Part shown: piece after piece, positions 1-64,000 of the stretch | How positions within the stretch are numbered: the stretch's first letter is position 1 | How the letters are laid out: every line of letters starts with the position of its first letter | Virus record (IMG/VR): IMGVR_UViG_3300044712_000810 | Location: 186,001-250,000 of that record | DNA: 64,000 nt | Strand: one strand, 5' to 3' | The notes under the pieces: generated by a model | The model's input: only the letters and a program-made list of their open reading frames with translations | The model's database searches: none | Told to the model about the DNA's origin: nothing | Made by a program: the position numbers and the translations under genes

Positions 1-34
1 GCATACATAGTTACAAGTGCAATATCGGCTTCGA

Positions 35-328
35 TCATACTAACTCAATAATATACTTTTGCATTTCAAGTCGCATGTCTTCATCAAACAAAACCTCCAA
101 AGCAGGATACATGTCACGGTGAAAATCAAAGAATGCTCGTGCATGTGGAATATAAACTCGATGTTTATATTTAATTTGATCACCAATACACACATATTCT
201 TTATTAAATCTATATTTGTATTTGATTTTAAATCGTTCAAATAATTCACGTCTTGATATTAATCTGTTGTCATATATTAACTCAACAAATATATTTATTA
301 ATTTACGATCATCTGCATTATCTGTCAT
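35..328 (-). CDS. Small paralog, family A (C-terminal DDD..L.MQKY..E.V motif)
   Basis: Ends FDEDMRLEMQKYIIELV; ATGA overlap with neighbours. Confidence 0.8.
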   Translation of the reverse strand: MTDNADDRKLINIFVELIYDNRLISRRELFERFKIKYKYRFNKEYVCIGDQIKYKHRVYIPHARAFFDFHRDMYPALEVLFDEDMRLEMQKYIIELV

Positions 329-606
329 ACTCGTTCAACCACATATTTCATCATATTAAGATACATATCATCATCCATAAGTGTTAATATTATATTAGAT
401 AAAGTTGGTGGATTTTGCATTTCAGTTCCACGTTCAATAACTTTATCATTATACTTGTATACTGTGACTTCACCAAGATCTTCTTCATCATAAACACTTC
501 GTTTAATTCCTAATGGAATAAATAGCTTTATATTAAAATACCCTGGTCTTTCTTTACTTCTAAAGAAATTCATATATGTAGTTAATAGTTGTTCTCTGTT
601 TGTCAT
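325..606 (-). CDS. Small paralog, family A
   Basis: LGI..YKYNDK core; ends MDDDMYLNMMKYVVERV. Confidence 0.8.
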   Translation of the reverse strand: MTNREQLLTTYMNFFRSKERPGYFNIKLFIPLGIKRSVYDEEDLGEVTVYKYNDKVIERGTEMQNPPTLSNIILTLMDDDMYLNMMKYVVERV

Positions 607-842
607 ATTAACTCCAGTAACAGTTTTTGATACTGAACTAACAAATCAGGATCTTTAAATGCCTTAACAATAGCAGATACATCTTCAATGGTTAGATGTT
701 TATTAACCATGCGATATTCATAATTGGAATCACGTTTATAAAATCTAACTTTACCAACTTTATATTTATACATATCCATTCTAATATTTAACGCATTAAT
801 AATCCAATACGACCAACCATCTAAATTTGTTTCAGGAGCCAT
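603..842 (-). CDS. Small paralog, family A-like
   Basis: Ends DPDLLVQYQKLLLELI; start uncertain. Confidence 0.7.
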   Translation of the reverse strand: MAPETNLDGWSYWIINALNIRMDMYKYKVGKVRFYKRDSNYEYRMVNKHLTIEDVSAIVKAFKDPDLLVQYQKLLLELI

Positions 843-1111
843 TTGTTGTACCTTATAGTTAGTTGTTCATCATCAAACTTACGTATTAGTATCCATAAGT
901 TATATAAGTCATTAGGAAATTGTCGTTTAATAACAATCTTACCATAGTGTTTAGTCCATGCATTATCGGATGGGCCGGAATATTTAAATTGATATTTAGT
1001 TACGACTTTTCTATGTAAGTCATACGTATCTACTGATTTGAATTCACTATATGTTATATTTAATTCAAACAAAATTTGTGACATTCGATGAAATGTAATA
1101 TGTTTATTCAT
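821..1111 (-). CDS. Small paralog, family A-like
   Basis: WTKHYGKIVI..FP shared with 13948..14205; ends NKWLLKQI. Confidence 0.8.
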   Translation of the reverse strand: MNKHITFHRMSQILFELNITYSEFKSVDTYDLHRKVVTKYQFKYSGPSDNAWTKHYGKIVIKRQFPNDLYNLWILIRKFDDEQLTIRYNKWLLKQI

Positions 1112-1359
1112 ACAAGTAACAACAATATTTTTTGATATTGAATTTTTAGATCAATATTATCAAATTCATTCACAATAGATTCAATATCTTCTAAACATGT
1201 TACATATTCTTTACGAATTACTTCTTTATTTTTAAATGAAAATTTATATCCATCATCAAAGTTATGATACATATGAGTTTTTATCTTTAACCCATCAAGT
1301 ATCATACGAAACCGTTTGGTTGAATAAAGAATCATTACCGATTTGCCAAGAAGGTTCAT
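1108..1359 (-). CDS. Small paralog, family A-like
   Basis: Ends DLKIQYQKILLLLV. Confidence 0.75.
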   Translation of the reverse strand: MNLLGKSVMILYSTKRFRMILDGLKIKTHMYHNFDDGYKFSFKNKEVIRKEYVTCLEDIESIVNEFDNIDLKIQYQKILLLLV

Positions 1360-1589
1360 ATAAGCTCCAGTAGAAGTCGTTGATATGCGATTGTTAGTTC
1401 TTCATCGTTGATAAATTCAACGATATCGGCAAGTCCATCAATAGTTACTGGGGCAGTACCCATGATACCAATGCGTTTACCTTTATAAAATATAGCAGAA
1501 GTCGGTGTGACTTTATCATTTTCATAAATTGTAGACATTTTGATATTATTATCACGAGTAAATTTAATAAGACAATCAAAAGGATTCAT
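1356..1589 (-). CDS. Small paralog, family A-like (first gene of array)
   Basis: Start reassigned to MNPFD at 1589 behind AGGAGG SD; ends QRLLLELI. Confidence 0.8.
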   Translation of the reverse strand: MNPFDCLIKFTRDNNIKMSTIYENDKVTPTSAIFYKGKRIGIMGTAPVTIDGLADIVEFINDEELTIAYQRLLLELI

Positions 1590-1614
1590 TTTATCCTCCT
1601 TAATACACCAAACT

Positions 1615-1624
1615 ATTTCTATAT
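1615..1624 (-). promoter_or_regulatory. Putative phage promoter motif ATATAGAAAT
   Basis: Exact copy of recurring intergenic motif upstream of array start. Confidence 0.6.
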
Positions 1625-1689
1625 GAAAAGTTATAAAACTAAAAAATGGGCTATACGAGATCTTAGCCCGTATAGCCCAATAAAAAAAC

Positions 1690-2112
1690 TTATTTTGGAT
1701 ATGTACTCTTAACAAAATCTACTTTTGCAATTAAGTCTTCCATATCTTTACCAATATTGATATTCTGTGATTTAAGTACTTTAAATCCTTTTATGATTGC
1801 ATCCAATTGTTCACCAAAGTATTCATATGAAATATTACGTAACTCTTGATAATTAGTTTTAATAAAATCTGGATCGGCAATAACTGGGACTGGATCCCCA
1901 ATCATAATATGATAACGTTCAGTTGTAATTGGTGGTATTGGTAAACCATGTTGTTTATCTATAACATCAACTATTGGCGTATCATATTTAAAGTTATCTG
2001 GAACCCATACAAGTTTGCTTCCATCTTCATAGAAGCTTAACATTTTTCTATCAATATTTTGACTGTCAGCATGAAATCCAATTATTTTATCATCTTTAAC
2101 AACTAGTAACAT
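1690..2112 (-). CDS. Hypothetical protein, possibly tail-fibre assembly/chaperone
   Basis: Directly downstream of collar genes; C-terminal R..Y..EQLDAI...VK..YPK pattern typical of such proteins. Confidence 0.5.
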   Translation of the reverse strand: MLLVVKDDKIIGFHADSQNIDRKMLSFYEDGSKLVWVPDNFKYDTPIVDVIDKQHGLPIPPITTERYHIMIGDPVPVIADPDFIKTNYQELRNISYEYFGEQLDAIIKGFKVLKSQNINIGKDMEDLIAKVDFVKSTYPK

Positions 2113-2123
2113 ATGTTATCTCC

Positions 2124-3092
2124 TTAAATTTTAATACATGGTAGTAATGCTATGTTTCTTGGTCTTGTACTACTTCCACCTATGGCATTAAATCCTACTC
2201 CAAGACCAGTTGTTATCCATGGTCCTCTATACCAACCAATACGGTTCACGTTCGCTAAATGGTTATAAAAGAATGCATAGTTTGCATATGTATAGTGTGC
2301 GTGTTGTGCCATATCTTCATTTTGGAATGTGCCTAAAAGTCTTCCAGCATCAGTTCCACCACGTCCACCATCATAACCACAAACGAATTCACCTCGAAGA
2401 TCTGGAAGTGAGAATAAGTTTTGTGATAATGCGACATTATCATATAATTCTAATTCACCAATACCAACAACAGACCCATGTCCATTATTTGCTGTAATAT
2501 TTAATTTATATGTTGTATAACTTGTAGAATTGTTAAAGTAAAAATAACGATTTTCACCATATGTCCAGTTAGTTTGGTTTGTTTGTGTGTCTAATGTTAC
2601 CCATGTACCGTCAGATCCATTAGTAGTATCATTAGATCCTAATAGTGTCCAAGTTTTAGGATGCCAGTTCATATTATTTCGATTATAATATTGTGAAGAA
2701 TAGTCGTAACCTTTAATACCATATCCATTTATAATCTTTGGCGATGTAAATTTATATGCAATCCAACCTGTAGTACTTGTTGTTTGCCAACAGTCATTAT
2801 TAGTAACACCATTAAATGCTTTCCATGCAAAATATGTTGAAGCTTCTTGTGTACTATAATATACGTTACCGGATGGTGCTGTAGCACTAGTCATAAATGG
2901 ATTAGTTCTAGTTACTCCACCAAAACCATATGAATATCCGATCTTATTAAATAAATTAGATAAAAACAATTTATTTGCAGCACTACCATCTGCTATTACC
3001 CAACCTGAAGGAACTGAAGTTCTTAAAAAATAACCAATAGATCCTGTTGGATAATCAGATGGGTGTATTGTTTTATTATGTGTTAATTTCAT
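2124..3092 (-). CDS. Phage tail-collar domain protein with inserted discoidin/F5-8C-like domain
   Basis: PSGW..ADG..LF.KIG.SYG, LPDLRGEF, HAH, TRPRNIALLPCIK; central AWKAF..PKTWTLLGSND..IGELELY. Confidence 0.8.
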   Translation of the reverse strand: MKLTHNKTIHPSDYPTGSIGYFLRTSVPSGWVIADGSAANKLFLSNLFNKIGYSYGFGGVTRTNPFMTSATAPSGNVYYSTQEASTYFAWKAFNGVTNNDCWQTTSTTGWIAYKFTSPKIINGYGIKGYDYSSQYYNRNNMNWHPKTWTLLGSNDTTNGSDGTWVTLDTQTNQTNWTYGENRYFYFNNSTSYTTYKLNITANNGHGSVVGIGELELYDNVALSQNLFSLPDLRGEFVCGYDGGRGGTDAGRLLGTFQNEDMAQHAHYTYANYAFFYNHLANVNRIGWYRGPWITTGLGVGFNAIGGSSTRPRNIALLPCIKI

Positions 3093-3102
3093 TATATCTC
3101 TC

Positions 3103-4068
3103 CTAATACTTTATATAAGGAAGTAGTGCTACGTTTCTTGGTCTTGTATCTAATGCACCAACATAGTTAGTATAGTTAACTGATGTTCCACCGGACATAC
3201 CACCAGTTACGTTAGTCATTCTGTTAGTTGCACCGATATTTACGTTTGCTTCATTATTTGCAGGAGGGGCAGTATGTGAGTGTGCATATACTTCATCCAT
3301 TTGAAAAGTGCCGATGAGTCGACCTGGATCAACTCCACGCCCAAGATCTGCACCACGAATAAATTCACCACGTAAATCAGGTAGTGATGCTTTAACTATA
3401 TCAACTTCATTATATAAATCTAATTCACCAATTAATGTATAATTTGCATATCCATTATTTGCGGTAATATTTAGTTTATATGTTTGAAATGGTTGTGGAG
3501 ATTTAATTTTATAACAACGTTTTTCACCAACACCCCATGATGTTTCACTAGTTTGTGTATCTAATGTAGTCCATGTACCATCTAAACCGTTTGTAGTATC
3601 ATTAGATCCCATAAATGTCCATGCTTTAGGATATGGTGTATATCCAGATCCTAATATTGAACTTGTATTAATATATCCACATACACGATATCCACCAATA
3701 GTCTGTTGAGTTGTGTATTTGTATGCAATCCAACCAGTTGTTACACCATTTGCAGTAATCCAACAATCGTTTTGATATACTCCATTAAATGCTTTCCATG
3801 ATTGATAGGTTGTTGCATCATACTGTGATGAATAAAATACAGTTCCAGATGGTGCTGTAGTACTTGTCATGATTGGATTCGATCTATTTATATTACCAAA
3901 TCCATATTTATATCCAATTAAATTAAATAAATTTGGATATAATATTGGATCATACTCTCCACCATCTGCAAATAACCATCCGTCTGTATTATCATTCCTA
4001 TGAAAATAATCAACCATTCCAACTGGAATCGGTTGTGTTTTTAAATCATGTTCAATTGATATTTTCAT
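3103..4068 (-). CDS. Phage tail-collar domain protein with inserted discoidin-like domain (paralog 2)
   Basis: YPNLFNLIGYKYG, LPDLRGEFIRG.D.GRGVD.GR, TRPRNVALLPYIKY. Confidence 0.8.
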   Translation of the reverse strand: MKISIEHDLKTQPIPVGMVDYFHRNDNTDGWLFADGGEYDPILYPNLFNLIGYKYGFGNINRSNPIMTSTTAPSGTVFYSSQYDATTYQSWKAFNGVYQNDCWITANGVTTGWIAYKYTTQQTIGGYRVCGYINTSSILGSGYTPYPKAWTFMGSNDTTNGLDGTWTTLDTQTSETSWGVGEKRCYKIKSPQPFQTYKLNITANNGYANYTLIGELDLYNEVDIVKASLPDLRGEFIRGADLGRGVDPGRLIGTFQMDEVYAHSHTAPPANNEANVNIGATNRMTNVTGGMSGGTSVNYTNYVGALDTRPRNVALLPYIKY

Positions 4069-4077
4069 ATTATTTCC

Positions 4078-5085
4078 TTATAACTTGATACATGGTAGGT
4101 ATGCAATGCTTCTTGGTGTTGTTTTTGTTCCACCATTCCATGTTGTTGTAGATCCTGACATATCTCCTACACCACCACTTATATAACCAAATTGGTTAAC
4201 AGCATATGTGTAGTTATAAGCAAACATACCAGAATTTAATGTATGATAATGTTGTCTAATATCTGGTGATTGCCATGATCCCAATATTCTATTACCGTCA
4301 ACTCCACGAGTACCATCATAACCACGAATAAATTCACCACGTAAATCCGGTAATTTAAAATAGTCACCAACATCATTAATATCATAAAGACCAAGATCGA
4401 TAATACTTAAATAGTATGGAGTCCCATTTGATGCAGATACATTAATTCTATATGCTATAAAACTTTGTGGTGTAGCAATTTTAAATATCTTTGTTTCACC
4501 ATAAGACCAGTTTAATATATTTTGTGTGTCTAATGTTACCCATGTTCCATCTGATCCATTAGTTGTGTTATTACTACCTTGGAATGTCCATGTTTTAGGA
4601 TATGTTGTAGTATTTTGTGAACTGTTATCAGTACTTGGAATTGTATTGATATAATTGTATGCGGTTCCATGATATCCTGGTTTTACTGTATAACCCAAAA
4701 GAGTCTTCGCCGCAGTAAACTTATAACATAACCAACCTGTAAGTGTTCCTTGTGGTGTTAACCATCCCCATTGATCTGTTAATACTCCATCAAATGCTCT
4801 CCATCCTTGATAGTTTGTTGAATCATATTGTGATGACTGATAAACAAATCCAGACGGTGCTGTCGCACTAGTCATAATTGGAGTTGCTTTAGTATTACAG
4901 AAACCATAAGTGTATCCAATTTGTGCAAATAAGTCAGGATTTTCTGTTTTATTTAATAATCCACCATCACATATAACCCATCCTGTTGGAGCAGTATTCG
5001 AATGAAAGAATTTAACAGTACCTGTTGGAATAGTAACATTATACGACGGACGCGGTGTTACTAATTCTGTAGATAAAAATGCCAT
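4078..5085 (-). CDS. Phage tail-collar domain protein with inserted discoidin-like domain (paralog 3)
   Basis: PTGWVICDG, LFAQIGYTYG, LPDLRGEFIRG, HYH, PRSIAYLPCIKL. Confidence 0.8.
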   Translation of the reverse strand: MAFLSTELVTPRPSYNVTIPTGTVKFFHSNTAPTGWVICDGGLLNKTENPDLFAQIGYTYGFCNTKATPIMTSATAPSGFVYQSSQYDSTNYQGWRAFDGVLTDQWGWLTPQGTLTGWLCYKFTAAKTLLGYTVKPGYHGTAYNYINTIPSTDNSSQNTTTYPKTWTFQGSNNTTNGSDGTWVTLDTQNILNWSYGETKIFKIATPQSFIAYRINVSASNGTPYYLSIIDLGLYDINDVGDYFKLPDLRGEFIRGYDGTRGVDGNRILGSWQSPDIRQHYHTLNSGMFAYNYTYAVNQFGYISGGVGDMSGSTTTWNGGTKTTPRSIAYLPCIKL

Positions 5086-5086
5086 A

Positions 5087-6337
5087 TTATATCTCCATAT
5101 TTATAAATTTAATATAATCTTCGCTTAATCTTTTTCTATGTGATGAATTGCATGATTGACATATCATAGGTAATTTAGTAATATCACCAAACATGTGTTG
5201 CCGAAGATTTCGAAAACCAGATGTATTCCATACTTTTCTAAAGTTATTAGTTATATTAAAATTTTGTTGTGCCCAATTTGGTTTAGTAGGATCTTTAAAG
5301 TGTTGAACTGTTGAACAGCATGGCCGAGAATTACTTTCAGGATCTACAACCATTTGTAACCAAGGCGCATAACAGTATGGTTCTCGAATATTTTCTTTTT
5401 GTTTTAATTCATCCATATACATTAGTATTAATTGATCTAATGAAAGTTTACCTGCACCATCATCTGAATTATCACCAAGTCTAATACGATGAATGAAATC
5501 TAAGTAATCATTATTGGTGCTTGGTTCACAACGTTTAAGTTCTACGCTTGGCAATTCTGTATGTAATGCAAATGATCTTCGCATATATCCATCTGCATAT
5601 ATAACATTTAACTCACGTTCATTAAATCCACTAAACTCAACATGTAAATCGTCTTTAATATCACGATAAAACATATTAAGATAATTCATATCATTAAGAT
5701 CAACTTCATATTCTTTTAACTCTTGCCAGTAGATACACTTCTGGAGTAGTATTTCCTTGACGCCAAGGTCTTTAGCAAATTTATACATATCATACACGTA
5801 TGCTAATGAGTATTTTGCGATTAACATGGTCGGGACGACGTTCACGTGTGGGTTTTGTTTAATAAAATTTTCTAAGTTAGATTTAACGGTATTCAGATCT
5901 CCACCCCGTAAACGGGTATAAAAACTACTTTCCGGAGCATCGATTGACACCATCATTCTTTTGAGGTTCTTAAATGTCTGGAAGTCATACTTATTAAGTA
6001 GAAGACCATTAGTGTAAAGTACTGAATTGTTTGTATTTAATGCCATAATTTTATTTATCATATCAGTTTGCAATAGTGGTTCACCTTCACCAGTTATTAC
6101 AAACGTTTCACTATGTTTTATAACTTCACTTAAGTTATCAACTATATTATCATTAAGATCATACTTTCTAAAATTAGTATAATCAGTATTTCCATATTTA
6201 GAATAATATTGACAATGAGCACATGATAAATTACATGTATTGCTCATGAATAAAACTAAACTACGCGGATATGAATATAACACGCGTTTTTCTAATGCTA
6301 TCTCTAATAAGTTTAAAAGTCTATACTTATCAAACAT
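5087..6337 (-). CDS. Radical SAM/SPASM(Twitch)-domain protein
   Basis: CNLSCAHC motif, GEGEPLL, YTNG, C-terminal CYAPW..PCC..CQSC. Confidence 0.9.
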   Translation of the reverse strand: MFDKYRLLNLLEIALEKRVLYSYPRSLVLFMSNTCNLSCAHCQYYSKYGNTDYTNFRKYDLNDNIVDNLSEVIKHSETFVITGEGEPLLQTDMINKIMALNTNNSVLYTNGLLLNKYDFQTFKNLKRMMVSIDAPESSFYTRLRGGDLNTVKSNLENFIKQNPHVNVVPTMLIAKYSLAYVYDMYKFAKDLGVKEILLQKCIYWQELKEYEVDLNDMNYLNMFYRDIKDDLHVEFSGFNERELNVIYADGYMRRSFALHTELPSVELKRCEPSTNNDYLDFIHRIRLGDNSDDGAGKLSLDQLILMYMDELKQKENIREPYCYAPWLQMVVDPESNSRPCCSTVQHFKDPTKPNWAQQNFNITNNFRKVWNTSGFRNLRQHMFGDITKLPMICQSCNSSHRKRLSEDYIKFINMEI

Positions 6338-6362
6338 GTTTACTCCAATAATTTAAATATTT

Positions 6363-6372
6363 ATATAGAAAT
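6363..6372 (+). promoter_or_regulatory. Putative phage promoter motif ATATAGAAAT
   Basis: Exact copy upstream of 6397 gene. Confidence 0.6.
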
Positions 6373-6396
6373 AGTTACGTAAAACAAGGAGGATGT

Positions 6397-6801
6397 ATGT
6401 CAGAAGAAAAAAAAGATTCACTTGAAAAACCAAGTGAAGTAGCCAAAGATCTAACAACGGATGTTGACAAGAAAGTTTTAACTGATGAGGATAAAGGAAA
6501 ACTGATTGCAGGATTAGTTTGTCTTTTAGCCCTCTGTCTTACTGCTCTATGGATCGCCCATGATAGATGGTATGATCCAATGAATCAAGAAGCGACATGG
6601 TATGAGTTGTCACGCAACGTGTGCAAATCACCAAAAGCAAAAGAAGAGTTCTTGAAGTTGGATCTATCAAAGAATGGCATATCGTTTTTCGAAAAACGTA
6701 GGATTGAAAAGATCTTAATTGATGAACGACTTGCCGAATCCGCAGAATCATGCCGTCGTCGTGCAGAAACATGCGACGAACGAATCAATAAGAAACCATA
6801 A
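6397..6801 (+). CDS. Hypothetical membrane protein
   Basis: AGGAGG SD; hydrophobic LIAGLVCLLALCLTALWI segment; own terminator. Confidence 0.75.
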   Translation: MSEEKKDSLEKPSEVAKDLTTDVDKKVLTDEDKGKLIAGLVCLLALCLTALWIAHDRWYDPMNQEATWYELSRNVCKSPKAKEEFLKLDLSKNGISFFEKRRIEKILIDERLAESAESCRRRAETCDERINKKP

Positions 6802-6808
6802 CCCGAAG

Positions 6809-6834
6809 GAAATCCCTTCGGGGATTTTCTTTTT
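6809..6834 (+). terminator. Rho-independent terminator
   Basis: AAATCCC-TTCG-GGGATTT followed by T-run. Confidence 0.7.
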
Positions 6835-6882
6835 GTTTTAAATTGGGGTGGAGATCTTCTCCCCACCCCCACATATCATAAC

Positions 6883-8325
6883 TTAATACTTCTTATAAAC
6901 TTTAATTTTACCTGTTACATTACTACCACCAGAATACAATCTCACTGAAGTAATTGTGGCAGATTGATTCCATGTAACATTTATCTGTCCTGTATATACG
7001 CCAGATGGTGTTTGATTGTAATTCATCCTTGCAGTTTTACTATAAGGATATATTTTAGCAGTTACATCAGAATTAGATGCTGCTATTAATGCAACTGGAA
7101 AACCTGTAATTTGTTGACCATTAGCTGTATTACCAGTACCATACATTTGTTCCCATGTATAGTGGCTAATTGTAGAATCGTTGTTAAAATAGATATTTAT
7201 AGGATTTGAATTCGATGGAGAAAACCCTTCAATTTCAAGAATATCACAATCAGTAACATCAATTGTCTCATCACATGGTTGTGTTGTATAAGTCTTATTT
7301 AAGACTAATTCAACAGGATTAGTATTTTGTTTTAATATTTGTTTAGTTGCTAATCTATATATTTTTAATGTTCCAGTTACAGCTAATCCAGATTGACTTA
7401 CAATTTGAATACTTGTAATAGGACTTGTAGTATTTGTCCAAGAGTTAGATTGAATTCTTCCTATTTGTACGGAACCAGAATATTGGCCACCCAAACTATT
7501 AATAAAGCGTCTTGTTCCACTTACTTTTAAATTTCCTTGTCCATGTGATGTTCCAGTACCGATAGATAATTGCATACTTGTCATTGCAGTATTACTTGTA
7601 GTATGAGAACTACCAAAGTAATGATCTGATAAAGCATAATTACTTGCAGAATCATTATTAAATCTTAATGCAAAGTTATCAGTGGAAGTATAAGTAACTG
7701 CTTCATAGTATAAAGTGCTATCAGTTTCACCATCCCAAGGAATATTAACATTTAGAACAGTGCCTGTTGCCGTTATTTCTTTTACTAATTCATATGTTGC
7801 TAAATTAGTAACTTTAACATCTTGCCATTTGTAAACAGTAATTGTACCTGTTACTGTAGCAGAAGTATTGAATGTTAATGTATTCATTGCACCAGAACCA
7901 ATATATCTAGCAACTTCTAATTGTATAGTTTCAACAGAAGCAATTAAAAATGATGCCTGTGTTGTTCCCATTTTTGTAGTTTTATCAAATTCTGTAATTC
8001 TTTTTTGTGGTTGTGATGTACCCGCAATAACAATACCAGGGTTTGTTGATAATCCACCTGAGACTGATGTTCCAGTACCTGTTACCATACCATTTTTATA
8101 ATTCGATCCAGTGTCAGAATCGAAACACATATATAGTGGTCCAGTTGCAGCTGTAAATTCAGATTCTATTCTAAATTTTGTACAACCACTAATATCAAAT
8201 GAACCTGACGGTATTGATGAATTAAATTTTTTACTTTCTACTTTGACCCAGTTAGAATTTTCTTGTGGGTCAACACCAGTTAACCATTTACTGATATCTA
8301 GATTCTCTTGAGTAGATAATTTCAT
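6883..8325 (-). CDS. Putative virion/tail-fibre protein with three beta-rich repeats (paralog 1)
   Basis: S/T/G/N-rich; three ~150 aa units each with F.(N/S)D..NY and ending G.I.VY(K/R). Confidence 0.65.
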   Translation of the reverse strand: MKLSTQENLDISKWLTGVDPQENSNWVKVESKKFNSSIPSGSFDISGCTKFRIESEFTAATGPLYMCFDSDTGSNYKNGMVTGTGTSVSGGLSTNPGIVIAGTSQPQKRITEFDKTTKMGTTQASFLIASVETIQLEVARYIGSGAMNTLTFNTSATVTGTITVYKWQDVKVTNLATYELVKEITATGTVLNVNIPWDGETDSTLYYEAVTYTSTDNFALRFNNDSASNYALSDHYFGSSHTTSNTAMTSMQLSIGTGTSHGQGNLKVSGTRRFINSLGGQYSGSVQIGRIQSNSWTNTTSPITSIQIVSQSGLAVTGTLKIYRLATKQILKQNTNPVELVLNKTYTTQPCDETIDVTDCDILEIEGFSPSNSNPINIYFNNDSTISHYTWEQMYGTGNTANGQQITGFPVALIAASNSDVTAKIYPYSKTARMNYNQTPSGVYTGQINVTWNQSATITSVRLYSGGSNVTGKIKVYKKY

Positions 8326-8337
8326 ATTGTATTATCC

Positions 8338-9825
8338 TTAGTATTTCTTCCAAACTTTAATCTTACCAGTAAATCCAGCACTAACAACTATTTGAACACT
8401 ATTTACTGTTCCACTACCATACCACGTATGATGATGCATTTGAACTTGTGGAACGGCTCCTACATCATAGTTTAATACAGCATTGAATTTCTTTACAGTA
8501 GGATATACTGTTATTTTTGAAGTAGACATTTGACCATTTGAGGAAGTCACACCACTAACAACGTTATTATTAGTTCCGGTTCCAACAGCAGTAGATATAG
8601 TAGAACCATTACCCGCAGTATAAGTTAATTTATAGTTTGAACTTACACCATCATTATTAAATTGTATAAAACCATTTTGTGTAGTACTAGAACCAATAAG
8701 TGATATTTCTAATTCATCACAATCAGAAACATCAATGGATTCACTAACGGCAGAATTAGAGTATGTTTTATTTAATACAAGTTCAACAGGTTTTACATTT
8801 TGTTTTAATAACTGTTTAGTTACTAAACGATATACTTTAACAGAACCGGTAATCGCTGCTAAAGAAAATATACGTATTGATGTTGTTACAGCAGCATTAC
8901 TCCAATATCCTCCGGTAAGTTCAGTTGTCGATGCACCAGGATTTTCTCTAAAATGTTTACATACACATTGATGTTTTCTTCCAGATTTTAAATTCATATT
9001 AAATTGACCATATGCAACATTTTTAAATCCATCTGCTATAAAAACATTTGAATAATTACTAGCATATGCAGCTGGTGATGCTCCACTATTAAATACACCG
9101 GTTGCAACATAATTAGTAGTAGTATCACCATTACATTGTAAACCAAGATAATTTGAAGTAGAACCATCACCAGATACGCTATATTCAATATATAAATCTG
9201 GTGTAGATTCCCAATCAATACCTGTAATAGTGTCGTTTAATACTGTTGCAGTAGTATAATTATATTCTTTTATTAATTCATATATAGCTAAGTTTGTGAC
9301 TTTAATATCTTGCCATTTGTATACTATGATTTCACCAGTAAAAGTATTAGTTCCACCAATATTAAGAGTATTCATCGCCGCAGTACCAGTATAAAAAACA
9401 CCCATTGGTTGAATAAATACACCTGATCCTGTAGTAGAATTAGCGGATATAATACTTTCACCCACTTTTGTAGTTCTATCAAACTCATGTTTGATAATAT
9501 AATTGCCACCCCATGTAGCACCTAGAATAAATCCGTTTCTAGTATTTCGGCCACCGCCAGCGACAGCTCCTTGGCCATATAAATCTTGTTCAACATAAGT
9601 TGCACCAGTATCACTATCGAAATATGCTAATATATTACCACTTGGCGATGCAGTTCCTTTTATTTCAATCATGAATTTAGTACATGTACTAATATCAAAA
9701 CTACATGTTGGGACCGCGTTTGTAAATTTCTTACTATCAATTTTAACCCAGTTAGTACTATCTTGTGGGTTTACTCCAGTTAACCAAGAACTAATATCTA
9801 GATTCTCTTGAGTAGATAATTTCAT
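8338..9825 (-). CDS. Putative virion/tail-fibre protein with three beta-rich repeats (paralog 2)
   Basis: Same MKLSTQENLDIS start, YKWQDIKVTNLA linker and TGKIKV.KKY end. Confidence 0.65.
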   Translation of the reverse strand: MKLSTQENLDISSWLTGVNPQDSTNWVKIDSKKFTNAVPTCSFDISTCTKFMIEIKGTASPSGNILAYFDSDTGATYVEQDLYGQGAVAGGGRNTRNGFILGATWGGNYIIKHEFDRTTKVGESIISANSTTGSGVFIQPMGVFYTGTAAMNTLNIGGTNTFTGEIIVYKWQDIKVTNLAIYELIKEYNYTTATVLNDTITGIDWESTPDLYIEYSVSGDGSTSNYLGLQCNGDTTTNYVATGVFNSGASPAAYASNYSNVFIADGFKNVAYGQFNMNLKSGRKHQCVCKHFRENPGASTTELTGGYWSNAAVTTSIRIFSLAAITGSVKVYRLVTKQLLKQNVKPVELVLNKTYSNSAVSESIDVSDCDELEISLIGSSTTQNGFIQFNNDGVSSNYKLTYTAGNGSTISTAVGTGTNNNVVSGVTSSNGQMSTSKITVYPTVKKFNAVLNYDVGAVPQVQMHHHTWYGSGTVNSVQIVVSAGFTGKIKVWKKY

Positions 9826-9837
9826 ATTATATTATCC

Positions 9838-11325
9838 TTAATATTTTTTATATACTTTAATTTTACCAGTGAATGCGGCAGATGGTGTTAATGTAATTGT
9901 CGTCGAAGTATCAGGTCCATTATATCTGTATGCATATTGTCCAGTTTGGATATCACTTGATGATGTTCCATTTTGCCAATTACATACAATTGTTTTTGAA
10001 TATTTAAAGAATTTTGTAATACAATGCGATGCTCCACCATAACAGGCTGAAGGTCTAGCATTATCACGACCACCTAGTGCAGAACTAGCAGAATAAAAAT
10101 AATTTCTAGCATAATTCGCGGCAGTTACATCTGCTCCAATCTGAACACCTATTGATGCAGCATTCGCATTTGGTGCATCACATACTATTTCAAGTGAATC
10201 ACAATCAGAGAAATCGATTGTAAGTGGAGCTGTACTAGCAGTATAATACTGATCATGTACAAGTTCAATGGGTTTAGTATTTTGTTTTAATAATTGTTGT
10301 GTTACTAAACGATATACTTCAACTGTTCCAGAACAATTTGCACTTGTAATAAGTTGTAATGATGTTACTGCCGATGATGTATTTGCCCATCTAGATCCAT
10401 ATACACCCATTCTATCTGTTGCATTAGTTCTATATCTTTGCATTGTGGATGTTGACAGTCGTTGTGATCCTGTTTTTAAATTAATTTCTGTAATCCAGTG
10501 CTCAGTTCCACTATTTGCAGCTGTATCACAACCACCAACCAAAAGTCCAGTATATGATGCGTTTTGTGAATCGGATGCTCCAAATAAAGTTGATCCGTTA
10601 TGTCCATAATAATTTAAAAAATAATTTGTATAAGTACTATCACCATTAGGTCTAACCCATAAATATGTAAATGCACCGGAGGCATTATATATCTTAGAAA
10701 CAATTCTAATATTTGGTGTAGATTCACCATCAATAGCAATAGTTTGATTTAATGTCGTATTATTTAAAGTATATGATCCAATTAATTCATATGTAGCTAA
10801 GTTTGTAACTTTAATATCTTGCCATTTATAAACAGTAATAGTACCAGTAAATGCGGCAGTTGCTGTTAATGTCAATGTATTCATTACAGCCGAACCAAGA
10901 TATATTGATCCATGTGTTTGAGCGTATAATACACCAGCACTTTGAATTGGATTTATATCATACCAACATTTAGATGTTTTATCGAATATAGTTTGTGTAA
11001 ATGATGGTGTTCCAACAGATAAATTAATTCCTGCGGATGTTACTTGTGATGCACCAACACTTGAACCATTATATGCAGCTATAGCTTGTTGTTTATAGTT
11101 GGCGGCAGTTTGATCTGTATCTAAATATGCATAAATAGCCGCAGAACTAGCGGAACATTGTGTTTCAATCATAAATTTAGTACAGTTACTAATATCAAAA
11201 CTACCAGAAGGTGTAGTACCATTAAATGTTAAAGTTTTTACTTTAACCCAGTTAGTATTCTCCTGTGGATTAACACCGGAAAGCCATTTACTGATATCTA
11301 GATTCTCTTGAGTAGATAATTTCAT
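9838..11325 (-). CDS. Putative virion/tail-fibre protein with three beta-rich repeats (paralog 3)
   Basis: Same conserved blocks as the other two copies. Confidence 0.65.
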   Translation of the reverse strand: MKLSTQENLDISKWLSGVNPQENTNWVKVKTLTFNGTTPSGSFDISNCTKFMIETQCSASSAAIYAYLDTDQTAANYKQQAIAAYNGSSVGASQVTSAGINLSVGTPSFTQTIFDKTSKCWYDINPIQSAGVLYAQTHGSIYLGSAVMNTLTLTATAAFTGTITVYKWQDIKVTNLATYELIGSYTLNNTTLNQTIAIDGESTPNIRIVSKIYNASGAFTYLWVRPNGDSTYTNYFLNYYGHNGSTLFGASDSQNASYTGLLVGGCDTAANSGTEHWITEINLKTGSQRLSTSTMQRYRTNATDRMGVYGSRWANTSSAVTSLQLITSANCSGTVEVYRLVTQQLLKQNTKPIELVHDQYYTASTAPLTIDFSDCDSLEIVCDAPNANAASIGVQIGADVTAANYARNYFYSASSALGGRDNARPSACYGGASHCITKFFKYSKTIVCNWQNGTSSSDIQTGQYAYRYNGPDTSTTITLTPSAAFTGKIKVYKKY

Positions 11326-11362
11326 CAATATATCTCCTATTTAAATTTTAATTACAATAAAA

Positions 11363-11386
11363 AGTGAGTGGGAATAACCCACTCAC
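11363..11386 (-). terminator. Hairpin at end of family A array
   Basis: GTGAGTGGG-AATAA-CCCACTCAC with T-run on minus strand. Confidence 0.6.
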
Positions 11387-11387
11387 G

Positions 11388-11687
11388 TCATAAATCCATA
11401 ATTAATTTTTTTTGCATTTCTAATAACATATCATCGTCATATAGATTTGATATGATTTCATATAAATGTATACTTTTAAAAACATCTGGCGTGTATTTAT
11501 TTGCGTCGATGTATTTTTTTCTATTTAAGTATGTGTATACTCGAAAATCACCCGTTATACAACATTTGATTTGTAAATCTTTGAACAGTTGCGATACATA
11601 ATAGTAACCAACTGCATTTTTAATACCATCCGTACTATATTTGTTAATAAATAGCATTATTAAATCAGTATGTTCTTCTGGTATCAT
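11388..11687 (-). CDS. Small paralog, family A
   Basis: Ends YDDDMLLEMQKKLIMDL. Confidence 0.8.
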   Translation of the reverse strand: MIPEEHTDLIMLFINKYSTDGIKNAVGYYYVSQLFKDLQIKCCITGDFRVYTYLNRKKYIDANKYTPDVFKSIHLYEIISNLYDDDMLLEMQKKLIMDL

Positions 11688-11977
11688 AACAACGCTATTA
11701 TAATCTTTTGTATTTTTAATCTTTGCGAATCAGTCAATCCAAACCTATTAACTACATCAACATACATTTGTCTCATACAACTATGATAACGACTTGATAT
11801 ATTATGAATATACTCACGATGATAATACATAAACTCATTTCCAAAATCTTTAGATATTATCATATTATATTCATTTAATATTGCGATTGTTACACTCACA
11901 TTTAATATTTGTTTAATTAAAGCCTCATCTCGAACAACATCACATAATGTTTCAACTAACTCGATGTCACTACTCAT
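11684..11977 (-). CDS. Small paralog, family A
   Basis: Start MSSDIEL at ATGA overlap; ends QKIIIALL. Confidence 0.75.
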   Translation of the reverse strand: MSSDIELVETLCDVVRDEALIKQILNVSVTIAILNEYNMIISKDFGNEFMYYHREYIHNISSRYHSCMRQMYVDVVNRFGLTDSQRLKIQKIIIALL

Positions 11978-12258
11978 ATTGCATGTTCCAGTATATATTT
12001 TTGTATTTTCACGCAAAGATCTTCATCCCAGAAATGATCAACAACTTTAACGAATATTTGTTCGTGTACATATGATTCGTATGTTTCATATGTTTTATTA
12101 TTATATTTGTATAAATAAGGTGCTTTTAGGTCGAAATCTTTATCAAGATTTTCAACACTTATGTTTAACACGTTATATGGAGCAATAGCAGTTTCTGGTT
12201 CTACTACTATCCAAAATTCATGTATTAACTTTTCTTCTAACTTATTAACATTGTTCAT
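11974..12258 (-). CDS. Small paralog, family A
   Basis: Ends WDEDLCVKIQKYILEHAI. Confidence 0.8.
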   Translation of the reverse strand: MNNVNKLEEKLIHEFWIVVEPETAIAPYNVLNISVENLDKDFDLKAPYLYKYNNKTYETYESYVHEQIFVKVVDHFWDEDLCVKIQKYILEHAI

Positions 12259-12536
12259 ATTATGTGTTCCAGTACATACTTGTTTAATGCGGTTACTAGA
12301 TCTTCGTCGTACAAAGCACGAAAGACAAATACGAATGTTGAGAATCCACTAATTTGTAATGTGGATGGTAATTCATATGTTTTATCACCATGCACGAATA
12401 ATACTTGTGCATTTTCTGTAACATTAAATGTTATTCCTAACTTTTCATACATGTTTGATACTACGAATGTTCTATGTGACCAGAAGATCTTCAACAAATC
12501 CATTTCTTCATCAGACAATGGTGTTAATTTGCTCAT
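12255..12536 (-). CDS. Small paralog, family A
   Basis: Ends YDEDLVTALNKYVLEHII. Confidence 0.8.
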   Translation of the reverse strand: MSKLTPLSDEEMDLLKIFWSHRTFVVSNMYEKLGITFNVTENAQVLFVHGDKTYELPSTLQISGFSTFVFVFRALYDEDLVTALNKYVLEHII

Positions 12537-12784
12537 ATGTGTTCTACCACAAACTTCTGCATTCTAAGCATCATGTCATCATCCATCATTTCACAAATAA
12601 CATCAACCCATTGTCCATGCTCATATATTTCACCTTTATAGTGTACTCCAAAATTAGGTAAGTCCTCATCACATTCAATCTCGATATTAAGTAAATTTAG
12701 AAGTGCAGTATATCGAAAATCATATACTTTTTTAAATGTATTATAAAATAATATGGCAAACTTTCTACGTTCTAATGGAGTCAT
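12533..12784 (-). CDS. Small paralog, family A
   Basis: Ends MDDDMMLRMQKFVVEHI. Confidence 0.8.
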   Translation of the reverse strand: MTPLERRKFAILFYNTFKKVYDFRYTALLNLLNIEIECDEDLPNFGVHYKGEIYEHGQWVDVICEMMDDDMMLRMQKFVVEHI

Positions 12785-13002
12785 ATGTCAATAATTAATG
12801 CTTTAATAAGTTTTTCTCGAAGTTCATCATCAACAAGTTGTGATAATACTGTTTTCCACATTCCATGTTTTGCCATTTTATCTTTATAAAATACATATTC
12901 ATTATTATTAGACAATTCAGGTATACGTGAATATAAATCAGTATCAGGTCTTTTAAGTGCATAAAATTCATCAATTAGTTCAAACAACTCATTATCGGTC
13001 AT
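12781..13002 (-). CDS. Small paralog, family A
   Basis: Ends DDELREKLIKALIIDI; close duplicate of 12999..13217. Confidence 0.8.
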   Translation of the reverse strand: MTDNELFELIDEFYALKRPDTDLYSRIPELSNNNEYVFYKDKMAKHGMWKTVLSQLVDDELREKLIKALIIDI

Positions 13003-13217
13003 ATGTGTACTATTGCTACTTTTATAAGTTTTTCACGCAATTCATCATCAATAATTTCAGGCAAGATATCTTGCCACCAACCATGTTGTACCTTCTTACC
13101 TTTATATTCAACCCCATCACCGTGTTCTATTAATTCAGGTATATGATCATAAAGACAAAATGGTATAGGTTTATGATAAAATGAATCTATAAGTTTACAT
13201 AGTTCGTGATCTGTCAT
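12999..13217 (-). CDS. Small paralog, family A
   Basis: Ends DDELREKLIKVAIVHI. Confidence 0.8.
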   Translation of the reverse strand: MTDHELCKLIDSFYHKPIPFCLYDHIPELIEHGDGVEYKGKKVQHGWWQDILPEIIDDELREKLIKVAIVHI

Positions 13218-13485
13218 GTTTTACCTTCTGTTTACGTACTTCACGTTCAAACTGAACTATCTCAGTCATCTTTTGACGTATGTTGTCGTCTAAGATCTTA
13301 TTAAATAATATAAACCAGAAATGATCTATGCGTTCAAGTATAAAATCTCGTATGTTTGTAGTTTTATCTTTATAAGATATATTATAATTTCCATTATCTG
13401 TAATGCCAAAATATGTATAATAATTAATTTTACCATTAGTGTATAATAGAAATTCACTTATAAGTTTACGTTTACTTAATTTCAT
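13195..13485 (-). CDS. Small paralog, family A (aberrant C-terminus)
   Basis: FGI..YKDK core and LDDNIR present, but basic tail replaces the terminal motif. Confidence 0.7.
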   Translation of the reverse strand: MKLSKRKLISEFLLYTNGKINYYTYFGITDNGNYNISYKDKTTNIRDFILERIDHFWFILFNKILDDNIRQKMTEIVQFEREVRKQKVKHDRSRTM

Positions 13486-13766
13486 AGTGCTTGTATTAAA
13501 CACTTTTGAATGTTAAGTGCCATGTCTTCATCGAAAAATTGCGATAGTATTTCAAAATGATAATCACTCATTGGTTTACTATCTAATAATTCATTTGTAT
13601 CCAAAATAGTCCGACCTTTATATCCATATTCTCGACAATCACGAATGGTATTAGGATCATAATGAATTCCTATTTCACGAAAAGCATCGGTCCAAGTATG
13701 CCATATATTACCATTATAAATTATATCTAGAAATGTCCTTAATATATCTGCATCATGATGTGTCAT
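13482..13766 (-). CDS. Small paralog, family A
   Basis: Ends FDEDMALNIQKCLIQAL. Confidence 0.8.
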   Translation of the reverse strand: MTHHDADILRTFLDIIYNGNIWHTWTDAFREIGIHYDPNTIRDCREYGYKGRTILDTNELLDSKPMSDYHFEILSQFFDEDMALNIQKCLIQAL

Positions 13767-13951
13767 ACTCGCTCCAATAACCACTTGTTTAAGTTATTAG
13801 TCACATCAGGATCATTAATTTCTAATACTACTTTACATAAAACATCTACAGGAACATAAACATTATGTGATTGACTTATAATATCCGATTCTAAATAACT
13901 TACACCAAAACGATGTAATAGTATTCTTAAATGATGGACATTTGTACTCAT
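13763..13951 (-). CDS. Small paralog, family A-like
   Basis: Ends DPDVTNNLNKWLLERV. Confidence 0.7.
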   Translation of the reverse strand: MSTNVHHLRILLHRFGVSYLESDIISQSHNVYVPVDVLCKVVLEINDPDVTNNLNKWLLERV

Positions 13952-14205
13952 ATTCGTTCCAGTAAATACTTTTGATATGTTATGATGACTTGTGGATCTT
14001 CAAACTTATATAATAACTCCATAAAATCTTCTTTAGTTTCAGGAAACCCATCTATAATTATCTTACCATAATGATTGGTCCACCATTCTTCTGATTGTCC
14101 ACAATATCTAAATGCACATTTTCTTTTATTTCCAACATATCCATCAAGTCTAGTGACTCTTATTTCAGAACCACGTATATGATTTACTAATTCATAATAA
14201 GTCAT
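13948..14205 (-). CDS. Small paralog, family A-like
   Basis: WTNHYGKIII..FP; ends YQKYLLERI. Confidence 0.8.
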   Translation of the reverse strand: MTYYELVNHIRGSEIRVTRLDGYVGNKRKCAFRYCGQSEEWWTNHYGKIIIDGFPETKEDFMELLYKFEDPQVIITYQKYLLERI

Positions 14206-14453
14206 ACATGCTCCACTAAGTATTTTTGTATATTGAGTTTAAGATCCTCGTCCATAAGTTTTAAAATACTTTCACAAATATTACCTGTTCGCTTTTGATG
14301 TATATATGATTTATTATTAAATCGTAATAACCATCCATATGGCAATGATTCATCTTCAATTCCTATAACTTCAAATATACTTTTAGTAGGATCATCATTA
14401 GTATTAAATACATTCCAATATGTATATATTAAATCACGATATTCTTGATTCAT
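14202..14453 (-). CDS. Small paralog, family A
   Basis: Ends MDEDLKLNIQKYLVEHV. Confidence 0.8.
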   Translation of the reverse strand: MNQEYRDLIYTYWNVFNTNDDPTKSIFEVIGIEDESLPYGWLLRFNNKSYIHQKRTGNICESILKLMDEDLKLNIQKYLVEHV

Positions 14454-14698
14454 ATTACATGATCCAATAACCATTTTTGCATTTTGCTTCTAATATCATC
14501 ATCCATTAACATCATAAATGCATCGGACCATAATACAACTGAAGTTCGTTCTAAGTCCCATTGTGAGTAATCATATTCTTTATTTTTATATCGCATTTTA
14601 TATTTACTACTTGCGTCTATTTTGAAATACTTTAAAAATGAACAGGTATCATATGCTTCTTCAATAAACCATTTAACAAGTTCTTCATCCGAACTCAT
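14450..14698 (-). CDS. Small paralog, family A
   Basis: Ends MDDDIRSKMQKWLLDHVI. Confidence 0.8.
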   Translation of the reverse strand: MSSDEELVKWFIEEAYDTCSFLKYFKIDASSKYKMRYKNKEYDYSQWDLERTSVVLWSDAFMMLMDDDIRSKMQKWLLDHVI

Positions 14699-14949
14699 AA
14701 GTGCTCCAGTAAGTATTTTTGCATTGCCAGCCGAAGATCTTCATCCATGAATTGAATTATGACACTATGTATTGAATTAGGCCATATCCAATCGTATTTT
14801 TTATTCTTATAAATAAGATACTTATCCAAATCGTCGATATATTCCATACCGTTCTTATAAGTGTGTACTTCTATTCCGAACTCATCAAGTGTAGTAATAA
14901 ATTCAACACTATCCCAAAATAGATCTATTAATGTTTCATCGGCGTTCAT
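14695..14949 (-). CDS. Small paralog, family A
   Basis: Ends MDEDLRLAMQKYLLEHL. Confidence 0.8.
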   Translation of the reverse strand: MNADETLIDLFWDSVEFITTLDEFGIEVHTYKNGMEYIDDLDKYLIYKNKKYDWIWPNSIHSVIIQFMDEDLRLAMQKYLLEHL

Positions 14950-15242
14950 ATGAATTCCAACATAAACTTCTGTATCTTGACGAGCATGTCAACATCCATT
15001 ATTTGCATTATGATTCGTGTAAGATGATTTTTAGTCCAAGAAGAAAAGTTTTTCTTCATATGCACTTCATACATCTTATCATTGTATAAAACAAATCGTC
15101 TATTCCCGGATGGATTGCATTTGTATTGCAATCCTAAGTGTCTAAACACTCTATCGGGCAGTAATGATGTTTCTTTTTTATCACGTAACTTAATAATATA
15201 AGAATTCACTAAGTCTCTAGTGATTAACTTCTCTTGTTTCAC
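14946..15242 (-). CDS. Small paralog, family A
   Basis: GTG start behind AGGAG; ends MDVDMLVKIQKFMLEFI. Confidence 0.8.
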   Translation of the reverse strand: MKQEKLITRDLVNSYIIKLRDKKETSLLPDRVFRHLGLQYKCNPSGNRRFVLYNDKMYEVHMKKNFSSWTKNHLTRIIMQIMDVDMLVKIQKFMLEFI

Positions 15243-15273
15243 GTGTGCTCCTGTAATTATTATTTACCTGTAT

Positions 15274-15283
15274 ATTTCTATAT
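15274..15283 (-). promoter_or_regulatory. Putative phage promoter motif ATATAGAAAT
   Basis: Between terminator hairpin (15304-15329) and next sub-array. Confidence 0.6.
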
Positions 15284-15303
15284 GAAATCTTGAATAATAA
15301 AAA

Positions 15304-15329
15304 AGTGGACGGGCATATGCCCAATCCAC
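15304..15329 (-). terminator. Terminator-like hairpin
   Basis: GTGGA..GGGCA-TA-TGCCC..TCCAC with T-run on minus strand. Confidence 0.55.
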
Positions 15330-15331
15330 GG

Positions 15332-15634
15332 TTAAAGTCTTTTTAATACTATTTTTTGTAAGTTTATTCTCATGTCGTCATCATATAACGTTTGAAGAAT
15401 ATACTTTATATCTCTAAATTGAAGTGACATTGATGGTGTCTTCAATACCTTGTTTTTATATTTAATTTTTGTTGACATTTTATCAACTGATGCGAACTTA
15501 AAACCAAAATCATTAATTAATAAATGTAATATATCAGCTATATTATATTGTGTAACATGTTTAAAGAATTGATCAATTAAGAAATCCTTTTCATCCATAT
15601 CAACTAAGTCACCATCTAGATCTAATTCCATCAT
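15332..15634 (-). CDS. Small paralog, family A
   Basis: Ends YDDDMRINLQKIVLKRL. Confidence 0.8.
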   Translation of the reverse strand: MMELDLDGDLVDMDEKDFLIDQFFKHVTQYNIADILHLLINDFGFKFASVDKMSTKIKYKNKVLKTPSMSLQFRDIKYILQTLYDDDMRINLQKIVLKRL

Positions 15635-15867
15635 ATGCGATCCAATATGTATTTCATCATTTTAAGTTTCATATCATCATCATAAAAGTAACATAATATT
15701 CTATATAATGGTACATCATATAAAGTCTTTACCTTTACAGTAAATTGTTTATCTTTATATTTATATTTAATATACTGATTTGACATTTGAACATGTGTAA
15801 TATCCAAATGATAAAATATATCTTTGCCTACTGATAAATATGTTTTGACTAATATAGTATCAATCAT
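15631..15867 (-). CDS. Small paralog, family A
   Basis: Ends YDDDMKLKMMKYILDRI. Confidence 0.8.
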   Translation of the reverse strand: MIDTILVKTYLSVGKDIFYHLDITHVQMSNQYIKYKYKDKQFTVKVKTLYDVPLYRILCYFYDDDMKLKMMKYILDRI

Positions 15868-16118
15868 ACATACTCCAATAAGTATTTTTGCATTTTAAGT
15901 GTCATGTCATCATCGACAAGCGATTCAATTGTACTCCAGAAAGCATTGATTAATACCTTCTTATGAAACTCTTTATACTCTATTTCAAATATCATTGGTT
16001 GTCCCATCATATTATGTCGTTTAACACTAATACCTAACATGCTAAGTATAGTTAAATCATTATGTATGTATTTAGACATTACATTAAAACATGTGTTTAA
16101 TAATGTTTCATCATTCAT
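15864..16118 (-). CDS. Small paralog, family A
   Basis: Ends VDDDMTLKMQKYLLEYV. Confidence 0.8.
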   Translation of the reverse strand: MNDETLLNTCFNVMSKYIHNDLTILSMLGISVKRHNMMGQPMIFEIEYKEFHKKVLINAFWSTIESLVDDDMTLKMQKYLLEYV

Positions 16119-16363
16119 ATGCGTTCCACCAATAGTTTAAGCATTTTAATCCTTATATCTTCGTCCATAAATTGTTTTAGTACATGTGACCAATAACCAT
16201 ATCGGTCATTATCAGTAATAGGATCAATGATATATTCCTGATCTTTATAATATATTGCTTCGTAATTAAGTTGTTCATAATATGTAAGTCCAAAGTATTC
16301 ATAATACTTTACTGGGCCGAAGGTCTCTTCAAGAAACCATTCGATAAGTTTATCATCGGTCAT
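16115..16363 (-). CDS. Small paralog, family A
   Basis: Ends MDEDIRIKMLKLLVERI. Confidence 0.8.
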   Translation of the reverse strand: MTDDKLIEWFLEETFGPVKYYEYFGLTYYEQLNYEAIYYKDQEYIIDPITDNDRYGYWSHVLKQFMDEDIRIKMLKLLVERI

Positions 16364-16647
16364 ATGTGTTCAACCACATATTTTTGCATTTTTATATATA
16401 ATTCATCATCCATAATGTCGTATAACATGTTTATCCAACTATTTAAATCATATTTAGAACAGTGTGGATCAATAGCATATTTAAGTATTTCTACTTTTTT
16501 ATTTTTGTATTTAAAATATTCCATAAATGTTTTTTCTTTACTTGGAACTCCATATACTCCAAATGATTCTAGTGTATCCCATAAATTATATGGAGGTAAT
16601 TCAAATATTAATCTGAATGTTAATATAAATGTTTTATCATATTTCAT
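16360..16647 (-). CDS. Small paralog, family A
   Basis: Ends MDDELYIKMQKYVVEHI. Confidence 0.8.
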   Translation of the reverse strand: MKYDKTFILTFRLIFELPPYNLWDTLESFGVYGVPSKEKTFMEYFKYKNKKVEILKYAIDPHCSKYDLNSWINMLYDIMDDELYIKMQKYVVEHI

Positions 16648-16946
16648 ATGTGTTCCAATATATATTTCTGCATTTTAATTAATATATCATCATCAAAGAT
16701 TTCACAGAATGCATCAATCCATTTTTGTTTACCTACTGGAGTATTTGCAAGTCCGATTTTATAAATATAATGTTGTTTATTTTTGTATTTATAATGTATA
16801 TCACCATACAGAGCTTTAGGATTATATCCATCGCGATCTTCGCTACGTGAATAATCTGTGAATTCAAAGTATTCACGATATACAATATCGTTAATTGATA
16901 ATTCAACAAATGTTTTTATAAAGTCGTAGTAAGGATGTTGATTCAT
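16644..16946 (-). CDS. Small paralog, family A
   Basis: Ends FDDDILIKMQKYILEHI. Confidence 0.8.
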   Translation of the reverse strand: MNQHPYYDFIKTFVELSINDIVYREYFEFTDYSRSEDRDGYNPKALYGDIHYKYKNKQHYIYKIGLANTPVGKQKWIDAFCEIFDDDILIKMQKYILEHI

Positions 16947-17206
16947 AATGTTTTAATTATAAATTTTTGCATGTTCACGCGAAGATCTTCATCCATAAAA
17001 TGATTTAATATATATCTAAATGAATCACGATTCCATGAAGCGCCACCGTCGATTTCATATCGACATGGAGGATCATTTATATTCATCGATTTATCTTTAT
17101 AATGAATACGTTCAGGAAATGTAATTCCAATTTGATAGAATACAGTCCTGTATGGTTTGTGTTTTAGTTCATGGTCAAGATACAACTCGATTAGATCTTT
17201 GTCCAC
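16943..17206 (-). CDS. Small paralog, family A
   Basis: Ends MDEDLRVNMQKFIIKTL. Confidence 0.8.
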   Translation of the reverse strand: MDKDLIELYLDHELKHKPYRTVFYQIGITFPERIHYKDKSMNINDPPCRYEIDGGASWNRDSFRYILNHFMDEDLRVNMQKFIIKTL

Positions 17207-17532
17207 TACAACGCCTCCAGTAAGTATTTTTGTATTGCAATTCTGATATCATCATTGAATATTTGTTTCATGCATCTATAGACTGAATCACGTTGTAGTT
17301 TTGATAAATAGTATCTGTATTCAGGAACATCTATATTAATTTTTTTATTATTTAACTGTACTTCTATACCATCGTAATGTGTTTTAGTGACATAATGATA
17401 TAAAGATATATAGTTCCACTCAATATTTAAAGTTTGCAATAGGTGTTCAAATGAATAGTTCTTATATCCATTAATATAATAACAGTGCGCGTCAATAAAC
17501 AAGTTCACAAGTCTGCAATCAGCCAGTTTCAT
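17206..17532 (-). CDS. Small paralog, family A
   Basis: Ends FNDDIRIAIQKYLLEAL. Confidence 0.8.
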   Translation of the reverse strand: MKLADCRLVNLFIDAHCYYINGYKNYSFEHLLQTLNIEWNYISLYHYVTKTHYDGIEVQLNNKKINIDVPEYRYYLSKLQRDSVYRCMKQIFNDDIRIAIQKYLLEAL

Positions 17533-17795
17533 ATGTGTTCCAGTAAGTACTTCTGCATTTTGAGAATCATATCATCATCAACAATCCTCATTAAAGTATC
17601 TTGCCATGTTTCAGTATGAAACTCATGCATTTTCATTTCAAATATAATATTACCATTAATCTCAAATATCATATCACAATCTAATCTATGGAGTTTAAAA
17701 TCCAAAAACTCATCTATACTTTTATTACTTGTATTTTCATAACCAAAATACATATCACAAAACATATTAACTAACTCTTGTGTCGTGGATTCCAT
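17529..17795 (-). CDS. Small paralog, family A
   Basis: Ends VDDDMILKMQKYLLEHI. Confidence 0.8.
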   Translation of the reverse strand: MESTTQELVNMFCDMYFGYENTSNKSIDEFLDFKLHRLDCDMIFEINGNIIFEMKMHEFHTETWQDTLMRIVDDDMILKMQKYLLEHI

Positions 17796-17813
17796 GTATG
17801 GTTCCCAAACCCG

Positions 17814-18116
17814 TTATATATTTTCTATTATGTACTTTTGCATATTAAGTATGAGTCTTTCATCATGTAATTTATGAAACAATTGAATATAATTACCACG
17901 TTTCCATTTAGATAAATGTTTGCAGTTATTAATAGTAAACACTCGATTATCATATGTAACTTTAAGAGTACGTTGTTGATATTTATAAGTGATATCAAGT
18001 ACATCAAATATATCCATCCAATAAAGGTAACTTTTATCTTTACTTTTAAAGTAATTTAGAAACAGTAGTACTTCATCAGGGGCTTTAGGAAACACGTAAC
18101 ACTCCTTACAGTTCAA
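17814..18116 (-). CDS. Small paralog, family A
   Basis: Ends HDERLILNMQKYIIENI. Confidence 0.8.
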   Translation of the reverse strand: MNCKECYVFPKAPDEVLLFLNYFKSKDKSYLYWMDIFDVLDITYKYQQRTLKVTYDNRVFTINNCKHLSKWKRGNYIQLFHKLHDERLILNMQKYIIENI

Positions 18117-18387
18117 CGATTAAATGTTTTATCATATTGAGACGTATGTCGTCATCAAAGAAGTATCTGATTACTTCATAATAATTTCTAGTTCCATACT
18201 TGTGTTTAAGATCTTCCGCCCATAACTGTTTACCTTTATACTCATAATATAATACTGCTAACCTATATTCAGGATTATCTACTAATTTAATTTTAATTGG
18301 ATCATAATAATCTCTAAACCTTAATGTTACTAATGAATTAATTGAACTAACATACTTTCGCATTAGATTGTAATCGTCCAATAACAT
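18106..18387 (-). CDS. Small paralog, family A
   Basis: Ends FDDDIRLNMIKHLIVEL. Confidence 0.8.
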   Translation of the reverse strand: MLLDDYNLMRKYVSSINSLVTLRFRDYYDPIKIKLVDNPEYRLAVLYYEYKGKQLWAEDLKHKYGTRNYYEVIRYFFDDDIRLNMIKHLIVEL

Positions 18388-18388
18388 A

Positions 18389-18718
18389 TTATAAGTCCAT
18401 GATCAATTGTTTTTGTATGTTTATCTCAATGTCTTGATCAAAGAAATGTCTTATCACAGTAACATTACGTCTTTCCCAATCATATTGTATGTAATTACAA
18501 TTAGTAAGGTTAATGTAGTTATCTTTATATTTTAAATATAATGAATAAGTTCGATAATCATAATGTTGATTGATATTTAGATTAGTTAATATCGCATGAT
18601 CTCGATCCATTGCACTTTTATCACGATATAATGCAATATACTTTCGTAGTAATATATATTGATGCTTCAGTACTAATGGTGGTTTATGATATATTTGCAT
18701 AAACGGAACAACTGTCAT
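18389..18718 (-). CDS. Small paralog, family A
   Basis: Ends FDQDIEINIQKQLIMDL. Confidence 0.8.
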   Translation of the reverse strand: MTVVPFMQIYHKPPLVLKHQYILLRKYIALYRDKSAMDRDHAILTNLNINQHYDYRTYSLYLKYKDNYINLTNCNYIQYDWERRNVTVIRHFFDQDIEINIQKQLIMDL

Positions 18719-19059
18719 TACAACTCCTGTATTACATACTTCTGAACGTTAAGAAACAACTCATCATCCATAAAGTGCAATATAATACGTGGAACTTCAG
18801 TACGCCACCATGATACATGTTTCATATTTTGAGTATCGTATATTATAGTCATGTCTTTATAAGTGTATTCTGTTGCAGATGCATCATTATGTTCATTATT
18901 AGAAGTAATTCCAATATCTTTGAATTGTGTTTGTCTAGTTAAAGCATATTGTATTCCAATTTTTATTTGCATTTTAATATATTGATTGACTATTTTACGA
19001 TATTTTCTTTTATTGATTTGATTAATTGTTAGTAGTTCAGACATTTTTATTGTAGTCAA
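18718..19059 (-). CDS. Small paralog, family A
   Basis: TTG start behind GAGG; ends MDDELFLNVQKYVIQEL. Confidence 0.8.
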   Translation of the reverse strand: MTTIKMSELLTINQINKRKYRKIVNQYIKMQIKIGIQYALTRQTQFKDIGITSNNEHNDASATEYTYKDMTIIYDTQNMKHVSWWRTEVPRIILHFMDDELFLNVQKYVIQEL

Positions 19060-19342
19060 TGTTTTAGTACCTCAGGTTGTAGTTTTAGACTTGTAATATT
19101 ATAAACCTAAAAAATCAAATTTGACAACTTCAAGACTTTGCTTTAAGTAATTTTTGATTTTTCTTACAATATAACATCATAAACAAAATCACGACAACCA
19201 ATGTGTAAATTTTTACAACCACGATGGTCAAAAATTAAATAAAACCCAGTCCCATGTGAAATAAAATATAATATAATGGGGAGTACTACTAGTATAGCAA
19301 TACTCCCATCATGACATACGAGTAAAGAGTATTAAAAAGTAC

Positions 19343-19672
19343 TTACTGATCGGACACTTTACCATATAATTGATGATCATCATGTTTATCTAGTAAATTA
19401 TTACTAGGTTTCTTTTTAGGGAACATAGGAAATACCTTATTGTGTTGTAAATATGCTGGTTTCTTACCTTCTAATTCTCTTTTCTTTTGTCTTGCTGCAG
19501 TTTCTCTTGCTTTTTGTTCATTATATGCTGCAAATCCTTTTTTAGCTGCAATAATGTGTGCAGATGTAACATCAACTCTTTTTGCTTTTTTAGCAATAGG
19601 ATGATTAGATGGATACACCATTTCATTTAATATAGTTTCTAAAATGGATAACATAATTATAAATAACCTCAC
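19343..19672 (-). CDS. Basic hypothetical protein
   Basis: Lys/Ala-rich ORF; true start probably MLSILE. Confidence 0.55.
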   Translation of the reverse strand: MRLFIIMLSILETILNEMVYPSNHPIAKKAKRVDVTSAHIIAAKKGFAAYNEQKARETAARQKKRELEGKKPAYLQHNKVFPMFPKKKPSNNLLDKHDDHQLYGKVSDQ

Positions 19673-19675
19673 TTT

Positions 19676-19969
19676 TTATATTTTAATACTTACATCATAT
19701 CCAGACATACACTGACTATTAACAAAGTCCAATACTGTTTTATAATTTTCATTCATTTTCATATGTTCTTTAATTAATATATCATCAGTATCTAATAACG
19801 ATAATTTAACTAACATTTTAGTAGATAAACTACCACGTGTAAAAGTAAATAATACATCGCTTTTAAAATAACCATACATAGTTAAAATTGTAATACCATG
19901 ATTTGTAATGAAGGCTTTGGCCGGAGATCTAAGTAATAAATCACATACGTGTTGTTCTAGTGTATTCAT
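19676..19969 (-). CDS. Small paralog, family B (MNxLE...KI)
   Basis: Starts MNTLEQHV, ends VSIKI. Confidence 0.75.
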   Translation of the reverse strand: MNTLEQHVCDLLLRSPAKAFITNHGITILTMYGYFKSDVLFTFTRGSLSTKMLVKLSLLDTDDILIKEHMKMNENYKTVLDFVNSQCMSGYDVSIKI

Positions 19970-20187
19970 ATCTTCACTATAAATGTAAAATTATGAAAAG
20001 TACAATAGTAACTACGTTTTACATTTATATCTAATTCACATGGATCAACTAAACTAATATGTATTCCACGAGATTTAAACACCAAACCAAATTTAGTTTT
20101 ATAATAATTAATAGTTGGAGTATATTTATAAAATTCAATCTCAGTAGATCTTAATAGTTGATACACGTGTCTTTCTAAAGCATTCAT
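19966..20187 (-). CDS. Small paralog, family B
   Basis: MNALERHV...KTKFG...IVKI. Confidence 0.75.
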   Translation of the reverse strand: MNALERHVYQLLRSTEIEFYKYTPTINYYKTKFGLVFKSRGIHISLVDPCELDINVKRSYYCTFHNFTFIVKI

Positions 20188-20450
20188 ATCTTTATTCTCA
20201 CTTGTCCTCCGTAGTCACGTATAAAGTCACTGAAATTATTATAAGACTTAAAGAAGTATTCTTGATTGAATAATGTAGTGGTTGCTACTAGAAGACAAAT
20301 AAGATCTCTATCAGTAGGCATTCTTTCTGCGTCAATTACAAAACTAAGATACTGCGTTTTTAAGACAGTACCATCTTCTGTAAAATACATTTGAAATGTA
20401 TTACCTTTTATTAATAACAGATTAAATACTTCTTGTTCTAATACATTCAT
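20184..20450 (-). CDS. Small paralog, family B
   Basis: MNVLEQEV...RIKI. Confidence 0.75.
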   Translation of the reverse strand: MNVLEQEVFNLLLIKGNTFQMYFTEDGTVLKTQYLSFVIDAERMPTDRDLICLLVATTTLFNQEYFFKSYNNFSDFIRDYGGQVRIKI

Positions 20451-20665
20451 ATCTTAACCTGAAATTGATTATTACTAATATCTTGTGTTATTATAGCAGA
20501 TGGATCTGCTTTAAATTCACCATTATAAGGAGTTATAGAATTATGTGTATGAGATGATTTAAATATACCAAGTCTAGTACGGTATATAGCATCATGTATT
20601 GTACAATAGTAATCAACAGTACTTCCAACTAATAAATCACGAACATATGTTTCTAAGATATTCAT
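20447..20665 (-). CDS. Small paralog, family B
   Basis: MNILETYV...RTRLG...QVKI. Confidence 0.75.
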   Translation of the reverse strand: MNILETYVRDLLVGSTVDYYCTIHDAIYRTRLGIFKSSHTHNSITPYNGEFKADPSAIITQDISNNQFQVKI

Positions 20666-20937
20666 ATCTTAAGATCCATATCACAAAGTTCATAACCAAA
20701 ATTAAATTGAAAATAATCAAATAACCCTGTCATGAGATATTGATGTGATACACCATGAGAAATATCATTAGGAATACTTTGACCGACATAAACAAATGTC
20801 ATACCATCTTTATTATTGACATATTCAACTTTGTATACACCATAATTGGTTTTAACAAAGGTACCTTTTTGACGTACATATAGTACTCCAGATGAATTAA
20901 GTATTTTATCTAAAACATACTGTTCTAAGATATTCAT
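20662..20937 (-). CDS. Small paralog, family B
   Basis: MNILEQYV...KTNYG...DLKI. Confidence 0.75.
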   Translation of the reverse strand: MNILEQYVLDKILNSSGVLYVRQKGTFVKTNYGVYKVEYVNNKDGMTFVYVGQSIPNDISHGVSHQYLMTGLFDYFQFNFGYELCDMDLKI

Positions 20938-21224
20938 AGTTTTATCACAAAATAAGCATTATCGAATGATGTTTTATTTACTTCTTCTGATTTAGGATCG
21001 AATCCTTTCTTATGAATAGTTAATGTAGTGAAAACATCATTGTTTGGAGGAGCATGTGTAAATGTACCTATTCTAGTATGATATACATATCTATCTGTTC
21101 CTGTATACACATCATAATACTTATACCATTCACATTCAATAAACTGCAATAAATGATATATATGACGTTCTAATGCATTCATTTTATAATAATAGTATTT
21201 GAATGTTTTATCTGTTGTTGTCAT
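20934..21224 (-). CDS. Small paralog, family B
   Basis: Internal MNALERHI (ATG at 21182) matches family start; ends VIKL. Confidence 0.7.
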   Translation of the reverse strand: MTTTDKTFKYYYYKMNALERHIYHLLQFIECEWYKYYDVYTGTDRYVYHTRIGTFTHAPPNNDVFTTLTIHKKGFDPKSEEVNKTSFDNAYFVIKL

Positions 21225-21484
21225 ATTTTTATTTCCGCTGTTTCATACATGGCTAACTCATTAAATAATCTATCGGTTTCATGTATTGACATTACGTTGG
21301 TTATTATAAGTTGATCACAATGATATGTTAATATATATCTAGATTTAGGATTAAGAGGATATTCTAATTTGAGATATCCAAGATCTTCAAAATCAAATAT
21401 AAAAGTATCAGTTCTTGCTATTCTGTATATTTCAGGCTTTATTGGGCCGAAGATCTCTTTAAGTGTGCGTTCAAGATAGTTCAT
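21221..21484 (-). CDS. Small paralog, family B
   Basis: MNYLERTLKEI...EIKI; close duplicate of next gene. Confidence 0.75.
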   Translation of the reverse strand: MNYLERTLKEIFGPIKPEIYRIARTDTFIFDFEDLGYLKLEYPLNPKSRYILTYHCDQLIITNVMSIHETDRLFNELAMYETAEIKI

Positions 21485-21732
21485 ATCTTAATTATCCACT
21501 GGTCGAATGTTTTATATTTACAACTTTGTTGTATTGTAGTTTGTCTTTCTAAGATTACACTGTTAGAATTAAATTCATAAGTATAACGAAATATATCATC
21601 TGAATTAGTATCAAGAAAAAGACATCCTAATTCTTTAAAATCGAGTATAAAAACATCGGCATCTTTATGTGCATAAACTATTGGAGATAAATTAGTAATA
21701 ATCTCTTTAAGTGTGCGCTCAAGGTAGTTCAT
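21481..21732 (-). CDS. Small paralog, family B
   Basis: MNYLERTLKEI...IIKI. Confidence 0.75.
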   Translation of the reverse strand: MNYLERTLKEIITNLSPIVYAHKDADVFILDFKELGCLFLDTNSDDIFRYTYEFNSNSVILERQTTIQQSCKYKTFDQWIIKI

Positions 21733-21995
21733 ATTACAATCTCTAGTGCGTGGAAGTTGATTCTCATGTCTCGTTGCCGATATTCAAGAAATTCATTCTC
21801 ATCTATATGATCGTCAACATATACTAATTGGGTGATAATTTCATATTTGCCATTCATCTTAAGTTTTCTTGGCAATCTATATCGAAAATACCCAATAGAT
21901 GAATGAAATCGATATGAATTGTCCTTTGTTTTAATTACATCACCAGTAGGATTATCTGCTAACATTTCATATAGTAGTTGTTCAAGATAATTCAT
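21729..21995 (-). CDS. Small paralog, family B
   Basis: MNYLEQLL...HSSIG...EIVI. Confidence 0.75.
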   Translation of the reverse strand: MNYLEQLLYEMLADNPTGDVIKTKDNSYRFHSSIGYFRYRLPRKLKMNGKYEIITQLVYVDDHIDENEFLEYRQRDMRINFHALEIVI

Positions 21996-22258
21996 ATGTA
22001 AATCTCAAAATGATTTGCAATCATTACTTGTCTAACATTTACTCTTGGTATCAATCTTATATGTTCTAAATCATTTTCCATAAAGAAATCTTCCATTGAT
22101 ACCTGTGTTAATTGAAGAATATGCGGTCGTATACGTTTATCAAACCAATAGTTACCTAACATTGATTTGACATAATACAAATTACCTGAATTGTAACACA
22201 TACATATTAATCGACCATTCATAAAAATATCATGAACGTATCGCTCTAAATGATTCAT
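21992..22258 (-). CDS. Small paralog, family B
   Basis: MNHLERYV...KSMLG...EIYI. Confidence 0.75.
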   Translation of the reverse strand: MNHLERYVHDIFMNGRLICMCYNSGNLYYVKSMLGNYWFDKRIRPHILQLTQVSMEDFFMENDLEHIRLIPRVNVRQVMIANHFEIYI

Positions 22259-22485
22259 TGATCGCTACAACACTCCTTGTATTTACATGTAACGCACCAG
22301 TCACAATTATTTAACGGTTGACCAAAACACGGAGTATAACCTTCGCTAACTTGTTTAGCACGGATTTTATTTGCTAACATGTTTATCATACAACCATGAC
22401 AAAGTCCATGTGATATTAATTCATCATCATGTTCTTTATTCCCATCTGACCACGTTTTATGACATGAAATACATTCAGTAATCAC
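22255..22485 (-). CDS. Cys-rich putative metal-binding protein
   Basis: CISC, SHGLCHGC, CFG..C..C..C..CC; GGAGG SD before GTG. Confidence 0.6.
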   Translation of the reverse strand: MITECISCHKTWSDGNKEHDDELISHGLCHGCMINMLANKIRAKQVSEGYTPCFGQPLNNCDWCVTCKYKECCSDQ

Positions 22486-22552
22486 TGACGCCTCCGTAAA
22501 AATATTTAGTATTGGGCGAAGATCTTAAACTAAAACCTCCGCCCAATATTAT

Positions 22553-22975
22553 TTACTCAACTATGAATTGGTATCCTGAATCAGACTGAGATTTATGATA
22601 TTTATCGTATGCTTTCAAACAGACCATACGAGGTGATGTCTTTTTGAATGCGACAGTATAAACTGCGCACTTCTCATCATCGAGTTGTTCGATTTCCTCA
22701 TAAGCCATGCCGATATTTGTAATATCCCATGATTCATCAAGATCCATGAGTTCACGAGCCATTTCACCGTAGTACTCATCTTCCTGCGTTTCATCATGTC
22801 CATTAAGGACAAGTTCAACAATCTTCTCTTGTGTCAAATCAAAAATATGAAATGCCATACAACTTGGATCACATTTTCTGTCGATCATGCAACATGCACG
22901 AAGTTCTGCATCTTCAGTTGTTACGCCTTTTCCAATAGGCATTTCCATAAAATCACGAAACGTCTTAATTTCCAT
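22553..22975 (-). CDS. Acidic hypothetical protein
   Basis: Start reassigned to MEIKTF behind GGGAG; CC..C..CMAF motif. Confidence 0.7.
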   Translation of the reverse strand: MEIKTFRDFMEMPIGKGVTTEDAELRACCMIDRKCDPSCMAFHIFDLTQEKIVELVLNGHDETQEDEYYGEMARELMDLDESWDITNIGMAYEEIEQLDDEKCAVYTVAFKKTSPRMVCLKAYDKYHKSQSDSGYQFIVE

Positions 22976-23012
22976 GTGTTCTCCCAAGTAAAAAGTTAGT
23001 GTTTCGTGTATT

Positions 23013-23070
23013 ATTTCTATATAAATGTAATGAAAATAAAATTTTATATTCATTTTTCTCATATAGAAAT
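23013..23070. promoter_or_regulatory. Divergent pair of ATATAGAAAT motifs
   Basis: Minus copy 23013-23022 and plus copy 23061-23070 at a strand switch. Confidence 0.65.
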
Positions 23071-23120
23071 ATATATGTATACCCAACTAGATTGGGATAA
23101 CTCATAATGGAGGCATCATT

Positions 23121-23210
23121 ATGGAAACAATCATCGTGATCATTACGGTCACTGTGATAGAGGCAGTTGAAGAAGTTAAAACCTTCATCAGGAGTCTTTT
23201 GCCATGGTGA
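23121..23210 (+). CDS. Small 29-aa protein (not in ORF track)
   Basis: GGAGG SD; METIIVIITVTVIEAVEEVKTFIRSLLPW. Confidence 0.45.
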   Translation: METIIVIITVTVIEAVEEVKTFIRSLLPW

Positions 23211-23413
23211 TCAGGTTAGTAAAAAAACATTTTCAAGTAGTATTGAATCTCATGGCTTACAATCTAACAATTAACAAAGAACTGGTTGTAATCCCAAGAC
23301 AACTTGGGTTAACACCGGAAGTTGAAATGTCAGATCGTGACGATTACCCATATCGGGCAATCATTGGTGGAAAAACTCTGCTATTCAATGCAGAAGGAGA
23401 GATATCAGCATGA
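23204..23413 (+). CDS. Hypothetical protein
   Basis: AGGAG SD, coupled to next gene. Confidence 0.65.
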   Translation: MVIRLVKKHFQVVLNLMAYNLTINKELVVIPRQLGLTPEVEMSDRDDYPYRAIIGGKTLLFNAEGEISA

Positions 23414-23613
23414 CAGATGAACAAATTGTGAGTTATATATCAATGGCCGTCTTCATAGGCAGCATGATAATAACTCTGGGTATTGCGTACACGGTCGTAA
23501 GACTTGTGCGTAAAGGTGCTGCTCCTGTGGTCTTCTATGAAGACCCAGAGGAATACAAATTCGCATCCTTGAACTTCCCCAATGGGAATGTCAAGGTGGT
23601 GGGCAAACTATAA
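23410..23613 (+). CDS. Small membrane protein
   Basis: N-terminal TM segment; AAGGAG SD. Confidence 0.7.
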   Translation: MTDEQIVSYISMAVFIGSMIITLGIAYTVVRLVRKGAAPVVFYEDPEEYKFASLNFPNGNVKVVGKL

Positions 23614-23616
23614 CCC

Positions 23617-23648
23617 AGCTCGGCCCTTCGGGGCCGCGCTTCTTGTTT
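23617..23648 (+). terminator. Rho-independent terminator
   Basis: CGGCCC-TTCG-GGGCCG then T-rich tract. Confidence 0.7.
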
Positions 23649-23665
23649 GTATATTTAATTAATAC

Positions 23666-23675
23666 ATATAGAAAT
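23666..23675 (+). promoter_or_regulatory. Putative phage promoter motif ATATAGAAAT
   Basis: 8 nt upstream of ATG 23684. Confidence 0.6.
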
Positions 23676-23683
23676 ATTGACGT

Positions 23684-24094
23684 ATGAAACAATATACACG
23701 CGGTTACTTGCATAATCTTTTAAGACAAATTATGTTGAGCAGATATAATAGAATGCGAAAACATTTACGAGAACTTGTTTTTGATTTAACAACCATAAAT
23801 ATAATTTATGAAATGTTTAAATTAAAAGACTGTAGTATAATTCGTCAACCTGAATGGTTTTATTTTGTACAACTCGGTAAGAAACATCAAACAGAAAGAA
23901 GTGAACTATTTATACGTTTAATTGATGGTAAACATGTAACTATATTTGGAAGAACATATTGTCATGATGGTGATTATGACATTAAAGTAACTGATAAAAC
24001 ATATAAAATTGATTTTATTGATTTTGTATTGAGAATTTATACACCCGAGGAAGTTTACATTAAACTACTTAAACTACAATTGGAGTTTGTATGA
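23684..24094 (+). CDS. Hypothetical protein with shared C-terminal tag
   Basis: Ends LLKLQLEFV. Confidence 0.7.
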   Translation: MKQYTRGYLHNLLRQIMLSRYNRMRKHLRELVFDLTTINIIYEMFKLKDCSIIRQPEWFYFVQLGKKHQTERSELFIRLIDGKHVTIFGRTYCHDGDYDIKVTDKTYKIDFIDFVLRIYTPEEVYIKLLKLQLEFV

Positions 24095-24264
24095 CCGAGG
24101 CACGGCAAGAATTAATCAAATTATATAAGGAAGTAATCTCACCTGATTGTGCTGTTGATGATAAAATCCTCGACAACTTAATCAGTACAGTATGTAAAGA
24201 AAAGAATATAAGTGATGAACAATTGCGTGAAGAACTTATAAAGGATGCTATTATAAATTTATGA
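24091..24264 (+). CDS. 57-aa protein with shared C-terminal tag (not in ORF track)
   Basis: ATGA overlaps at both ends; ends DEQLREELIKDAIINL. Confidence 0.7.
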   Translation: MTEARQELIKLYKEVISPDCAVDDKILDNLISTVCKEKNISDEQLREELIKDAIINL

Positions 24265-24545
24265 GTGAATTTGATAAGGTCAAAGATTTTGTTTATGAGA
24301 CCTTTACCTTATTCACACATGACGAATTTAATACATTTATTAAAAATATAACAGGTCTTAATAATAGATTTGAAGTAATAGATAATGGATCATATATGTT
24401 CTGTTACTTCGATATACAAGTTGGGAATCATAATATTCCCAGTGTACCTGTTGGTGTGCCTATTAGTGAATTACACAACGTTGCAAACAAATCATGGGAG
24501 ACAATATACCATGAACTACTCAAATATAGAATTAATATGTTATGA
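24261..24545 (+). CDS. Hypothetical protein with shared C-terminal tag
   Basis: Ends ELLKYRINML. Confidence 0.7.
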   Translation: MSEFDKVKDFVYETFTLFTHDEFNTFIKNITGLNNRFEVIDNGSYMFCYFDIQVGNHNIPSVPVGVPISELHNVANKSWETIYHELLKYRINML

Positions 24546-25057
24546 CAAGTGAACAAGAAATTAATGACATTTTAAATGCATTATTAAATACTATTATAGA
24601 AAAACAAGAACAAGTAATGAAAAATGCAATCATAGGAAGATCAAATAGATATAGTGCTATGAATAGTTTTGTTGATGATAATGATATACTTGATAAAATG
24701 AGGCCACAAGAAGCATATGAATTTAGTAATAGTGTAATGTCCAATTCTATTGAAGAATTATATAACATAGTTAAAGACATTATATTATCTTATAATATAT
24801 TTAAAATAATCAAACTTGCTAATGTTACAAGATATTATTCTAAAAACTATCCAACGAGACAAATATCATTTGATCGATCACAAGTTGGTGAAACACATGC
24901 CGAAAGTGGTAATTTATTACAAATATTTGTACAGTATGCACCAAAGATAAATGTTAGAAACAATATATATTCAATATATGAATTTCTTGAACTTGAAAAA
25001 ATAGATATTGATGATTTCAAATTAAAAATTCAAAAACTAATACTGAGTGGCGTATGA
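24542..25057 (+). CDS. Hypothetical protein with shared C-terminal tag
   Basis: Ends DDFKLKIQKLILSGV. Confidence 0.7.
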   Translation: MTSEQEINDILNALLNTIIEKQEQVMKNAIIGRSNRYSAMNSFVDDNDILDKMRPQEAYEFSNSVMSNSIEELYNIVKDIILSYNIFKIIKLANVTRYYSKNYPTRQISFDRSQVGETHAESGNLLQIFVQYAPKINVRNNIYSIYEFLELEKIDIDDFKLKIQKLILSGV

Positions 25058-25362
25058 CCACAATCGATCACGTCAAATGGTATTATTACAGAGTATTTCA
25101 TGATTATAATATTTATAATCCTGAAAATGGAATGAGTGATTGGCAAGATAATGTTATTACAACATTTGAAAATATATGCAATAAATATATGAAGCCTGAA
25201 ATACAAAATGTTAAATATAATAAACAAACACGTGAAATTACATTTAATAAAGATGGTCAAAAGATATTTACATCACCATTAAATTTCATGGTCAATATAC
25301 TTAACATCCCATTGGATGAATTATGTACAGAGTTTGCAAAACTTGAATTGGAGTATTTATGA
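25054..25362 (+). CDS. Hypothetical protein with shared C-terminal tag
   Basis: Ends EFAKLELEYL. Confidence 0.7.
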   Translation: MTTIDHVKWYYYRVFHDYNIYNPENGMSDWQDNVITTFENICNKYMKPEIQNVKYNKQTREITFNKDGQKIFTSPLNFMVNILNIPLDELCTEFAKLELEYL

Positions 25363-25793
25363 TTACTTTCGACAACTGTCAAGAAGCTTATAAAACATTA
25401 TTGATAACTGTCGGAAGGAATCATAATGCAAGTAAAGATCCAACTAAACATGTGCCACCAACTGATAGATTATCTGGTGTTTTCGCCGAAGAGTTCTTTG
25501 AATATTTTAAATCAAGAGAAGATTCAGTCGCTATAGAGTTTATTGATTATGGATACTATATTCATAAACGATTAAGGACACTAACACAACAATTTGATTT
25601 CCTTGGATATACAAATCCAGATTTTAAAGAAACTTATGGGGCTGATCTTTCAATACTCACAACAGATGCTTTTGCATTAAATGTAAGACATTCTGAATTA
25701 TATGATTTGTTAGAGTATATGAATATAAAACTACAGATGTCAAATGATGAAATGTATAATCATTTAATCAAGATGACACTTAATCTTTTATGA
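25359..25793 (+). CDS. Hypothetical protein with shared C-terminal tag
   Basis: Ends HLIKMTLNLL. Confidence 0.7.
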   Translation: MITFDNCQEAYKTLLITVGRNHNASKDPTKHVPPTDRLSGVFAEEFFEYFKSREDSVAIEFIDYGYYIHKRLRTLTQQFDFLGYTNPDFKETYGADLSILTTDAFALNVRHSELYDLLEYMNIKLQMSNDEMYNHLIKMTLNLL

Positions 25794-25794
25794 G

Positions 25795-25818
25795 TTTGGG
25801 GGACAAACGTCCCCCAAA
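25795..25818. terminator. Hairpin between convergent operons
   Basis: TTTGGGGGAC-AAAC-GTCCCCCAAA. Confidence 0.65.
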
Positions 25819-25824
25819 CAATTT

Positions 25825-26187
25825 TTATTTCCAATCTAATCCATCGATTGGTGGATTTTCTTTTTTTAATCTTTCTATTTCATCTAATTCTGATTGAACA
25901 TCATCCCAACTTTCAGGTAATCTTATTAAATGTGTTCTGGCTTGTACATTATATGAAGGTACTGTTTCTTCTGGATAGTAATTATCTTCTGCGTCTGAAT
26001 ATTCTTCAATTATTTGTTCCGGCACATTATATGCTGGATATTCAACAACAACTGATGGAAAAGCAGACACATTTGGATATTGTTCCATACAATTGGGATA
26101 TACCAATACTTGTGCACCTTTAATAACTGCATACTGTTCAACAAACTCTCTTGAATATTTATCATATGGATTATGTAGTATTATCAT
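25825..26187 (-). CDS. Hypothetical protein, last gene of tail module
   Basis: Acidic 120-aa ORF co-oriented with tail genes. Confidence 0.65.
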   Translation of the reverse strand: MIILHNPYDKYSREFVEQYAVIKGAQVLVYPNCMEQYPNVSAFPSVVVEYPAYNVPEQIIEEYSDAEDNYYPEETVPSYNVQARTHLIRLPESWDDVQSELDEIERLKKENPPIDGLDWK

Positions 26188-26188
26188 A

Positions 26189-27214
26189 TTATATCACCAC
26201 TTTTTGAACTCGAATATTACCAGCACCACCATTACCACCGGTAAAGTACCAATTATATCCTTGTGAATTACAGGAACTAGCGCCACCAGAACCACCATTT
26301 GCTCTTATTGTTCCAGAATTTGTATAATTACCAGTATATAATAGTGTAATACCACCGCCACCAGAACCACCACCGCCAGCAGATCTATGACCACCACATG
26401 CTGATCCACCAGGTGATCCATCAGATATAATAGCACCAGTTGATCCAATTATAATATTTCCATAAACAACAAAAATTAATGCGCCACCAGTTCCAGAACT
26501 TCCTGTGTATCCAGTTCCCATAGGTCCTGAATATGGTGAACCTCCTGGGTTACCAGCACCACCACCACAAGCATTTGCTCCAGCTGTTCCAGAACCCGCA
26601 TCGTTACCATTACCACCAGCACCACCATTAGCTACACCAGCACTACCAGAACATGAAGATGCTGGCCATCCTCTCCATGCACATTCCCAACCAGATGCTC
26701 CTCCACCAGATCCGCCAGAATAAATAGTTCCAGCCGAACCATTACCACCGGCATTTCCAATTCCACCACCGTTACCACCACCACCGCATAATCCAGTGTT
26801 AGTCGCAGCAGCGTAACCATGTGTATACCATGTTCCACCGGCTCCAGCACTAGTACTTAACCATTGTATATCACATGTTGAAACATCAGTTTGATGTAAC
26901 ATTTCTAATGTTTTAAGTTTTAATCCTCTATTAGTCCCAGTAGCTCTTGCGCCTCTAGCACTCATATTAATTACACCATTAACAACCAGATCACCTCTAC
27001 AAAATATATGTAGACCTTTACATCTATTAGATGTTGTAAGTGTAACACCTGAATTAACTGTAATACCATCATAATATAATTCAACTGGTGCACCATCTAA
27101 TGTCGATGTTAATGTTGTATTTGTTGTATATGTAATCTTTGGTAAAAATGTTTTATTTAACCATGGTTTTCTAATACTTGATGCTTTTTGCATAAATAAT
27201 GTTGTACTTGGCAT
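26189..27214 (-). CDS. Glycine-rich virion (tail-associated) protein
   Basis: Extensive GGGG/G.AG repeats, GGGGSGGG, ending GNIRVQKV. Confidence 0.7.
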   Translation of the reverse strand: MPSTTLFMQKASSIRKPWLNKTFLPKITYTTNTTLTSTLDGAPVELYYDGITVNSGVTLTTSNRCKGLHIFCRGDLVVNGVINMSARGARATGTNRGLKLKTLEMLHQTDVSTCDIQWLSTSAGAGGTWYTHGYAAATNTGLCGGGGNGGGIGNAGGNGSAGTIYSGGSGGGASGWECAWRGWPASSCSGSAGVANGGAGGNGNDAGSGTAGANACGGGAGNPGGSPYSGPMGTGYTGSSGTGGALIFVVYGNIIIGSTGAIISDGSPGGSACGGHRSAGGGGSGGGGITLLYTGNYTNSGTIRANGGSGGASSCNSQGYNWYFTGGNGGAGNIRVQKVVI

Positions 27215-27223
27215 AATATCACC

Positions 27224-27961
27224 TTACTTAAGATCAAGTCCTGCTGCAAATCCGTATATGTTTTGTCCACCATCATCAGAAACAAATACTAAACGATCTA
27301 TTCCAGCAGTAGTTAACGTTGGTTTTGTTCCACCACCCCATTTTACATTGGGTGACCAAGTAACAGTATATGCTCCACCATTAGCCATACTTAATACAAC
27401 AGATGCAGATTGTCCTTGTGAAGCACTTGGAAATCCACTAAAACTTATAGTACATGCACCGCCAATTGTTACCAATTGAACTACACCTTTTGTAATATCA
27501 ACTGTAAAACTTGATGTTTTTGTATTATTATTAAATACAGTTTCAGTATATTGTGTAAAACGTTGATTTAAAAATCCAGCAGAATCACTCATTGCAAATA
27601 TTAATGCTTTACCAGATGTTGGTTCAGAGAAGTTTAAAATAATACTATCATTATTAGAAAATGTTATAGTTGAAGGGAAGTTAATATCACCTTCTTCATC
27701 ATATACTACAACAATTAAATCTTGTGAGTTCAACCCGTGAACAATTGACCACGTGGATGTAACTGCTGTTTGAACATGTTTATAATGTTGATTTTCTCTA
27801 GTTAATGGACGCCATGCTTGGACTCCTTCTACTTCTGTCCAAATATATAAAACGCCGCCAACTAATGCGAATTGCCCAACAGTGGGTGAAGTCGGAAAAG
27901 TATCATTATCATTTTTGAGGATTAGTTTTCCTCTACATGTAAAATCTGCAAGAGCTTTCAT
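27224..27961 (-). CDS. Tail-fibre-related structural protein
   Basis: W.I.H.L motif; C-terminal VTW...VKW.GGTKPTLT..GIDRLVF..DGG domain; N-terminus paralogous to 39952..41727. Confidence 0.7.
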   Translation of the reverse strand: MKALADFTCRGKLILKNDNDTFPTSPTVGQFALVGGVLYIWTEVEGVQAWRPLTRENQHYKHVQTAVTSTWSIVHGLNSQDLIVVVYDEEGDINFPSTITFSNNDSIILNFSEPTSGKALIFAMSDSAGFLNQRFTQYTETVFNNNTKTSSFTVDITKGVVQLVTIGGACTISFSGFPSASQGQSASVVLSMANGGAYTVTWSPNVKWGGGTKPTLTTAGIDRLVFVSDDGGQNIYGFAAGLDLK

Positions 27962-28010
27962 TCATATCTCCTAAATTTAAAAAATAGGGGGATTTCTCCC
28001 CCACTCGACA

Positions 28011-28781
28011 TTATATTTCTAGTTTGAATCTAGATATATATTTTCTTGTTTGTGCAATAATATTAATACATTTATTATGATTATTAATAAAATAAATATC
28101 TTTTATATGTCCTTCTGGAATTGTATCAATATCATATTTTTTACCATATTGAATGTAATTAATAATATCAATTTGTTCAGGTATTGCACCAACAATTTTG
28201 TTCAGTGCAGATTCAGATAAAGTTGATACTGGATTGTTTGGTGTTAAGCTTAATGAATTCATAAATGTTTCATACCATTTAGAGAAGAATTTATCTTTTC
28301 TAAATGCACAAACAAATGAACTATCACATGCGGGTTGTTCTTTCCACCAATATGATGCGATTTTAGCAATTTTATTATATCCTGGTGACATTAATAATAA
28401 AGATGGTTCTTTAATTAATGTCATATCAAGATCTATATGAATTAATAAATCTTCTGTTAAATTATTATCAGCCCAAGCCATGACCAATGGTTTATTAAAG
28501 ATAGGATATTTAAAATTATCACTTGTAGATATTAATTCGGGAACTTCCATATATGTTACATTAAGTTCAGATAATTTTGCTTGTTGTTCATCGGTTAATG
28601 TATAACTAGATGGACATATAGCATAAATTGGAATATTTCTAAGTTCTCCAGCAAGTGATCTCCATGCAGTAAAACATACGATTGCATCTGATAACATTGG
28701 TGAATGTGGATTTTTTATACCATTTTCATCAACTATTGGTCTATTATAATTTTCAATAATTGTAACTAATGCTGGATTCAT
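28011..28781 (-). CDS. Putative glycosyltransferase (GT-A/GT8-like)
   Basis: FNKP..., LIHIDLDM (DxD) motif, ESAL. Confidence 0.5.
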   Translation of the reverse strand: MNPALVTIIENYNRPIVDENGIKNPHSPMLSDAIVCFTAWRSLAGELRNIPIYAICPSSYTLTDEQQAKLSELNVTYMEVPELISTSDNFKYPIFNKPLVMAWADNNLTEDLLIHIDLDMTLIKEPSLLLMSPGYNKIAKIASYWWKEQPACDSSFVCAFRKDKFFSKWYETFMNSLSLTPNNPVSTLSESALNKIVGAIPEQIDIINYIQYGKKYDIDTIPEGHIKDIYFINNHNKCINIIAQTRKYISRFKLEI

Positions 28782-28795
28782 TTTTTATCTCCAGA

Positions 28796-29443
28796 TTATA
28801 CATTTTCAAGATCAGATCTTGTAATTGAAGGAACTCCTTCAAGTTCTGCACCTGTGATTGCATTTAAATATACATTATAGGAATTTTCAATTGCGGCAAA
28901 GTCTGTACTTGTTTTAATAAAATCAAATACATTAAGTGCGTATTTATATACTTTAAATGTATAGTAGAAACGATCCATATTATTAATATGTTCTTCTAGT
29001 GCATTGATTGCCTCAATATTTCCACTTTGTAAAATTTCAGCTGTTTTGATTTCGCGATTTTCATCGGTGACAACATAACCTAAGTTGAATAACTTAGACC
29101 AAGACATAAGATATGCCCAAAAATAAGCCATACCCATTGGTCCAGTTGCCATTTGCATATGATCATAAATCTTTTCAACAACTGCACTTTTAATTGCCAT
29201 TAAATTATCACGAGATTCAAAAGTAAAATCTGTAGTGTTACTAACAATTTGACCAGCAACAACTTTTGATTTTAAAATTAATGCATCATTAGTAGGCAAT
29301 TGTGATTGAAGTAATTCAAATACTTCTTGTGAAATCTCAAATGCAAATTGTGTTGAATATTTAAATGATTGATCGACAGTCATAATTGACTGTATTAAAT
29401 ATCTATCACTGTGTTCTGAATTTTTAATTTTTGCAAGATACAT
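28796..29443 (-). CDS. Hypothetical protein
   Basis: AAGGAG SD; 215 aa, helical C-terminal half. Confidence 0.7.
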   Translation of the reverse strand: MYLAKIKNSEHSDRYLIQSIMTVDQSFKYSTQFAFEISQEVFELLQSQLPTNDALILKSKVVAGQIVSNTTDFTFESRDNLMAIKSAVVEKIYDHMQMATGPMGMAYFWAYLMSWSKLFNLGYVVTDENREIKTAEILQSGNIEAINALEEHINNMDRFYYTFKVYKYALNVFDFIKTSTDFAAIENSYNVYLNAITGAELEGVPSITRSDLENV

Positions 29444-29464
29444 ATTATTTATCTCCTTTATTTA

Positions 29465-29968
29465 TTATGCGCACCAGAAACACCAACAGTTTCCATGGCA
29501 ATCACTATGACAGTTACAGTTTCCATGACAGTTACTATGACAATCACCAGACCAGTTACAATCACTATGACAGTTACTATGACAGTCTGAGTGACAGTTA
29601 CTATGACAGTTTGAGTGACAGTTTGAATAATATGCATCACAAACACATGCAACTTCATCGGTATTAACATCAGACTTAATTAAGTTTAATGTAGTACCGG
29701 CGATAATTTCACCAGTAGAAACATTTGAATAACCAGTATGTGTTGCTATTGTTTCTGCTGCACTTCTAAGATTGTTAGTATCTGTTGTTGGAATAATTGT
29801 TCCAACTGTTGGTGACGGTATAGAAGATGTTGCCAATCCTCTACGAGTTTGTTCACGAACAATTGCATTCGCGACTTCAATATATGCGCCAGTTTGAATC
29901 ATACTTCCAGTACTTGTACCATAAGACCACACGGTGGCATTTGATGCACAAGGAGGTATTCTACCCAT
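29465..29968 (-). CDS. Protein with C-terminal (CHxx)n Cys-His repeat, candidate radical SAM substrate
   Basis: CVCDAYYSNCHSNCHSNCHSDCHSNCHSDCNWSGDCHSNCHGNCNCHSDCHGNCWCFWCA; N-part has repeated G.II....N.(L/I) units. Confidence 0.75.
   Translation of the reverse strand: MGRIPPCASNATVWSYGTSTGSMIQTGAYIEVANAIVREQTRRGLATSSIPSPTVGTIIPTTDTNNLRSAAETIATHTGYSNVSTGEIIAGTTLNLIKSDVNTDEVACVCDAYYSNCHSNCHSNCHSDCHSNCHSDCNWSGDCHSNCHGNCNCHSDCHGNCWCFWCA
29488..29625 (-). repeat. 12-bp tandem repeat encoding CHS(N/D)
   Basis: Plus-strand (A/G)TGACAGTTACT-like units repeated about nine times. Confidence 0.85.
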
Positions 29969-31202
29969 TATTATACTCCTTTTTAATATTTATAAATTCG
30001 TTCTTTTTATGTGATATAATTCTATTTAATATACATACACGTTGTTCAACGTTAAAATCATACCATTTATCATAATAATTTTCTTTATTGCTGGCATCAT
30101 ATTTATCTTTATTACATTTTACACAATATAAAGGTGAACAGTCGACACATTCATCATCTAGTTTTGTTGATGATTCATATTTATCATGTTCCATTTTACT
30201 CTTCATGAGATCATTATAGAAATCTAATTCTATATGTGATATCATATGATCTTTTTTATTTGGAGTATATAATGTTCCATGACACTTATATATAAATCCA
30301 TCAATATCTATTGTAAATAAATCTTTACCAGCAAAACAATTACCTATTTGTTTTTTCTCTAGTAACCATGAAAAGAATGGTTTGACATTACGATCCTTTT
30401 CCCAACGATCAAGTTCGAAGTGCATTATCTTATATATCTGTAATTCAAGATTATGTAATGCAAATCTAAATGATTTTTTGTCAAGTGCTGTAACAGATTG
30501 GCCACGTTCTAATGTTGGGCAATAGCCTTTCATTATATGTGGTGCATCAGGGAATGAATTCTGTAAATCATATATATCACAATATGATTCATATACGTAA
30601 TTTACACTTTTTAATGGTATTGTGCTTTTGATTGAATGTACAACGCCATATTTCATACAGTTTATAATATTTTCACGGACTTTGTCGCCGCAGATTCTAT
30701 TGTATTCGTTAATTGGATTACCATCGTAACTTATTTGAGTTATAAGTTTAGGTTCTCCAAATGCAGTCATGTGTTTTGAATAAAAAATCATATTCTCAAA
30801 AATATTTTCTAAATATATTCCATTAGTATATAGTGTGAATTCTACATTTTTAAAGTTTAAGAAGTATCGTAACATAAATTTGATTGCTGGATAATTTAAT
30901 GTAGGTTCGCCACCCCAAAATGTAATATTTAATACATCATAATTCTGTTTAAAATGATCAGTTTTAACTAATTGTTCGAGTTTATAACAAGTGAGATATA
31001 TTTGATCTTCACTAAAATAAAGTTTATCAAAATGTCCTTTCTCAAAACAATAAGAACATTTAGAATTACAGTCATTTGTAAGATTTATTTCAATTGTTAA
31101 ACGTCTAAGATTTGGTTTATTTGTAAATTTTGGTTTTTGATATAAATCTAACGCTGATGATATATATTTACGAAGTTCATCTTTATAATTAAATTCTAAC
31201 AT
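29961..31202 (-). CDS. Radical SAM/SPASM protein (anSME/peptide maturase-like)
   Basis: CNSKCSYC, FWGGEPTL, YTNG, CFAG..DG.IYKCH, C..C....C..C. Confidence 0.9.
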   Translation of the reverse strand: MLEFNYKDELRKYISSALDLYQKPKFTNKPNLRRLTIEINLTNDCNSKCSYCFEKGHFDKLYFSEDQIYLTCYKLEQLVKTDHFKQNYDVLNITFWGGEPTLNYPAIKFMLRYFLNFKNVEFTLYTNGIYLENIFENMIFYSKHMTAFGEPKLITQISYDGNPINEYNRICGDKVRENIINCMKYGVVHSIKSTIPLKSVNYVYESYCDIYDLQNSFPDAPHIMKGYCPTLERGQSVTALDKKSFRFALHNLELQIYKIMHFELDRWEKDRNVKPFFSWLLEKKQIGNCFAGKDLFTIDIDGFIYKCHGTLYTPNKKDHMISHIELDFYNDLMKSKMEHDKYESSTKLDDECVDCSPLYCVKCNKDKYDASNKENYYDKWYDFNVEQRVCILNRIISHKKNEFINIKKEYNNG

Positions 31203-32143
31203 TTCTTAAAGCTCCCAATCTCACTACCTTGATTATTGCATAAGTTACGGTAATTTTTAAAGAATACAGATTGATATGTATTATATTTAGGTCTTGCTCG
31301 AACACCTTCTTGTGGGACTAAATATATATCATTTGTCATCTTTGTAAGTTTAATACATTGATGTTCACAAATAGAACATACTTCCTGACACATTTTGATT
31401 TTGTATTTCTTGTATATTTTATTCATGTAACATGCTTCAAGAATATCTTTCAATTGATATGCATCAGCATCAGGATGATGATTATCTATTTCATTCCAGT
31501 TATGTGTAATAGAAAATCTATGAACATTCGGATAATATTCACACATATAAACCATATCATGAACAATATGATCTATATTTTGTTTATTTACAGTATATGC
31601 AATACCATAACGAATACCAGAATGTTTTAATATTTCTAATGCTTCTTCGATTTCTGATTTAGCTGATTGTTTATTTCCACGCCAAATACGTCTATCAGAA
31701 TGTGGACCATCATAACTAACTTGAACTAGAAATGTACTATTGTGTTTTGATGTAATTCTTTTATTTAATTCTAATAACTCATTGATATATTTCTTTACTA
31801 ATATACCATTAGTTTCTATCATAATATTCAAGTATCCATCTATTTTTGCGAATACTTGTTCCATAGTATATAATATAGTATCCATTCGCAGTAATGGTTC
31901 GCCACCAAAGAATAATAAACCAGTAGGTCCTTTAGTTCCTTCGCGTTTGATTATATTATCAATAAATGCATCAACTTCTTCTTTTGATGCATCGCGTTGG
32001 TAATCACCAAGTTCTTGTCTTTTTTCTTCTTCAAAACAATATTCACATGCTAAGTTACAACGAGTTGTAACATATATAATATTCATTTGGTGGCCGGTAA
32101 TCTTACTAGCATCTTCTTCAAATATTTGAGACGCTTTAACCAT
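31196..32143 (-). CDS. Radical SAM protein
   Basis: CNLACEYC, FFGGEPLL, ETNG, SYDG; short Cys cluster CQEVCSICEHQC. Confidence 0.9.
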   Translation of the reverse strand: MVKASQIFEEDASKITGHQMNIIYVTTRCNLACEYCFEEEKRQELGDYQRDASKEEVDAFIDNIIKREGTKGPTGLLFFGGEPLLRMDTILYTMEQVFAKIDGYLNIMIETNGILVKKYINELLELNKRITSKHNSTFLVQVSYDGPHSDRRIWRGNKQSAKSEIEEALEILKHSGIRYGIAYTVNKQNIDHIVHDMVYMCEYYPNVHRFSITHNWNEIDNHHPDADAYQLKDILEACYMNKIYKKYKIKMCQEVCSICEHQCIKLTKMTNDIYLVPQEGVRARPKYNTYQSVFFKNYRNLCNNQGSEIGSFKKC

Positions 32144-32152
32144 GAATTACTC

Positions 32153-32839
32153 CTACAAATATTTTAACAACTTGTTCTTATTTCCAAGTGTAAAAGTTGA
32201 TGTTTTAACTGCTAAATACATTAATGATACTAGGCGCGGATGTGTTAGTTTTATTTTTGATAGATTTGGTTGAATGATTGTATCAAAATATTTAATAACA
32301 TCATCTTCTACTGCTGTTTTATCTTTACACAGTGCAATAAAGTATGAACTAATTAAATATGATTTACGACTATCTTCATTTATTGTTATTAAATATTTAA
32401 CAATAGCATCAAATCGTCTATTATTAAGTAATATTTTATATTTAATACAATACCTATCAAGATAATACATTATACCATCAAACAATGCATTATCTGGAGC
32501 ATCACCAGACTTAATTATCTCTTCAACATATGATGTTGAAATATCAAAGTTATTAAGATTAACTAGACAAAACAAAATATCATGTAACCAATCACTTTGT
32601 GTGTATTTATCTTTTATTAATGTTTCTTTATTTACATTAAGAAAAGTGAGCGCATCATCAAATTTATTTTGATTTATAAGATCAAAATAATAATTAAACT
32701 TATCATTTCCACGTTTAGAGCTTAGATCTTCATGAATAATTTTCTTTTGCCAATCTTTTAAATATTTAATTGTAAACTTAATAAGTTTATTATATTTACC
32801 TGTATAAAATTCTGATTCATCCATAACTCTATTAATCAT
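32153..32839 (-). CDS. Hypothetical helical protein
   Basis: GGAG SD; 228 aa within the radical SAM cluster. Confidence 0.65.
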   Translation of the reverse strand: MINRVMDESEFYTGKYNKLIKFTIKYLKDWQKKIIHEDLSSKRGNDKFNYYFDLINQNKFDDALTFLNVNKETLIKDKYTQSDWLHDILFCLVNLNNFDISTSYVEEIIKSGDAPDNALFDGIMYYLDRYCIKYKILLNNRRFDAIVKYLITINEDSRKSYLISSYFIALCKDKTAVEDDVIKYFDTIIQPNLSKIKLTHPRLVSLMYLAVKTSTFTLGNKNKLLKYL

Positions 32840-32852
32840 TTTATTATCTCCA

Positions 32853-33437
32853 TTACTTAGTTTGGGACAACTGTTCCTTCACATAAGCGATAATAGCGTT
32901 TACTTCATTTTCGCATTCCGCATCTTGTTCTTTTGTGAGTCGAACCATTGGTCCTTTAATTCTTGCTTCTTTATTAATCCATGTATTCGAAGTGACACCT
33001 TCGTGACCACTTACTTGTAAATATGCTGCAACTTGTGGTGCAGGTTTGGTTTCTGGAATATATTTTAAACTTCCATCAGGATTTCTATCAGCGAATTTTT
33101 TGACCGGCTCTGGACATTGTGGACATCTTTCAACTGGATCATCACCACAATTACATGAACGTTTTTCAGGAACTACCGTTGGTGGTGTTTTTGATGGACA
33201 TGCACTACAACCAACAACTTCATCTGGTCCGTTTTTGGCATTTTGTTCTGCACAATCACACGAACCAAATGCTTTAGTAAATTCATAATTATAATCAAAT
33301 TCTGCACCAACTGTTTTAGCGCAGAAAAACATAATAGTTTCTGACATCATTGGATTTTTATCTTTGAAATACATTGCACCTTTCATTAAACTAGATAGTG
33401 CATCTAACATTTCGTCTGGGATTTGTCTTTCTTCCAT
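32853..33437 (-). CDS. Hypothetical Cys-cluster protein
   Basis: CDC, CSAC, CNC, CPQC in low-complexity centre; GGAGG SD. Confidence 0.65.
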   Translation of the reverse strand: MEERQIPDEMLDALSSLMKGAMYFKDKNPMMSETIMFFCAKTVGAEFDYNYEFTKAFGSCDCAEQNAKNGPDEVVGCSACPSKTPPTVVPEKRSCNCGDDPVERCPQCPEPVKKFADRNPDGSLKYIPETKPAPQVAAYLQVSGHEGVTSNTWINKEARIKGPMVRLTKEQDAECENEVNAIIAYVKEQLSQTK

Positions 33438-34543
33438 GATTTCTGTCCTCCAAATTTAGTGATTTGATCTGTAAAATATTTCTGGAATGGTTCAAAATCT
33501 TTAAGTAGATCAAAAAGTCTTAAAGATTCACGAATAGTAATTTTAGTTACTTCACAAAAACCATCTAATGGTTCTTTAATCCATTCACCATCACACTGTT
33601 TTAATTCCTGATTAAGACATCCTGTCATACAAACAAATTTAACTTCACAATCTTTGCATTTAGGAACAAAATCAGGGACTAATATATCAGGTCTAGAAAA
33701 TAAATCCATATTTTCAGGATACCATTCATTTGTTCTATAATTTAATATAGGATATTTATGTTCATGTGCAAATCTTCCACATGGATATGCATTTCCATCT
33801 GGAAAAAATGATATCATCCATGAACATGCTTCACATGCTCTTATTGATTTATTCCTAGATCCTAAAGCCAGCATAAATTCAAGTTTCTCTCGAAACATCG
33901 TTGGCATATTAGGTATTCCAGATTTCCAATATTCTACTATTTTATCAACTAATTGAGGACATGTTTTATTAAAAGTTTCAACACCTTCGGGTGTCCAACC
34001 TTCTTTAATAAAAGCAAAATCCATAAATGGCCATTGCAATCCTTCAATAAAAAAACGATAGTTGTCAACTAATGTTGACACATTATCATTGGATACCATA
34101 CAACGTGAACGTCCAAATTGTTTAAAGAATTGTATACGTTTCATATATTCAGTAAATGAATCTCCACCAGTTTGTAATGGTCTGTTGGTTTTATTCCAAA
34201 GTCCATCAAAACTTAATGTGAATCCAACATCGTGTGATTTAAGGTAGTCAAACTTCTCTTGATCCATTAATAGACCGTTGGTTGGGAATATAATACGAAC
34301 AATTCTTTCATCTTTGCCATATGTTTCAATGAAATATTTAATCAAATCATATCGAATCAATGGTTCACCACCAAAGAAAGCAATGACGGCAGTTTTATGA
34401 CCATAAACTCGTAAATATTCATCAAGATTAGACACGATTGTATCTAAATCTTCTTTAGTCATGTCATCTTTATCATGCTCAATATAACAATATTTGCAAT
34501 TCAAATTGCATTTTTGTGTTAGAATTACTTGTAATGTTAACAC
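33404..34543 (-). CDS. Radical SAM/SPASM protein (anSME/peptide maturase-like)
   Basis: CNLNCKYC, FFGGEPL, PTNG, SFDG, C..DG.AYPC, CKDC....VCMTGC. Confidence 0.9.
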   Translation of the reverse strand: MLTLQVILTQKCNLNCKYCYIEHDKDDMTKEDLDTIVSNLDEYLRVYGHKTAVIAFFGGEPLIRYDLIKYFIETYGKDERIVRIIFPTNGLLMDQEKFDYLKSHDVGFTLSFDGLWNKTNRPLQTGGDSFTEYMKRIQFFKQFGRSRCMVSNDNVSTLVDNYRFFIEGLQWPFMDFAFIKEGWTPEGVETFNKTCPQLVDKIVEYWKSGIPNMPTMFREKLEFMLALGSRNKSIRACEACSWMISFFPDGNAYPCGRFAHEHKYPILNYRTNEWYPENMDLFSRPDILVPDFVPKCKDCEVKFVCMTGCLNQELKQCDGEWIKEPLDGFCEVTKITIRESLRLFDLLKDFEPFQKYFTDQITKFGGQKSWKKDKSQTKC

Positions 34544-34555
34544 ATATACTCCTAT

Positions 34556-34816
34556 TTATTCACCATGACATGCAGTGTGACAATCTACATAAGGACCCAT
34601 ACATTCACATGTTTCATATTGTTCTTGAATTATTACATCTGATTTTTTATTATGGGCATCATATAATACTACAACTTTGATATATTCCATATGAGGACCA
34701 ATAAGACATTCAAATTTTGTATTTGAAAATCCATCTTTGATTTTCTGAATATAAGCTAACATTTTATCATGCGGCATACTTTTTTTAGGAATTAAAAATT
34801 CAGTAATAAGTTCCAT
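34556..34816 (-). CDS. Small protein with C-terminal CEC...CHTACH motif
   Basis: Ends TCECMGPYVDCHTACHGE. Confidence 0.65.
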   Translation of the reverse strand: MELITEFLIPKKSMPHDKMLAYIQKIKDGFSNTKFECLIGPHMEYIKVVVLYDAHNKKSDVIIQEQYETCECMGPYVDCHTACHGE

Positions 34817-36042
34817 TACAAACCTCTAAATTTTAAATATTCATCACGAAACTGATGTCGATAACAATCATTACAATTCTTACACTCATCAGGAAGTCTT
34901 TCTTTACCAAACATTGCACGACGTAAGTGTTGATATTCTAAACTATTCCATGCACTAAATATATCAGTACATGTATTTATATTTAATTCTTTATCAATTT
35001 CACTTAAATCATTAAAATATTGCAATGTACTACAACATGGTCTAACATTTCCTTTCGGATCAATATTAAACCGTGTCCACGGCGCATAACACCATGGCTC
35101 TTTTATTTCTTTATCTTTTAATTCGGCATAATATTCTTTTATTAAATCATTTATATGCCTATTAGGTAATGTTTTATTATATTTTTGTTTTGGTATTTTG
35201 GCCAAAAAATCTATATAAGGATTAGTTTTTGGAATTTCAATCTTATTTACTTCAATGTTTTTTGGTATTTCATAAACATAAGTATAAACTGAATTTCGAC
35301 GTTCATTTCGAATGAAATCAAGTTCAGTACTACTAAAATTATTAAATGTCATTGGAATATCGCGAACTTCATTATAGAAATTATTTAATACGTATAAATC
35401 TGTATCATCTATTTCATATTTCTTAAGTTCTTTCCAAAATCTACATTTTTGAAGTAACATTGTACTTGCTTTATATTCTTTACATATTTTATAGAATTCG
35501 TCTAAATACATTATACTATATTTAGTTATTAACATACTTAAAATTAAATTTACATTTGGTAGTTCTTTTTTAAGTAATTTTAGATTATATAAAACATTAT
35601 CTAAATTACCACCTCTTGTTTTCTCATATAAATCTTTTGAAGGTGCATCAATACTAACAATCATTGATTTAACATTTTCAAAATGTTTCAATTCGACCGT
35701 ATGAAACAATGTGCCATTTGTAGTTATATGGACATTATTGTTAGCATATGCTACGGTTGCCTGTAATTGTGGGTCAAGAAATGGTTCACCTTCAGCAGTT
35801 ATAAGAATGTGTTCACAGTTTTGTAAGAATGGTAATATTTTCAATTCAAAATTCATAGGTAATGCCATTCTTCGAAAATGACTATTGTCAGTATTTGAAT
35901 ACTTTGAATAATATGGACAATGAACACATCTAAGATTACATTTATTACTAACAAATAACATTAAACTTTGTGGATAACTATATATTATTTCTTTTTGTAA
36001 TGCAATCTCAAATAGATTTAATACTTTTAGTTTATCATTCAT
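34816..36042 (-). CDS. Radical SAM/SPASM(Twitch) protein, paralog of 5087..6337
   Basis: CNLRCVHC, EGEPF, TTNG, CYAPW..RPCC..CKNC. Confidence 0.9.
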   Translation of the reverse strand: MNDKLKVLNLFEIALQKEIIYSYPQSLMLFVSNKCNLRCVHCPYYSKYSNTDNSHFRRMALPMNFELKILPFLQNCEHILITAEGEPFLDPQLQATVAYANNNVHITTNGTLFHTVELKHFENVKSMIVSIDAPSKDLYEKTRGGNLDNVLYNLKLLKKELPNVNLILSMLITKYSIMYLDEFYKICKEYKASTMLLQKCRFWKELKKYEIDDTDLYVLNNFYNEVRDIPMTFNNFSSTELDFIRNERRNSVYTYVYEIPKNIEVNKIEIPKTNPYIDFLAKIPKQKYNKTLPNRHINDLIKEYYAELKDKEIKEPWCYAPWTRFNIDPKGNVRPCCSTLQYFNDLSEIDKELNINTCTDIFSAWNSLEYQHLRRAMFGKERLPDECKNCNDCYRHQFRDEYLKFRGL

Positions 36043-37700
36043 TATTCAAACCTTGTAGGTTTAATATTTAATTGTTTTTGAGCGTTGGTAATATACTCAT
36101 TATCTTTTCGATAATATGTTTTGATAATATCCATAACATGTTGTTTATTTTTACAACATTTATATAATGCGAACAATAAATGTTGTGGTATACCGCGATT
36201 GTATGGTATTAATAAATCAAATGCTGATTTATAAAGTCCTTTTTTATATCTTTCAATTTGATCATAATCAAATCTTTTTGATTCACGATATAAATCATAA
36301 TGAAATGTAACATTCTTTTCATTATTGTCTGTCAATACTTTATCATCTCCATCAAAGTTTTTATGTTTTTTGATAAAGTGTACTGGATCTATAATTAAAT
36401 CATACTTTTCTGGATTTGTGTAAAATTCGCTATTATATGTTAGATAAAAACTATTGATTGCCACTGTATTTACTATTTCTATATTTTTTAAGATAAAGTG
36501 AATTGTTTCACTAGTCGAATGTTCATCATCGTATGGTAAACCAAATATAAAGTTCAATAAAGTCCATATACCAGATTTATGGCACCAATAAGTACCCTCA
36601 AGTATTTGATCTTTAGTAACACCTTTATTAATATATTTTAACATACGGTTATTAACACTTTCTGCACCAAATGATAAATGTCTACATCCGGCTTCATAAC
36701 ACATTTTAAAGAAATCTTCATCAACAAACTTATACTGACATGAATTTGACCAAGTAACTTGTTTCATATTCTTACGAATAAACCAATTACACATTTCATC
36801 AGCAATCTTTCTTGATGGATTAATACATGTATCTTTAAAGAATATATTATTTACACCTTGATCAACTAATCGTTCAATATTATCAAATATATCTTGTGAT
36901 TTACCACGATGATAAGTCGCAGTTGATGAACTACAAAATGCACACTTATTAGTACATCCGTAAAATGTATTAAAAGATGCTTGAAAAAACCAATCAGATG
37001 GTATATTAAGACCTTCTTTTGGTATATTGTAATAATCGAGTATATAATTATAACTATATTTTAAATCTTGTGTATTTTTTGGTAAAATGCTAGACATGCG
37101 ATGTTCTTTATGTAAGCGTCCAGCATTTCCAACTTTATTATCGACTAATAATTGACGTAAAGCTTCTTCATTTGGAATAGTACCAATATGAAGTATATCA
37201 ATAAATGATTTATCTTCTAACTTTTTAATATGTGTTTGTAACATTGATGCGTTATAACCACCAACAACAATTTTTGAATCTGGATATACATACCTTAACC
37301 ATTTTAACAACATGATATTAAGATAACTGGTTGGTGATATATCTATTGTTGGAGCATCTTGATATGATACAATGGATGCTAATATATATTTATATTTTTT
37401 ATGTAGATTTAAATTATTATCTACAATGTTATGTATTTTAGCTGGCCATAATGGATGTTTGAATAATTCTATGGCATTATCAAAATCATGTGGATATTTA
37501 AAATTTTCACAAAAGTTTTCAAATGTAGTATATTTCTTTAATAAATATGCATCAAAATCATAATAATCTATATTATGATCTGATTTTAAATACTCTGCAA
37601 ACATTGCAGGAGCATAATGACTAAACTTTAATGGCTTATATAATGGATTTTCATATGTAAATCTTGTCGGCATTGATAAAATTAAAACGTCCGCTTTCAT
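36042..37700 (-). CDS. B12-binding-domain radical SAM protein (class B methyltransferase-like)
   Basis: N-terminal ~240 aa with KIVVGG; GCTNKCAFC, F.D, AGC..FGAES, FIFGLP; start set at MKADV. Confidence 0.8.
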   Translation of the reverse strand: MKADVLILSMPTRFTYENPLYKPLKFSHYAPAMFAEYLKSDHNIDYYDFDAYLLKKYTTFENFCENFKYPHDFDNAIELFKHPLWPAKIHNIVDNNLNLHKKYKYILASIVSYQDAPTIDISPTSYLNIMLLKWLRYVYPDSKIVVGGYNASMLQTHIKKLEDKSFIDILHIGTIPNEEALRQLLVDNKVGNAGRLHKEHRMSSILPKNTQDLKYSYNYILDYYNIPKEGLNIPSDWFFQASFNTFYGCTNKCAFCSSSTATYHRGKSQDIFDNIERLVDQGVNNIFFKDTCINPSRKIADEMCNWFIRKNMKQVTWSNSCQYKFVDEDFFKMCYEAGCRHLSFGAESVNNRMLKYINKGVTKDQILEGTYWCHKSGIWTLLNFIFGLPYDDEHSTSETIHFILKNIEIVNTVAINSFYLTYNSEFYTNPEKYDLIIDPVHFIKKHKNFDGDDKVLTDNNEKNVTFHYDLYRESKRFDYDQIERYKKGLYKSAFDLLIPYNRGIPQHLLFALYKCCKNKQHVMDIIKTYYRKDNEYITNAQKQLNIKPTRFE

Positions 37701-38406
37701 AAGACTTCCTATACTCAAGCATAATATGTTCACTGATATCTTTTACATACTTACAAAAAGTAGAATATGATAAACCTCTATTTTCAATTTGAATACAATA
37801 ATTCAAATTTCCAAAATGTTTTCGATCATGTGATACTGATATTATATAATTCATTTGTGTATGTCCACATTTATTCATAGCTTCTGACATTAATTGATCA
37901 AATACATACAAATCATATGAACTTGAATAAAAAATTACATATAATACACATCGATTATGACCTTCACATGATGATATTGTCTTCATTCCACAAATAAGAT
38001 TGATTGCATCACATAAAGGTTTAACATTTTTATCTATTTTATTTTTAGTATCGATATTTATCATATAATTTGGTCCAAACAAATCACCACTTGATGTTTG
38101 TTGTGGTAAATATTCACGATATTTAACTTGTTCATCGTCAGTTAATCTACGAATTTTAACATTATCAATACTTTTTAGAAATGTTTCCAAAAATGCTTTA
38201 AGTTTATCACCAAATAGTTCCGAAAATGGTGAAACAAAACAAACATTTTCAAAAATATGAACAAATTCTAAATCTTTATCATAATCTTCAGGAAATTCAC
38301 CAATATCAACTATAAATTTATTAAGAAGATCATTTAATTGATCTTTCCATTCATAATTTTCAGCAAATATTACAAACATCCGTCTAAATTCACAAATAGT
38401 TATCAT
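37651..38406 (-). CDS. Hypothetical protein with TYW3/Taw3-like T.SSC.GH motif
   Basis: IDKNVKPLCDAINLICGMKTISSCEGH resembles the D..I..L...IN...TTSSCSGR signature. Confidence 0.45.
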   Translation of the reverse strand: MITICEFRRMFVIFAENYEWKDQLNDLLNKFIVDIGEFPEDYDKDLEFVHIFENVCFVSPFSELFGDKLKAFLETFLKSIDNVKIRRLTDDEQVKYREYLPQQTSSGDLFGPNYMINIDTKNKIDKNVKPLCDAINLICGMKTISSCEGHNRCVLYVIFYSSSYDLYVFDQLMSEAMNKCGHTQMNYIISVSHDRKHFGNLNYCIQIENRGLSYSTFCKYVKDISEHIMLEYRKSYESGRFNFINADKIYI

Positions 38407-39902
38407 AAAACCTTCCTGTAATATTTATCAATCATATCTCTAACTATAGTTTTATCATTATACATATCATAAAGTGCAAATATTAAATGTTGTGGTACAC
38501 GCATATGATATGGATTTAGATAATTAAGAGATATATTGTGTAATTTTGTTTTATATTCTTCAATTTCATGAAAGTCGAGTCTATCAATTTCGCGATATGC
38601 GGGATATTGAAACTCTGTAGTTGGGTCTTCTTCAGGTTTGACTTGTAAAGTCTTGTCCTTATTCAATGATGGAATACGAACAATCGACACATTTTTATTA
38701 AATTCAAGACCATACTTGTGTGGGTTTTCATAAAAATCACTACCGGCGGTCATATAAAACCGACTAAGTGTAATTTCATCAATATGTTTTATATTTTTCT
38801 TTATTAGAGCAATAGTAGTGCCAACTGTTGTTTCATCATCATATGGAAACCCAATAATAAAATTAAGTAAATTCCATATACCAACTTCACTACTATCCTT
38901 AGTACGTTCAAGTATTTCATCTCTGTTTGTATTCTTATTAATATATTTCAACATATCATTATGAAGACTTTCAGCGCCAAAACATAGTATTCGGCAACCG
39001 GCATCATATAACATATGAAAAAAATCTTTACTAGTATTATGAAAACAACATGAATTTGACCATTTGATATTCAAATTCTTTTTAATAAACCAATTACATA
39101 ATCTTTCGGCATATTTTATAGATGGATTAACAGAACTATCTTTAAAGAATAAAGTATTTACACCTTGATCATATAATTTTAATATACAATCATACAATTC
39201 ATTCTCATCTGGTATACACAATTTACTTTGTTGCCGACAGTAGGCACATTTATTGGGACAACCACGAAATGATATGATTGATGATTGAAAAATGTATTTA
39301 TTTGGATTTGGCCGAAGATCTGGAAATCCATATTGATCTAAAATTTCTTTATATGAATATCTTAAATCATTTTGATTTTCAGGTAATATACTTGTGTAAA
39401 AATCATCTACATGATTATGGTTATTTGTACCATTTAATAAATTGTCAAGATCACACTTATCGTTGATATTTTTATTATATATAATATCAACGATATTTTT
39501 ATTAATATTTTTTTGTATCTTCAATGCTTCTTTTCCACCAACTATTATTTTTGCTGATGGGAATCGTTTTCTTAAATACTCTAAAATTAAAATATTCAAG
39601 TCAATTGTCTTATTTCTTCCCATCGAATGATCTTGACGATGAGGCAGACAAGAACATAATATATAATTGTATGATTCTTTTAAATTTAAAGAATCAAACA
39701 TTTCATTCAAATTTATATTATTACAATTTTGATATCGTTTTGATAATAATACATCAAGATCGTAATAATCAACAACATCATCTTTTAAGTATTTAGCAAA
39801 AAGAGATAATGCGTAACTACTAAATCTCATTGGAACTGAATTAATTTCATTTTTATCTAATGTAAATAAACAAGGCATAGTTAATAATAAAAACGTACGC
39901 AC
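38403..39902 (-). CDS. B12-binding-domain radical SAM protein (paralog of 36042..37700)
   Basis: KIIVGG, RGCPNKCAYC, AGC..FGAES, FIIGFP; GTG start behind AGGAGG. Confidence 0.8.
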   Translation of the reverse strand: MRTFLLLTMPCLFTLDKNEINSVPMRFSSYALSLFAKYLKDDVVDYYDLDVLLSKRYQNCNNINLNEMFDSLNLKESYNYILCSCLPHRQDHSMGRNKTIDLNILILEYLRKRFPSAKIIVGGKEALKIQKNINKNIVDIIYNKNINDKCDLDNLLNGTNNHNHVDDFYTSILPENQNDLRYSYKEILDQYGFPDLRPNPNKYIFQSSIISFRGCPNKCAYCRQQSKLCIPDENELYDCILKLYDQGVNTLFFKDSSVNPSIKYAERLCNWFIKKNLNIKWSNSCCFHNTSKDFFHMLYDAGCRILCFGAESLHNDMLKYINKNTNRDEILERTKDSSEVGIWNLLNFIIGFPYDDETTVGTTIALIKKNIKHIDEITLSRFYMTAGSDFYENPHKYGLEFNKNVSIVRIPSLNKDKTLQVKPEEDPTTEFQYPAYREIDRLDFHEIEEYKTKLHNISLNYLNPYHMRVPQHLIFALYDMYNDKTIVRDMIDKYYRKVL

Positions 39903-39951
39903 AACTCCTCCTAAATTGGGTGGACCCAAACAAGCGTCCACCCTTCACACA

Positions 39952-41727
39952 TTAACTAGCTGAATATAACCATGTTGTTCCAGAATAAATAAACTCTACT
40001 CTGGCCCATGCAACGTCAACTGTAAGATCTTCTGCGACACCGCGAATGGTTGAACCATTGCGTATAACTATAATATTGTTTGTAGCAAACATGCCTTTTT
40101 CATCTATTAAACATACACGATCACCTTGTGATGGTGATGCTGGAAGCGTAAAGTTAAAACCAGCAGTTGTTGTATCAGCAATAACATAATCTGATGCGAC
40201 TGCTGTATATGCTGCGCTTTTCTTAAGAATTGTCCAACCACCGCCGCCACCAGATGCTGAAACAACTCCAGATCCATCAATTGAAAGACCTGAACCAATT
40301 TTAATAACACCGGCAACCGATGCTGATGCAGTTGGAAGTGTTGCTGAAGTTAATACATCATTTCCACCAACTTGAAGTTTAGTTCCTGTCCAAGTAATGT
40401 TTGATGATGTTGTGAACTTTCTTGTTGAGTTATCAAAGTATGGAACACCATTATTTACTGGTGAATCTTCACGTGTGGCAACAACTTGTTGATCATTTAC
40501 CATACCAACTGTAAATGCATCTTTTGTTTCATCGAAAATAAATTTATAATCGGTGAGTGTTCCACGATCAACTTGAATACCAGCTTCACCATTTGTTACG
40601 CCGGCTCCAGTTTCACCAGAGTTTACTTCAATTAAGTTATCTTTTGCTGTAATTGAAGTAGTATTAACAGTTGTTGTTGTTCCACTGACTGTTAAGTTAC
40701 CTGTAATTGTTACATCACCAAGACCTGTGATTGTTTTTCCAGTAAAGTCAACAGGTGAATTAAATTTAACGGTTGATGCATTAAAGTTAGTTTCGCCTAT
40801 TGAAGTGAATTGTACTTGTGAACTTGTACCAGAAGCAACAAAACTAATAATACCACCGGATGATTGGTTTTGGAAAAGAATGTTTTTATTTGCATTATTT
40901 GATGGGACTGTTGTTTCGACTCCACCCTTAGCATTTGTTGTAACAGTAGAATCGGAAAGAAGATTTACATCACCTGTTCCAGTAGTTTTAACTGCTAAAT
41001 CTTGATCTATATCTGTTTTAATTGTAATGGTATTTGAAACATCTTCGATAACTTTCTTATCGTTAACATAAAGTGAACTTGCGCCAACACGAACTTCTGC
41101 TGCATAAATGTTAGCAAAACGATTTGTTGCAGACCCAAGGTTACGTGTATTATCACCATCAGGTAAAATATTACCAGTTACACGGTATGAACCATCAAGT
41201 TGATCTACTGCATCAAGAACACCAGTTGTTGCACCAATAGATAGATTATTACCAACTTTAACACCACCAAGTGCTGTTGCTGTTGCGATTGGTAATGTAT
41301 ATGAACCACCGCCAGTGCCAGTTCCCATACCAGCATAAGAATCACTAGCAGCAAAAACTACTGCTTTACCTCTTATTGCTTCTGTGAAACTTAAATTAAG
41401 ACTATTGGCATCAATAAAACTTGGTTGTGTATTTTGTAATTCATCATTTTCATCATATGCAAAAATACCAACAAGTTTACTATTTAAATTGTGTGTAATT
41501 TGCCATAGTGTTGATAGTGTTTCTTGTGTATGAATATAATATAGCGCTTTATTTGTGAGTGGATACCAAGTTGCAGTTCCTCCAATATTTGCATAAATAT
41601 AGAGGACTTGTTCCATGAAACATATTTGGCCGATTGTTGGTGAATCAGGAAATGAAGTAACATTGTCGAACATTACTGTTGCACCAGCTTTCATCTTTAA
41701 ATTCGCGCGTGTATTTAATTGTGCCAT
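39952..41727 (-). CDS. Tail-fibre protein
   Basis: YTLPIAT..LGGVKVG and LPTAS..GVIKIG repeats, LGS...RF..IY, GNLTVSGTTTTVN..DN.I, C-terminal F..TLPASP..GD domain. Confidence 0.8.
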   Translation of the reverse strand: MAQLNTRANLKMKAGATVMFDNVTSFPDSPTIGQICFMEQVLYIYANIGGTATWYPLTNKALYYIHTQETLSTLWQITHNLNSKLVGIFAYDENDELQNTQPSFIDANSLNLSFTEAIRGKAVVFAASDSYAGMGTGTGGGSYTLPIATATALGGVKVGNNLSIGATTGVLDAVDQLDGSYRVTGNILPDGDNTRNLGSATNRFANIYAAEVRVGASSLYVNDKKVIEDVSNTITIKTDIDQDLAVKTTGTGDVNLLSDSTVTTNAKGGVETTVPSNNANKNILFQNQSSGGIISFVASGTSSQVQFTSIGETNFNASTVKFNSPVDFTGKTITGLGDVTITGNLTVSGTTTTVNTTSITAKDNLIEVNSGETGAGVTNGEAGIQVDRGTLTDYKFIFDETKDAFTVGMVNDQQVVATREDSPVNNGVPYFDNSTRKFTTSSNITWTGTKLQVGGNDVLTSATLPTASASVAGVIKIGSGLSIDGSGVVSASGGGGGWTILKKSAAYTAVASDYVIADTTTAGFNFTLPASPSQGDRVCLIDEKGMFATNNIIVIRNGSTIRGVAEDLTVDVAWARVEFIYSGTTWLYSAS

Positions 41728-41785
41728 AAAAATATCTCCTATTAAATTATTATTTGTTCATTTATATAAACTAATAAAAAAAATT

Positions 41786-41810
41786 TGATCTTGGGAAACC
41801 CCAAGATCAA
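41786..41810 (-). terminator. Terminator hairpin
   Basis: TTGATCTTGGG-AAA-CCCAAGATCAA with T-run on minus strand. Confidence 0.65.
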
Positions 41811-41817
41811 TTAAAGA

Positions 41818-42084
41818 TTAAACTTCAGTTTGTGTAAAATTAACTACGCCCGTTTTATTATCATTCATTGTAAATATGATTTGATACATAACATCTTTAT
41901 TGTTTACATATTTAAATTCAAAACTTTTAATTTTGTTTTCAAGAACATATGATAATATATGTGCCATTACTGCATTTAACTGTTTATCATCACCATGATC
42001 ACAGTATTGTGTACAAATATTTCCAACTTCAAATTTAATAAGGTCTACAATATTCATATCAGTGTAAGCAGTCAACATCTTCAT
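41818..42084 (-). CDS. Hypothetical protein
   Basis: ORF in tightly packed minus operon. Confidence 0.6.
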   Translation of the reverse strand: MKMLTAYTDMNIVDLIKFEVGNICTQYCDHGDDKQLNAVMAHILSYVLENKIKSFEFKYVNNKDVMYQIIFTMNDNKTGVVNFTQTEV

Positions 42085-42428
42085 TAGTTTTCTACCTTTT
42101 GTTTTCCTTCACTCATCCAATCGTCCATCATTTTATTTACGACTTCTGTTGAGTAACCTTTTTCAATTAACTCTTGTGCTTTTTTAATTTTATCTGTAAA
42201 TGCACAATATCTAAGTCCTTCTTGACCTTCTTCATATCCTATTAAATGTGCATCATCAAGTTCTTGTTCATGTCCTTTAGTAATTAATTCCATCATATCT
42301 TTTGTAAATTCTTTACTTACTTCTAAACCATATCTAATTCCAATTTTCTTTCCAGCCATATAACCAAATGCCGTAAAAATTATTGCAAACAAAATTAATA
42401 GTATTGTTGTATTTATATTTAATTCCAT
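42084..42428 (-). CDS. Hypothetical membrane-anchored protein
   Basis: N-terminal TM helix; AGGAG SD. Confidence 0.65.
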   Translation of the reverse strand: MELNINTTILLILFAIIFTAFGYMAGKKIGIRYGLEVSKEFTKDMMELITKGHEQELDDAHLIGYEEGQEGLRYCAFTDKIKKAQELIEKGYSTEVVNKMMDDWMSEGKQKVEN

Positions 42429-42436
42429 AGATTCTC

Positions 42437-42703
42437 CTAATCAATAATATTTGGAGGTGTATCTCTTTCCAAAGGTTCCGAGTATAAAAAATTATCAATA
42501 CTCATAACGACAAAATCAATTTCATCACGATCATCTTCATGTAGTATATGTCCTTGATCTTCTAATAATTGTTTTACTCCATCTTGAAATAATTCAAAGA
42601 ATTCAATCGCTGACATTTTACTTCTAGGAAAACTTATACTAGATTCCGATAAAAGTTTATGAACTTCTGGAGTCATTTTACTCTCCTGTAAGAATGTGAA
42701 CAA
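42437..42703 (-). CDS. Hypothetical protein
   Basis: Likely start MTPEV behind AGGAG. Confidence 0.6.
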   Translation of the reverse strand: MFTFLQESKMTPEVHKLLSESSISFPRSKMSAIEFFELFQDGVKQLLEDQGHILHEDDRDEIDFVVMSIDNFLYSEPLERDTPPNIID

Positions 42704-43139
42704 ATACTGGTTTATTTAACTTTTTCATGTAAGTAATCATGTGTTCGGTTCCTTTTGATTTCCCATCCCAAATAGCAATGAGAATATTTGCATAATTTCC
42801 CATTTGTTCATTTCTTACAAATCCAGCTAACTTATTATATTGATATTCACGTTCTGTAACTCGAGTAATACCAAATCTATCAGTTCTTTCTATTTTTTGT
42901 ATTTTTGTAGCAATAATTTTTTTCTCAACTGAAAGATCTTTCCATAATGCTGGAAAGAAAATTATTTTAAGTTGATTTTCATAACCATACATTTCACCAA
43001 ATGTATCCGCGCCTTTAGCACAACCAGAAATCACTTCAGTTATTTTAAAATTATTAGTTTCACAAATGTTATCAATAATAGTATTAAACTCTGATTGAGT
43101 AATTTTAATATTTCTGGAACCTGCTATTATAACTCTCAT
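42678..43139 (-). CDS. SLOG-superfamily (YspA/DUF2493-like) protein
   Basis: MRVIIAGSR, ISGCAKGAD, AGFVRNEQM, IWDGKSKGT.HM. Confidence 0.8.
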   Translation of the reverse strand: MRVIIAGSRNIKITQSEFNTIIDNICETNNFKITEVISGCAKGADTFGEMYGYENQLKIIFFPALWKDLSVEKKIIATKIQKIERTDRFGITRVTEREYQYNKLAGFVRNEQMGNYANILIAIWDGKSKGTEHMITYMKKLNKPVFVHILTGE

Positions 43140-43144
43140 AGATC

Positions 43145-43273
43145 TTATGAAATTTTCAACCAGGTTAAAAGAGTTATCGCAAAAACTGCTGCGCCGAATA
43201 AAAATACTAGAACCATTTTAAGATCGTGTTTATCATCTTCACGAACTATATTTAACTTGGGAATACTCATCAT
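43145..43273 (-). CDS. Small membrane protein (42 aa, not in ORF track)
   Basis: GAGG SD; MVLVFLFGAAVFAITLLTWL TM segment. Confidence 0.45.
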   Translation of the reverse strand: MMSIPKLNIVREDDKHDLKMVLVFLFGAAVFAITLLTWLKIS

Positions 43274-43381
43274 ACATTTTTCCTCGCTTATATACCTAAA
43301 TATTTCGGCATCCGCCAATTATATGTTATGTTTTTTCAACGCATGAATAATAATAAAAGGGGTTTTATGAATCGGGCCGGA

Positions 43382-43783
43382 TTACTCCAAGCCCGATTCA
43401 GGTATTGCTTTCGGAATTTCGAATTGAATGTTTATTTTCTTAAAAAATTCATCCTCGATTATCTTCACAATCGTTTCGAGTTTACGAGGATAGTATGTAT
43501 TGATGAAATGAAAGAGTTCGACATACTCTGTAGCATTTGAAATGCCAAGATTTTTTTCAATTCCAATTAAAATAGGATGTCTATCTCCTGCAGAGGATTG
43601 TGAAATTCTAGCAGATATATTAAGTTTTTTATTAAATAGTGTTTTACCACTACTTACAAAACCAAGGCATCGCAATATTTTGCGAGAGTGACTAGTGACA
43701 TATGGAGGTACACTATTTGATTGTTTAAATCTTTGACGGAATTCGAAAAGTTTATGATAATACAATTCAAAAAATGATTGCAT
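43382..43783 (-). CDS. Hypothetical protein
   Basis: Coupled to upstream gene. Confidence 0.6.
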   Translation of the reverse strand: MQSFFELYYHKLFEFRQRFKQSNSVPPYVTSHSRKILRCLGFVSSGKTLFNKKLNISARISQSSAGDRHPILIGIEKNLGISNATEYVELFHFINTYYPRKLETIVKIIEDEFFKKINIQFEIPKAIPESGLE

Positions 43784-44107
43784 CTAAATCTCCCTAATTA
43801 AATGTTTGGTCATTAGTTCAGTTGCAAGTTTATAATCGGTCCAATCAGATTTGTACAACATTTGTGGAAAACTACTAACTTTATTACCATTCATATAAAT
43901 CCATGGCACTGCTTCACGATATGTATGATCAAACGAAAATCCAGCATGATATATATTAAAACGTATATTCACCGATGCTAAAAATATAGAAAGATCATCG
44001 CGAACTATATCATGTTGATTTATACCATCTTGATATATTTTTTTATATATCATTTCATTGTATATATCACAAATATTAACAAAATCGAAAAATCGTTTAC
44101 CAGTCAT
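43784..44107 (-). CDS. Hypothetical protein with shared C-terminal tag
   Basis: Ends LMTKHLIREI. Confidence 0.7.
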   Translation of the reverse strand: MTGKRFFDFVNICDIYNEMIYKKIYQDGINQHDIVRDDLSIFLASVNIRFNIYHAGFSFDHTYREAVPWIYMNGNKVSSFPQMLYKSDWTDYKLATELMTKHLIREI

Positions 44108-44475
44108 AGTGCCTCCAACATAGTTTTCATAACTTGAAATTGAAATTCTTCAAGTGTTTCAAAGTTACGAAGAACATACTCATACAATGTGAGTATGTGT
44201 CCTGTTGCATTTTGCACATAAACATATTCACCATGTATAGTTACATATTTATTATATATTAAATTCATAGCTATTTCTTGACGTTTTTCAATAGGAAATG
44301 TATTAAGAAATTCATTAAATATATTACATAAATGTTTAACATCTGCTGTATTTTTATAAATCGACAATTTCGGATTTGAGGATATCGATGTAGATATCAT
44401 CGAATTGTCCGTCATGAAGTTCCTCCAAGTAAGTAAACAATGGCCATGCCCGGTATTGACCAGTCTTTGATCCAA
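44104..44475 (-). CDS. Hypothetical protein with shared C-terminal tag
   Basis: Ends VMKTMLEAL; true start probably near 44370. Confidence 0.6.
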   Translation of the reverse strand: MDQRLVNTGHGHCLLTWRNFMTDNSMISTSISSNPKLSIYKNTADVKHLCNIFNEFLNTFPIEKRQEIAMNLIYNKYVTIHGEYVYVQNATGHILTLYEYVLRNFETLEEFQFQVMKTMLEAL

Positions 44476-44716
44476 TAGTATGGATATTCAAATATATAGC
44501 ATTACGTTTGATATTAAACTGTATAAAGTCAATAGGTTTTGGGCCAGTCCATTTTAAATTATCTGGAGGTCTTATATTGTGAACATTTGATACATCATAT
44601 CCAAGTTTTTTAAATATAAGTTCAACATATCCTGCTAACTTTTCTGTTTCATCATATTTTTCCGGAATTAGGATTTTATTTATTATTTCTTTAATAAAAG
44701 AGAGTTTGTCGTCCAT
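44354..44716 (-). CDS. Hypothetical protein with shared C-terminal tag
   Basis: Start MDDKL behind AGGAG; ends ILKSEIVDL. Confidence 0.7.
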   Translation of the reverse strand: MDDKLSFIKEIINKILIPEKYDETEKLAGYVELIFKKLGYDVSNVHNIRPPDNLKWTGPKPIDFIQFNIKRNAIYLNIHTIGSKTGQYRAWPLFTYLEELHDGQFDDIYIDILKSEIVDL

Positions 44717-44734
44717 ACTTTCTCCTGTTTCAAT

Positions 44735-44792
44735 ATTTCTATATATAACTATCAAATATTAAATTAAACATTCAACTAAATCATATAGAAAT
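44735..44792. promoter_or_regulatory. Divergent pair of ATATAGAAAT motifs
   Basis: Minus copy 44735-44744 and plus copy 44783-44792 at a strand switch. Confidence 0.65.
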
Positions 44793-44799
44793 ATTACTG

Positions 44800-45005
44800 A
44801 TGAAGAAGTGTCCCGCATTGTGTGCGACATTGACTTCATGTGGAGAGAATGCGGTATACCCGGCCAATTCATGTACCGCATTAATGTTCAAGATCTGCTG
44901 GAGGCACAATATGTCTCATGCTCGAGATCGTCCCTAGGAAGATTAAGAACTCAACCCAACTCAGCAATGGCTTTAAGGGGGTCTGCCGGCCCCCTTTTAC
45001 TTTTA
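44800..45005 (+). ncRNA. Candidate structured small RNA (~200 nt)
   Basis: GC-rich island between promoter motif and terminator; three stems at 44801-44838, 44848-44882, 44892-44929. Confidence 0.5.
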
Positions 45006-45019
45006 TTTTTGCACGTTTT

Positions 45020-45029
45020 ATATAGAAAT
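45020..45029 (+). promoter_or_regulatory. Putative phage promoter motif ATATAGAAAT
   Basis: Upstream of GGGGAG SD and ATG 45048. Confidence 0.6.
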
Positions 45030-45047
45030 AATGCAACTGGGGGAGAC

Positions 45048-45566
45048 ATGAAAAGACAAAAAAAGAAAACACAAAGTGTCCTTTTGGACAATGCATTATT
45101 AGATGCTTATCTTTCTATTTTATTAAAGATTAAAAATGACCGTTTATTCAATGCTGTAAATATTTTTTCAAAATATGGTTTCACCGTTGATCGACATAAC
45201 TCGTGGCGTGGCGAATTAATAACAAGACATACAACTAAAAAATATATATATTTAACACCAGATATACGTACATATTTATTAACCGATGAAATGTTAAAAG
45301 AATTAAATTTAGAACATTTAAAGACAACAAAAAGATCAAGTACAGGTGCCATCGAATTAAAATTTCGTCTTGTTTGTGGCGCTATAAATGGTATGTTCTC
45401 TGTTGAATATGATGACTATGAAAAATTATTCTATCAAGGACGTGAACAAATCTTTAGAAAAGAAAAACGAGTATCAGTAGGATATTTCTTTAATAGAATA
45501 TTCACCGACGAACAAAAAGAAACACTATCACTCGACCTTATGAAGGTTTGTCTGGAGAACATATGA
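45048..45566 (+). CDS. Hypothetical protein with shared C-terminal tag
   Basis: Start reassigned to MKRQK; ends LMKVCLENI. Confidence 0.7.
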   Translation: MKRQKKKTQSVLLDNALLDAYLSILLKIKNDRLFNAVNIFSKYGFTVDRHNSWRGELITRHTTKKYIYLTPDIRTYLLTDEMLKELNLEHLKTTKRSSTGAIELKFRLVCGAINGMFSVEYDDYEKLFYQGREQIFRKEKRVSVGYFFNRIFTDEQKETLSLDLMKVCLENI

Positions 45567-45958
45567 GTGAAGCTACTGACCAGAGAGAAAATTTAAGACG
45601 CATTATATTAATATGTGAAAACTTAATCAAACAAGATCAGATGCAATTATCTGAATTTTGTAAAGAATTAGAAAAACTGGAAAGTAAAACAAGAGATATA
45701 AATATTTATTGGACAATGGCACAAATGAGAGCATCTTTAAGAGCAAATATAAATAAAACTAGATATACAAATTTATGTAAAATTGTAAATAAACATGATA
45801 ATAAAAAAATTAAATACATAAGATATTCTAATAAAGGTAAATTTAGCGTAAATACCAAAACAGGGAATTTACATACGTTCTTATTTAATACATTTACAAC
45901 AAAAACTATTACAGATTTTAATGATCGTATGTTAAAAACTCTAGTTGGTAAAATATAA
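45563..45958 (+). CDS. Hypothetical protein with shared C-terminal tag
   Basis: ATGA overlap; ends MLKTLVGKI. Confidence 0.7.
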   Translation: MSEATDQRENLRRIILICENLIKQDQMQLSEFCKELEKLESKTRDINIYWTMAQMRASLRANINKTRYTNLCKIVNKHDNKKIKYIRYSNKGKFSVNTKTGNLHTFLFNTFTTKTITDFNDRMLKTLVGKI

Positions 45959-45969
45959 GGAGGTGTGTC

Positions 45970-46647
45970 ATGTCAATAAATAATAAAATAGCAAGTTTCT
46001 TATTTCAAGATGATTGGAGTGACACAATAGAATATAAAAAACATAAAGAAAAAGTCAAAAAAATTGAAACTAGTGCATATATGAAAAAACCACAAGCGGT
46101 AGATGAAATAATAAATGATCTTAAAGAAAAAATTAAAATAGGTGAAGATATTTCATGTGAATGGTTACAAATATTATTACAAAAACATCCAATATTGACT
46201 AAACAATTAATTATTAATGAATTCAAAAAGTTCTTTGATGGACTTAAGACAATACCAACCGCTCCGGAAGTTACTGCCAAAGTCGATTTAATATCATCTA
46301 TGGCATCGCAACTTTCAAAGGAGCGTGAAGATATAAATAAAAAAACAAAACAATTAGAAATACAAATGAAAAAATATGAAGTACTTAAACAAAATATTGC
46401 TGGACTTGAAAAACAAAAAGCAACACAAATGAAAGAATTGAATTCAATTAAAAGTGAAGTAAATAGACAAAAAAGACTATTACAAAATTCAGCAAATACT
46501 TTAATTCCTGAAGTAACATTAAATTTAAATATCGATCAATTAATACCTAAACTTGAAAAACTTGATATAAATGTTGTAAATGCACTTATGATTCACATGG
46601 ATGATATTAAAGTGATCATACAAAAAGAAATGTTACGGAGAGTATAA
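45970..46647 (+). CDS. Coiled-coil protein, family C
   Basis: Heptad-rich; ends HMDDIKVIIQKEMLRRV. Confidence 0.75.
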   Translation: MSINNKIASFLFQDDWSDTIEYKKHKEKVKKIETSAYMKKPQAVDEIINDLKEKIKIGEDISCEWLQILLQKHPILTKQLIINEFKKFFDGLKTIPTAPEVTAKVDLISSMASQLSKEREDINKKTKQLEIQMKKYEVLKQNIAGLEKQKATQMKELNSIKSEVNRQKRLLQNSANTLIPEVTLNLNIDQLIPKLEKLDINVVNALMIHMDDIKVIIQKEMLRRV

Positions 46648-47069
46648 TGACACGACTTAAAGTGGAAAATGAAATTAATGATATATTATCATCACTAGAC
46701 GGAATAGATGATCCAAAGATATACACTGCAAGTCATTTGGCCGAAGAGCTAGGACTTGTAACAAAAGAAGAGGCATTACTACAAAAATCAAGGTCACTTG
46801 ATCAAAAGGAACGTGAACTTCTTCGTAAGGAATCATTTTTAGCTGATGAACAAGCAAAAGTTAGAAAAAAAATTAATGAATTACAAAATGAAATATCACT
46901 TATACATTCAAGTTTTAATAATATGATTCCAGGGATGGCACTTAATATGGATGTTGAAGATCTTCGGAGGAAGTTATCAAAACTTCCATTCACAGTATTA
47001 GCAGGACTAAGCGAATGGCTAGACCACGCAAAGACAGAAGTACAGAAAGAGATGACGAACCGGATATAA
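46647..47069 (+). CDS. Coiled-coil protein, family C
   Basis: Ends WLDHAKTEVQKEMTNRI. Confidence 0.75.
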   Translation: MTRLKVENEINDILSSLDGIDDPKIYTASHLAEELGLVTKEEALLQKSRSLDQKERELLRKESFLADEQAKVRKKINELQNEISLIHSSFNNMIPGMALNMDVEDLRRKLSKLPFTVLAGLSEWLDHAKTEVQKEMTNRI

Positions 47070-47563
47070 GAGAAATTTATGAAACTGCAACAGATGTTTA
47101 TTTTCCTAATGGATTTGATGCAAGAGATCATAATTTTATGGTATTTATTGAACAACAATATAAAGATTATTGGAATAAATATTATAAAAAACGAATGACT
47201 CCAAGTGCTAAAGAAATTAAAAAACGCACAGAAGAGTTAAATGAACGAGAAACCATATTAACGATTAAAGAACAAGAATTTAAAGATCGTATAAGAAATA
47301 AAGAAGATGACATTCGAGACATTAGTAGAGATTTAAAAGGTAAAGAAATTGCAATTCATCATAAGATGGAATTAGCAGATAAAAGATTAAAACAAATTGC
47401 TGAATCGAATGAAAAAATAATCCCAGAACTTGTATTTGAAATGGATCCTACAGTAATTCAAGAAAAATTAAGTAGGATCAATATGACATTTCTTGATTGT
47501 ATGTTAAATCATATGGACGATCTTAAAGCATTAATACAAAAAGAAATGTTACGGAGGATATAA
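47015..47563 (+). CDS. Coiled-coil protein, family C
   Basis: Ends HMDDLKALIQKEMLRRI. Confidence 0.75.
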   Translation: MARPRKDRSTERDDEPDIREIYETATDVYFPNGFDARDHNFMVFIEQQYKDYWNKYYKKRMTPSAKEIKKRTEELNERETILTIKEQEFKDRIRNKEDDIRDISRDLKGKEIAIHHKMELADKRLKQIAESNEKIIPELVFEMDPTVIQEKLSRINMTFLDCMLNHMDDLKALIQKEMLRRI

Positions 47564-48106
47564 ATGCCAAAAAAAACCAGTCTTTTCGACGATGATGATT
47601 CGCCACTTGTTGCATATTCTAAATTAAGTAAAGGTAAACGAACATATAGACATGAATTCGTCGACTTATCAAAATGTAATCGTAAACAATTTAGAGAAAT
47701 AATCAAAGACATTAATGAATTTTATGAAGATAAATATTCAAAATTAATGACACCAACGGTAAGTCGTCTTCGAAGAGAACAACAGGCATTACGTGATCAA
47801 GTTAAAGCAATAACTGCCAGACATTTTGCATTAGATGAAAAAGAAAAAAGACTTAAAGAAAGAGAAAACAGAGAAATTGAAAATAAAAAAATATTTCTTC
47901 ATAAACGTGAAACTGAAATAGAACATAGAGAAAAAACACTTAAAGATATAAATATAAGAGTATGTGAAAAAATAGTATTTGAATTGAATGAAAAATATAT
48001 AACCGACACAATTTCCGGCATTAATATAACATTTCTTTGTTGTATGCCTGATCATTTAGATCGAATCAAAGAATTAATTCAACGTGAACTACTCAACCGA
48101 GTCTAG
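47564..48106 (+). CDS. Coiled-coil protein, family C
   Basis: Ends HLDRIKELIQRELLNRV. Confidence 0.75.
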   Translation: MPKKTSLFDDDDSPLVAYSKLSKGKRTYRHEFVDLSKCNRKQFREIIKDINEFYEDKYSKLMTPTVSRLRREQQALRDQVKAITARHFALDEKEKRLKERENREIENKKIFLHKRETEIEHREKTLKDINIRVCEKIVFELNEKYITDTISGINITFLCCMPDHLDRIKELIQRELLNRV

Positions 48107-48115
48107 GAGGATCAA

Positions 48116-48451
48116 ATGCACCAACAGTACATCGATCAACATGCAGATTATGTGAAATTTGCAAATGCACAAAAACTGGCATGGAATAAAAATGCCATGA
48201 TTAAAACAAAACTGCATGAGATTTTTGAACTCATGCGTGATATTCCACAACATATCCAGACAATGGGTGTTCATAATGACAAACTCGATAAAGAGTTTGA
48301 TGAAGCAATCAAAACTGCAATTTTCACAGTCGATCCTGTGGAGATTGAACAAAAGTTCAATCGTATGAGTTCTCCTATGCTTCATGGTATTCTTGAACAT
48401 ATGGATGATGTGAAAGCAATCGCACAAAAAGTATTATTGGGACGCGTATAA
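48116..48451 (+). CDS. Coiled-coil protein, family C
   Basis: Ends HMDDVKAIAQKVLLGRV. Confidence 0.75.
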   Translation: MHQQYIDQHADYVKFANAQKLAWNKNAMIKTKLHEIFELMRDIPQHIQTMGVHNDKLDKEFDEAIKTAIFTVDPVEIEQKFNRMSSPMLHGILEHMDDVKAIAQKVLLGRV

Positions 48452-48768
48452 TGAAACCAGAAGATATGGTATATATAACGGAGGAGGAAAAACGCCTCAA
48501 GATAGATGCTACAGATAGAATAACAGAGATTGATAATCTGCATAAAACTTATGCAGTATTATTTGAGCAAATGAATGAAATCAATCAAAAAATTAAACAA
48601 ATTCAAAGATTGATGCAAGAAAAGCTCACCGAAGTCATTTTTACATTGGATATGACTGAAATTGATAATAAACTTGAGAAACTTGATGTACAAGTTCTCG
48701 GTCTTATGGCTGCTCACATTGACGGGGTGAAAATTCTCATCCAGAAGAAAATGACTGAAAAAGTCTAG
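48451..48768 (+). CDS. Coiled-coil protein, family C
   Basis: Ends HIDGVKILIQKKMTEKV. Confidence 0.75.
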   Translation: MKPEDMVYITEEEKRLKIDATDRITEIDNLHKTYAVLFEQMNEINQKIKQIQRLMQEKLTEVIFTLDMTEIDNKLEKLDVQVLGLMAAHIDGVKILIQKKMTEKV

Positions 48769-48778
48769 GAGACAACAC

Positions 48779-49186
48779 ATGACGTTACAGCAGAGGATTG
48801 AAAAAGATAGAATTGTTGCAATGAAAGATAAAAACATAGCAGTAAAAAATGAACTTACCGTTATTCTCGGTGAGTTTCAACGTGTTAACGACGGTAAACC
48901 GATTGACGACAATACGGCAATTGGTGAACTTATCAAAATGAAAAAAAATGAGATCGAACTCCTCAAAGCAAAAGGTGAGTCGAGTTCTGTATTTATGGAT
49001 CTCATGAAGATATATTTGCCCGAAATGGCAACCGATGATGATATCCGTGAGTTTATTAAGACTTTGGATTTGAATAAATATCCGAAGTTTGAAATGAACA
49101 TGAAGGATATCATGGCTCACTTTGGAAAACTCGCAGATGGAAAACGTGTATCTGCAATTCTACAGGAGTTTAAAAATGGAAATTAA
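48779..49186 (+). CDS. GatB/YqeY-domain protein
   Basis: L..RI..D...AMK.K, YLPEM...D.I, ADGKRVS. Confidence 0.8.
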   Translation: MTLQQRIEKDRIVAMKDKNIAVKNELTVILGEFQRVNDGKPIDDNTAIGELIKMKKNEIELLKAKGESSSVFMDLMKIYLPEMATDDDIREFIKTLDLNKYPKFEMNMKDIMAHFGKLADGKRVSAILQEFKNGN

Positions 49187-49445
49187 GGAATTCACAGCCG
49201 ATAATATTGATGAATTTGTTGATCATTATAATAATCTTTCCAATGGATTTGCACATAAGGATGACAAATATCTTTATATCTGTCTTGGAACAGATAATGC
49301 GGATCAACATACTTTTGGAGATCCTGATGGGGATAACATTAGTGTTATCCGAAATGAAATGGGGACAACATATAAACTTAAAATAGAAAATCTGCATATG
49401 CGCGTTGCAGTGCAAGGCACAGCAGATGATCGGGTGATGCACTAA
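49176..49445 (+). CDS. Hypothetical protein
   Basis: Start MEIKE behind AGGAG. Confidence 0.65.
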   Translation: MEIKEFTADNIDEFVDHYNNLSNGFAHKDDKYLYICLGTDNADQHTFGDPDGDNISVIRNEMGTTYKLKIENLHMRVAVQGTADDRVMH

Positions 49446-49723
49446 TGGTATTTAATCCATTTGCACCGGTTGATCCGCTGGTATATAAATTTTATATGGA
49501 AAAAAGTAATGAGAATGTGTTATTCACATGTCTCGATAAAACACTTACAATAACAGTAACATCAAACGGTAATGAACCGATGATGATTATTGATGAAGAT
49601 GAAATCGACCATGAAGAAATTCATGGCTTCGGTAAAATCATTCATCGCATCGAAGAATTTCCACCAGAGTGGGGTCGCGATGTAAGAACACAAATAATTG
49701 GTACTCTTTACGAGATACTTTAA
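49445..49723 (+). CDS. Hypothetical protein
   Basis: TAATG coupling; followed by terminator. Confidence 0.65.
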   Translation: MVFNPFAPVDPLVYKFYMEKSNENVLFTCLDKTLTITVTSNGNEPMMIIDEDEIDHEEIHGFGKIIHRIEEFPPEWGRDVRTQIIGTLYEIL

Positions 49724-49725
49724 CC

Positions 49726-49756
49726 AATGGCCCTTCGGGGCCATTTTTATTTTTTT
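49726..49756 (+). terminator. Rho-independent terminator
   Basis: AATGGCCC-TTCG-GGGCCATT plus T-run. Confidence 0.75.
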
Positions 49757-49772
49757 AATATTCTAAAATTTA

Positions 49773-49782
49773 ATATAGAAAT
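49773..49782 (+). promoter_or_regulatory. Putative phage promoter motif ATATAGAAAT
   Basis: Upstream of structured non-coding element. Confidence 0.6.
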
Positions 49783-49789
49783 TATAGTA

Positions 49790-49905
49790 ACGTAGTTAGC
49801 AATAACTTCCAGGAGGTATGACAAGGGTCATCCCCTCCTCCTCATACAGCAATGTGATGAGGTCTCCGACCGGTAGAAGCTCCCCGCAAGGGGAGCTTTT
49901 ATTGT
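49790..49905 (+). ncRNA. Candidate structured small RNA (~110 nt)
   Basis: Two hairpins plus terminator AGCTCCCC-GCAA-GGGGAGCT; GCAA tetraloops; own promoter motif. Confidence 0.5.
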
Positions 49906-49950
49906 TATTTTTTTTGCTAAAAAAAAGAGGGCCCTTTCGGGCCATCTTTA

Positions 49951-50301
49951 TTACTCTGCTGCCTTGATGTCGGTCAGCAGATATTCTGTTTCAGGTGAAC
50001 ACAGAAGACCGGGTTTCACCTTGACCTGCTTGTAAGTCACAATGACTTTCTTGCCGGCGAGAGAATTTGCCTTCTTGATCAATGTGCCGTCATCGCCTTC
50101 GTATGAGAATGCCCACAGATTGGCCTGTTCGTTTGAACTCACGGCCATGTTCAACTGCCCTTCATAGGTCTTGCAGTTGCTTCCCTTTTTGGAGAACTTG
50201 ATCAGTGTTCCGCTTCGGAAACCTTCCGAATATGTGTTACCACAACTGACGGTAATAGCCGTCATAACCAAAACACAGAGAACCGCAATCAGTGTTTTCA
50301 T
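49951..50301 (-). CDS. Putative lipoprotein (YSEG.R.G...KFS.KG family)
   Basis: Signal peptide with lipobox-like TVSC; AAGGAGG SD; promoter motif at 50328-50337. Confidence 0.65.
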   Translation of the reverse strand: MKTLIAVLCVLVMTAITVSCGNTYSEGFRSGTLIKFSKKGSNCKTYEGQLNMAVSSNEQANLWAFSYEGDDGTLIKKANSLAGKKVIVTYKQVKVKPGLLCSPETEYLLTDIKAAE

Positions 50302-50327
50302 TAAATCCTCCTTGGATTTAATCAACA

Positions 50328-50337
50328 ATTTCTATAT
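50328..50337 (-). promoter_or_regulatory. Putative phage promoter motif ATATAGAAAT
   Basis: Exact copy upstream of lipoprotein gene. Confidence 0.6.
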
Positions 50338-50378
50338 AAAACAATAGAAAATAAAAAAGACCCCGAAGGGTCTTTGAA

Positions 50379-50588
50379 TTAAATATCTTCTATAAGTCGA
50401 CGTAAATGTCGCTCTCTATATTTAATCAATTCATTTTTATGCATTCTGCAAAATTCATTATATAAAAAGTTTGGAGTACATGTTATATTCTCAAACATAT
50501 AATCTATTGTTTTTTCTTGAATTGTTAAACGAGTTTTAACTATATTCATCATATCGTTATAAATTTCATCAAAGTCATCATAGTCCAT
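50379..50588 (-). CDS. Small protein with shared C-terminal tag
   Basis: Ends HLRRLIEDI; resembles 50589..50780. Confidence 0.65.
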   Translation of the reverse strand: MDYDDFDEIYNDMMNIVKTRLTIQEKTIDYMFENITCTPNFLYNEFCRMHKNELIKYRERHLRRLIEDI

Positions 50589-50780
50589 TTAAATCTCACT
50601 AATTAATTCTTTTTGTAAATCATCTTTGATTTCACATATAACATCATACGATTCTTTACATAACATATTATATATGTATGCATCAGATTTTACAACTTCA
50701 CCTTTTCTACTTTCAGTTATAACTAACTTAAGTAATTGAACAGTTTCCATTGCTATTGGGTGAAAATTATCATGTTCCAT
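50589..50780 (-). CDS. Small protein with shared C-terminal tag
   Basis: Ends DDLQKELISEI. Confidence 0.65.
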   Translation of the reverse strand: MEHDNFHPIAMETVQLLKLVITESRKGEVVKSDAYIYNMLCKESYDVICEIKDDLQKELISEI

Positions 50781-52486
50781 TAGATTAAACAGTCCTCAAA
50801 CTTGGTTATGTTGTTCACATCGTACTGATATGGTATAATAATCTCGAAAACTACTCGAAGAAGCGTGTCATGATGAAAATTCGATGCATTTGGCAACTTT
50901 TTGAGTAAAAGATCATAATAACTAATCGTATCACAGTTTTCAGGTGAAATTTCTGCACTTGTTAGTACATTATTTGCCAAAATCTCAAACATGTTAAGTA
51001 TTTCTGGTTGAACTTTATCTTTCAACATCAAAATACTAGCACTGTCTTTAATATAATCAAGAAAATACTTATATAATGGTGTAATAATCTTTCGGCCATT
51101 AGTTCCAATGTTTTTATAATCCAAAAATGCATAGTTGTAATACTTATCATTACTTTCAACTTGACTCATTGCCACGTTATTAAATAACAAATCCATCATT
51201 TCACGGTTATTAAATGCTTTTGAATTGATATTGTTAGTTATACTAAGAAATTTTTCGATATCTATGATTTTTTTGTTAGTTACATAGAAATCTGTAGGAG
51301 TTTTTGTTGAATTTTCATCAATATTACTCAAAACTTTATTGATGAACTCATTTTCATCTATTTTTTTCAGATGTTTATGTTGTTCTGACAGTTGTTTTAC
51401 AATTTCTTCTGAAGATTTGTTTTCATCAGTAATATTTTCAGAATATTCTTTAAATTTTACTTCAATTTTGTCATAAAGTGTATCGAAATAGCGTTTTAAC
51501 ACATAATCGAACATTTTATTCTGACTAACTGACGAATTAATAATATTTAATAAATTTGTTCTTACATATGCATCATGTTCTAATGTTGCCATACGTAAAA
51601 CATAAATAAAAAGTAAGTAATTTATAAACATTACTAATAAAATTTGATTATTATATTCAGGATCCATTAATAACTTAAACAATGCTTGACATGCGAACTT
51701 AGTTTTGTCAACATCCAAGTCAAAGTTATTGGTTACTAATGTTTGAATATATTCTTTATCAAGTATAAATGAAGTAGGTAAAATCATAGGACAATTTATA
51801 GTTGTCTTATTATCATTTTTTTCAACTGAACAAAACTGGGCCGATACATATCTAAAATATTTTAAAGCATAGTGTATGGCCGAAGATTTAATAACAGAAT
51901 TCATACAAAGTTCTAAAATTGTATTAAGTTGGTTACCATGAACTTCATTTACTTGAATTTCTGTTACTTCTTGATCTTTATGTACAATTTTACGTTCTTT
52001 TTGTTCTTCTACATTTTTAACAGTCGGTGATGCAGTTGCACCTTGTAAAAGCATACGATACATTGCTTGCAATGACATATGATTGTTAACATAACTATTA
52101 AAAAATCTATAAATTCGTGTAATTACTTCATGGTCTGCACAAATTTTACATCTATCATTAATCGAAATTGATTTAATCCCATCTTTTTCTTTATCATAAG
52201 TATTATAATACCATTCAAACTCTTTTGCGATGCGTTCACATTCACAATATTCGAATGAACCATCGAAAATTACTTGATTTGCAATACGATCAATAAGATG
52301 AACATCAAATCTGTCAGCTATACATTGTTTTTTAAAAATCTCAATAATTTTTGGATCAACAATCTGAATTTGACAGAATTTAAAGTTGATTATAATATTG
52401 TGAAAACTTGGAATCGCAGCCATGCGTATTAGATACTTTTTAGTATTGTATTCTATAAACGCGTGATCTATGGATAAGATATTCAA
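50780..52486 (-). CDS. Large hypothetical protein
   Basis: Long ORF; TTG start behind AGGAGG chosen; no motif recognised. Confidence 0.7.
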   Translation of the reverse strand: MNILSIDHAFIEYNTKKYLIRMAAIPSFHNIIINFKFCQIQIVDPKIIEIFKKQCIADRFDVHLIDRIANQVIFDGSFEYCECERIAKEFEWYYNTYDKEKDGIKSISINDRCKICADHEVITRIYRFFNSYVNNHMSLQAMYRMLLQGATASPTVKNVEEQKERKIVHKDQEVTEIQVNEVHGNQLNTILELCMNSVIKSSAIHYALKYFRYVSAQFCSVEKNDNKTTINCPMILPTSFILDKEYIQTLVTNNFDLDVDKTKFACQALFKLLMDPEYNNQILLVMFINYLLFIYVLRMATLEHDAYVRTNLLNIINSSVSQNKMFDYVLKRYFDTLYDKIEVKFKEYSENITDENKSSEEIVKQLSEQHKHLKKIDENEFINKVLSNIDENSTKTPTDFYVTNKKIIDIEKFLSITNNINSKAFNNREMMDLLFNNVAMSQVESNDKYYNYAFLDYKNIGTNGRKIITPLYKYFLDYIKDSASILMLKDKVQPEILNMFEILANNVLTSAEISPENCDTISYYDLLLKKLPNASNFHHDTLLRVVFEIIIPYQYDVNNITKFEDCLI

Positions 52487-52627
52487 TTTCCCTCCTATGT
52501 AAAAAATAAAATTTTGACTATATGCACTATTTTTATATGAAACAGACAAATATTAAAATTTGTATAATCAATCAATTTATATACAAATATTGAAATTATA
52601 ATCTTATCTTATTTTTATGGAGATTTT

Positions 52628-54025
52628 ATGGACAACATCATACTTACTGATTTTAGCATGAACCACGAGACTATCACACTACCACAAGAAAAATTCAAGT
52701 ATCAAGAACCTGATCAAGAAATTTTATTAAAAGATTGTGAATTTAGATTACACCCATCATATATCTCTATAAGAAGAAATAAAGAAGTACATTATCCACA
52801 ATATTGGACATATTCTAATAAAAATATATCAGAAACGCATCATCTTATATTGATGATGGAACCTGATAATAATAAAATGGTTATAATTTTTCGAGAAATT
52901 AAAGATGATATTGATTCTATTCCATATTTTGAAGGTAATTATAATTACATGTATGAACGTGGGGCAAATAAAGATAATGTTTTAAGACAACAATGTGTAA
53001 ACTTATTAAATTCTTTATATTTATATTATTTAAATAATGAAGCTACGTTTCCAGTAAAATTTAAAACATACACTTCAAGATTTAATATTTTATACAATCA
53101 ATTGTATCGTTTTGCGTCGATGGAAATGTTAACCACCGAAGATTTTATATATAAACTTAAAAATGTTAAGTTTTTTCGTAAATTATTACCTATATTAGAT
53201 CAAAAATGTGATGATATTATCAAAGTTATTGAAAATGATCCCACTGGTAAGAAAAAATTACCAATTTTAAGTTTCTTTGGATGTTTTGGTAAACTTCAAG
53301 AACTTAGAGATCACCCAAGATTAGGTAAATATTTTAAAGATGATGACAAAGTGTATTTATATAAAACAATATTGCCTGTTCCGCATCTTGCAATGTATTG
53401 TAAAAAATGCAAACAAGTTAATGCTGGATGGAAACCAACAATTAAAAATGGTTATGAAGTTTGTAAGCGTGCATTTTCAAATCAGTTTGATGAATATCAT
53501 TTAGATTATATTAGAAAAACTTCAGGTTTTACAAAATTAGAAATGGATTATAATTTAAAACATGAAAATTGTCTTTATAATAGTAAAAAAGCTCACTGTA
53601 AACATAGACGTATAATTAAAACAAAACTTAGAACGTCAACTTTTCCACATGCCAGAGTTTTTACAATGAAATTTCTACTTGACGTTTACAATAATAAAAG
53701 AGCAGTTTACAGAGCTAAAACTAAAAATAATGGAGTTCCATATACTTTTAGAGAAATTAATAAAAACATTTTAACAATTCCAATGGCAAGCGCTAGTTAT
53801 TTAAATGACATATTTAACACAAAAGAAAAATGGAAACTTAACATATATCTAAACGATGAACGTTTTAATCGCAGTCTAAAATATTATAATGATAAAAAAG
53901 CATTATTTTTTAATAAAAATGGTACTGCATTAAAGATTATTGAAAATTTAGAGCTTATTAAAAACGAAAAAGTTCGTAAAAAAGCTAAATGGATATTTTT
54001 AAAAGTTGCCATAGAAAATTTGTAG
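52628..54025 (+). CDS. Large basic hypothetical protein with shared C-terminal tag
   Basis: 465 aa, CKKC; ends IFLKVAIENL. Confidence 0.7.
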   Translation: MDNIILTDFSMNHETITLPQEKFKYQEPDQEILLKDCEFRLHPSYISIRRNKEVHYPQYWTYSNKNISETHHLILMMEPDNNKMVIIFREIKDDIDSIPYFEGNYNYMYERGANKDNVLRQQCVNLLNSLYLYYLNNEATFPVKFKTYTSRFNILYNQLYRFASMEMLTTEDFIYKLKNVKFFRKLLPILDQKCDDIIKVIENDPTGKKKLPILSFFGCFGKLQELRDHPRLGKYFKDDDKVYLYKTILPVPHLAMYCKKCKQVNAGWKPTIKNGYEVCKRAFSNQFDEYHLDYIRKTSGFTKLEMDYNLKHENCLYNSKKAHCKHRRIIKTKLRTSTFPHARVFTMKFLLDVYNNKRAVYRAKTKNNGVPYTFREINKNILTIPMASASYLNDIFNTKEKWKLNIYLNDERFNRSLKYYNDKKALFFNKNGTALKIIENLELIKNEKVRKKAKWIFLKVAIENL

Positions 54026-54072
54026 TATTTCTCTTTTCATATAAAAATAATACAATATAGTTCACGGCCACC

Positions 54073-54756
54073 ATGTTGGAGGAAGGAGAACCCACGTTGA
54101 GCAGGCAAAAAGCACACGTGGAGCTTCTGACAGTCGTACTCGGACTTGTAGTTTTACTATTGACCTATGTAGTGTACGACCAACATCTAACAATTGCGGA
54201 ACTTGAAGCAAAGTCGGAAGATCTACGCGGAGCCGTTTTGACGGCCCAACAGAAGGTTGCCGATAGCCATAAGGTGACCAATCTGTATCGAGTCGGTTTT
54301 AACAACAGAACCAATCAACTAATGGACGCAGAACAAAGGCTAGCCGAAAGGACTAGTGAGTTAGAGACTCTTAAACTTGTAAATGCGTCACTGAAACCAC
54401 AGCAACAACCTTGGTTCAAACCGACATTGTCAAAGGTGGAGTACAAACGCGAATTTGTCGCAACTATAACTGCATACAACACGGTAAAAGGACAATGTCC
54501 TGCGCCATATGATCAAACGGCATCTGGAAAGAAAGCCAAGAAAGATATGGTTGCCGTGTCTCACGATCTCTTGAAATCAGGAATCGTGAAGTTTGGTGAC
54601 ACCCTGCACATAGAAGGTGTAGGAAGGTTCACCGTTGAGGACACAACAGCAGCAGGCTATTCCAAGCGGGTCGATATCTGCATGGAGAAAGACATTCCTG
54701 CGGCAAAGGAATTTGGAGTCAAACGACTCAAGGTTTCTGTAGTGTCTTCACTCTAA
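54073..54756 (+). CDS. Membrane-anchored 3D-domain (MltA-like) cell-wall hydrolase
   Basis: TM helix, coiled coil, then ITAY..TASG..VAVS.D..FG....I.G...VEDT...RVDI. Confidence 0.8.
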   Translation: MLEEGEPTLSRQKAHVELLTVVLGLVVLLLTYVVYDQHLTIAELEAKSEDLRGAVLTAQQKVADSHKVTNLYRVGFNNRTNQLMDAEQRLAERTSELETLKLVNASLKPQQQPWFKPTLSKVEYKREFVATITAYNTVKGQCPAPYDQTASGKKAKKDMVAVSHDLLKSGIVKFGDTLHIEGVGRFTVEDTTAAGYSKRVDICMEKDIPAAKEFGVKRLKVSVVSSL

Positions 54757-54816
54757 CCAACCAAAAACTTCTAAAGGTAGAAGTGAAAACAAACTTCAAC
54801 GGCCAGTGAACAAAGC

Positions 54817-54847
54817 TGGGAGGCTAAGGATGACCCTTAGCCTCCCA
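54817..54847 (+). terminator. Strong hairpin downstream of 3D-domain gene
   Basis: TGGGAGGCTAAGG-ATGAC-CCTTAGCCTCCCA. Confidence 0.55.
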
Positions 54848-54887
54848 ATAATTTTAATATTCAAGTATTTCATATAAAAATAATAGT

Positions 54888-55030
54888 AATGAACAAATGA
54901 TTTGGAGGTCCAGGATGGACGTGACTGACGGCGGCGATATTTCGATCGACTAGAAACTCACATTTCATTTTTGTATTCATTCCTTTTAGTTTAACTTTTT
55001 TGAACAAAAAGTGTCCGGGAGGGCACTTTA
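54888..55030 (+). other. Structured non-coding element or 12-aa minigene unit
   Basis: Promoter variant ATATAAAAAT at 54872; closing stem AATGAA/TTCATT; GGAGG then ATG..TAG 54915-54953; terminator-like hairpin 55008-55029. Confidence 0.35.
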
Positions 55031-55096
55031 TTTATATTTTTTTAATTTCTAAAAATATATAAAAATATTGAAAGTAAATAATTTTTTGGAGGGATT

Positions 55097-55510
55097 ATGT
55101 TAAAATTAAAAAATATAATACATTTTCCTGCATATTATAAAGAACATAATTTAAAACTCGATAATATTGATGTTACATCTATTAAAATTGAAAAAATTGA
55201 AGGAAAATACGAAATTAATGCAAAAAGTGGCAAACACGATGTTAAGATTGAATTTACAGATGAAAAATTAACAACTGATACAGATATTAAAGTGTTTTGT
55301 GGTTGTGAAAGTTTTAAATTTGAATTTGCACACGCACTCTACATAAAACAATCATTATTAGATGCTGAATCATTTAAAATGAATCTTGAAAGACGTGGAA
55401 AAAAGAAAAATGTATATGCAATTCCATCTGGCTGCAAACACGTTGTAGCTGTTGGACAGTATATTTTTAGGAATTTAGAGAAATTTCAAAAGGAGATCGA
55501 TAAATTATGA
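55097..55510 (+). CDS. SWIM zinc-finger protein
   Basis: VFCGCESF...GCKHV. Confidence 0.75.
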   Translation: MLKLKNIIHFPAYYKEHNLKLDNIDVTSIKIEKIEGKYEINAKSGKHDVKIEFTDEKLTTDTDIKVFCGCESFKFEFAHALYIKQSLLDAESFKMNLERRGKKKNVYAIPSGCKHVVAVGQYIFRNLEKFQKEIDKL

Positions 55511-55881
55511 GTAAAACCTCAAAAAATCTAGAAATGGATACAGAAGTTCTTGAAGTTATGGAAAAAAAGTTTCCACCTGTAACAGTTCATGCAACACTTG
55601 AAGGCGTTGTTAGTGTTCCATTTACTATTAACGCAACAGGTCAAAACAGTAACTCAAATACTGATGAAGGATGTATTCGACTTATTCATGGTCGCACATA
55701 TTACATTCCAGTAGATACAGATGCAGATTCAGATAGTTATGGTAATCTTAAAATATTTAGCAATGTTGCCGATAAAATCGATATCAGATTCGTGAAACAG
55801 AAGTTCTGTGCAATTATTCCTATACAGCATAACGTGAAAATTCAACACGGACAACAACTGTGTATTTTATGGAATAATTAA
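55507..55881 (+). CDS. Hypothetical protein
   Basis: Coupled ORF, beta-rich. Confidence 0.65.
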   Translation: MSKTSKNLEMDTEVLEVMEKKFPPVTVHATLEGVVSVPFTINATGQNSNSNTDEGCIRLIHGRTYYIPVDTDADSDSYGNLKIFSNVADKIDIRFVKQKFCAIIPIQHNVKIQHGQQLCILWNN

Positions 55882-55892
55882 AGAGGTATAAT

Positions 55893-56354
55893 ATGTATAA
55901 GTTACCTGAAGATATTGAAAAACAATTACAACAAAAGTATAATACAGTTCATATACCATCATTAGTACATACATTATTCCAAGAAATATTACAGAAAACT
56001 TTAAAAGATGGTGCATGTCATATTCGTGAGTTTGGTAAATTCGTGTCATTTCAAACTCAATCATCTAAAACTAAGAATCCAACAATTAGATTTAAGTTTA
56101 GATTAGCATTAAGTCTTGATAAGAAATTAAAAGGCGATCAATATTTGCTTCAAATTGTTCCAGTAAAGGCCAAAGTACCATTTACAGAGCAACATGAACA
56201 AAAAGTTCTTGATAAGAAAGAAATTAAAGCATATAATTTCGAAGCATTACAAGAAGCAAATAAACATGCCAATAAAGTTACGAAAGACCGACTCAATGAA
56301 CTCGAAATCAAACGAATTTTAGAAGAGGACGGTGGCGAGGAATATGTCAAATGA
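55893..56354 (+). CDS. HU/IHF-like DNA-binding protein
   Basis: F.EI...L.DG..HIREFGKF, ..FKF. Confidence 0.55.
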   Translation: MYKLPEDIEKQLQQKYNTVHIPSLVHTLFQEILQKTLKDGACHIREFGKFVSFQTQSSKTKNPTIRFKFRLALSLDKKLKGDQYLLQIVPVKAKVPFTEQHEQKVLDKKEIKAYNFEALQEANKHANKVTKDRLNELEIKRILEEDGGEEYVK

Positions 56355-57246
56355 TGAATTACAAGAAGTCACTAGTCCAAGACCTTTCTTAGGCAAATCT
56401 AAGTTAATTGACGAAGATGGTCTATTAAGTGAAAGGATATTTGGACCACAACAGAATTTTAGGTGCAAATGTGGTAAGTTGAATACTAAAACGCATGATC
56501 GTGGAAAAAGATGCCCGAAATGCAATGTCTTATGTGATACAAATGATCTTCGACTTACTACATTTGCAAAAATTACTGTTCCTTTTGGAGCAATCAAACC
56601 AACAAAGAAACGTGAATTCTATAAAATCACAGGTAAGAAAAATACAAACTTATTAAATCCGATTTTTGCTGACCATTCAGTATCTTCATATAGATATTTG
56701 GCCATCCAATCCGATGGGAAAAAACTTAAGATTGTAAACTCGTTGGACAAAGACTCTAATTGGTATAATATTCCTTTTAGAATTACCGGCATTTACAGTT
56801 TTATATTAGTTTTAAAATACGTGGCATTCACGTTAAATCTCCCCGTAGCAAAAGATTTATTCGATCAAAAATATATCATGGAATATATCAAAGTCCTACC
56901 TCCGGACGTTCGTCCAATCATCCCAATGAAAAATCAACAGAAGTTGAGAATTACCGAAGTAAATAAACAGTATGAAAGTTTAATTAGTTTGAATCTGGCA
57001 AATAGACCAGTTATTAACAACATTAAGACAGATGAAGAAAATTGGCTTGGTATGATTCACGAATCATTTAAAAGTCAATTACTGGAGGACGAAATTGTTG
57101 ACCAAGCTGTTATACAATATGATAACTTGGCCGCAAGATATCAGTATTACGTTGATTTGGCTTATGAAAACGTATATAATGATGTATGCGGCAAAACTGG
57201 ATATATTCGTTCCGGTATTTTAGGAAAAACAATCGAGTTTAGTGCT
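56344..57246 (+). CDS. rpoC: RNA polymerase beta-prime N-terminal part, exon 1
   Basis: DGLLSERIFGP, CKCG..CPKC zinc finger, VLPPDVRP, GKTGYIR..ILGK.IEFSA. Confidence 0.85.
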
Positions 57247-58216
57247 AGATTTGGCACCTTCTAGAGTGATCTAGATGTAAAAGTCTCTTAATTCGGTGAA
57301 ACTCCTACGAGATAACATCAAGAGGACAATACCGAGCCAAGCCTCTTTAGAGAGGAAGGTGTAACGACTATCCCGAAAGGGAGTACACGGTAACGCTAAC
57401 CGTGGAAACAGAGACTATCTCCCCCAATTGGAGTTTTATGGAAATAAAATATAATGAAATTGGAATTTCTAAAGAAATTTTAGAAAGATTTTGGTCGAAA
57501 GTTATATTCCCAACAAATTTAAATGATTGTTGGGAATGGAAAGGAAATGAAAGAAATAAAGATGGATATAAACGATTTACATATACTCCATCAAAATTGA
57601 ATAGAATTGAAGTGTCTGTACATAGATTTATATTTGAATTATATTATGGTAAAATAACTAATAATTTAGTTGTTTGCCACAACTGTGATAATCCGGGATG
57701 TTGTAATCCGACACATTTATTTCTCGGAACTGTTGCTGACAATATGAAAGATATGGTTAATAAAGATCGATCATGTTATGGTCAATATAACGGTAATAGT
57801 TCTTTAACTGAGGAAAATATTTCAGAAATTATTGAAAATATAATTTCTGGAGTTTACAAAAATAAACACCAAATAGCAGATGATTTTAATGTTGATGTTC
57901 ATTGTATTCAAGATATATTTCGTGAATATACATGGACTAAAATAACATCTACAATTCCAAACTTTAACATAGCAAAATCAATGTTAGATAGTAGAAAAAA
58001 ATTACCTGACGAATTAGTCAATCAAATAATAAATGATTTAAGATTGGGATTATCCCATAAACAAATTGCCACAAAATATAAAATAGCCAAAACAACAGTG
58101 TCAAATTATCGTCAAAAATATCTCGGGGGAGATAAAGATATAGTCTGATCTGCATAGTAATATGCAGCAGTGAGAAAATCACGGAAGAGGAGTAGCGATC
58201 CTCTTCGAACACCATG
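57247..58216 (+). mobile_element. Group I intron (IA-type) in the beta-prime gene
   Basis: P1 GTGCT/GGCAC with U-G at 5' splice site; P AATTCGGTGAAA, Q AATACCGAGCCAAG, R GTAACGACTA, S AAGATATAGTCT; P3 GTCTCT/AGAGAC; terminal G; splicing restores FSA-RSVI. Confidence 0.9.
57438..58148 (+). CDS. Intron-encoded HNH homing endonuclease
   Basis: RFWSKV..CWEWKG..GY..HR..VCHNCDNPGCCNPTHL..GT..DN; C-terminal HTH repeats; lies in P8 loop. Confidence 0.9.
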   Translation: MEIKYNEIGISKEILERFWSKVIFPTNLNDCWEWKGNERNKDGYKRFTYTPSKLNRIEVSVHRFIFELYYGKITNNLVVCHNCDNPGCCNPTHLFLGTVADNMKDMVNKDRSCYGQYNGNSSLTEENISEIIENIISGVYKNKHQIADDFNVDVHCIQDIFREYTWTKITSTIPNFNIAKSMLDSRKKLPDELVNQIINDLRLGLSHKQIATKYKIAKTTVSNYRQKYLGGDKDIV

Positions 58217-58480
58217 CGATCTGTTATTCGAGTTGATCCCAGTTTACCACCATATCAAATTGGTGTAAGTCGAAAGATTCTTCATAAGTTGTGGTATCCA
58301 TATTATAACTATTATATGACAACAATCAAAGGGATTGAGTACGAACAATTTTTTGAGAACTATACTGCTCGAGAAATGTATGATCAGCATACGTTTAATG
58401 AATTTTTAGTGTGGTTTATGCAATCTGATAATCCACAAGCGGAAGAAATGTTTCAAAAAGTGAAGGTAGTAACACCATAG
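58217..58480 (+). CDS. rpoC: RNA polymerase beta-prime N-terminal part, exon 2
   Basis: RSVIRVDPSL...QIGVS continues the conserved beta-prime sequence. Confidence 0.8.
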   Translation, partial: RSVIRVDPSLPPYQIGVSRKILHKLWYPYYNYYMTTIKGIEYEQFFENYTAREMYDQHTFNEFLVWFMQSDNPQAEEMFQKVKVVTP

Positions 58481-58490
58481 GAGAAACAAA

Positions 58491-58577
58491 ATGCTACTTA
58501 AACTCATACAAATAATTCCAACTTTTATATTTACAATAGTAGCAATCACTTTTGTAATCCTTTCATTTTCTAATTAA
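58491..58577 (+). CDS. 28-aa hydrophobic peptide (not in ORF track)
   Basis: AGGAG SD; MLLKLIQIIPTFIFTIVAITFVILSFSN. Confidence 0.45.
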   Translation: MLLKLIQIIPTFIFTIVAITFVILSFSN

Positions 58578-58586
58578 AGGAATGGC

Positions 58587-58886
58587 ATGAGAAATACTAT
58601 ACCAGTAAGATTCGTTTATGATAACAACGAAATTATTACATTTAGTTGTAATGGTATTAATTTAGCAGATAATTTAAATGGAAAATATGCAGATTTAATA
58701 TTAACCGATCGAAAATTAGTAAAATATAAACATGAGGATCATATATTTATTGATGGTATTATAAGTTATGATGACTGTATGTATATATTCGATGGATCAC
58801 TTAATAGATGTTCCGAAATTCTTAAAAAATATAATATATTCGATTTAGATTTATATAATTATCTTGAAAAAAGGTTTCCATCATGA
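58587..58886 (+). CDS. Hypothetical protein between the two beta-prime genes
   Basis: 99-aa ORF, ATGA overlap with catalytic fragment. Confidence 0.65.
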   Translation: MRNTIPVRFVYDNNEIITFSCNGINLADNLNGKYADLILTDRKLVKYKHEDHIFIDGIISYDDCMYIFDGSLNRCSEILKKYNIFDLDLYNYLEKRFPS

Positions 58887-60847
58887 GAAATAAAGAATTA
58901 AAAAGATTAGCATTCTGTAATAGACAACCAACTCTCTGGCGACATTCAATGCCAGCGATTGAAATTATTCCACTTGATAATGATGAAGATGAAACTATTT
59001 CATTGTCTCCACTTATGCTAGAGCCATTAAACGCGGACTTTGATGGAGATACTCTTGCAATATATTTACCTCACGACGAGGAATCACAAAAAGAGATAAA
59101 TGAAAAAGCGTTCATTAAAAATTATGTAACATACGATCAAGATGGAAGTTTTTTAGCCACTGTAAGACACGAAGCATTATATGCCTGTTTTATTCTGACT
59201 GAAGATCAAGAAAGTGATGATAATAATGTAATTCACATTAATACATTACAAGAACTACCAGAATCGTTTGATTATTATAATAATATTACGACTGGTGTGT
59301 ATATTAAAGATATTCACGCTACATGGCCTTATGGTTATGCACTTCTTAATAAATGGTGTGGATTTGACAAAATCCTAATCGATCAAAAAATCGTAAAAGG
59401 AATGTCAAACTATATCAGTTCAGTAATTTATGATTTTCATGGTAAAAACAGTGATGTATTTTATACACACTTAACAAATTTAAATAAAAATCTACTATTC
59501 TTTATTAGTAGCACAGTTCATGCACCAACCATCAATATTAAAGATATGATGGCAATCGTGGATGAAGATACACGTTCAAAATTCAAAAAAATACCATCGG
59601 GTCATGCACACCTTGGATATCATATAAACGAAGCACTTGTTGATAAATGTCTTGATAATTGTGATAAAACATCTCAGTTATATAAATTATTTAAATCAGG
59701 TTCACGTTTTAGTAAAACACAACTTGCACGTTCATGTATTAACATTGGTTATTGTGCCGATGACAGTAACAACGTAGTCGATATACCAATTCGTGGTAAC
59801 TTAATGGAAGGAATCACAGAAGATGACTTCTTTCTAGGTGCACCAGGTACACGTAAGGCAATTGCAGACAAATCGGATGCAACTCCTGACTCTGGTCACT
59901 TAGAACGTACACTCGTTATGGCATTAAGTCCTCTTGAGTGTATTGAAGATGATTGTAATACATCTGGATATCTTGAATTTGAAGTGCAAAGTAAAAAACA
60001 CGCCGAAACAATAGTAGGAAAATATTATCGTTTAGGAATTCATCAAGACTGGACAGTATTAGATGAGACTACAGCGATAAGTTTAGTTGGACAAACAATA
60101 CAAATGCGTTCACCAATGACTTGTGTTACTCCAAATTTTAGAATGTGTCGTAAATGTTTTGGTGACAGACAATATCCAACAAAATATTTAGGTATTTCGG
60201 CAGGACAAAACGTAACAGAAAGATTTACGCAATTAACAATGCGTACTTTCCATGAATCTGGTGCAGCAAGTCTTGAAGCTGACAAAGAGTCAGTTAATTT
60301 CTTAAAATATAATCTTGTTGACGTTCAAGAATTTGATGACATCATTAAAGTTACTGTCACAAATATTAATCAATGCCCAGATAAACTCAAAACAATGTCT
60401 GGATTCATTGGAATCGAAGAAGATAAAATCGTATATCAAAAACTTAAAAATCCAGTTGCAAACAAAGATACTATTAGTACTTTAAATGCAATTCGTGATT
60501 TATTAAAAACACAAAAGAAAAGCTTAAGTGAACCTAAGGAATACTACACTAAGATGATGAAACACATCCTTGAAGTTGGTAAACCTTATAGTTCATTTGT
60601 AGAAATGCTATTTGCAAACATGTTCATGACAGACATCAAAACTAAACAGTTTTGGCGTTATAATCAAGGTCAGAAAGTGGTTTGCAAATTAGGTGATAAA
60701 ACACTAGCAGCTAAATTAAGTCCGCTTCTCGGTTTACTGTTTACTCCAAACGCCAGGACAATCGATGACGTTGGCAAAATCGACGAAATCGATCTTGAAG
60801 AAGAACACTTAACTATATACGAACGTATATTCCTGGAGATGTTTTAA
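58883..60847 (+). CDS. rpoC: RNA polymerase beta-prime catalytic (C-terminal) part
   Basis: NRQPTL, NADFDGD, bridge helix GTRKAIADK..T..SG.L.R.LV, CRKCFG, trigger loop GQ...E..TQLTMRTFH. Confidence 0.92.
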   Translation: MRNKELKRLAFCNRQPTLWRHSMPAIEIIPLDNDEDETISLSPLMLEPLNADFDGDTLAIYLPHDEESQKEINEKAFIKNYVTYDQDGSFLATVRHEALYACFILTEDQESDDNNVIHINTLQELPESFDYYNNITTGVYIKDIHATWPYGYALLNKWCGFDKILIDQKIVKGMSNYISSVIYDFHGKNSDVFYTHLTNLNKNLLFFISSTVHAPTINIKDMMAIVDEDTRSKFKKIPSGHAHLGYHINEALVDKCLDNCDKTSQLYKLFKSGSRFSKTQLARSCINIGYCADDSNNVVDIPIRGNLMEGITEDDFFLGAPGTRKAIADKSDATPDSGHLERTLVMALSPLECIEDDCNTSGYLEFEVQSKKHAETIVGKYYRLGIHQDWTVLDETTAISLVGQTIQMRSPMTCVTPNFRMCRKCFGDRQYPTKYLGISAGQNVTERFTQLTMRTFHESGAASLEADKESVNFLKYNLVDVQEFDDIIKVTVTNINQCPDKLKTMSGFIGIEEDKIVYQKLKNPVANKDTISTLNAIRDLLKTQKKSLSEPKEYYTKMMKHILEVGKPYSSFVEMLFANMFMTDIKTKQFWRYNQGQKVVCKLGDKTLAAKLSPLLGLLFTPNARTIDDVGKIDEIDLEEEHLTIYERIFLEMF

Positions 60848-60848
60848 C

Positions 60849-61172
60849 ATGAACTACATCACTCACGACGACTGTGAACACAGAAAGTATCAGAAAGGAT
60901 GTAAGATTGCCAGTGGTGATCCATACTATCCTGCATCTGCATGGGGTGCATATCTTCCAGGTGATGAACCTGGTAACTATTGCGACTTTAATGAATGTAG
61001 TTGTGAGTGTTATACTCCGATTGAAATAGATTCATGCGGACGCATGGAAAAAACTGAAAAGGTTTGTCCAAAATGTCTTGAGGAAGAAATCGAATCAATA
61101 GTATATTTCGATAAAGATCTCGATGAGTACTATTGCCCGGAATGTGGTGAAATCCACAAAACTATAGGTTAG
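60849..61172 (+). CDS. Cys-rich zinc-ribbon protein
   Basis: CPKC...YYCPECG. Confidence 0.65.
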   Translation: MNYITHDDCEHRKYQKGCKIASGDPYYPASAWGAYLPGDEPGNYCDFNECSCECYTPIEIDSCGRMEKTEKVCPKCLEEEIESIVYFDKDLDEYYCPECGEIHKTIG

Positions 61173-61179
61173 GAGAATA

Positions 61180-61208
61180 GGGAGTCCATTCGGACTCCCA
61201 CTTTTATT
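61180..61208 (+). terminator. Rho-independent terminator
   Basis: GGGAGTCC-ATTC-GGACTCCC plus T-run. Confidence 0.65.
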
Positions 61209-61463
61209 ATGAAGCCAACAAAAGGTAACGCGATTAGAGGTTATAATTCTAATTCTATAATAATTGATGATGCAGGATTTAATGTTAGTGGTAATGTTCA
61301 CATGTGGGGCAGTACAATAATAAATAATCCACTATTACCACTTAAAGAAACAATAATTGAAGCAATTAAAAGTTGCACAGATACTTCTGAAATTAATGAT
61401 GTTTTATCTTCACTTGATGAAATACGAGAACTATTACTTAAACAAGGAATTAAAGAACTATGA
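61209..61463 (+). CDS. Small protein with shared C-terminal tag
   Basis: Ends IKSC.DT.EI..VL...LLLKQGIKEL; paralog of next gene. Confidence 0.65.
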   Translation: MKPTKGNAIRGYNSNSIIIDDAGFNVSGNVHMWGSTIINNPLLPLKETIIEAIKSCTDTSEINDVLSSLDEIRELLLKQGIKEL

Positions 61464-61753
61464 GTTGGTCCGCACAAGGTATACGAATTCTTCCACCTAA
61501 TTCATTTCCACAAAATGCCAATGAAGGCGATGTGTGTTATGATGATAATACTGGTGAAATGAAAATTTTTATATCTGGACACTGGTTACAATTTACTAGT
61601 AATAATCGAACAGAAATACGAAAAATAAAATTAATGCAACGATTATTAGAATGTATAAAAGATTGTGATGATACAAAGGAAATAGTTGAAGTTCTTGATA
61701 ACTTTGAATGGTTAAAAGAAGTTATAATTAAACAAGGAATTAAAGAATTATGA
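61460..61753 (+). CDS. Small protein with shared C-terminal tag
   Basis: Ends IKDC.DT.EI..VL...IIKQGIKEL. Confidence 0.7.
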   Translation: MSWSAQGIRILPPNSFPQNANEGDVCYDDNTGEMKIFISGHWLQFTSNNRTEIRKIKLMQRLLECIKDCDDTKEIVEVLDNFEWLKEVIIKQGIKEL

Positions 61754-61950
61754 TAAATGTAAATAAAAAGAAAGCAGTCGTGTTGTTAGGTACTTTACTT
61801 AACATGATGACAAAACATGAAGATAAAAAACTTAAAGTAACACAAATGTATGTCGAGCAAAAACTTGATGACATTATTGAGTGTTTAGTAAATGAAGCAG
61901 TCGAAAGAATCAATTTAAAATCACAAAACAGCCAAAATTCGAATAATTAA
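61750..61950 (+). CDS. Hypothetical protein
   Basis: ATGA overlap. Confidence 0.55.
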   Translation: MINVNKKKAVVLLGTLLNMMTKHEDKKLKVTQMYVEQKLDDIIECLVNEAVERINLKSQNSQNSNN

Positions 61951-61957
61951 AAAAATC

Positions 61958-61967
61958 ATATAGAAAT
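61958..61967 (+). promoter_or_regulatory. Putative phage promoter motif ATATAGAAAT
   Basis: Upstream of 62032 gene. Confidence 0.6.
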
Positions 61968-62031
61968 TATACTAGCACTGATATTTTTCTTGTAAACTTG
62001 TAATTTTTTATTAAACCTGTCGGAGGACAAA

Positions 62032-62448
62032 ATGGCTGAAATGATTTTTGACCCTGTTCTTGGTAAAGAAGCTGAATGCATTAAGAAAGGCACCAACTCC
62101 AAGGGCGATCAAGTTTGGATGAACAAAGAAACCAAAAAGCGTTTTTCCCAAACCCAGTCAGACGATGCAAAGAAGGCCGCAAAGCCTGGTAAGGCAAAGC
62201 CCAAAACCCAAACTCGTCCTACTACCGCCGCTGCTACTACTCCTGCAGCAAAGAAAGTTGTAAAGAGTCTTATTTACGTCAACAACCAATGTGTCAAAAC
62301 CATCGACGGCAAAGAAGTTAGTAAAGAACAAGCATTTGAACTTATCAAAGAAAACTTCCGCGAAGTCGCACTTCAGAATGCTGAAGTTACAATGAAGAAT
62401 GGTGAAACCAAGATTTATTTCACCATCATGACCGGAAACAAAGGTTAA
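62032..62448 (+). CDS. Protein with possible C-terminal ubiquitin-like domain (PRTRC protein C-like)
   Basis: K/A/P/T linker then ~60-aa domain ending IYFTIMTGNKG; GGAGG SD. Confidence 0.5.
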   Translation: MAEMIFDPVLGKEAECIKKGTNSKGDQVWMNKETKKRFSQTQSDDAKKAAKPGKAKPKTQTRPTTAAATTPAAKKVVKSLIYVNNQCVKTIDGKEVSKEQAFELIKENFREVALQNAEVTMKNGETKIYFTIMTGNKG

Positions 62449-62455
62449 TCTAATA

Positions 62456-62482
62456 GGGGGAGGGATTCCCTCCCCCACTTTT
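62456..62482 (+). terminator. Hairpin after Ubl-like gene
   Basis: GGGGGAGGG-ATT-CCCTCCCCC then ACTTTT. Confidence 0.55.
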
Positions 62483-62493
62483 GGAAGGATAAA

Positions 62494-63102
62494 ATGATAA
62501 GATCATACAAAAAAACGTTAACAATTACAGCGGATGAAATTCCAATTGAATGTTATCCTTCATTACAATTTAAATTAGATTCACCACGTGATGGTCATTC
62601 AGTTAAAATATATAATGAAACTTGGAGTTATTTAATGTCGATGAAAGTTGCAAAAGAATTTATAGAAAAATATAAAGATTCTATCAAATATGTCAACTTA
62701 CAACGACTTATTATTTTTATTAAAAATGAAATTGTTGGTGTACAAACTCAAATTCGACTGTCACCTTATGATTTTAAATATCCTAAAAAAACCATAACAA
62801 CAAGTTATGGTAGAGAATATGTTACAGATGATTATTCAAAAAATCCTCATAGAACTCGTGTTTTACCAATAAATGAAGAAATTGAAATATTATGGGATTA
62901 CTACCGCGTAACAAATAAAGTTGCAGAGTATGAAGAAATCGATTTTACCTTCAAAAATATATATTACTTCATTAAGTTTTTGAAAAAATATAAACAAGAA
63001 TTATTTGAAGCTATTATAATGGATAAAACACATTATCGTACTCTAGTTATTATGAAAACTCAAGAGGAACAAAATGCCAATAGAATTCTTACCAATATGT
63101 GA
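62494..63102 (+). CDS. Hypothetical protein
   Basis: AAGGA SD; 202 aa. Confidence 0.65.
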   Translation: MIRSYKKTLTITADEIPIECYPSLQFKLDSPRDGHSVKIYNETWSYLMSMKVAKEFIEKYKDSIKYVNLQRLIIFIKNEIVGVQTQIRLSPYDFKYPKKTITTSYGREYVTDDYSKNPHRTRVLPINEEIEILWDYYRVTNKVAEYEEIDFTFKNIYYFIKFLKKYKQELFEAIIMDKTHYRTLVIMKTQEEQNANRILTNM

Positions 63103-63427
63103 CGAACCTGTAAAAAATGATCATGATCATAGTTTTTATGGTCCATTAAAAAATCATGCTACTTGTAAAAATATACGAATAAATGATTATGAATTCCTTA
63201 CAAGAAATTCAGAAAATGTTAATATCACTCCTGAAAATGCATTAAAAAAACTTAATACCCATATTGAAAAAATGGAAACTAAGTTTTTGATGTTTTCACA
63301 GTTTGATATTAGTACAGATTATTGGTATCATTCTAGGCACTCTAAACAAAGAATTTATCTTGATCCACGGGACGGTGCATTTTGGAAAGAAAAACTAAAT
63401 TTGAAGTCAACTTTACTCAGTTTATAA
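63074..63427 (+). CDS. Hypothetical protein with shared C-terminal tag
   Basis: GAGG SD; ends NLKSTLLSL. Confidence 0.6.
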   Translation: MPIEFLPICDEPVKNDHDHSFYGPLKNHATCKNIRINDYEFLTRNSENVNITPENALKKLNTHIEKMETKFLMFSQFDISTDYWYHSRHSKQRIYLDPRDGAFWKEKLNLKSTLLSL

Positions 63428-64000
63428 ACAACGATAACAGTGAATATGAAACTATTTTATATTTTCCAAAAGATAATCCCAACACGATTATCATGGAACG
63501 TCCGGGAAGTAATACTTTTCGAAAAATAGATTCTCATCGTGCTGCGAATTTTATGAGACTTACAGAAATCAAAACCGATTGGATAAATATTCCAGGAAGT
63601 TTAGACTCTGTTTCTAAGTTTAAAATTCAAGGTGATATAATTAAATCGATTGTTCCTATCTTTGAAGATGATTATAAAGTATATAATACTACAATCAATT
63701 TTAGTTATATGTTAGAAACAAGTTCTAGAAATGATGTATATGATCCATTTCCATTGGCAGGATTTCATGATAAGAATTTCTCAATGACATGTTTTAAAGA
63801 TCCAAATGAAATGCGTAAAAATAGAATTAAGATTTCATGCAAACTTCCAGTATTCAAACCTTATGTTCGTTGCTCAAGTCAAAAGAGATCACCAATTATA
63901 ACAGTCGAAGACATGTTAATGAAAATTGGTGATAAATTCTATGGTTTCCCATACGGAAACGTTCATGCAAATGGACATATCTGTTATGGAGATGGAAAAC
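63382..64000 (+). CDS. Partial ORF with prokaryotic E2-like motif (runs off window)
   Basis: Frame open from TTG 63382 to window end; FYGFPYGNVHANGHICYG. Confidence 0.55.
   Translation, partial: MERKTKFEVNFTQFINNDNSEYETILYFPKDNPNTIIMERPGSNTFRKIDSHRAANFMRLTEIKTDWINIPGSLDSVSKFKIQGDIIKSIVPIFEDDYKVYNTTINFSYMLETSSRNDVYDPFPLAGFHDKNFSMTCFKDPNEMRKNRIKISCKLPVFKPYVRCSSQKRSPIITVEDMLMKIGDKFYGFPYGNVHANGHICYGDGK

What the first reader, a model, noticed from the sequence alone, without database searches (positions are those of the whole stretch)
44800..45005. Candidate ~200-nt structured RNA with its own promoter and terminator
Seen: a GC-rich island in AT-rich DNA, starting about 8 nt after ATATAGAAAT and ending at a GGGGG/CCCCC hairpin with T-run. 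Stems: TGAAG..CGCA/TGCG..CTTCA (44801-44838), AATGCGGTATA/TGTACCGCATT (44848-44882) and GATCT..GAGGCA/TGTCTC..AGATC (44892-44929). There is no good SD, and the next gene has its own promoter motif. I do not recognise it as tRNA, tmRNA, 6S or a ribozyme. Inference: a phage small RNA of unknown class, possibly a decoy or antitoxin mimic.
Basis: partly seen in the sequence, partly recalled or inferred. Interest (0 to 1): 0.6.

Follow-up and report, generated by a model that had tools for sequence, protein, structure and literature searches.

The report
Orphan small transcription unit in jumbo phage
A 315-kb soil phage carries a ~205-base GC-rich stretch with its own phage promoter and terminator but no normal gene; it is probably one of several small untranslated phage RNAs, but no relatives or RNA data exist to show what it does.

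Summary
The anatomy is real. The window lies in a 314,837-bp jumbo phage (33% GC) with terminal repeats. The motif before the island is the core of a phage promoter with 89 hits in the genome. It drives ordinary genes, tRNAs and several orphan units. The hairpin at 44975-44996 with its T-run is a standard terminator, and a second, stronger promoter then serves the next gene. So 44793-45003 is a separate ~205-nt transcription unit.

Two 5' hairpins fold better than shuffles (z -3.4, -3.0). The whole island folds no better than this phage's GC-rich coding genes.

No Rfam family, tRNA, protein homologue or DNA relative was found, and no RNA run holds the stretch.

A 48%-identical relative uses the same promoter and has 15 orphan promoter-to-terminator units, none similar in sequence.

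Most likely it is a fast-evolving, early-expressed phage small RNA of unknown function (about 0.5). Rivals are a leftover of a lost gene, a tiny peptide, or an origin-linked element. The genome's GC-skew minimum falls one base before the promoter. The decoy or antitoxin idea has no support.

The parts
44735..44744 (-). Core (ATATAGAAAT on the - strand) of the promoter for the leftward operon. First gene ATG at 44716; the operon includes the radical SAM cluster.
   Evidence: PWM score 31.8; AGGAGA SD and ATG 18 nt after the core.
44753..44796 (+). Promoter P1: T-rich box (TT..A..TTC, about 44764-44773) plus core ATATAGAAAT at 44783-44792. It lies back to back with the leftward promoter, 38 nt between the cores.
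   Evidence: PWM score 27.9, one of 89 hits in the genome against 1 in shuffled DNA. Inverted repeat I7.
44793..45003 (+). Predicted transcript, about 205 nt and 47% GC. The 5' end is inferred at 44793-44800. The 3' end is inferred in the U-run after the terminator.
   Evidence: The start site is bounded by promoters that sit 11-14 nt before tRNA genes, and by SD sequences as close as 6-7 nt after the core. Terminator. No RNA data.
44800..44839 (+). Hairpin 1: 16 bp in three segments, with two G-U pairs.
   Evidence: -15.7 kcal/mol, z = -3.4; pairing probability 0.87-1.0. The - strand version is weaker (-11.4).
44848..44882 (+). Hairpin 2: 11 bp with one U-G pair and a 13-nt loop (CCCGGCCAAUUCA).
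   Evidence: -13.0 kcal/mol, z = -3.0; pairing probability 0.84-1.0. The - strand version gives z = -1.5.
44809..44819 (+). First of three copies of the 11-mer TGT(C/A)CCGCATT. The others are 44848-44858 (- strand) and 44872-44882 (+ strand), which form hairpin 2.
   Evidence: Only one further copy with at most 1 mismatch in 315 kb. The alternative pairing 44808-19 with 44848-59 costs +7 kcal/mol.
44900..44937 (+). SD GGAGG (44900-04), ATG 44911, 8-codon ORF (MSHARDRP), stop TAG 44935-37. The SD and AUG lie in a 6-bp hairpin, GAGGCA 44901-06 with UGUCUC 44912-17.
   Evidence: Start-site score 4.3, the 98.7th percentile of all ATGs and above the median of real genes. Hairpin. With 7 ATGs in the unit, one such score by chance has p of about 0.09.
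44938..44974 (+). A/C-rich, mostly unpaired stretch before the terminator; a possible pairing region.
   Evidence: Mean unpaired probability 0.58. No outstanding target among 257 phage start regions.
44975..45015 (+). Intrinsic terminator (stem 44975-44996, 9 bp, 6 G-C) and its T-rich tail. The tail runs into the T-rich box of P2, forming a terminator-promoter cassette.
   Evidence: 40 of 89 promoters have such a hairpin directly upstream, against 5% of random sites.
45001..45050 (+). Promoter P2 (core 45020-45029), SD GGGGGAG, and ATG 45048 of the 172-aa gene with no known relatives.
   Evidence: PWM score 37.7; start-site score in the 96th percentile. The public gene call starts at ATG 44967, inside the terminator, which is probably too far upstream.

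Best explanation
Window 44793-45003 is an independent, monocistronic-style transcription unit of a jumbo phage. The phage encodes its own multisubunit RNA polymerase.

Proposed mechanism:
- A phage-specific promoter fires a few bases before 44800. It has the architecture of phiKZ-type early promoters: a T-rich box plus an extended -10-like core, ATATAGAAAT.
- The RNA folds into two stable 5' hairpins.
- It then runs through a weakly structured, A/C-rich stretch.
- It ends at a strong intrinsic terminator.
- The next gene is served by its own promoter directly behind that terminator.

The product is most likely a ~205-nt RNA that is not translated into a conventional protein and acts as RNA. 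It would be one of a set of fast-evolving, promoter-to-terminator small RNAs that this phage clade carries in its variable regions.

Shown here: the promoter family, the terminator, the two hairpins, the lack of a normal ORF, and the lack of any relative.
Inferred: that the RNA is made, that it is stable, and that it has a function (trans-acting regulator or protein-binding RNA). Neither target nor partner could be named.
For: Genome context:
- The genome is a 314,837-bp phage with terminal repeats. It has an RNA polymerase beta'-like gene at 58883-60847.

Promoter:
- 74 exact cores and 89 PWM hits, against 1 in shuffled DNA.
- Most hits are followed 18-30 nt later by SD+ATG. Four are followed by tRNA genes. 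P1 scores 27.9.

Terminator and cassette:
- Terminator found by the scan and by folding.
- 40 of 89 promoters sit directly behind such a hairpin, against 5% at random sites. The unit therefore fills a normal 'slot' between two cassettes.

Structure:
- Hairpins 1 and 2 have z = -3.4 and -3.0.
- All three non-Watson-Crick pairs in them are G-U on the + strand, and the + strand folds better than the - strand (z -2.6 against -0.6).

No convincing coding frame:
- The 45-aa ORF has GC1/2/3 of 0.37/0.54/0.52, against 0.45/0.34/0.25 for phage genes.
- Its frame log-likelihood is -13.5 and +0.9, below the 1st and 5th percentile of real 45-codon windows.
- It has no Pfam or NCBIfam match and no homologue.
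- The other open frame has no true homologue among 1.84 billion representative proteins.

Sibling units:
- In this genome: window 49773-49900, three in tandem at genome 301356-301970, and others.
- In a relative with the same promoter: 15 orphan units.

Precedent:
- 11 transcription units under 250 bp were read as sRNAs in giant phage 201phi2-1 (PMC11512511).
Against: - No RNA evidence. No RNA run holds the stretch; three DNA runs hold only identical phage DNA.
- No homologue, so no covariation test.
- The fold energy of the island is ordinary compared with GC-matched windows of this phage's GC-rich genes. The middle 90 nt are unstructured.
- A high-scoring SD+ATG sits inside it.
- The frame of the downstream gene stays open through the whole island (p = 0.028) and shows weak codon periodicity (log-likelihood ratio +7; the 5th percentile of genes but the 96th of ncRNA windows).
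- No outstanding antisense target in the phage.
- Orphan units are not conserved in sequence between relatives. That fits junk as well as fast evolution.
Confidence: 0.5

Rival explanations
1. Relic filler. The unit is a former gene slot between two terminator-promoter cassettes. Its ORF was lost or broken by recombination or frameshift. It may still be transcribed but has no function.
For: - The phage is built from terminator-promoter cassettes, like the PeSL cassettes that shuffle genes in T4-type phages (PMC2839356).
- A good SD+ATG opens only 8 codons.
- Another frame is open for 96 codons with weak coding periodicity.
- Orphan units are not conserved between relatives.
- Unit D (window 54882) likewise has an SD and a 12-codon ORF.
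- Fold energy is ordinary for GC-rich DNA of this phage.
Against: - Intergenic DNA here is 22-30% GC, and a decaying relic should drift that way, yet the island keeps 47% GC.
- The two hairpins are significant, and their mismatches are all G-U on the transcribed strand.
- No parent protein was found in any frame tested.
Confidence: 0.18
2. Small-protein gene. Either the 45-aa Cys-rich ORF (44800-44937) is translated from a nearly leaderless mRNA, or the 8-aa ORF from ATG 44911 is a leader or micro-peptide. The 45-aa product could be a lipopeptide or a substrate of the nearby radical SAM enzymes.
For: - ATG 44800 lies 8 nt after the promoter core, about where transcription should start.
- The ORF spans the GC-rich part.
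- Its N-terminus MKK...LTSC resembles a short lipoprotein signal with a lipobox (my reading of the sequence).
- It has five Cys, and the window holds at least 7 radical SAM genes, several SPASM-type.
- ATG 44911 has a first-rate SD.
Against: - Codon statistics are poor under both gene models, with GC1 below GC2.
- No SD before ATG 44800 (start-site score at the 61st percentile).
- No homologue, paralogue or family.
- No leaderless mRNAs were seen in phiKZ (PMC8244752).
- The radical SAM cluster has its own Cys-rich 86-aa candidate substrate at 34556-34816.
- An 8-aa ORF followed by a terminator and a fresh promoter has no obvious regulatory target.
Confidence: 0.12
3. DNA-level element at a replication origin or operator. 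Three 11-mers would bind a protein next to an AT-rich region at the genome's main strand switch. The transcript would be an origin-activating or priming RNA, or incidental.
For: - The genome-wide cumulative GC-skew minimum is at genome 230782, which is window 44782, one base before the P1 core.
- There are three copies of TGT(C/A)CCGCATT within 75 nt and only one other near-copy in the genome.
- The adjacent 160 nt are 22-25% GC.
- The third copy is not explained by RNA thermodynamics.
- Transcripts at T4 and ColE1 origins are a known principle (my own knowledge).
Against: - A skew minimum must fall in whichever divergent intergenic region bounds the largest block of leftward genes, so the coincidence is partly built in.
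- Two of the three 11-mers are simply the arms of hairpin 2.
- The flanking proteins have no recognisable DNA-binding or initiator domain, and the fold of the 172-aa protein was unusable (pLDDT 38.7).
- The island has no G-rich skew that would favour an R-loop.
Confidence: 0.08
4. Long 5' leader or attenuator of the rightward operon. P1 transcripts normally stop at 44996. Under some condition they read through into the 45048 gene, and the small RNA is a by-product.
For: - 8 of 11 sRNAs in 201phi2-1 come from premature termination in 5' UTRs (PMC11512511).
- Other units in this phage (genome 37234, 147751, 175314) are leaders with a hairpin before the ORF.
Against: - A very strong promoter (score 37.7) sits between the terminator and the gene, which makes read-through redundant.
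- No antiterminator pairing was found.
- The terminator and hairpins 1 and 2 are each stable, with pairing probability about 1.
- No riboswitch family matches.
Confidence: 0.07
5. N-terminal extension of the downstream gene. The island would be coding in the frame of GTG 44808 (252-aa ORF), or reached from ATG 44911 by a one-base shift.
For: - The frame is open for 96 codons upstream of ATG 45048 (p = 0.028; the maximum is 46 for 42 other genes).
- GC1/2/3 in that frame is about 0.52/0.37/0.54, like GC-rich genes of this phage.
- Log-likelihood ratio +7.
- The public gene call starts upstream, at 44967.
Against: - No start codon with an SD exists in that frame.
- The frame would have to run through a strong terminator and a top-scoring promoter.
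- No protein relative exists; the only hits are tandem-repeat artefacts.
- The 172-aa gene has its own promoter, SD and ATG.
Confidence: 0.05

Closest known systems
Intergenic and 5'UTR-derived small RNAs of giant phages phiKZ and 201phi2-1, mapped by dRNA-seq and ONT-cappable-seq (PMC11512511, PMC8244752)
   Same: Both are jumbo phages with their own multisubunit RNA polymerase. Their early promoters have an extended -10-like box and a T-rich upstream part. Both carry transcription units under 250 nt in which a terminator follows a start site with no ORF. Function is unknown in both.
   Different: There is no sequence or structure similarity. The polymerase beta' is only about 25% identical to that of cultured jumbo phages. 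Those RNAs were seen as transcripts, whereas this one is only predicted. One of theirs is conserved across genera; this one has no relative at all.
PeSL cassettes (promoter-early stem-loop) of T4-type phages (PMC2839356)
   Same: Both have a strong early promoter joined to a stem-loop terminator, repeated many times. The cassettes bracket small genes of unknown function in variable regions. Here 40 of 89 promoters have the hairpin directly upstream.
   Different: The promoter sequence differs, and probably the polymerase too. No mini-circles or recombination events are shown here. The slot discussed holds no ORF.
Short promoter-proximal terminated phage transcripts such as lambda 6S RNA (pR'-tR') and oop RNA, and the origin transcripts of T4 (my own knowledge, not tested)
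   Same: A roughly 200-nt untranslated RNA defined by a promoter and an intrinsic terminator. Here it lies at a major divergence point and GC-skew minimum.
   Different: There is no antiterminator protein or site, no antisense overlap with a gene, and no origin evidence beyond skew and three short repeats.
Dual-function sRNAs and leader-peptide RNAs (SgrS/SgrT, RNAIII/hld, cat/erm leaders; my own knowledge)
   Same: A structured RNA that also carries a well-formed SD and a short ORF.
   Different: The ORF is only 8 codons. No downstream gene is translationally coupled to it, and no stalling motif is known.
Phage RNA counter-defences: RNA anti-CRISPRs, viral sgRNAs (bioRxiv 10.64898/2026.06.01.729453), pseudo-ToxI
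   Same: A small phage RNA with its own promoter and terminator in a variable early region.
   Different: There is no CRISPR-repeat, tracrRNA or ToxI match, even at E up to 10, and no tandem repeats. The direct repeat is only 11 nt. The host and its defences are unknown.

Membership tests
Promoter family of this phage clade (T-rich box, about 9 nt, TTTC-ATATAGAAAT-A) | Match to the position weight matrix built from the genome's own sites, at a score that shuffled DNA does not reach | tested here: met
   P1 scores 27.9 and P2 scores 37.7. There are 89 hits above 14 in the genome, against 1 in shuffled DNA. The same core occurs 65 times in relative G001.
Intrinsic (factor-independent) terminator | G+C-rich hairpin directly followed by a U-run | tested here: met
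   44975-44996: 9 bp, 6 G-C pairs, 4-nt loop, tail TTTTACTTTTAT. -16 kcal/mol, z = -2.5.
Any Rfam 15 family (tRNA, tmRNA, 6S, RNase P, riboswitches, ribozymes, group I/II introns, CRISPR repeats, tracrRNA, ToxI, Y RNA and others) | Covariance-model score at or above the family's gathering threshold | tested here: not met
   No match in the window at gathering score. With E up to 10 there is only noise at 15-18 bits against thresholds of 45-57. Over the whole genome only tRNAs match.
tRNA / tmRNA | Cloverleaf or tmRNA fold recognised by ARAGORN | tested here: not met
   No gene in the window. The genome's 32 tRNAs lie elsewhere.
Structured non-coding RNA in the strict sense | Base pairs kept by compensatory changes among homologues | not testable with these tools
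   No homologue was found in any of these searches:
- cultured phages;
- five related IMG/VR records, by BLAST and by covariance model;
- pattern scans of viral, metagenome and genome collections;
- sequencing runs.
Structured non-coding RNA in the strict sense | Folding energy beyond what the local sequence composition gives | tested here: inconclusive
   z = -2.6 for the whole island and -3.4 / -3.0 for hairpins 1 and 2 against dinucleotide shuffles. Against GC-matched windows of the phage's GC-rich genes, 14% (90 nt) and 57% (179 nt) fold as well.
Protein-coding gene of this phage | SD-led start, codon periodicity like other genes, and a homologue or family match | tested here: not met
   - 45-aa ORF: no SD; log-likelihood ratio -13.5 / +0.9; no homologue.
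- 44808 frame: no SD-led start; log-likelihood ratio +7; no true homologue.
- ATG 44911 has an SD but only 8 codons.
RiPP precursor of the neighbouring radical SAM/SPASM enzymes | Small ORF next to the maturase gene, family match or repeated Cys motif, on the same operon | tested here: not met
   The ORF is 3 kb from the cluster, on the other strand. It has no NCBIfam or Pfam match and no paralogue. The cluster has its own 86-aa Cys-rich ORF at 34556-34816.
Replication origin | Iterons or initiator boxes plus an AT-rich unwinding region, at the skew minimum, with an initiator gene nearby | tested here: inconclusive
   Skew minimum at window 44782. Three 11-mers. AT-rich flank. No initiator-like neighbour. 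The skew coincidence is partly forced by gene orientation.

The most novel reading that the evidence does not exclude
The unit could be an origin-coupled RNA. It would be a short, early, untranslated transcript fired from the back-to-back promoters at the genome's global GC-skew minimum. It would run across three copies of an 11-mer found almost nowhere else in the genome, and would activate or prime bidirectional replication of a phiKZ-like jumbo phage, a group for which no origin is defined. More broadly, the many non-homologous promoter-to-terminator mini-units of this clade could be a pool of fast-evolving early RNAs with real roles such as host takeover or counter-defence, rather than cassette debris.
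Probability: 0.1. Interest if true: 0.75.

Novelty: new member of a known kind. Interest (0 to 1): 0.4.

Why it matters
Small RNAs of lytic phages, and of jumbo phages in particular, are barely explored. Only a handful of transcript maps exist, and almost none of the RNAs has a function.

This genome offers a clean, sequence-only way to list candidates. It has a sharply defined phage promoter (89 sites, conserved in a relative whose polymerase is only 48% identical) paired with standard terminators. That yields a short list of orphan units in each phage.

If the units are functional, they are a fast-evolving RNA layer of early infection. If they are debris, they record how terminator-promoter cassettes shuffle genes outside the T4 group.

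The position of this unit at the genome's skew minimum also gives a concrete place to look for a replication origin in this phage clade.

The finding is a well-delimited hypothesis, not a discovery. It needs one RNA experiment.

Tried and rejected
**Searches for relatives, all blank**
- Rfam at gathering and at E up to 10 and ARAGORN: nothing but tRNAs elsewhere in the genome.
- BLAST against 50,697 phage records.
- BLAST and a single-sequence covariance model against five related IMG/VR records.
- Flanking proteins in viral contigs and in the 5.8-billion-cluster protein set: only the phage itself.
- A gapped pattern for hairpin 2 in viral and metagenome contigs gave 71 and 120+ loci (151 were fetched and compared). 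None resembles the rest of the element, so they are chance hairpins.
- Two patterns in 185,579 species genomes: none.

**Sequencing runs**
- One likely source run and two runs with short identical pieces of the flanking genes. There was no variation and no RNA (1,301 letters were laid).

**Protein searches**
- The exhaustive search of the 44802-45047 frame gave three hits, all tandem-repeat proteins whose scores are inflated by identical repeats. A single repeat gives pairwise E = 2e-5, which is meaningless in a library of 2.4e11 residues. The contig of the best hit is not on record.
- The 45-aa ORF has no word-sharing candidate.

**Other tests that gave nothing**
- Antisense target scan over 257 phage start regions: the best duplexes were no better than with shuffled RNA ([timed out], 80).
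- A 22-nt similarity (19/22) between 44879-44900 and 44327-44348 would let the RNA pair inside the mRNA of a leftward gene. I left it as a probable chance match (local E about 0.04).
- Alternative pairing of the three 11-mers as a switch: it costs +7 kcal/mol and is not populated.
- CRISPR mini-array: the 63-nt-spaced repeat is only 11 nt.
- TAG recoding through the phage's CUA-anticodon tRNA: TAG ends 29 of 177 SD-led genes, and reading it through gains the least ORF length of the three stops. Code 11 stands, and the mini-ORF would gain only 3 codons.
- Neighbour annotation (Pfam, PHROGs, PADLOC, NCBIfam, ESM Atlas): no function for either flanking gene.
- AlphaFold model of the 172-aa neighbour: pLDDT 38.7, unusable, so no fold search was run.

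Full report
**What the window is**

The window is bases 186001-250000 of a 314,837-bp virus record with direct terminal repeats, judged complete. Its GC content is 33%. It encodes 32 tRNAs and an RNA polymerase beta'-like protein at 58883-60847. That protein is only about 25% identical to those of cultured jumbo phages (Yersinia, Vibrio, Staphylococcus, Bacillus). It is 45-54% identical to many metagenomic proteins. The DNA comes from a rhizosphere metagenome. Two other runs, one rhizosphere and one freshwater, hold short identical pieces.

**Checking the observation**

The GC island is real. It reaches 46-51% GC at 44800-44999, against 22-31% on either side.

The motif ATATAGAAAT at 44783-44792 is the core of a promoter family:
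- There are 74 exact copies in the genome. Nearly all have a T-rich box (TT..AT.TT) about 20 nt upstream and TTTC just before the core.
- A weight matrix gives 89 hits, against one in shuffled DNA.
- Most hits are followed, 18-30 nt after the core, by a strong SD and ATG. Four are followed by tRNA genes 11-24 nt downstream. That bounds the start site to the first few bases after the core.
- Three copies sit at this locus. One points left (core 44735-44744) and serves the operon that begins at ATG 44716. P1 (44783-44792) points into the island. P2 (45020-45029, score 37.7) serves the gene at ATG 45048.

The hairpin at 44975-44996 with its T-run is picked up by the terminator scan. It belongs to a general design: 40 of 89 promoters have such a hairpin directly upstream, against 5% of random sites. 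The phage is therefore built from terminator-promoter cassettes, much like the PeSL cassettes of T4-type phages (PMC2839356). The finding is the content of one slot between two cassettes.

**Structure**

- Hairpin 1 (44800-44839) and hairpin 2 (44848-44882) fold better than dinucleotide shuffles (z = -3.4 and -3.0).
- Both have pairing probabilities near 1.
- Their three non-Watson-Crick pairs are all G-U on the + strand, and the + strand folds better than the - strand.
- Compared with GC-matched windows from this phage's own GC-rich protein genes, the island's folding energy is ordinary. 14% of 90-nt windows and 57% of 179-nt windows fold at least as well.

'Structured RNA' therefore rests on two hairpins and a terminator, not on an unusual global fold.

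**Coding potential**

GGAGG at 44900-04 lies six bases before ATG 44911. That start scores in the 98.7th percentile of all ATGs and above the median real gene. The ORF stops after eight codons. With seven ATGs in the unit, one such score by chance has p of about 0.09.

The 45-aa ORF from ATG 44800 begins about where transcription should start. Against it:
- It has no SD.
- Its GC by codon position is inverted (0.37/0.54/0.52, against 0.45/0.34/0.25 for phage genes).
- Its frame log-likelihood falls below the 1st and 5th percentile of real gene windows under two models.
- It has no family, paralogue or homologue.

The frame of the downstream gene is open for 96 codons upstream of ATG 45048. Shuffles give p = 0.028, and the maximum among 42 other genes is 46 codons. 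The frame shows weak periodicity, with a log-likelihood ratio of about +7. That is the 5th percentile of genes and the 96th of ncRNA windows. However, it has no SD-led start. It would have to run through a terminator and a top-scoring promoter. An exhaustive search of 1.84 billion representative proteins gave only tandem-repeat artefacts.

No frame passes as a gene. None is strictly excluded.

**Relatives**

None was found by any route, so covariation cannot be tested.

Architecture, however, is conserved. The nearest large IMG/VR relative (285,572 bp, beta' 48% identical) has:
- 65 exact copies of the same promoter core and 55 matrix hits;
- 15 promoter-to-terminator units without an SD-led ORF of 30 aa or more before the terminator, six of them followed at once by the next promoter;
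- two such units in tandem 0.7-0.9 kb from its own skew minimum.

In the present genome the same strict filter finds six units. By eye there are more:
- window 49773-49900;
- three in tandem at genome 301356-301970, of 189, about 140 and about 195 nt, up to 61% GC and -77 kcal/mol;
- genome 5953, 240882 and 265044.

None of these matches Rfam. None resembles another unit or anything in the relative.

**Other features of the locus**

- The genome-wide cumulative GC-skew minimum is at genome 230782, which is window 44782, one base before the P1 core. This is the main point where leftward and rightward genes diverge, so the coincidence is partly forced. It is still the natural place to look for an origin.
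- Three copies of TGT(C/A)CCGCATT lie at 44809 (+), 44848 (-) and 44872 (+). Only one other copy with at most one mismatch exists in 315 kb. Two of them are the arms of hairpin 2. The third could pair with 44848-59, but at a cost of 7 kcal/mol.
- No outstanding antisense target was found among 257 phage start regions.
- The flanking genes have no relatives or recognisable domains.

**Verdict**

The unit is real as a piece of genome design. The best reading (about 0.5) is an early-expressed small RNA of about 205 nt that is not a conventional mRNA. It is comparable to the intergenic small RNAs mapped in phiKZ-like giant phages (PMC11512511, PMC8244752), but with no homology to them or to anything else.

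The rivals cannot be separated without RNA, ribosome or comparative data:
- a relic of a lost gene (0.18);
- a tiny peptide (0.12);
- an origin or operator element (0.08);
- a leader or attenuator (0.07);
- an N-terminal extension of the next gene (0.05).

The 'decoy or antitoxin mimic' suggestion has no evidence for or against it. Novelty: a new member of a known kind. Interest is moderate.

Noticed in passing
window 49764-49900: A second orphan unit. Promoter core at 49773-49782, then about 115 nt at 49-51% GC, then a terminator at 49879-49897. It holds an AGGAGG sequestered in a hairpin by CCUCCU, and no credible ORF. It faces the terminator of the convergent lipoprotein-like gene at 49951-50328.
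   Followed up: partly
genome 301356-301970 (locus L028, about 11956-12570): Three tandem units. Each has its own promoter core and terminator. They are 189, about 140 and about 195 nt, up to 61% GC, and fold to -77, -65 and -58 kcal/mol. The third carries repeated CACCACC motifs. No Rfam match even at E up to 1.
   Followed up: partly
whole genome G000 and relative G001 (loci L222-L236): A phage promoter consensus (T-rich box, then TTTC-ATATAGAAAT-A) has 89 hits in this genome and 55 in a relative whose RNA polymerase beta' is only 48% identical. 45% of sites sit directly behind a terminator hairpin, giving PeSL-like cassettes outside the T4 group.
   Followed up: yes
window 44782 (genome 230782): The global minimum of cumulative GC skew of the 315-kb genome falls in the back-to-back promoter region. 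The maximum is at genome 56844. This is a possible replication origin and terminus, or simply the main switches of gene orientation.
   Followed up: partly
window 5087-6337 and 29961-39941, - strand: At least seven radical SAM genes lie in one long leftward operon. Several have SPASM/twitch domains resembling peptide maturases (PapB-like, E = 1e-37, below the family cut-off). Two are B12-binding methyltransferase-like. An 86-aa ORF with a Cys-rich C-terminus (34556-34816) lies between two of them. A tail-fibre-like 591-aa protein (39952-41727) heads the cluster.
   Followed up: partly
genome 290747-290821: A tRNA with anticodon CUA (amber suppressor; ARAGORN labels it 'Pyl'). TAG still ends 16% of SD-led genes, and reading it through gains little, so there is no sign of genome-wide recoding.
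   Followed up: partly
window 44967-45047: The public gene call for the downstream protein (199 aa) starts at ATG 44967, inside the terminator hairpin and upstream of promoter P2. The promoter, SD and spacing point to ATG 45048 (172 aa).
   Followed up: yes
window 54882-55035: Another promoter-led unit with a good SD and only a 12-codon ORF. An AT-rich stretch follows, then a terminator and a weak promoter before the next gene. The layout matches the finding and may be a decayed gene slot.
   Followed up: no
window 44327-44348 and 44879-44900: A 22-nt direct repeat (19/22 identical) between the island and the coding region of a leftward gene. The predicted RNA could pair with that gene's mRNA. 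This is probably chance (local E about 0.04).
   Followed up: no

Follow-up and report, generated by a model that had tools for sequence, protein, structure and literature searches.

A predicted ubiquitin-like conjugation gene cassette in a jumbo phage of soil

We analyzed a 64,000-nt stretch (the window) of the 314.8-kb genome of a soil jumbo phage, together with the sequence that directly follows it. Six co-oriented genes at and directly past the end of the window form a set that looks built to attach a small ubiquitin-like protein (Ubl) to other proteins. The gene order is Ubl, g2, g3, E2, JAB, E1. The features are as follows, with window positions extended past position 64000 where necessary.

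61956..61967 (+): promoter-like 12-mer TCATATAGAAAT, 76 nt (start to start) before the Ubl start codon; its function as a promoter is inferred.
62032..62448 (+): gene 1, the predicted ubiquitin-like modifier, 138 aa, ending in TGNKG.
62456..62476 (+): G/C hairpin (GGGGGAGGG-ATT-CCCTCCCCC) followed by TTTT, a probable partial terminator between the modifier gene and the enzyme genes; this function is inferred.
62494..63102 (+): gene 2 (g2), 202 aa, unknown; together with gene 3 it is positionally equivalent to PRTRC_F.
63074..63427 (+): gene 3 (g3), 117 aa, unknown; it overlaps g2 and the E2 start.
63382..64336 (+): gene 4, E2-like (Prok-E2_D type), 317 aa, starting at TTG and running past the window end (genome C1:249382-250335); it contains FPYGNVHANGHICYG at residues 189-203, with the predicted catalytic Cys201.
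64338-65240: gene 5, a JAB/JAMM peptidase gene outside the window (3339-4241 of L002, the sequence containing the two last genes).
65240-66004: gene 6, a ThiF-type E1 gene of 254 aa, also outside the window (4241-5005 of L002).

The earlier note had proposed a phage-borne Ubl/E2 system from the GNKG end and the E2-like ORF, and had expected E1 (ThiF) and JAB genes just beyond the window. Our analysis confirmed the observation and supported the interpretation, and both expected genes were found. The two general statements on which the note relied were also examined on real sequences. All 14 PRTRC_C domains that we fetched have G-x-K-G at the domain end, and 5 of them stop exactly there. PRTRC_B of Ralstonia phage Dina reads PYFNVWERGEICTG. 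However, the suggestion that the Ubl might target the conserved lysine of a shared C-terminal tag has no support. In this neighbourhood that tag is shared only by two tandem paralogues (61209..61463 and 61460..61753), and nothing links them to the cassette.

The 12-mer occurs 30 times on the + strand and 5 times on the − strand of the genome, and nearly every copy lies 20-150 nt before an ATG. The motif is therefore not chance. A GGAGG sits 7 nt before the ATG of gene 1. The 9-bp all-G/C hairpin follows the stop codon of this gene, and the 51-nt stretch around it folds at −22.3 kcal/mol, though the z-score against shuffles is only −1.3. A consensus terminator scan did not call the hairpin because the T run is short. 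The GC3 of gene 1 is 0.41, against 0.15-0.24 in its neighbours, and the antisense ORF 62158..62478 is an artefact of this GC-richer gene. There is only one Ubl copy in the genome.

We then investigated the domain structure of the gene 1 product. Residues 1-49 are a degenerate, Cys-less InsA-type zinc-ribbon-like domain, and residues 50-77 are a basic, Lys/Ala/Pro/Thr-rich disordered linker. The AF2 model gives a beta-beta-alpha-beta-beta domain at residues 78-132 (pLDDT 70-79) with a free tail at 133-138. In a family of 32 representatives, K137 is invariant and G135 is near-invariant. Of these representatives, 20 stop at G-x-K-G, 6 stop at K-S, and 6 carry 1-4 extra residues. Some family members end in Ser or Asn instead of Gly, which is unusual for an E1 substrate. 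Zn_ribbon_InsA hits were found in 12 of 30 members. Head-to-tail poly-Ubl arrays with GSKG or GVKG at each junction occur in relatives.

The relation of this domain to PRTRC_C was visible only at the level of profiles. The curated PRTRC_C model (cut-off 45.95 bits) gave no hit, also with filters off. A narrow PRTRC_C HMM that we built from 14 mostly proteobacterial sequences did not rank the 138-aa ORF among 2,769 phage ORFs. BLASTP of the Ubl domain against the PRTRC_C of Dina found no alignment, and a word search with PRTRC_C found no candidates. The weak Pfam hits of the protein (FakA-like_C, DUF6465, DUF3892) are noise. However, profile-profile comparison (hhalign) with PRTRC_C was colinear over 56-59 columns with GxKG in register (P = 4.5e-6, or 4e-5 without the bridging sequence), whereas the best of 30 column shuffles gave P = 0.008. 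With only two phage sequences the result was weak (P = 0.003, 4% probability), and it became convincing only with the 33-sequence family. Bridging sequences hit both profiles. The sequence P0098 scores 1e-15 with our PRTRC_C HMM, and KLEB27-3 gp199 scores 2e-12 with the phage profile and 4e-11 with the PRTRC_C HMM. Homology of the Ubl domain to PRTRC_C is well supported.

Every informative weak hit of the Ubl model is a beta-grasp, including protein G/L, the ubiquitin fold, SUMO, streptokinase and a bacterial E1-E2-Ubl complex. However, these matches (Foldseek E >= 0.04, VIA Z <= 6.4) and those of the E2 model against the PDB (Z <= 4.6; solved E2 and UEV structures, Z 3.2-4.3) are within the noise range stated for the method, and both AF2 models have only moderate confidence (pLDDT 71 and 69). 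Foldseek of both models against the PDB found nothing at E <= 0.001. Sequence searches of the PDB with the E2, JAB and Ubl profiles found no solved relative. A predicted complex of the E1 with the Ubl domain scored 0.19 against a mark of 0.32, which is evidence neither for nor against binding.

The E1 is recognized by Pfam ThiF (PF00899; 9e-13, 48.3 bits against a cut-off of 28.1 bits). Its best NCBIfam hit is PRTRC_ThiF (1.8e-22), and hhalign to PRTRC ThiF sequences gives 98.6% probability. G15/G17/G18/G20, R61, Q62, D133 and C206 are invariant in 48 sequences. The nearest solved relatives are UBA5, SAE2, MccB, UBA6 and ThiF. The JAB gene starts 2 bp after the E2 stop, has an intact E...HSHx7SxxD motif and matches PRTRC_A (1.7e-10; hhalign, 92.8% probability). 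E109, H158, S159, H160, S168 and D171 are invariant, including in the PRTRC_A of Dina. Homology of E1 and JAB to PRTRC is shown, although both score below the curated PRTRC cut-offs.

The E2 scores 17.8 bits with Pfam Prok-E2_D (PF14460; E = 0.0029, gathering threshold 25 bits) and 17.8 bits with PRTRC_B (E = 0.0016), the latter covering only the catalytic region 186-264, and both scores are below cut-off. hhalign to PRTRC_B aligned only the 22-residue Cys motif (P = 0.01). However, Y187, F189, P190, G192, C201 and N225 are invariant in 8 homologues. By language-model features, 26 of the 30 nearest Atlas clusters are Prok-E2_D. The model matches a Prok-E2_D Atlas cluster by shape (TM 0.57 by target over 173 residues, against 0.16-0.23 for the other rows). 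The family HMM also hits Pfam-recognised Prok-E2_D proteins of the locus L045 (1e-6 and 6e-8). Homology of the E2 to Prok-E2_D is well supported.

The two middle genes, g2 and g3, match nothing in Pfam, NCBIfam, PADLOC, PHROGs or the Atlas, and show no similarity to PRTRC_F or E by hhalign. They are conserved in position in related loci, and in one of these, L032, a single 375-aa ORF replaces both.

To explore how widely the cassette occurs, related loci were collected from the E1 and from the Ubl. The order Ubl-g2-g3-E2-JAB-E1 holds in 8 loci found from the E1 and in 3 of 3 loci found from the Ubl, and the cassette is present in all 11 related metagenomic loci examined. A search of viral contigs with the E2 found nothing. 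Against GenBank phages, blastn of the cassette gave only a 122-nt chance-level hit and tblastn of the Ubl gave no match. Relatives there were found only with the family profile, and parts of the cassette were detected in three cultured phages (Arash, D69 and KLEB27-3).

Taken together, we suggest with fair confidence that this is a phage-borne, highly diverged relative of the PRTRC-type ubiquitin-like conjugation cassette (Iyer et al. 2006, operon class 6d, PMC1779556). In the mechanism that we propose, gene 1 is transcribed from its own phage promoter and partly insulated by the hairpin, so the modifier is made in excess over the enzymes. The free C-terminal Gly138 would be adenylated by the ThiF-type E1, which keeps the GxGGxG, Arg61/Gln62 and Asp133 motifs. 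The modifier would then pass as a thioester to Cys201 of the E2, and from there to a lysine of a target protein, with g2 and g3 as candidate specificity factors. The JAMM peptidase would reverse the linkage and, in relatives with C-terminal extensions or poly-Ubl arrays, would also expose the G-x-K-G end. The invariant penultimate Lys is most likely a recognition residue for E1, E2 or JAB, as Arg72/Arg74 are in ubiquitin. However, there are no expression data for this phage and no biochemical data for any PRTRC system in the literature searched, and adenylation, thioester transfer, protein targets and the role in infection are inferred only.

Other explanations could be considered, although each appears unlikely. 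The cassette may be a sulfur-carrier or activation system of the ThiS/MoaD type, in which the adenylated C-terminus is thiocarboxylated and the activated sulfur or acyl group feeds a nucleotide or DNA modification pathway. The plain ThiF/MoeB size of the E1, the position of the cassette directly after QueC/PTPS 7-deazaguanine genes in three related phages, and a phosphoribosyltransferase gene 1 kb downstream in this phage are in accord with this view. However, an E2-like protein with an invariant Cys and an intact JAMM peptidase are always present, and known sulfur-carrier pathways do not need them. No rhodanese or cysteine desulfurase is present in the cassette, and the QueC/PTPS neighbourhood is not conserved in this phage or in the related loci L031-L034. 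Poly-Ubl precursors and N-terminal zinc-ribbon fusions also fit a modifier better than a cofactor carrier.

It is similarly improbable that the 138-aa protein is an abundant small nucleic-acid-binding protein merely linked to the enzyme genes, which would act on a host Ubl or on another phage protein. The zinc ribbon in relatives, the Lys-rich linker, the separate promoter and hairpin, and the silence of the curated PRTRC_C model speak for it. However, the gene is the first of the cassette in 11 of 11 loci, down to 37% E1 identity, and the association also holds when searched from the Ubl side. The end G-x-K-[G/S] sits exactly at the C-terminus with an invariant Lys, as in PRTRC_C. A version without a zinc ribbon (P0092) and the tandem-array versions keep only the C-terminal domain, and the profile-profile link to PRTRC_C also argues against this reading. 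A counter-defence device is doubtful as well. Host Ubl pathways are known to target phage virion proteins or prime CBASS (PMC11601603), and the JAB/E1/E2 proteins might interfere with Bil, type II CBASS or Bub, for example by removing host Ubl from phage proteins, with the phage Ubl as a decoy or competitor. The E1 gives weak hits to CBASS E1-E2 (Cap2) models (best 8.6e-6). However, a lone peptidase would suffice for deconjugation, yet the full writer set (Ubl, E1, E2) is conserved, and no component matches a defence-system model beyond the generic Rossmann region of the E1, although the PADLOC v2 models used may predate Bil and Bub.

Ubiquitin-like conjugation in bacteria has recently been shown to act as anti-phage immunity (CBASS Cap2, Bil) or in stress response (Bub). 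Here the full predicted toolkit sits in the phage and is conserved across a large clade of mostly uncultured big phages. Such a set was not described for phages in the literature searched, and neither a 2021 comparative survey of jumbo phages nor a 2026 review mentions it. If active, it would give a function to a gene class left unexplained since 2006, would reveal a new way for phages to rewire proteins during infection, and would supply a compact ~60-aa modifier with an unusual G-x-K-G end. It is about as likely as not that large phages encode a complete, active pathway of this type that covalently tags host or phage proteins during infection. In this clade the modifier would carry a nucleic-acid-binding zinc ribbon, so conjugation could tether targets to DNA or RNA, or mark nucleoprotein complexes. 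This would be the first writer-eraser Ubl system known on the viral side of the phage-bacterium conflict.

The bacterial Bil (type I/II), Bub (6E) and type II CBASS Cap2/Cap3 pathways share the logic of E1, E2, a JAB-type or other peptidase, and a beta-grasp modifier or a target C-terminus. However, those are host anti-phage or stress systems, whereas this one is encoded by the phage. Its E1 and E2 are separate proteins, unlike Cap2, and its Ubl is a predicted minimal ~60-aa beta-grasp ending in GxKG. Among cultured phages, unannotated cassettes are found in Salmonella phage Arash (gp251c-gp246c), Vibrio phage D69 (VPHD69_0307-0301) and Bacillus phage KLEB27-3 (gp199-gp194). Each has a related ThiF (25-26% identity) preceded by a Ubl gene ending in TGTKG or AGVKG, and the Ubl is single in Arash, triple in D69 and a four-fold tandem in KLEB27-3. 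The Arash E1 homologue was detected by mass spectrometry of phage preparations (PMC10585845). These Ubls lack the zinc-ribbon head, gene sizes and spacing differ, and the records annotate the proteins only as hypothetical, structural, 'PRTRC_A domain' or 'ThiF family'.

The closest known system is PRTRC (NCBIfam TIGR03734-03742; TIGR03735-03742 with Iyer, Burroughs & Aravind 2006), seen in canonical form in Dina with the order E-C-F-B-A-ThiF. The four core components occur in the same order, namely Ubl (C), middle gene(s), E2 (B), JAB (A) and ThiF. The Ubl ends G-x-K-G, the E2 motif is P-[YF]-x-N-[VT]...C-x-G, the JAMM motif is intact, and PRTRC models are the best NCBIfam hits for E1, JAB and E2. 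However, no curated PRTRC model reaches its cut-off (ThiF, TIGR03736, 79.8 of 144.75 bits; A, 40.8 of 101.8; B, 17.8 of 131.45). No ParB-related gene, PRTRC_E or PRTRC_F is detectable in the genome, and TIGR03734 and TIGR03742 give no match at E <= 1 in the complete phage genome. The Ubl carries an N-terminal zinc-ribbon-like domain and a basic linker, and the JAB has a C-terminal extension. The E2 is longer (317 vs 240 aa), and the conserved His that Iyer et al. describe after the E2 Cys in class 6d is not invariant in the phage clade. The host replicon is a lytic-type jumbo phage with its own RNA polymerase, not a plasmid, ICE or temperate phage.

The stretch analyzed here covers bases 186,001-250,000 of a complete 314,837-bp virus record with direct terminal repeats, and the record has 33% G+C. 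The only sequencing run that holds the whole stretch is a rhizosphere metagenome, which may be the source sample. To read past the window end, the 18 kb that start 3 kb before it were also analyzed as locus L002, in which the coordinate plus 60,999 gives the window coordinate. The cassette lies between fragments of a phage multisubunit RNA polymerase. The closest cultured phages share only about 26% identity on beta', and this is therefore an uncultured jumbo-phage lineage. Features of the region include the following.

Window 57402-58148: an HNH endonuclease with a C-terminal HTH.
Window 58883-60847, with L002 6601-8562 and 9018-10226: fragments of a split multisubunit RNA polymerase (beta' and beta) that flank the cassette, the beta' fragment being at window 58883-60847 and a beta fragment lying 3.6 kb past the window end.
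Window 61209-61463 and 61460-61753: two tandem paralogous small genes sharing a ~40-aa C-terminal module ending KQGIKEL.
Window 61956-61967: the promoter-like 12-mer TCATATAGAAAT.
Window 62032-62448: the 138-aa ORF ending IMTGNKG, the candidate modifier (Ubl).
Window 63382 to beyond the window end: the 317-aa E2-like ORF, containing FPYGNVHANGHICYG.
L002 5941-6420 and 12025-13287: a xanthine/hypoxanthine-type phosphoribosyltransferase (Pfam 2.8e-12) and an ATP-dependent DNA ligase (4.7e-20), both downstream of the cassette.
L002 15909-17980 (genome 262.9-265.0 kb, outside the window): TerD, TerC and TerB genes (Pfam E 1.7e-50, 3.2e-45 and 5.6e-19).

The earlier note had described a small ORF with its own promoter motif and a C-terminus in TGNKG, followed by an E2-like ORF, and we found that everything it described is present. 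The 12-mer occurs 35 times in the genome (30 copies on the + strand and 5 on the - strand), almost always shortly upstream of an ORF, at 20-150 nt, and many of these ORFs have raised GC3. A 9-bp G/C hairpin followed by TTTT sits just after the stop codon of the 138-aa ORF. The GC3 of this gene is 0.41, against 0.15-0.24 for the five enzyme and partner genes behind it, which suggests selection for high expression or a separate origin. The same motif also precedes TerD, which has a GC3 of 0.86. The three Ter genes form a GC-rich island that looks like a host-derived tellurite/stress module under phage control. As for the shared C-terminal tag mentioned in the earlier note, jackhmmer found no copy in the genome beyond the two tandem paralogues, and nothing ties these to the Ubl cassette.

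The two background statements of the note, on the C-terminus of PRTRC_C and on the PRTRC_B motif, were also tested on real sequences. PRTRC_C domains taken from 14 bacterial and phage loci all have G-x-K-G at the domain end; five stop exactly there, and the others carry C-terminal extensions. PRTRC_B of Ralstonia phage Dina reads PYFNVWERGEICTG.

The note had further predicted that E1 and JAB genes would lie just beyond the window, and this prediction is correct. Two bases after the E2-like ORF starts a 300-aa gene with an intact JAMM motif (HSHNTMTANFSTTD), which matches PRTRC_A at E 1.7e-10. Overlapping the stop of that gene is a 254-aa ThiF-type gene, which matches Pfam ThiF at 9e-13 and PRTRC_ThiF at 1.8e-22. 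The gene order is 138 aa, 202 aa (g2), 117 aa (g3), E2, JAB, E1. In Ralstonia phage Dina, which carries a canonical PRTRC system scoring above all curated cut-offs, the order is E, C, F, B, A, ThiF. Therefore, the jumbo-phage cassette mirrors C-F-B-A-ThiF, with the 138-aa gene in the place of the Ubl (C), and g2 and g3 in the place of the helical protein F.

Direct family models do not recognize the 138-aa protein, and the case for it as the modifier rests on five independent lines. An exhaustive profile search found a conserved family of 32 cluster representatives. Nearly all of them have three parts, namely an N-terminal CPxC...CxxC zinc ribbon, a Lys/Thr/Pro-rich linker, and a ~60-aa C-terminal domain. 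The zinc ribbon hits Pfam Zn_ribbon_InsA in 12 of 30 members (best E 7.6e-7), but it is Cys-less in this phage and in about a third of the members. The penultimate Lys is invariant, and the Gly two residues before it is nearly so. Twenty members stop at G-x-K-G and six at K-S, whereas six carry 1-4 extra residues; one further homologue ends K-N. The terminal Ser or Asn in some relatives is unexplained.

The second line comes from poly-Ubl arrays. The family member P0098 is four head-to-tail copies of the domain, each ending GSKG. Bacillus phage KLEB27-3 gp199 has four copies ending AGVKG, and Vibrio phage D69 VPHD69_0307 has three copies ending TGTKG. This is the polyubiquitin-precursor pattern, and it marks G-x-K-G as a processing and conjugation end, the chemistry itself being inferred.

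We then explored homology to PRTRC_C. Profile-profile alignment was colinear over 56-59 columns with the GxKG ends in register (P = 4.5e-6, 87% probability; P = 4e-5, 69% probability, when the bridging sequence was left out). Thirty column-shuffled controls gave at best P = 0.008. P0098 and KLEB27-3 gp199 hit both the phage-family profile and our PRTRC_C profile.

With respect to fold, AlphaFold2 predicted beta-beta-alpha-beta-beta for residues 78-132 (pLDDT 70-79) with a free tail at 133-138, a model of moderate confidence. The weak structural neighbours are beta-grasp proteins: protein G and L, ubiquitin-fold domains, SUMO, streptokinase, and the Ubl of a bacterial E1-E2-Ubl complex. However, the scores lie within the noise range of the method, and this line is consistent but not decisive. 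The best viral structural neighbour (BFVD, A0A172Q0B5; Foldseek E 8.8e-3, prob 0.99) is an uncharacterised 63-aa protein of Acinetobacter phage vB_AbaM_ME3. Phage ME3 also carries PRTRC_A-like and ThiF genes, although the family profile did not find the 63-aa protein by sequence.

Finally, synteny was examined in both directions. Starting from E1 homologues at 37-52% identity, seven further loci have the same first gene and the same order. Starting from three Ubl-family members, of which one is the poly-Ubl and one lacks the zinc ribbon, all three have Prok-E2_D, JAB and ThiF genes downstream. Salmonella phage Arash has a 72-aa Ubl ending RTGTKG upstream of its ThiF homologue. The Arash E1 homologue was detected by mass spectrometry, but in a list of 116 'virion' proteins that includes many enzymes, which shows expression rather than location. 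The genome of the phage studied here holds only one copy of the Ubl. In three related phages (loci L029 1701-3736, L030 2383-3532 and L047 65-508) the Ubl cassette lies directly after QueC and/or PTPS (QueD) genes of the 7-deazaguanine pathway, and this neighbourhood is absent in the phage studied here.

Among the enzymes, the nucleotide-binding glycines, Arg61/Gln62, Asp133 and a Cys at 206 of the E1 are invariant in 48 sequences, and its closest solved relatives by sequence are UBA5, SAE2, MccB, UBA6 and ThiF. In the JAB, Glu109, His158, His160, Ser168 and Asp171 are invariant and align with the PRTRC_A of Dina. For the E2, the curated models gave only sub-threshold hits over the catalytic loop. 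However, Cys201 and the F-P-[YF]-G motif are invariant in eight homologues, and 26 of the 30 nearest ESM-Atlas clusters carry Prok-E2_D, and they are mostly viral. The AlphaFold2 model of the E2 (pLDDT 69, moderate confidence) matched a Prok-E2_D cluster by shape at TM 0.57 by target over 173 residues, whereas the other rows reached 0.16-0.23. The family HMM hit the Pfam-recognised Prok-E2_D proteins of locus L045, one of the related loci. Against solved structures only weak matches appeared, with about a dozen of the 50 rows being E2, UEV or Bub E2 chains at Z 3.2-4.3. No lead was found for g2 and g3; in one relative they are replaced by a single 375-aa ORF, similar in size to PRTRC_F.

We take the cassette to be a writer-eraser Ubl system. 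In this proposal the modifier is made from its own promoter, and a hairpin dampens read-through into the enzyme genes. The E1 would adenylate Gly138, a thioester would pass to E2 Cys201, and the modifier would be transferred to target lysines. The JAMM peptidase would deconjugate and, in relatives, also mature precursors. Homology of the Ubl to PRTRC_C and of the E2 to Prok-E2_D is well supported. However, the chemistry, the targets and the role in infection are inferred by analogy with E1/E2 systems, without expression data for this phage, and the one complex prediction gave no verdict. No PRTRC system has been characterised in the literature that we could search. The absence of the class-6d conserved His after the E2 Cys is also unexplained.

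In GenBank, some phage genes of this kind are labelled 'PRTRC system protein A', 'PRTRC_A domain-containing' or 'ThiF'. The enzymes in phages are therefore not unseen, but the modifier genes are unannotated. The 2021 jumbo-phage survey and a 2026 review do not mention a ubiquitin-like system, and no paper in the literature searched joins Prok-E2 with phage in this sense.

The nearest known kind is PRTRC, which is operon class 6d of Iyer et al. 2006 (PMC1779556), but membership in the curated sense fails. All four core proteins score below their cut-offs, ParB and PRTRC_F are not detectable in the complete genome, and the cassette's own genes show no similarity to PRTRC_E. In Dina, PRTRC_E of the canonical system (locus L005 1416-2006) has an Ala/Pro/Lys-rich tail with an AT-hook-like RGPGRPPK and is encoded just before PRTRC_C. 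The jumbo-phage modifier has a zinc ribbon and a basic linker fused in front of its Ubl domain, which is a possible functional analogy. By the available profiles, which may predate the Bil and Bub models, the cassette is not Bil, Bub or CBASS. Set against PRTRC, we rate the cassette as new only as a variant; it is phage-borne and highly diverged, its modifier is fused to a zinc ribbon (Cys-less in this phage), and it has poly-Ubl relatives.
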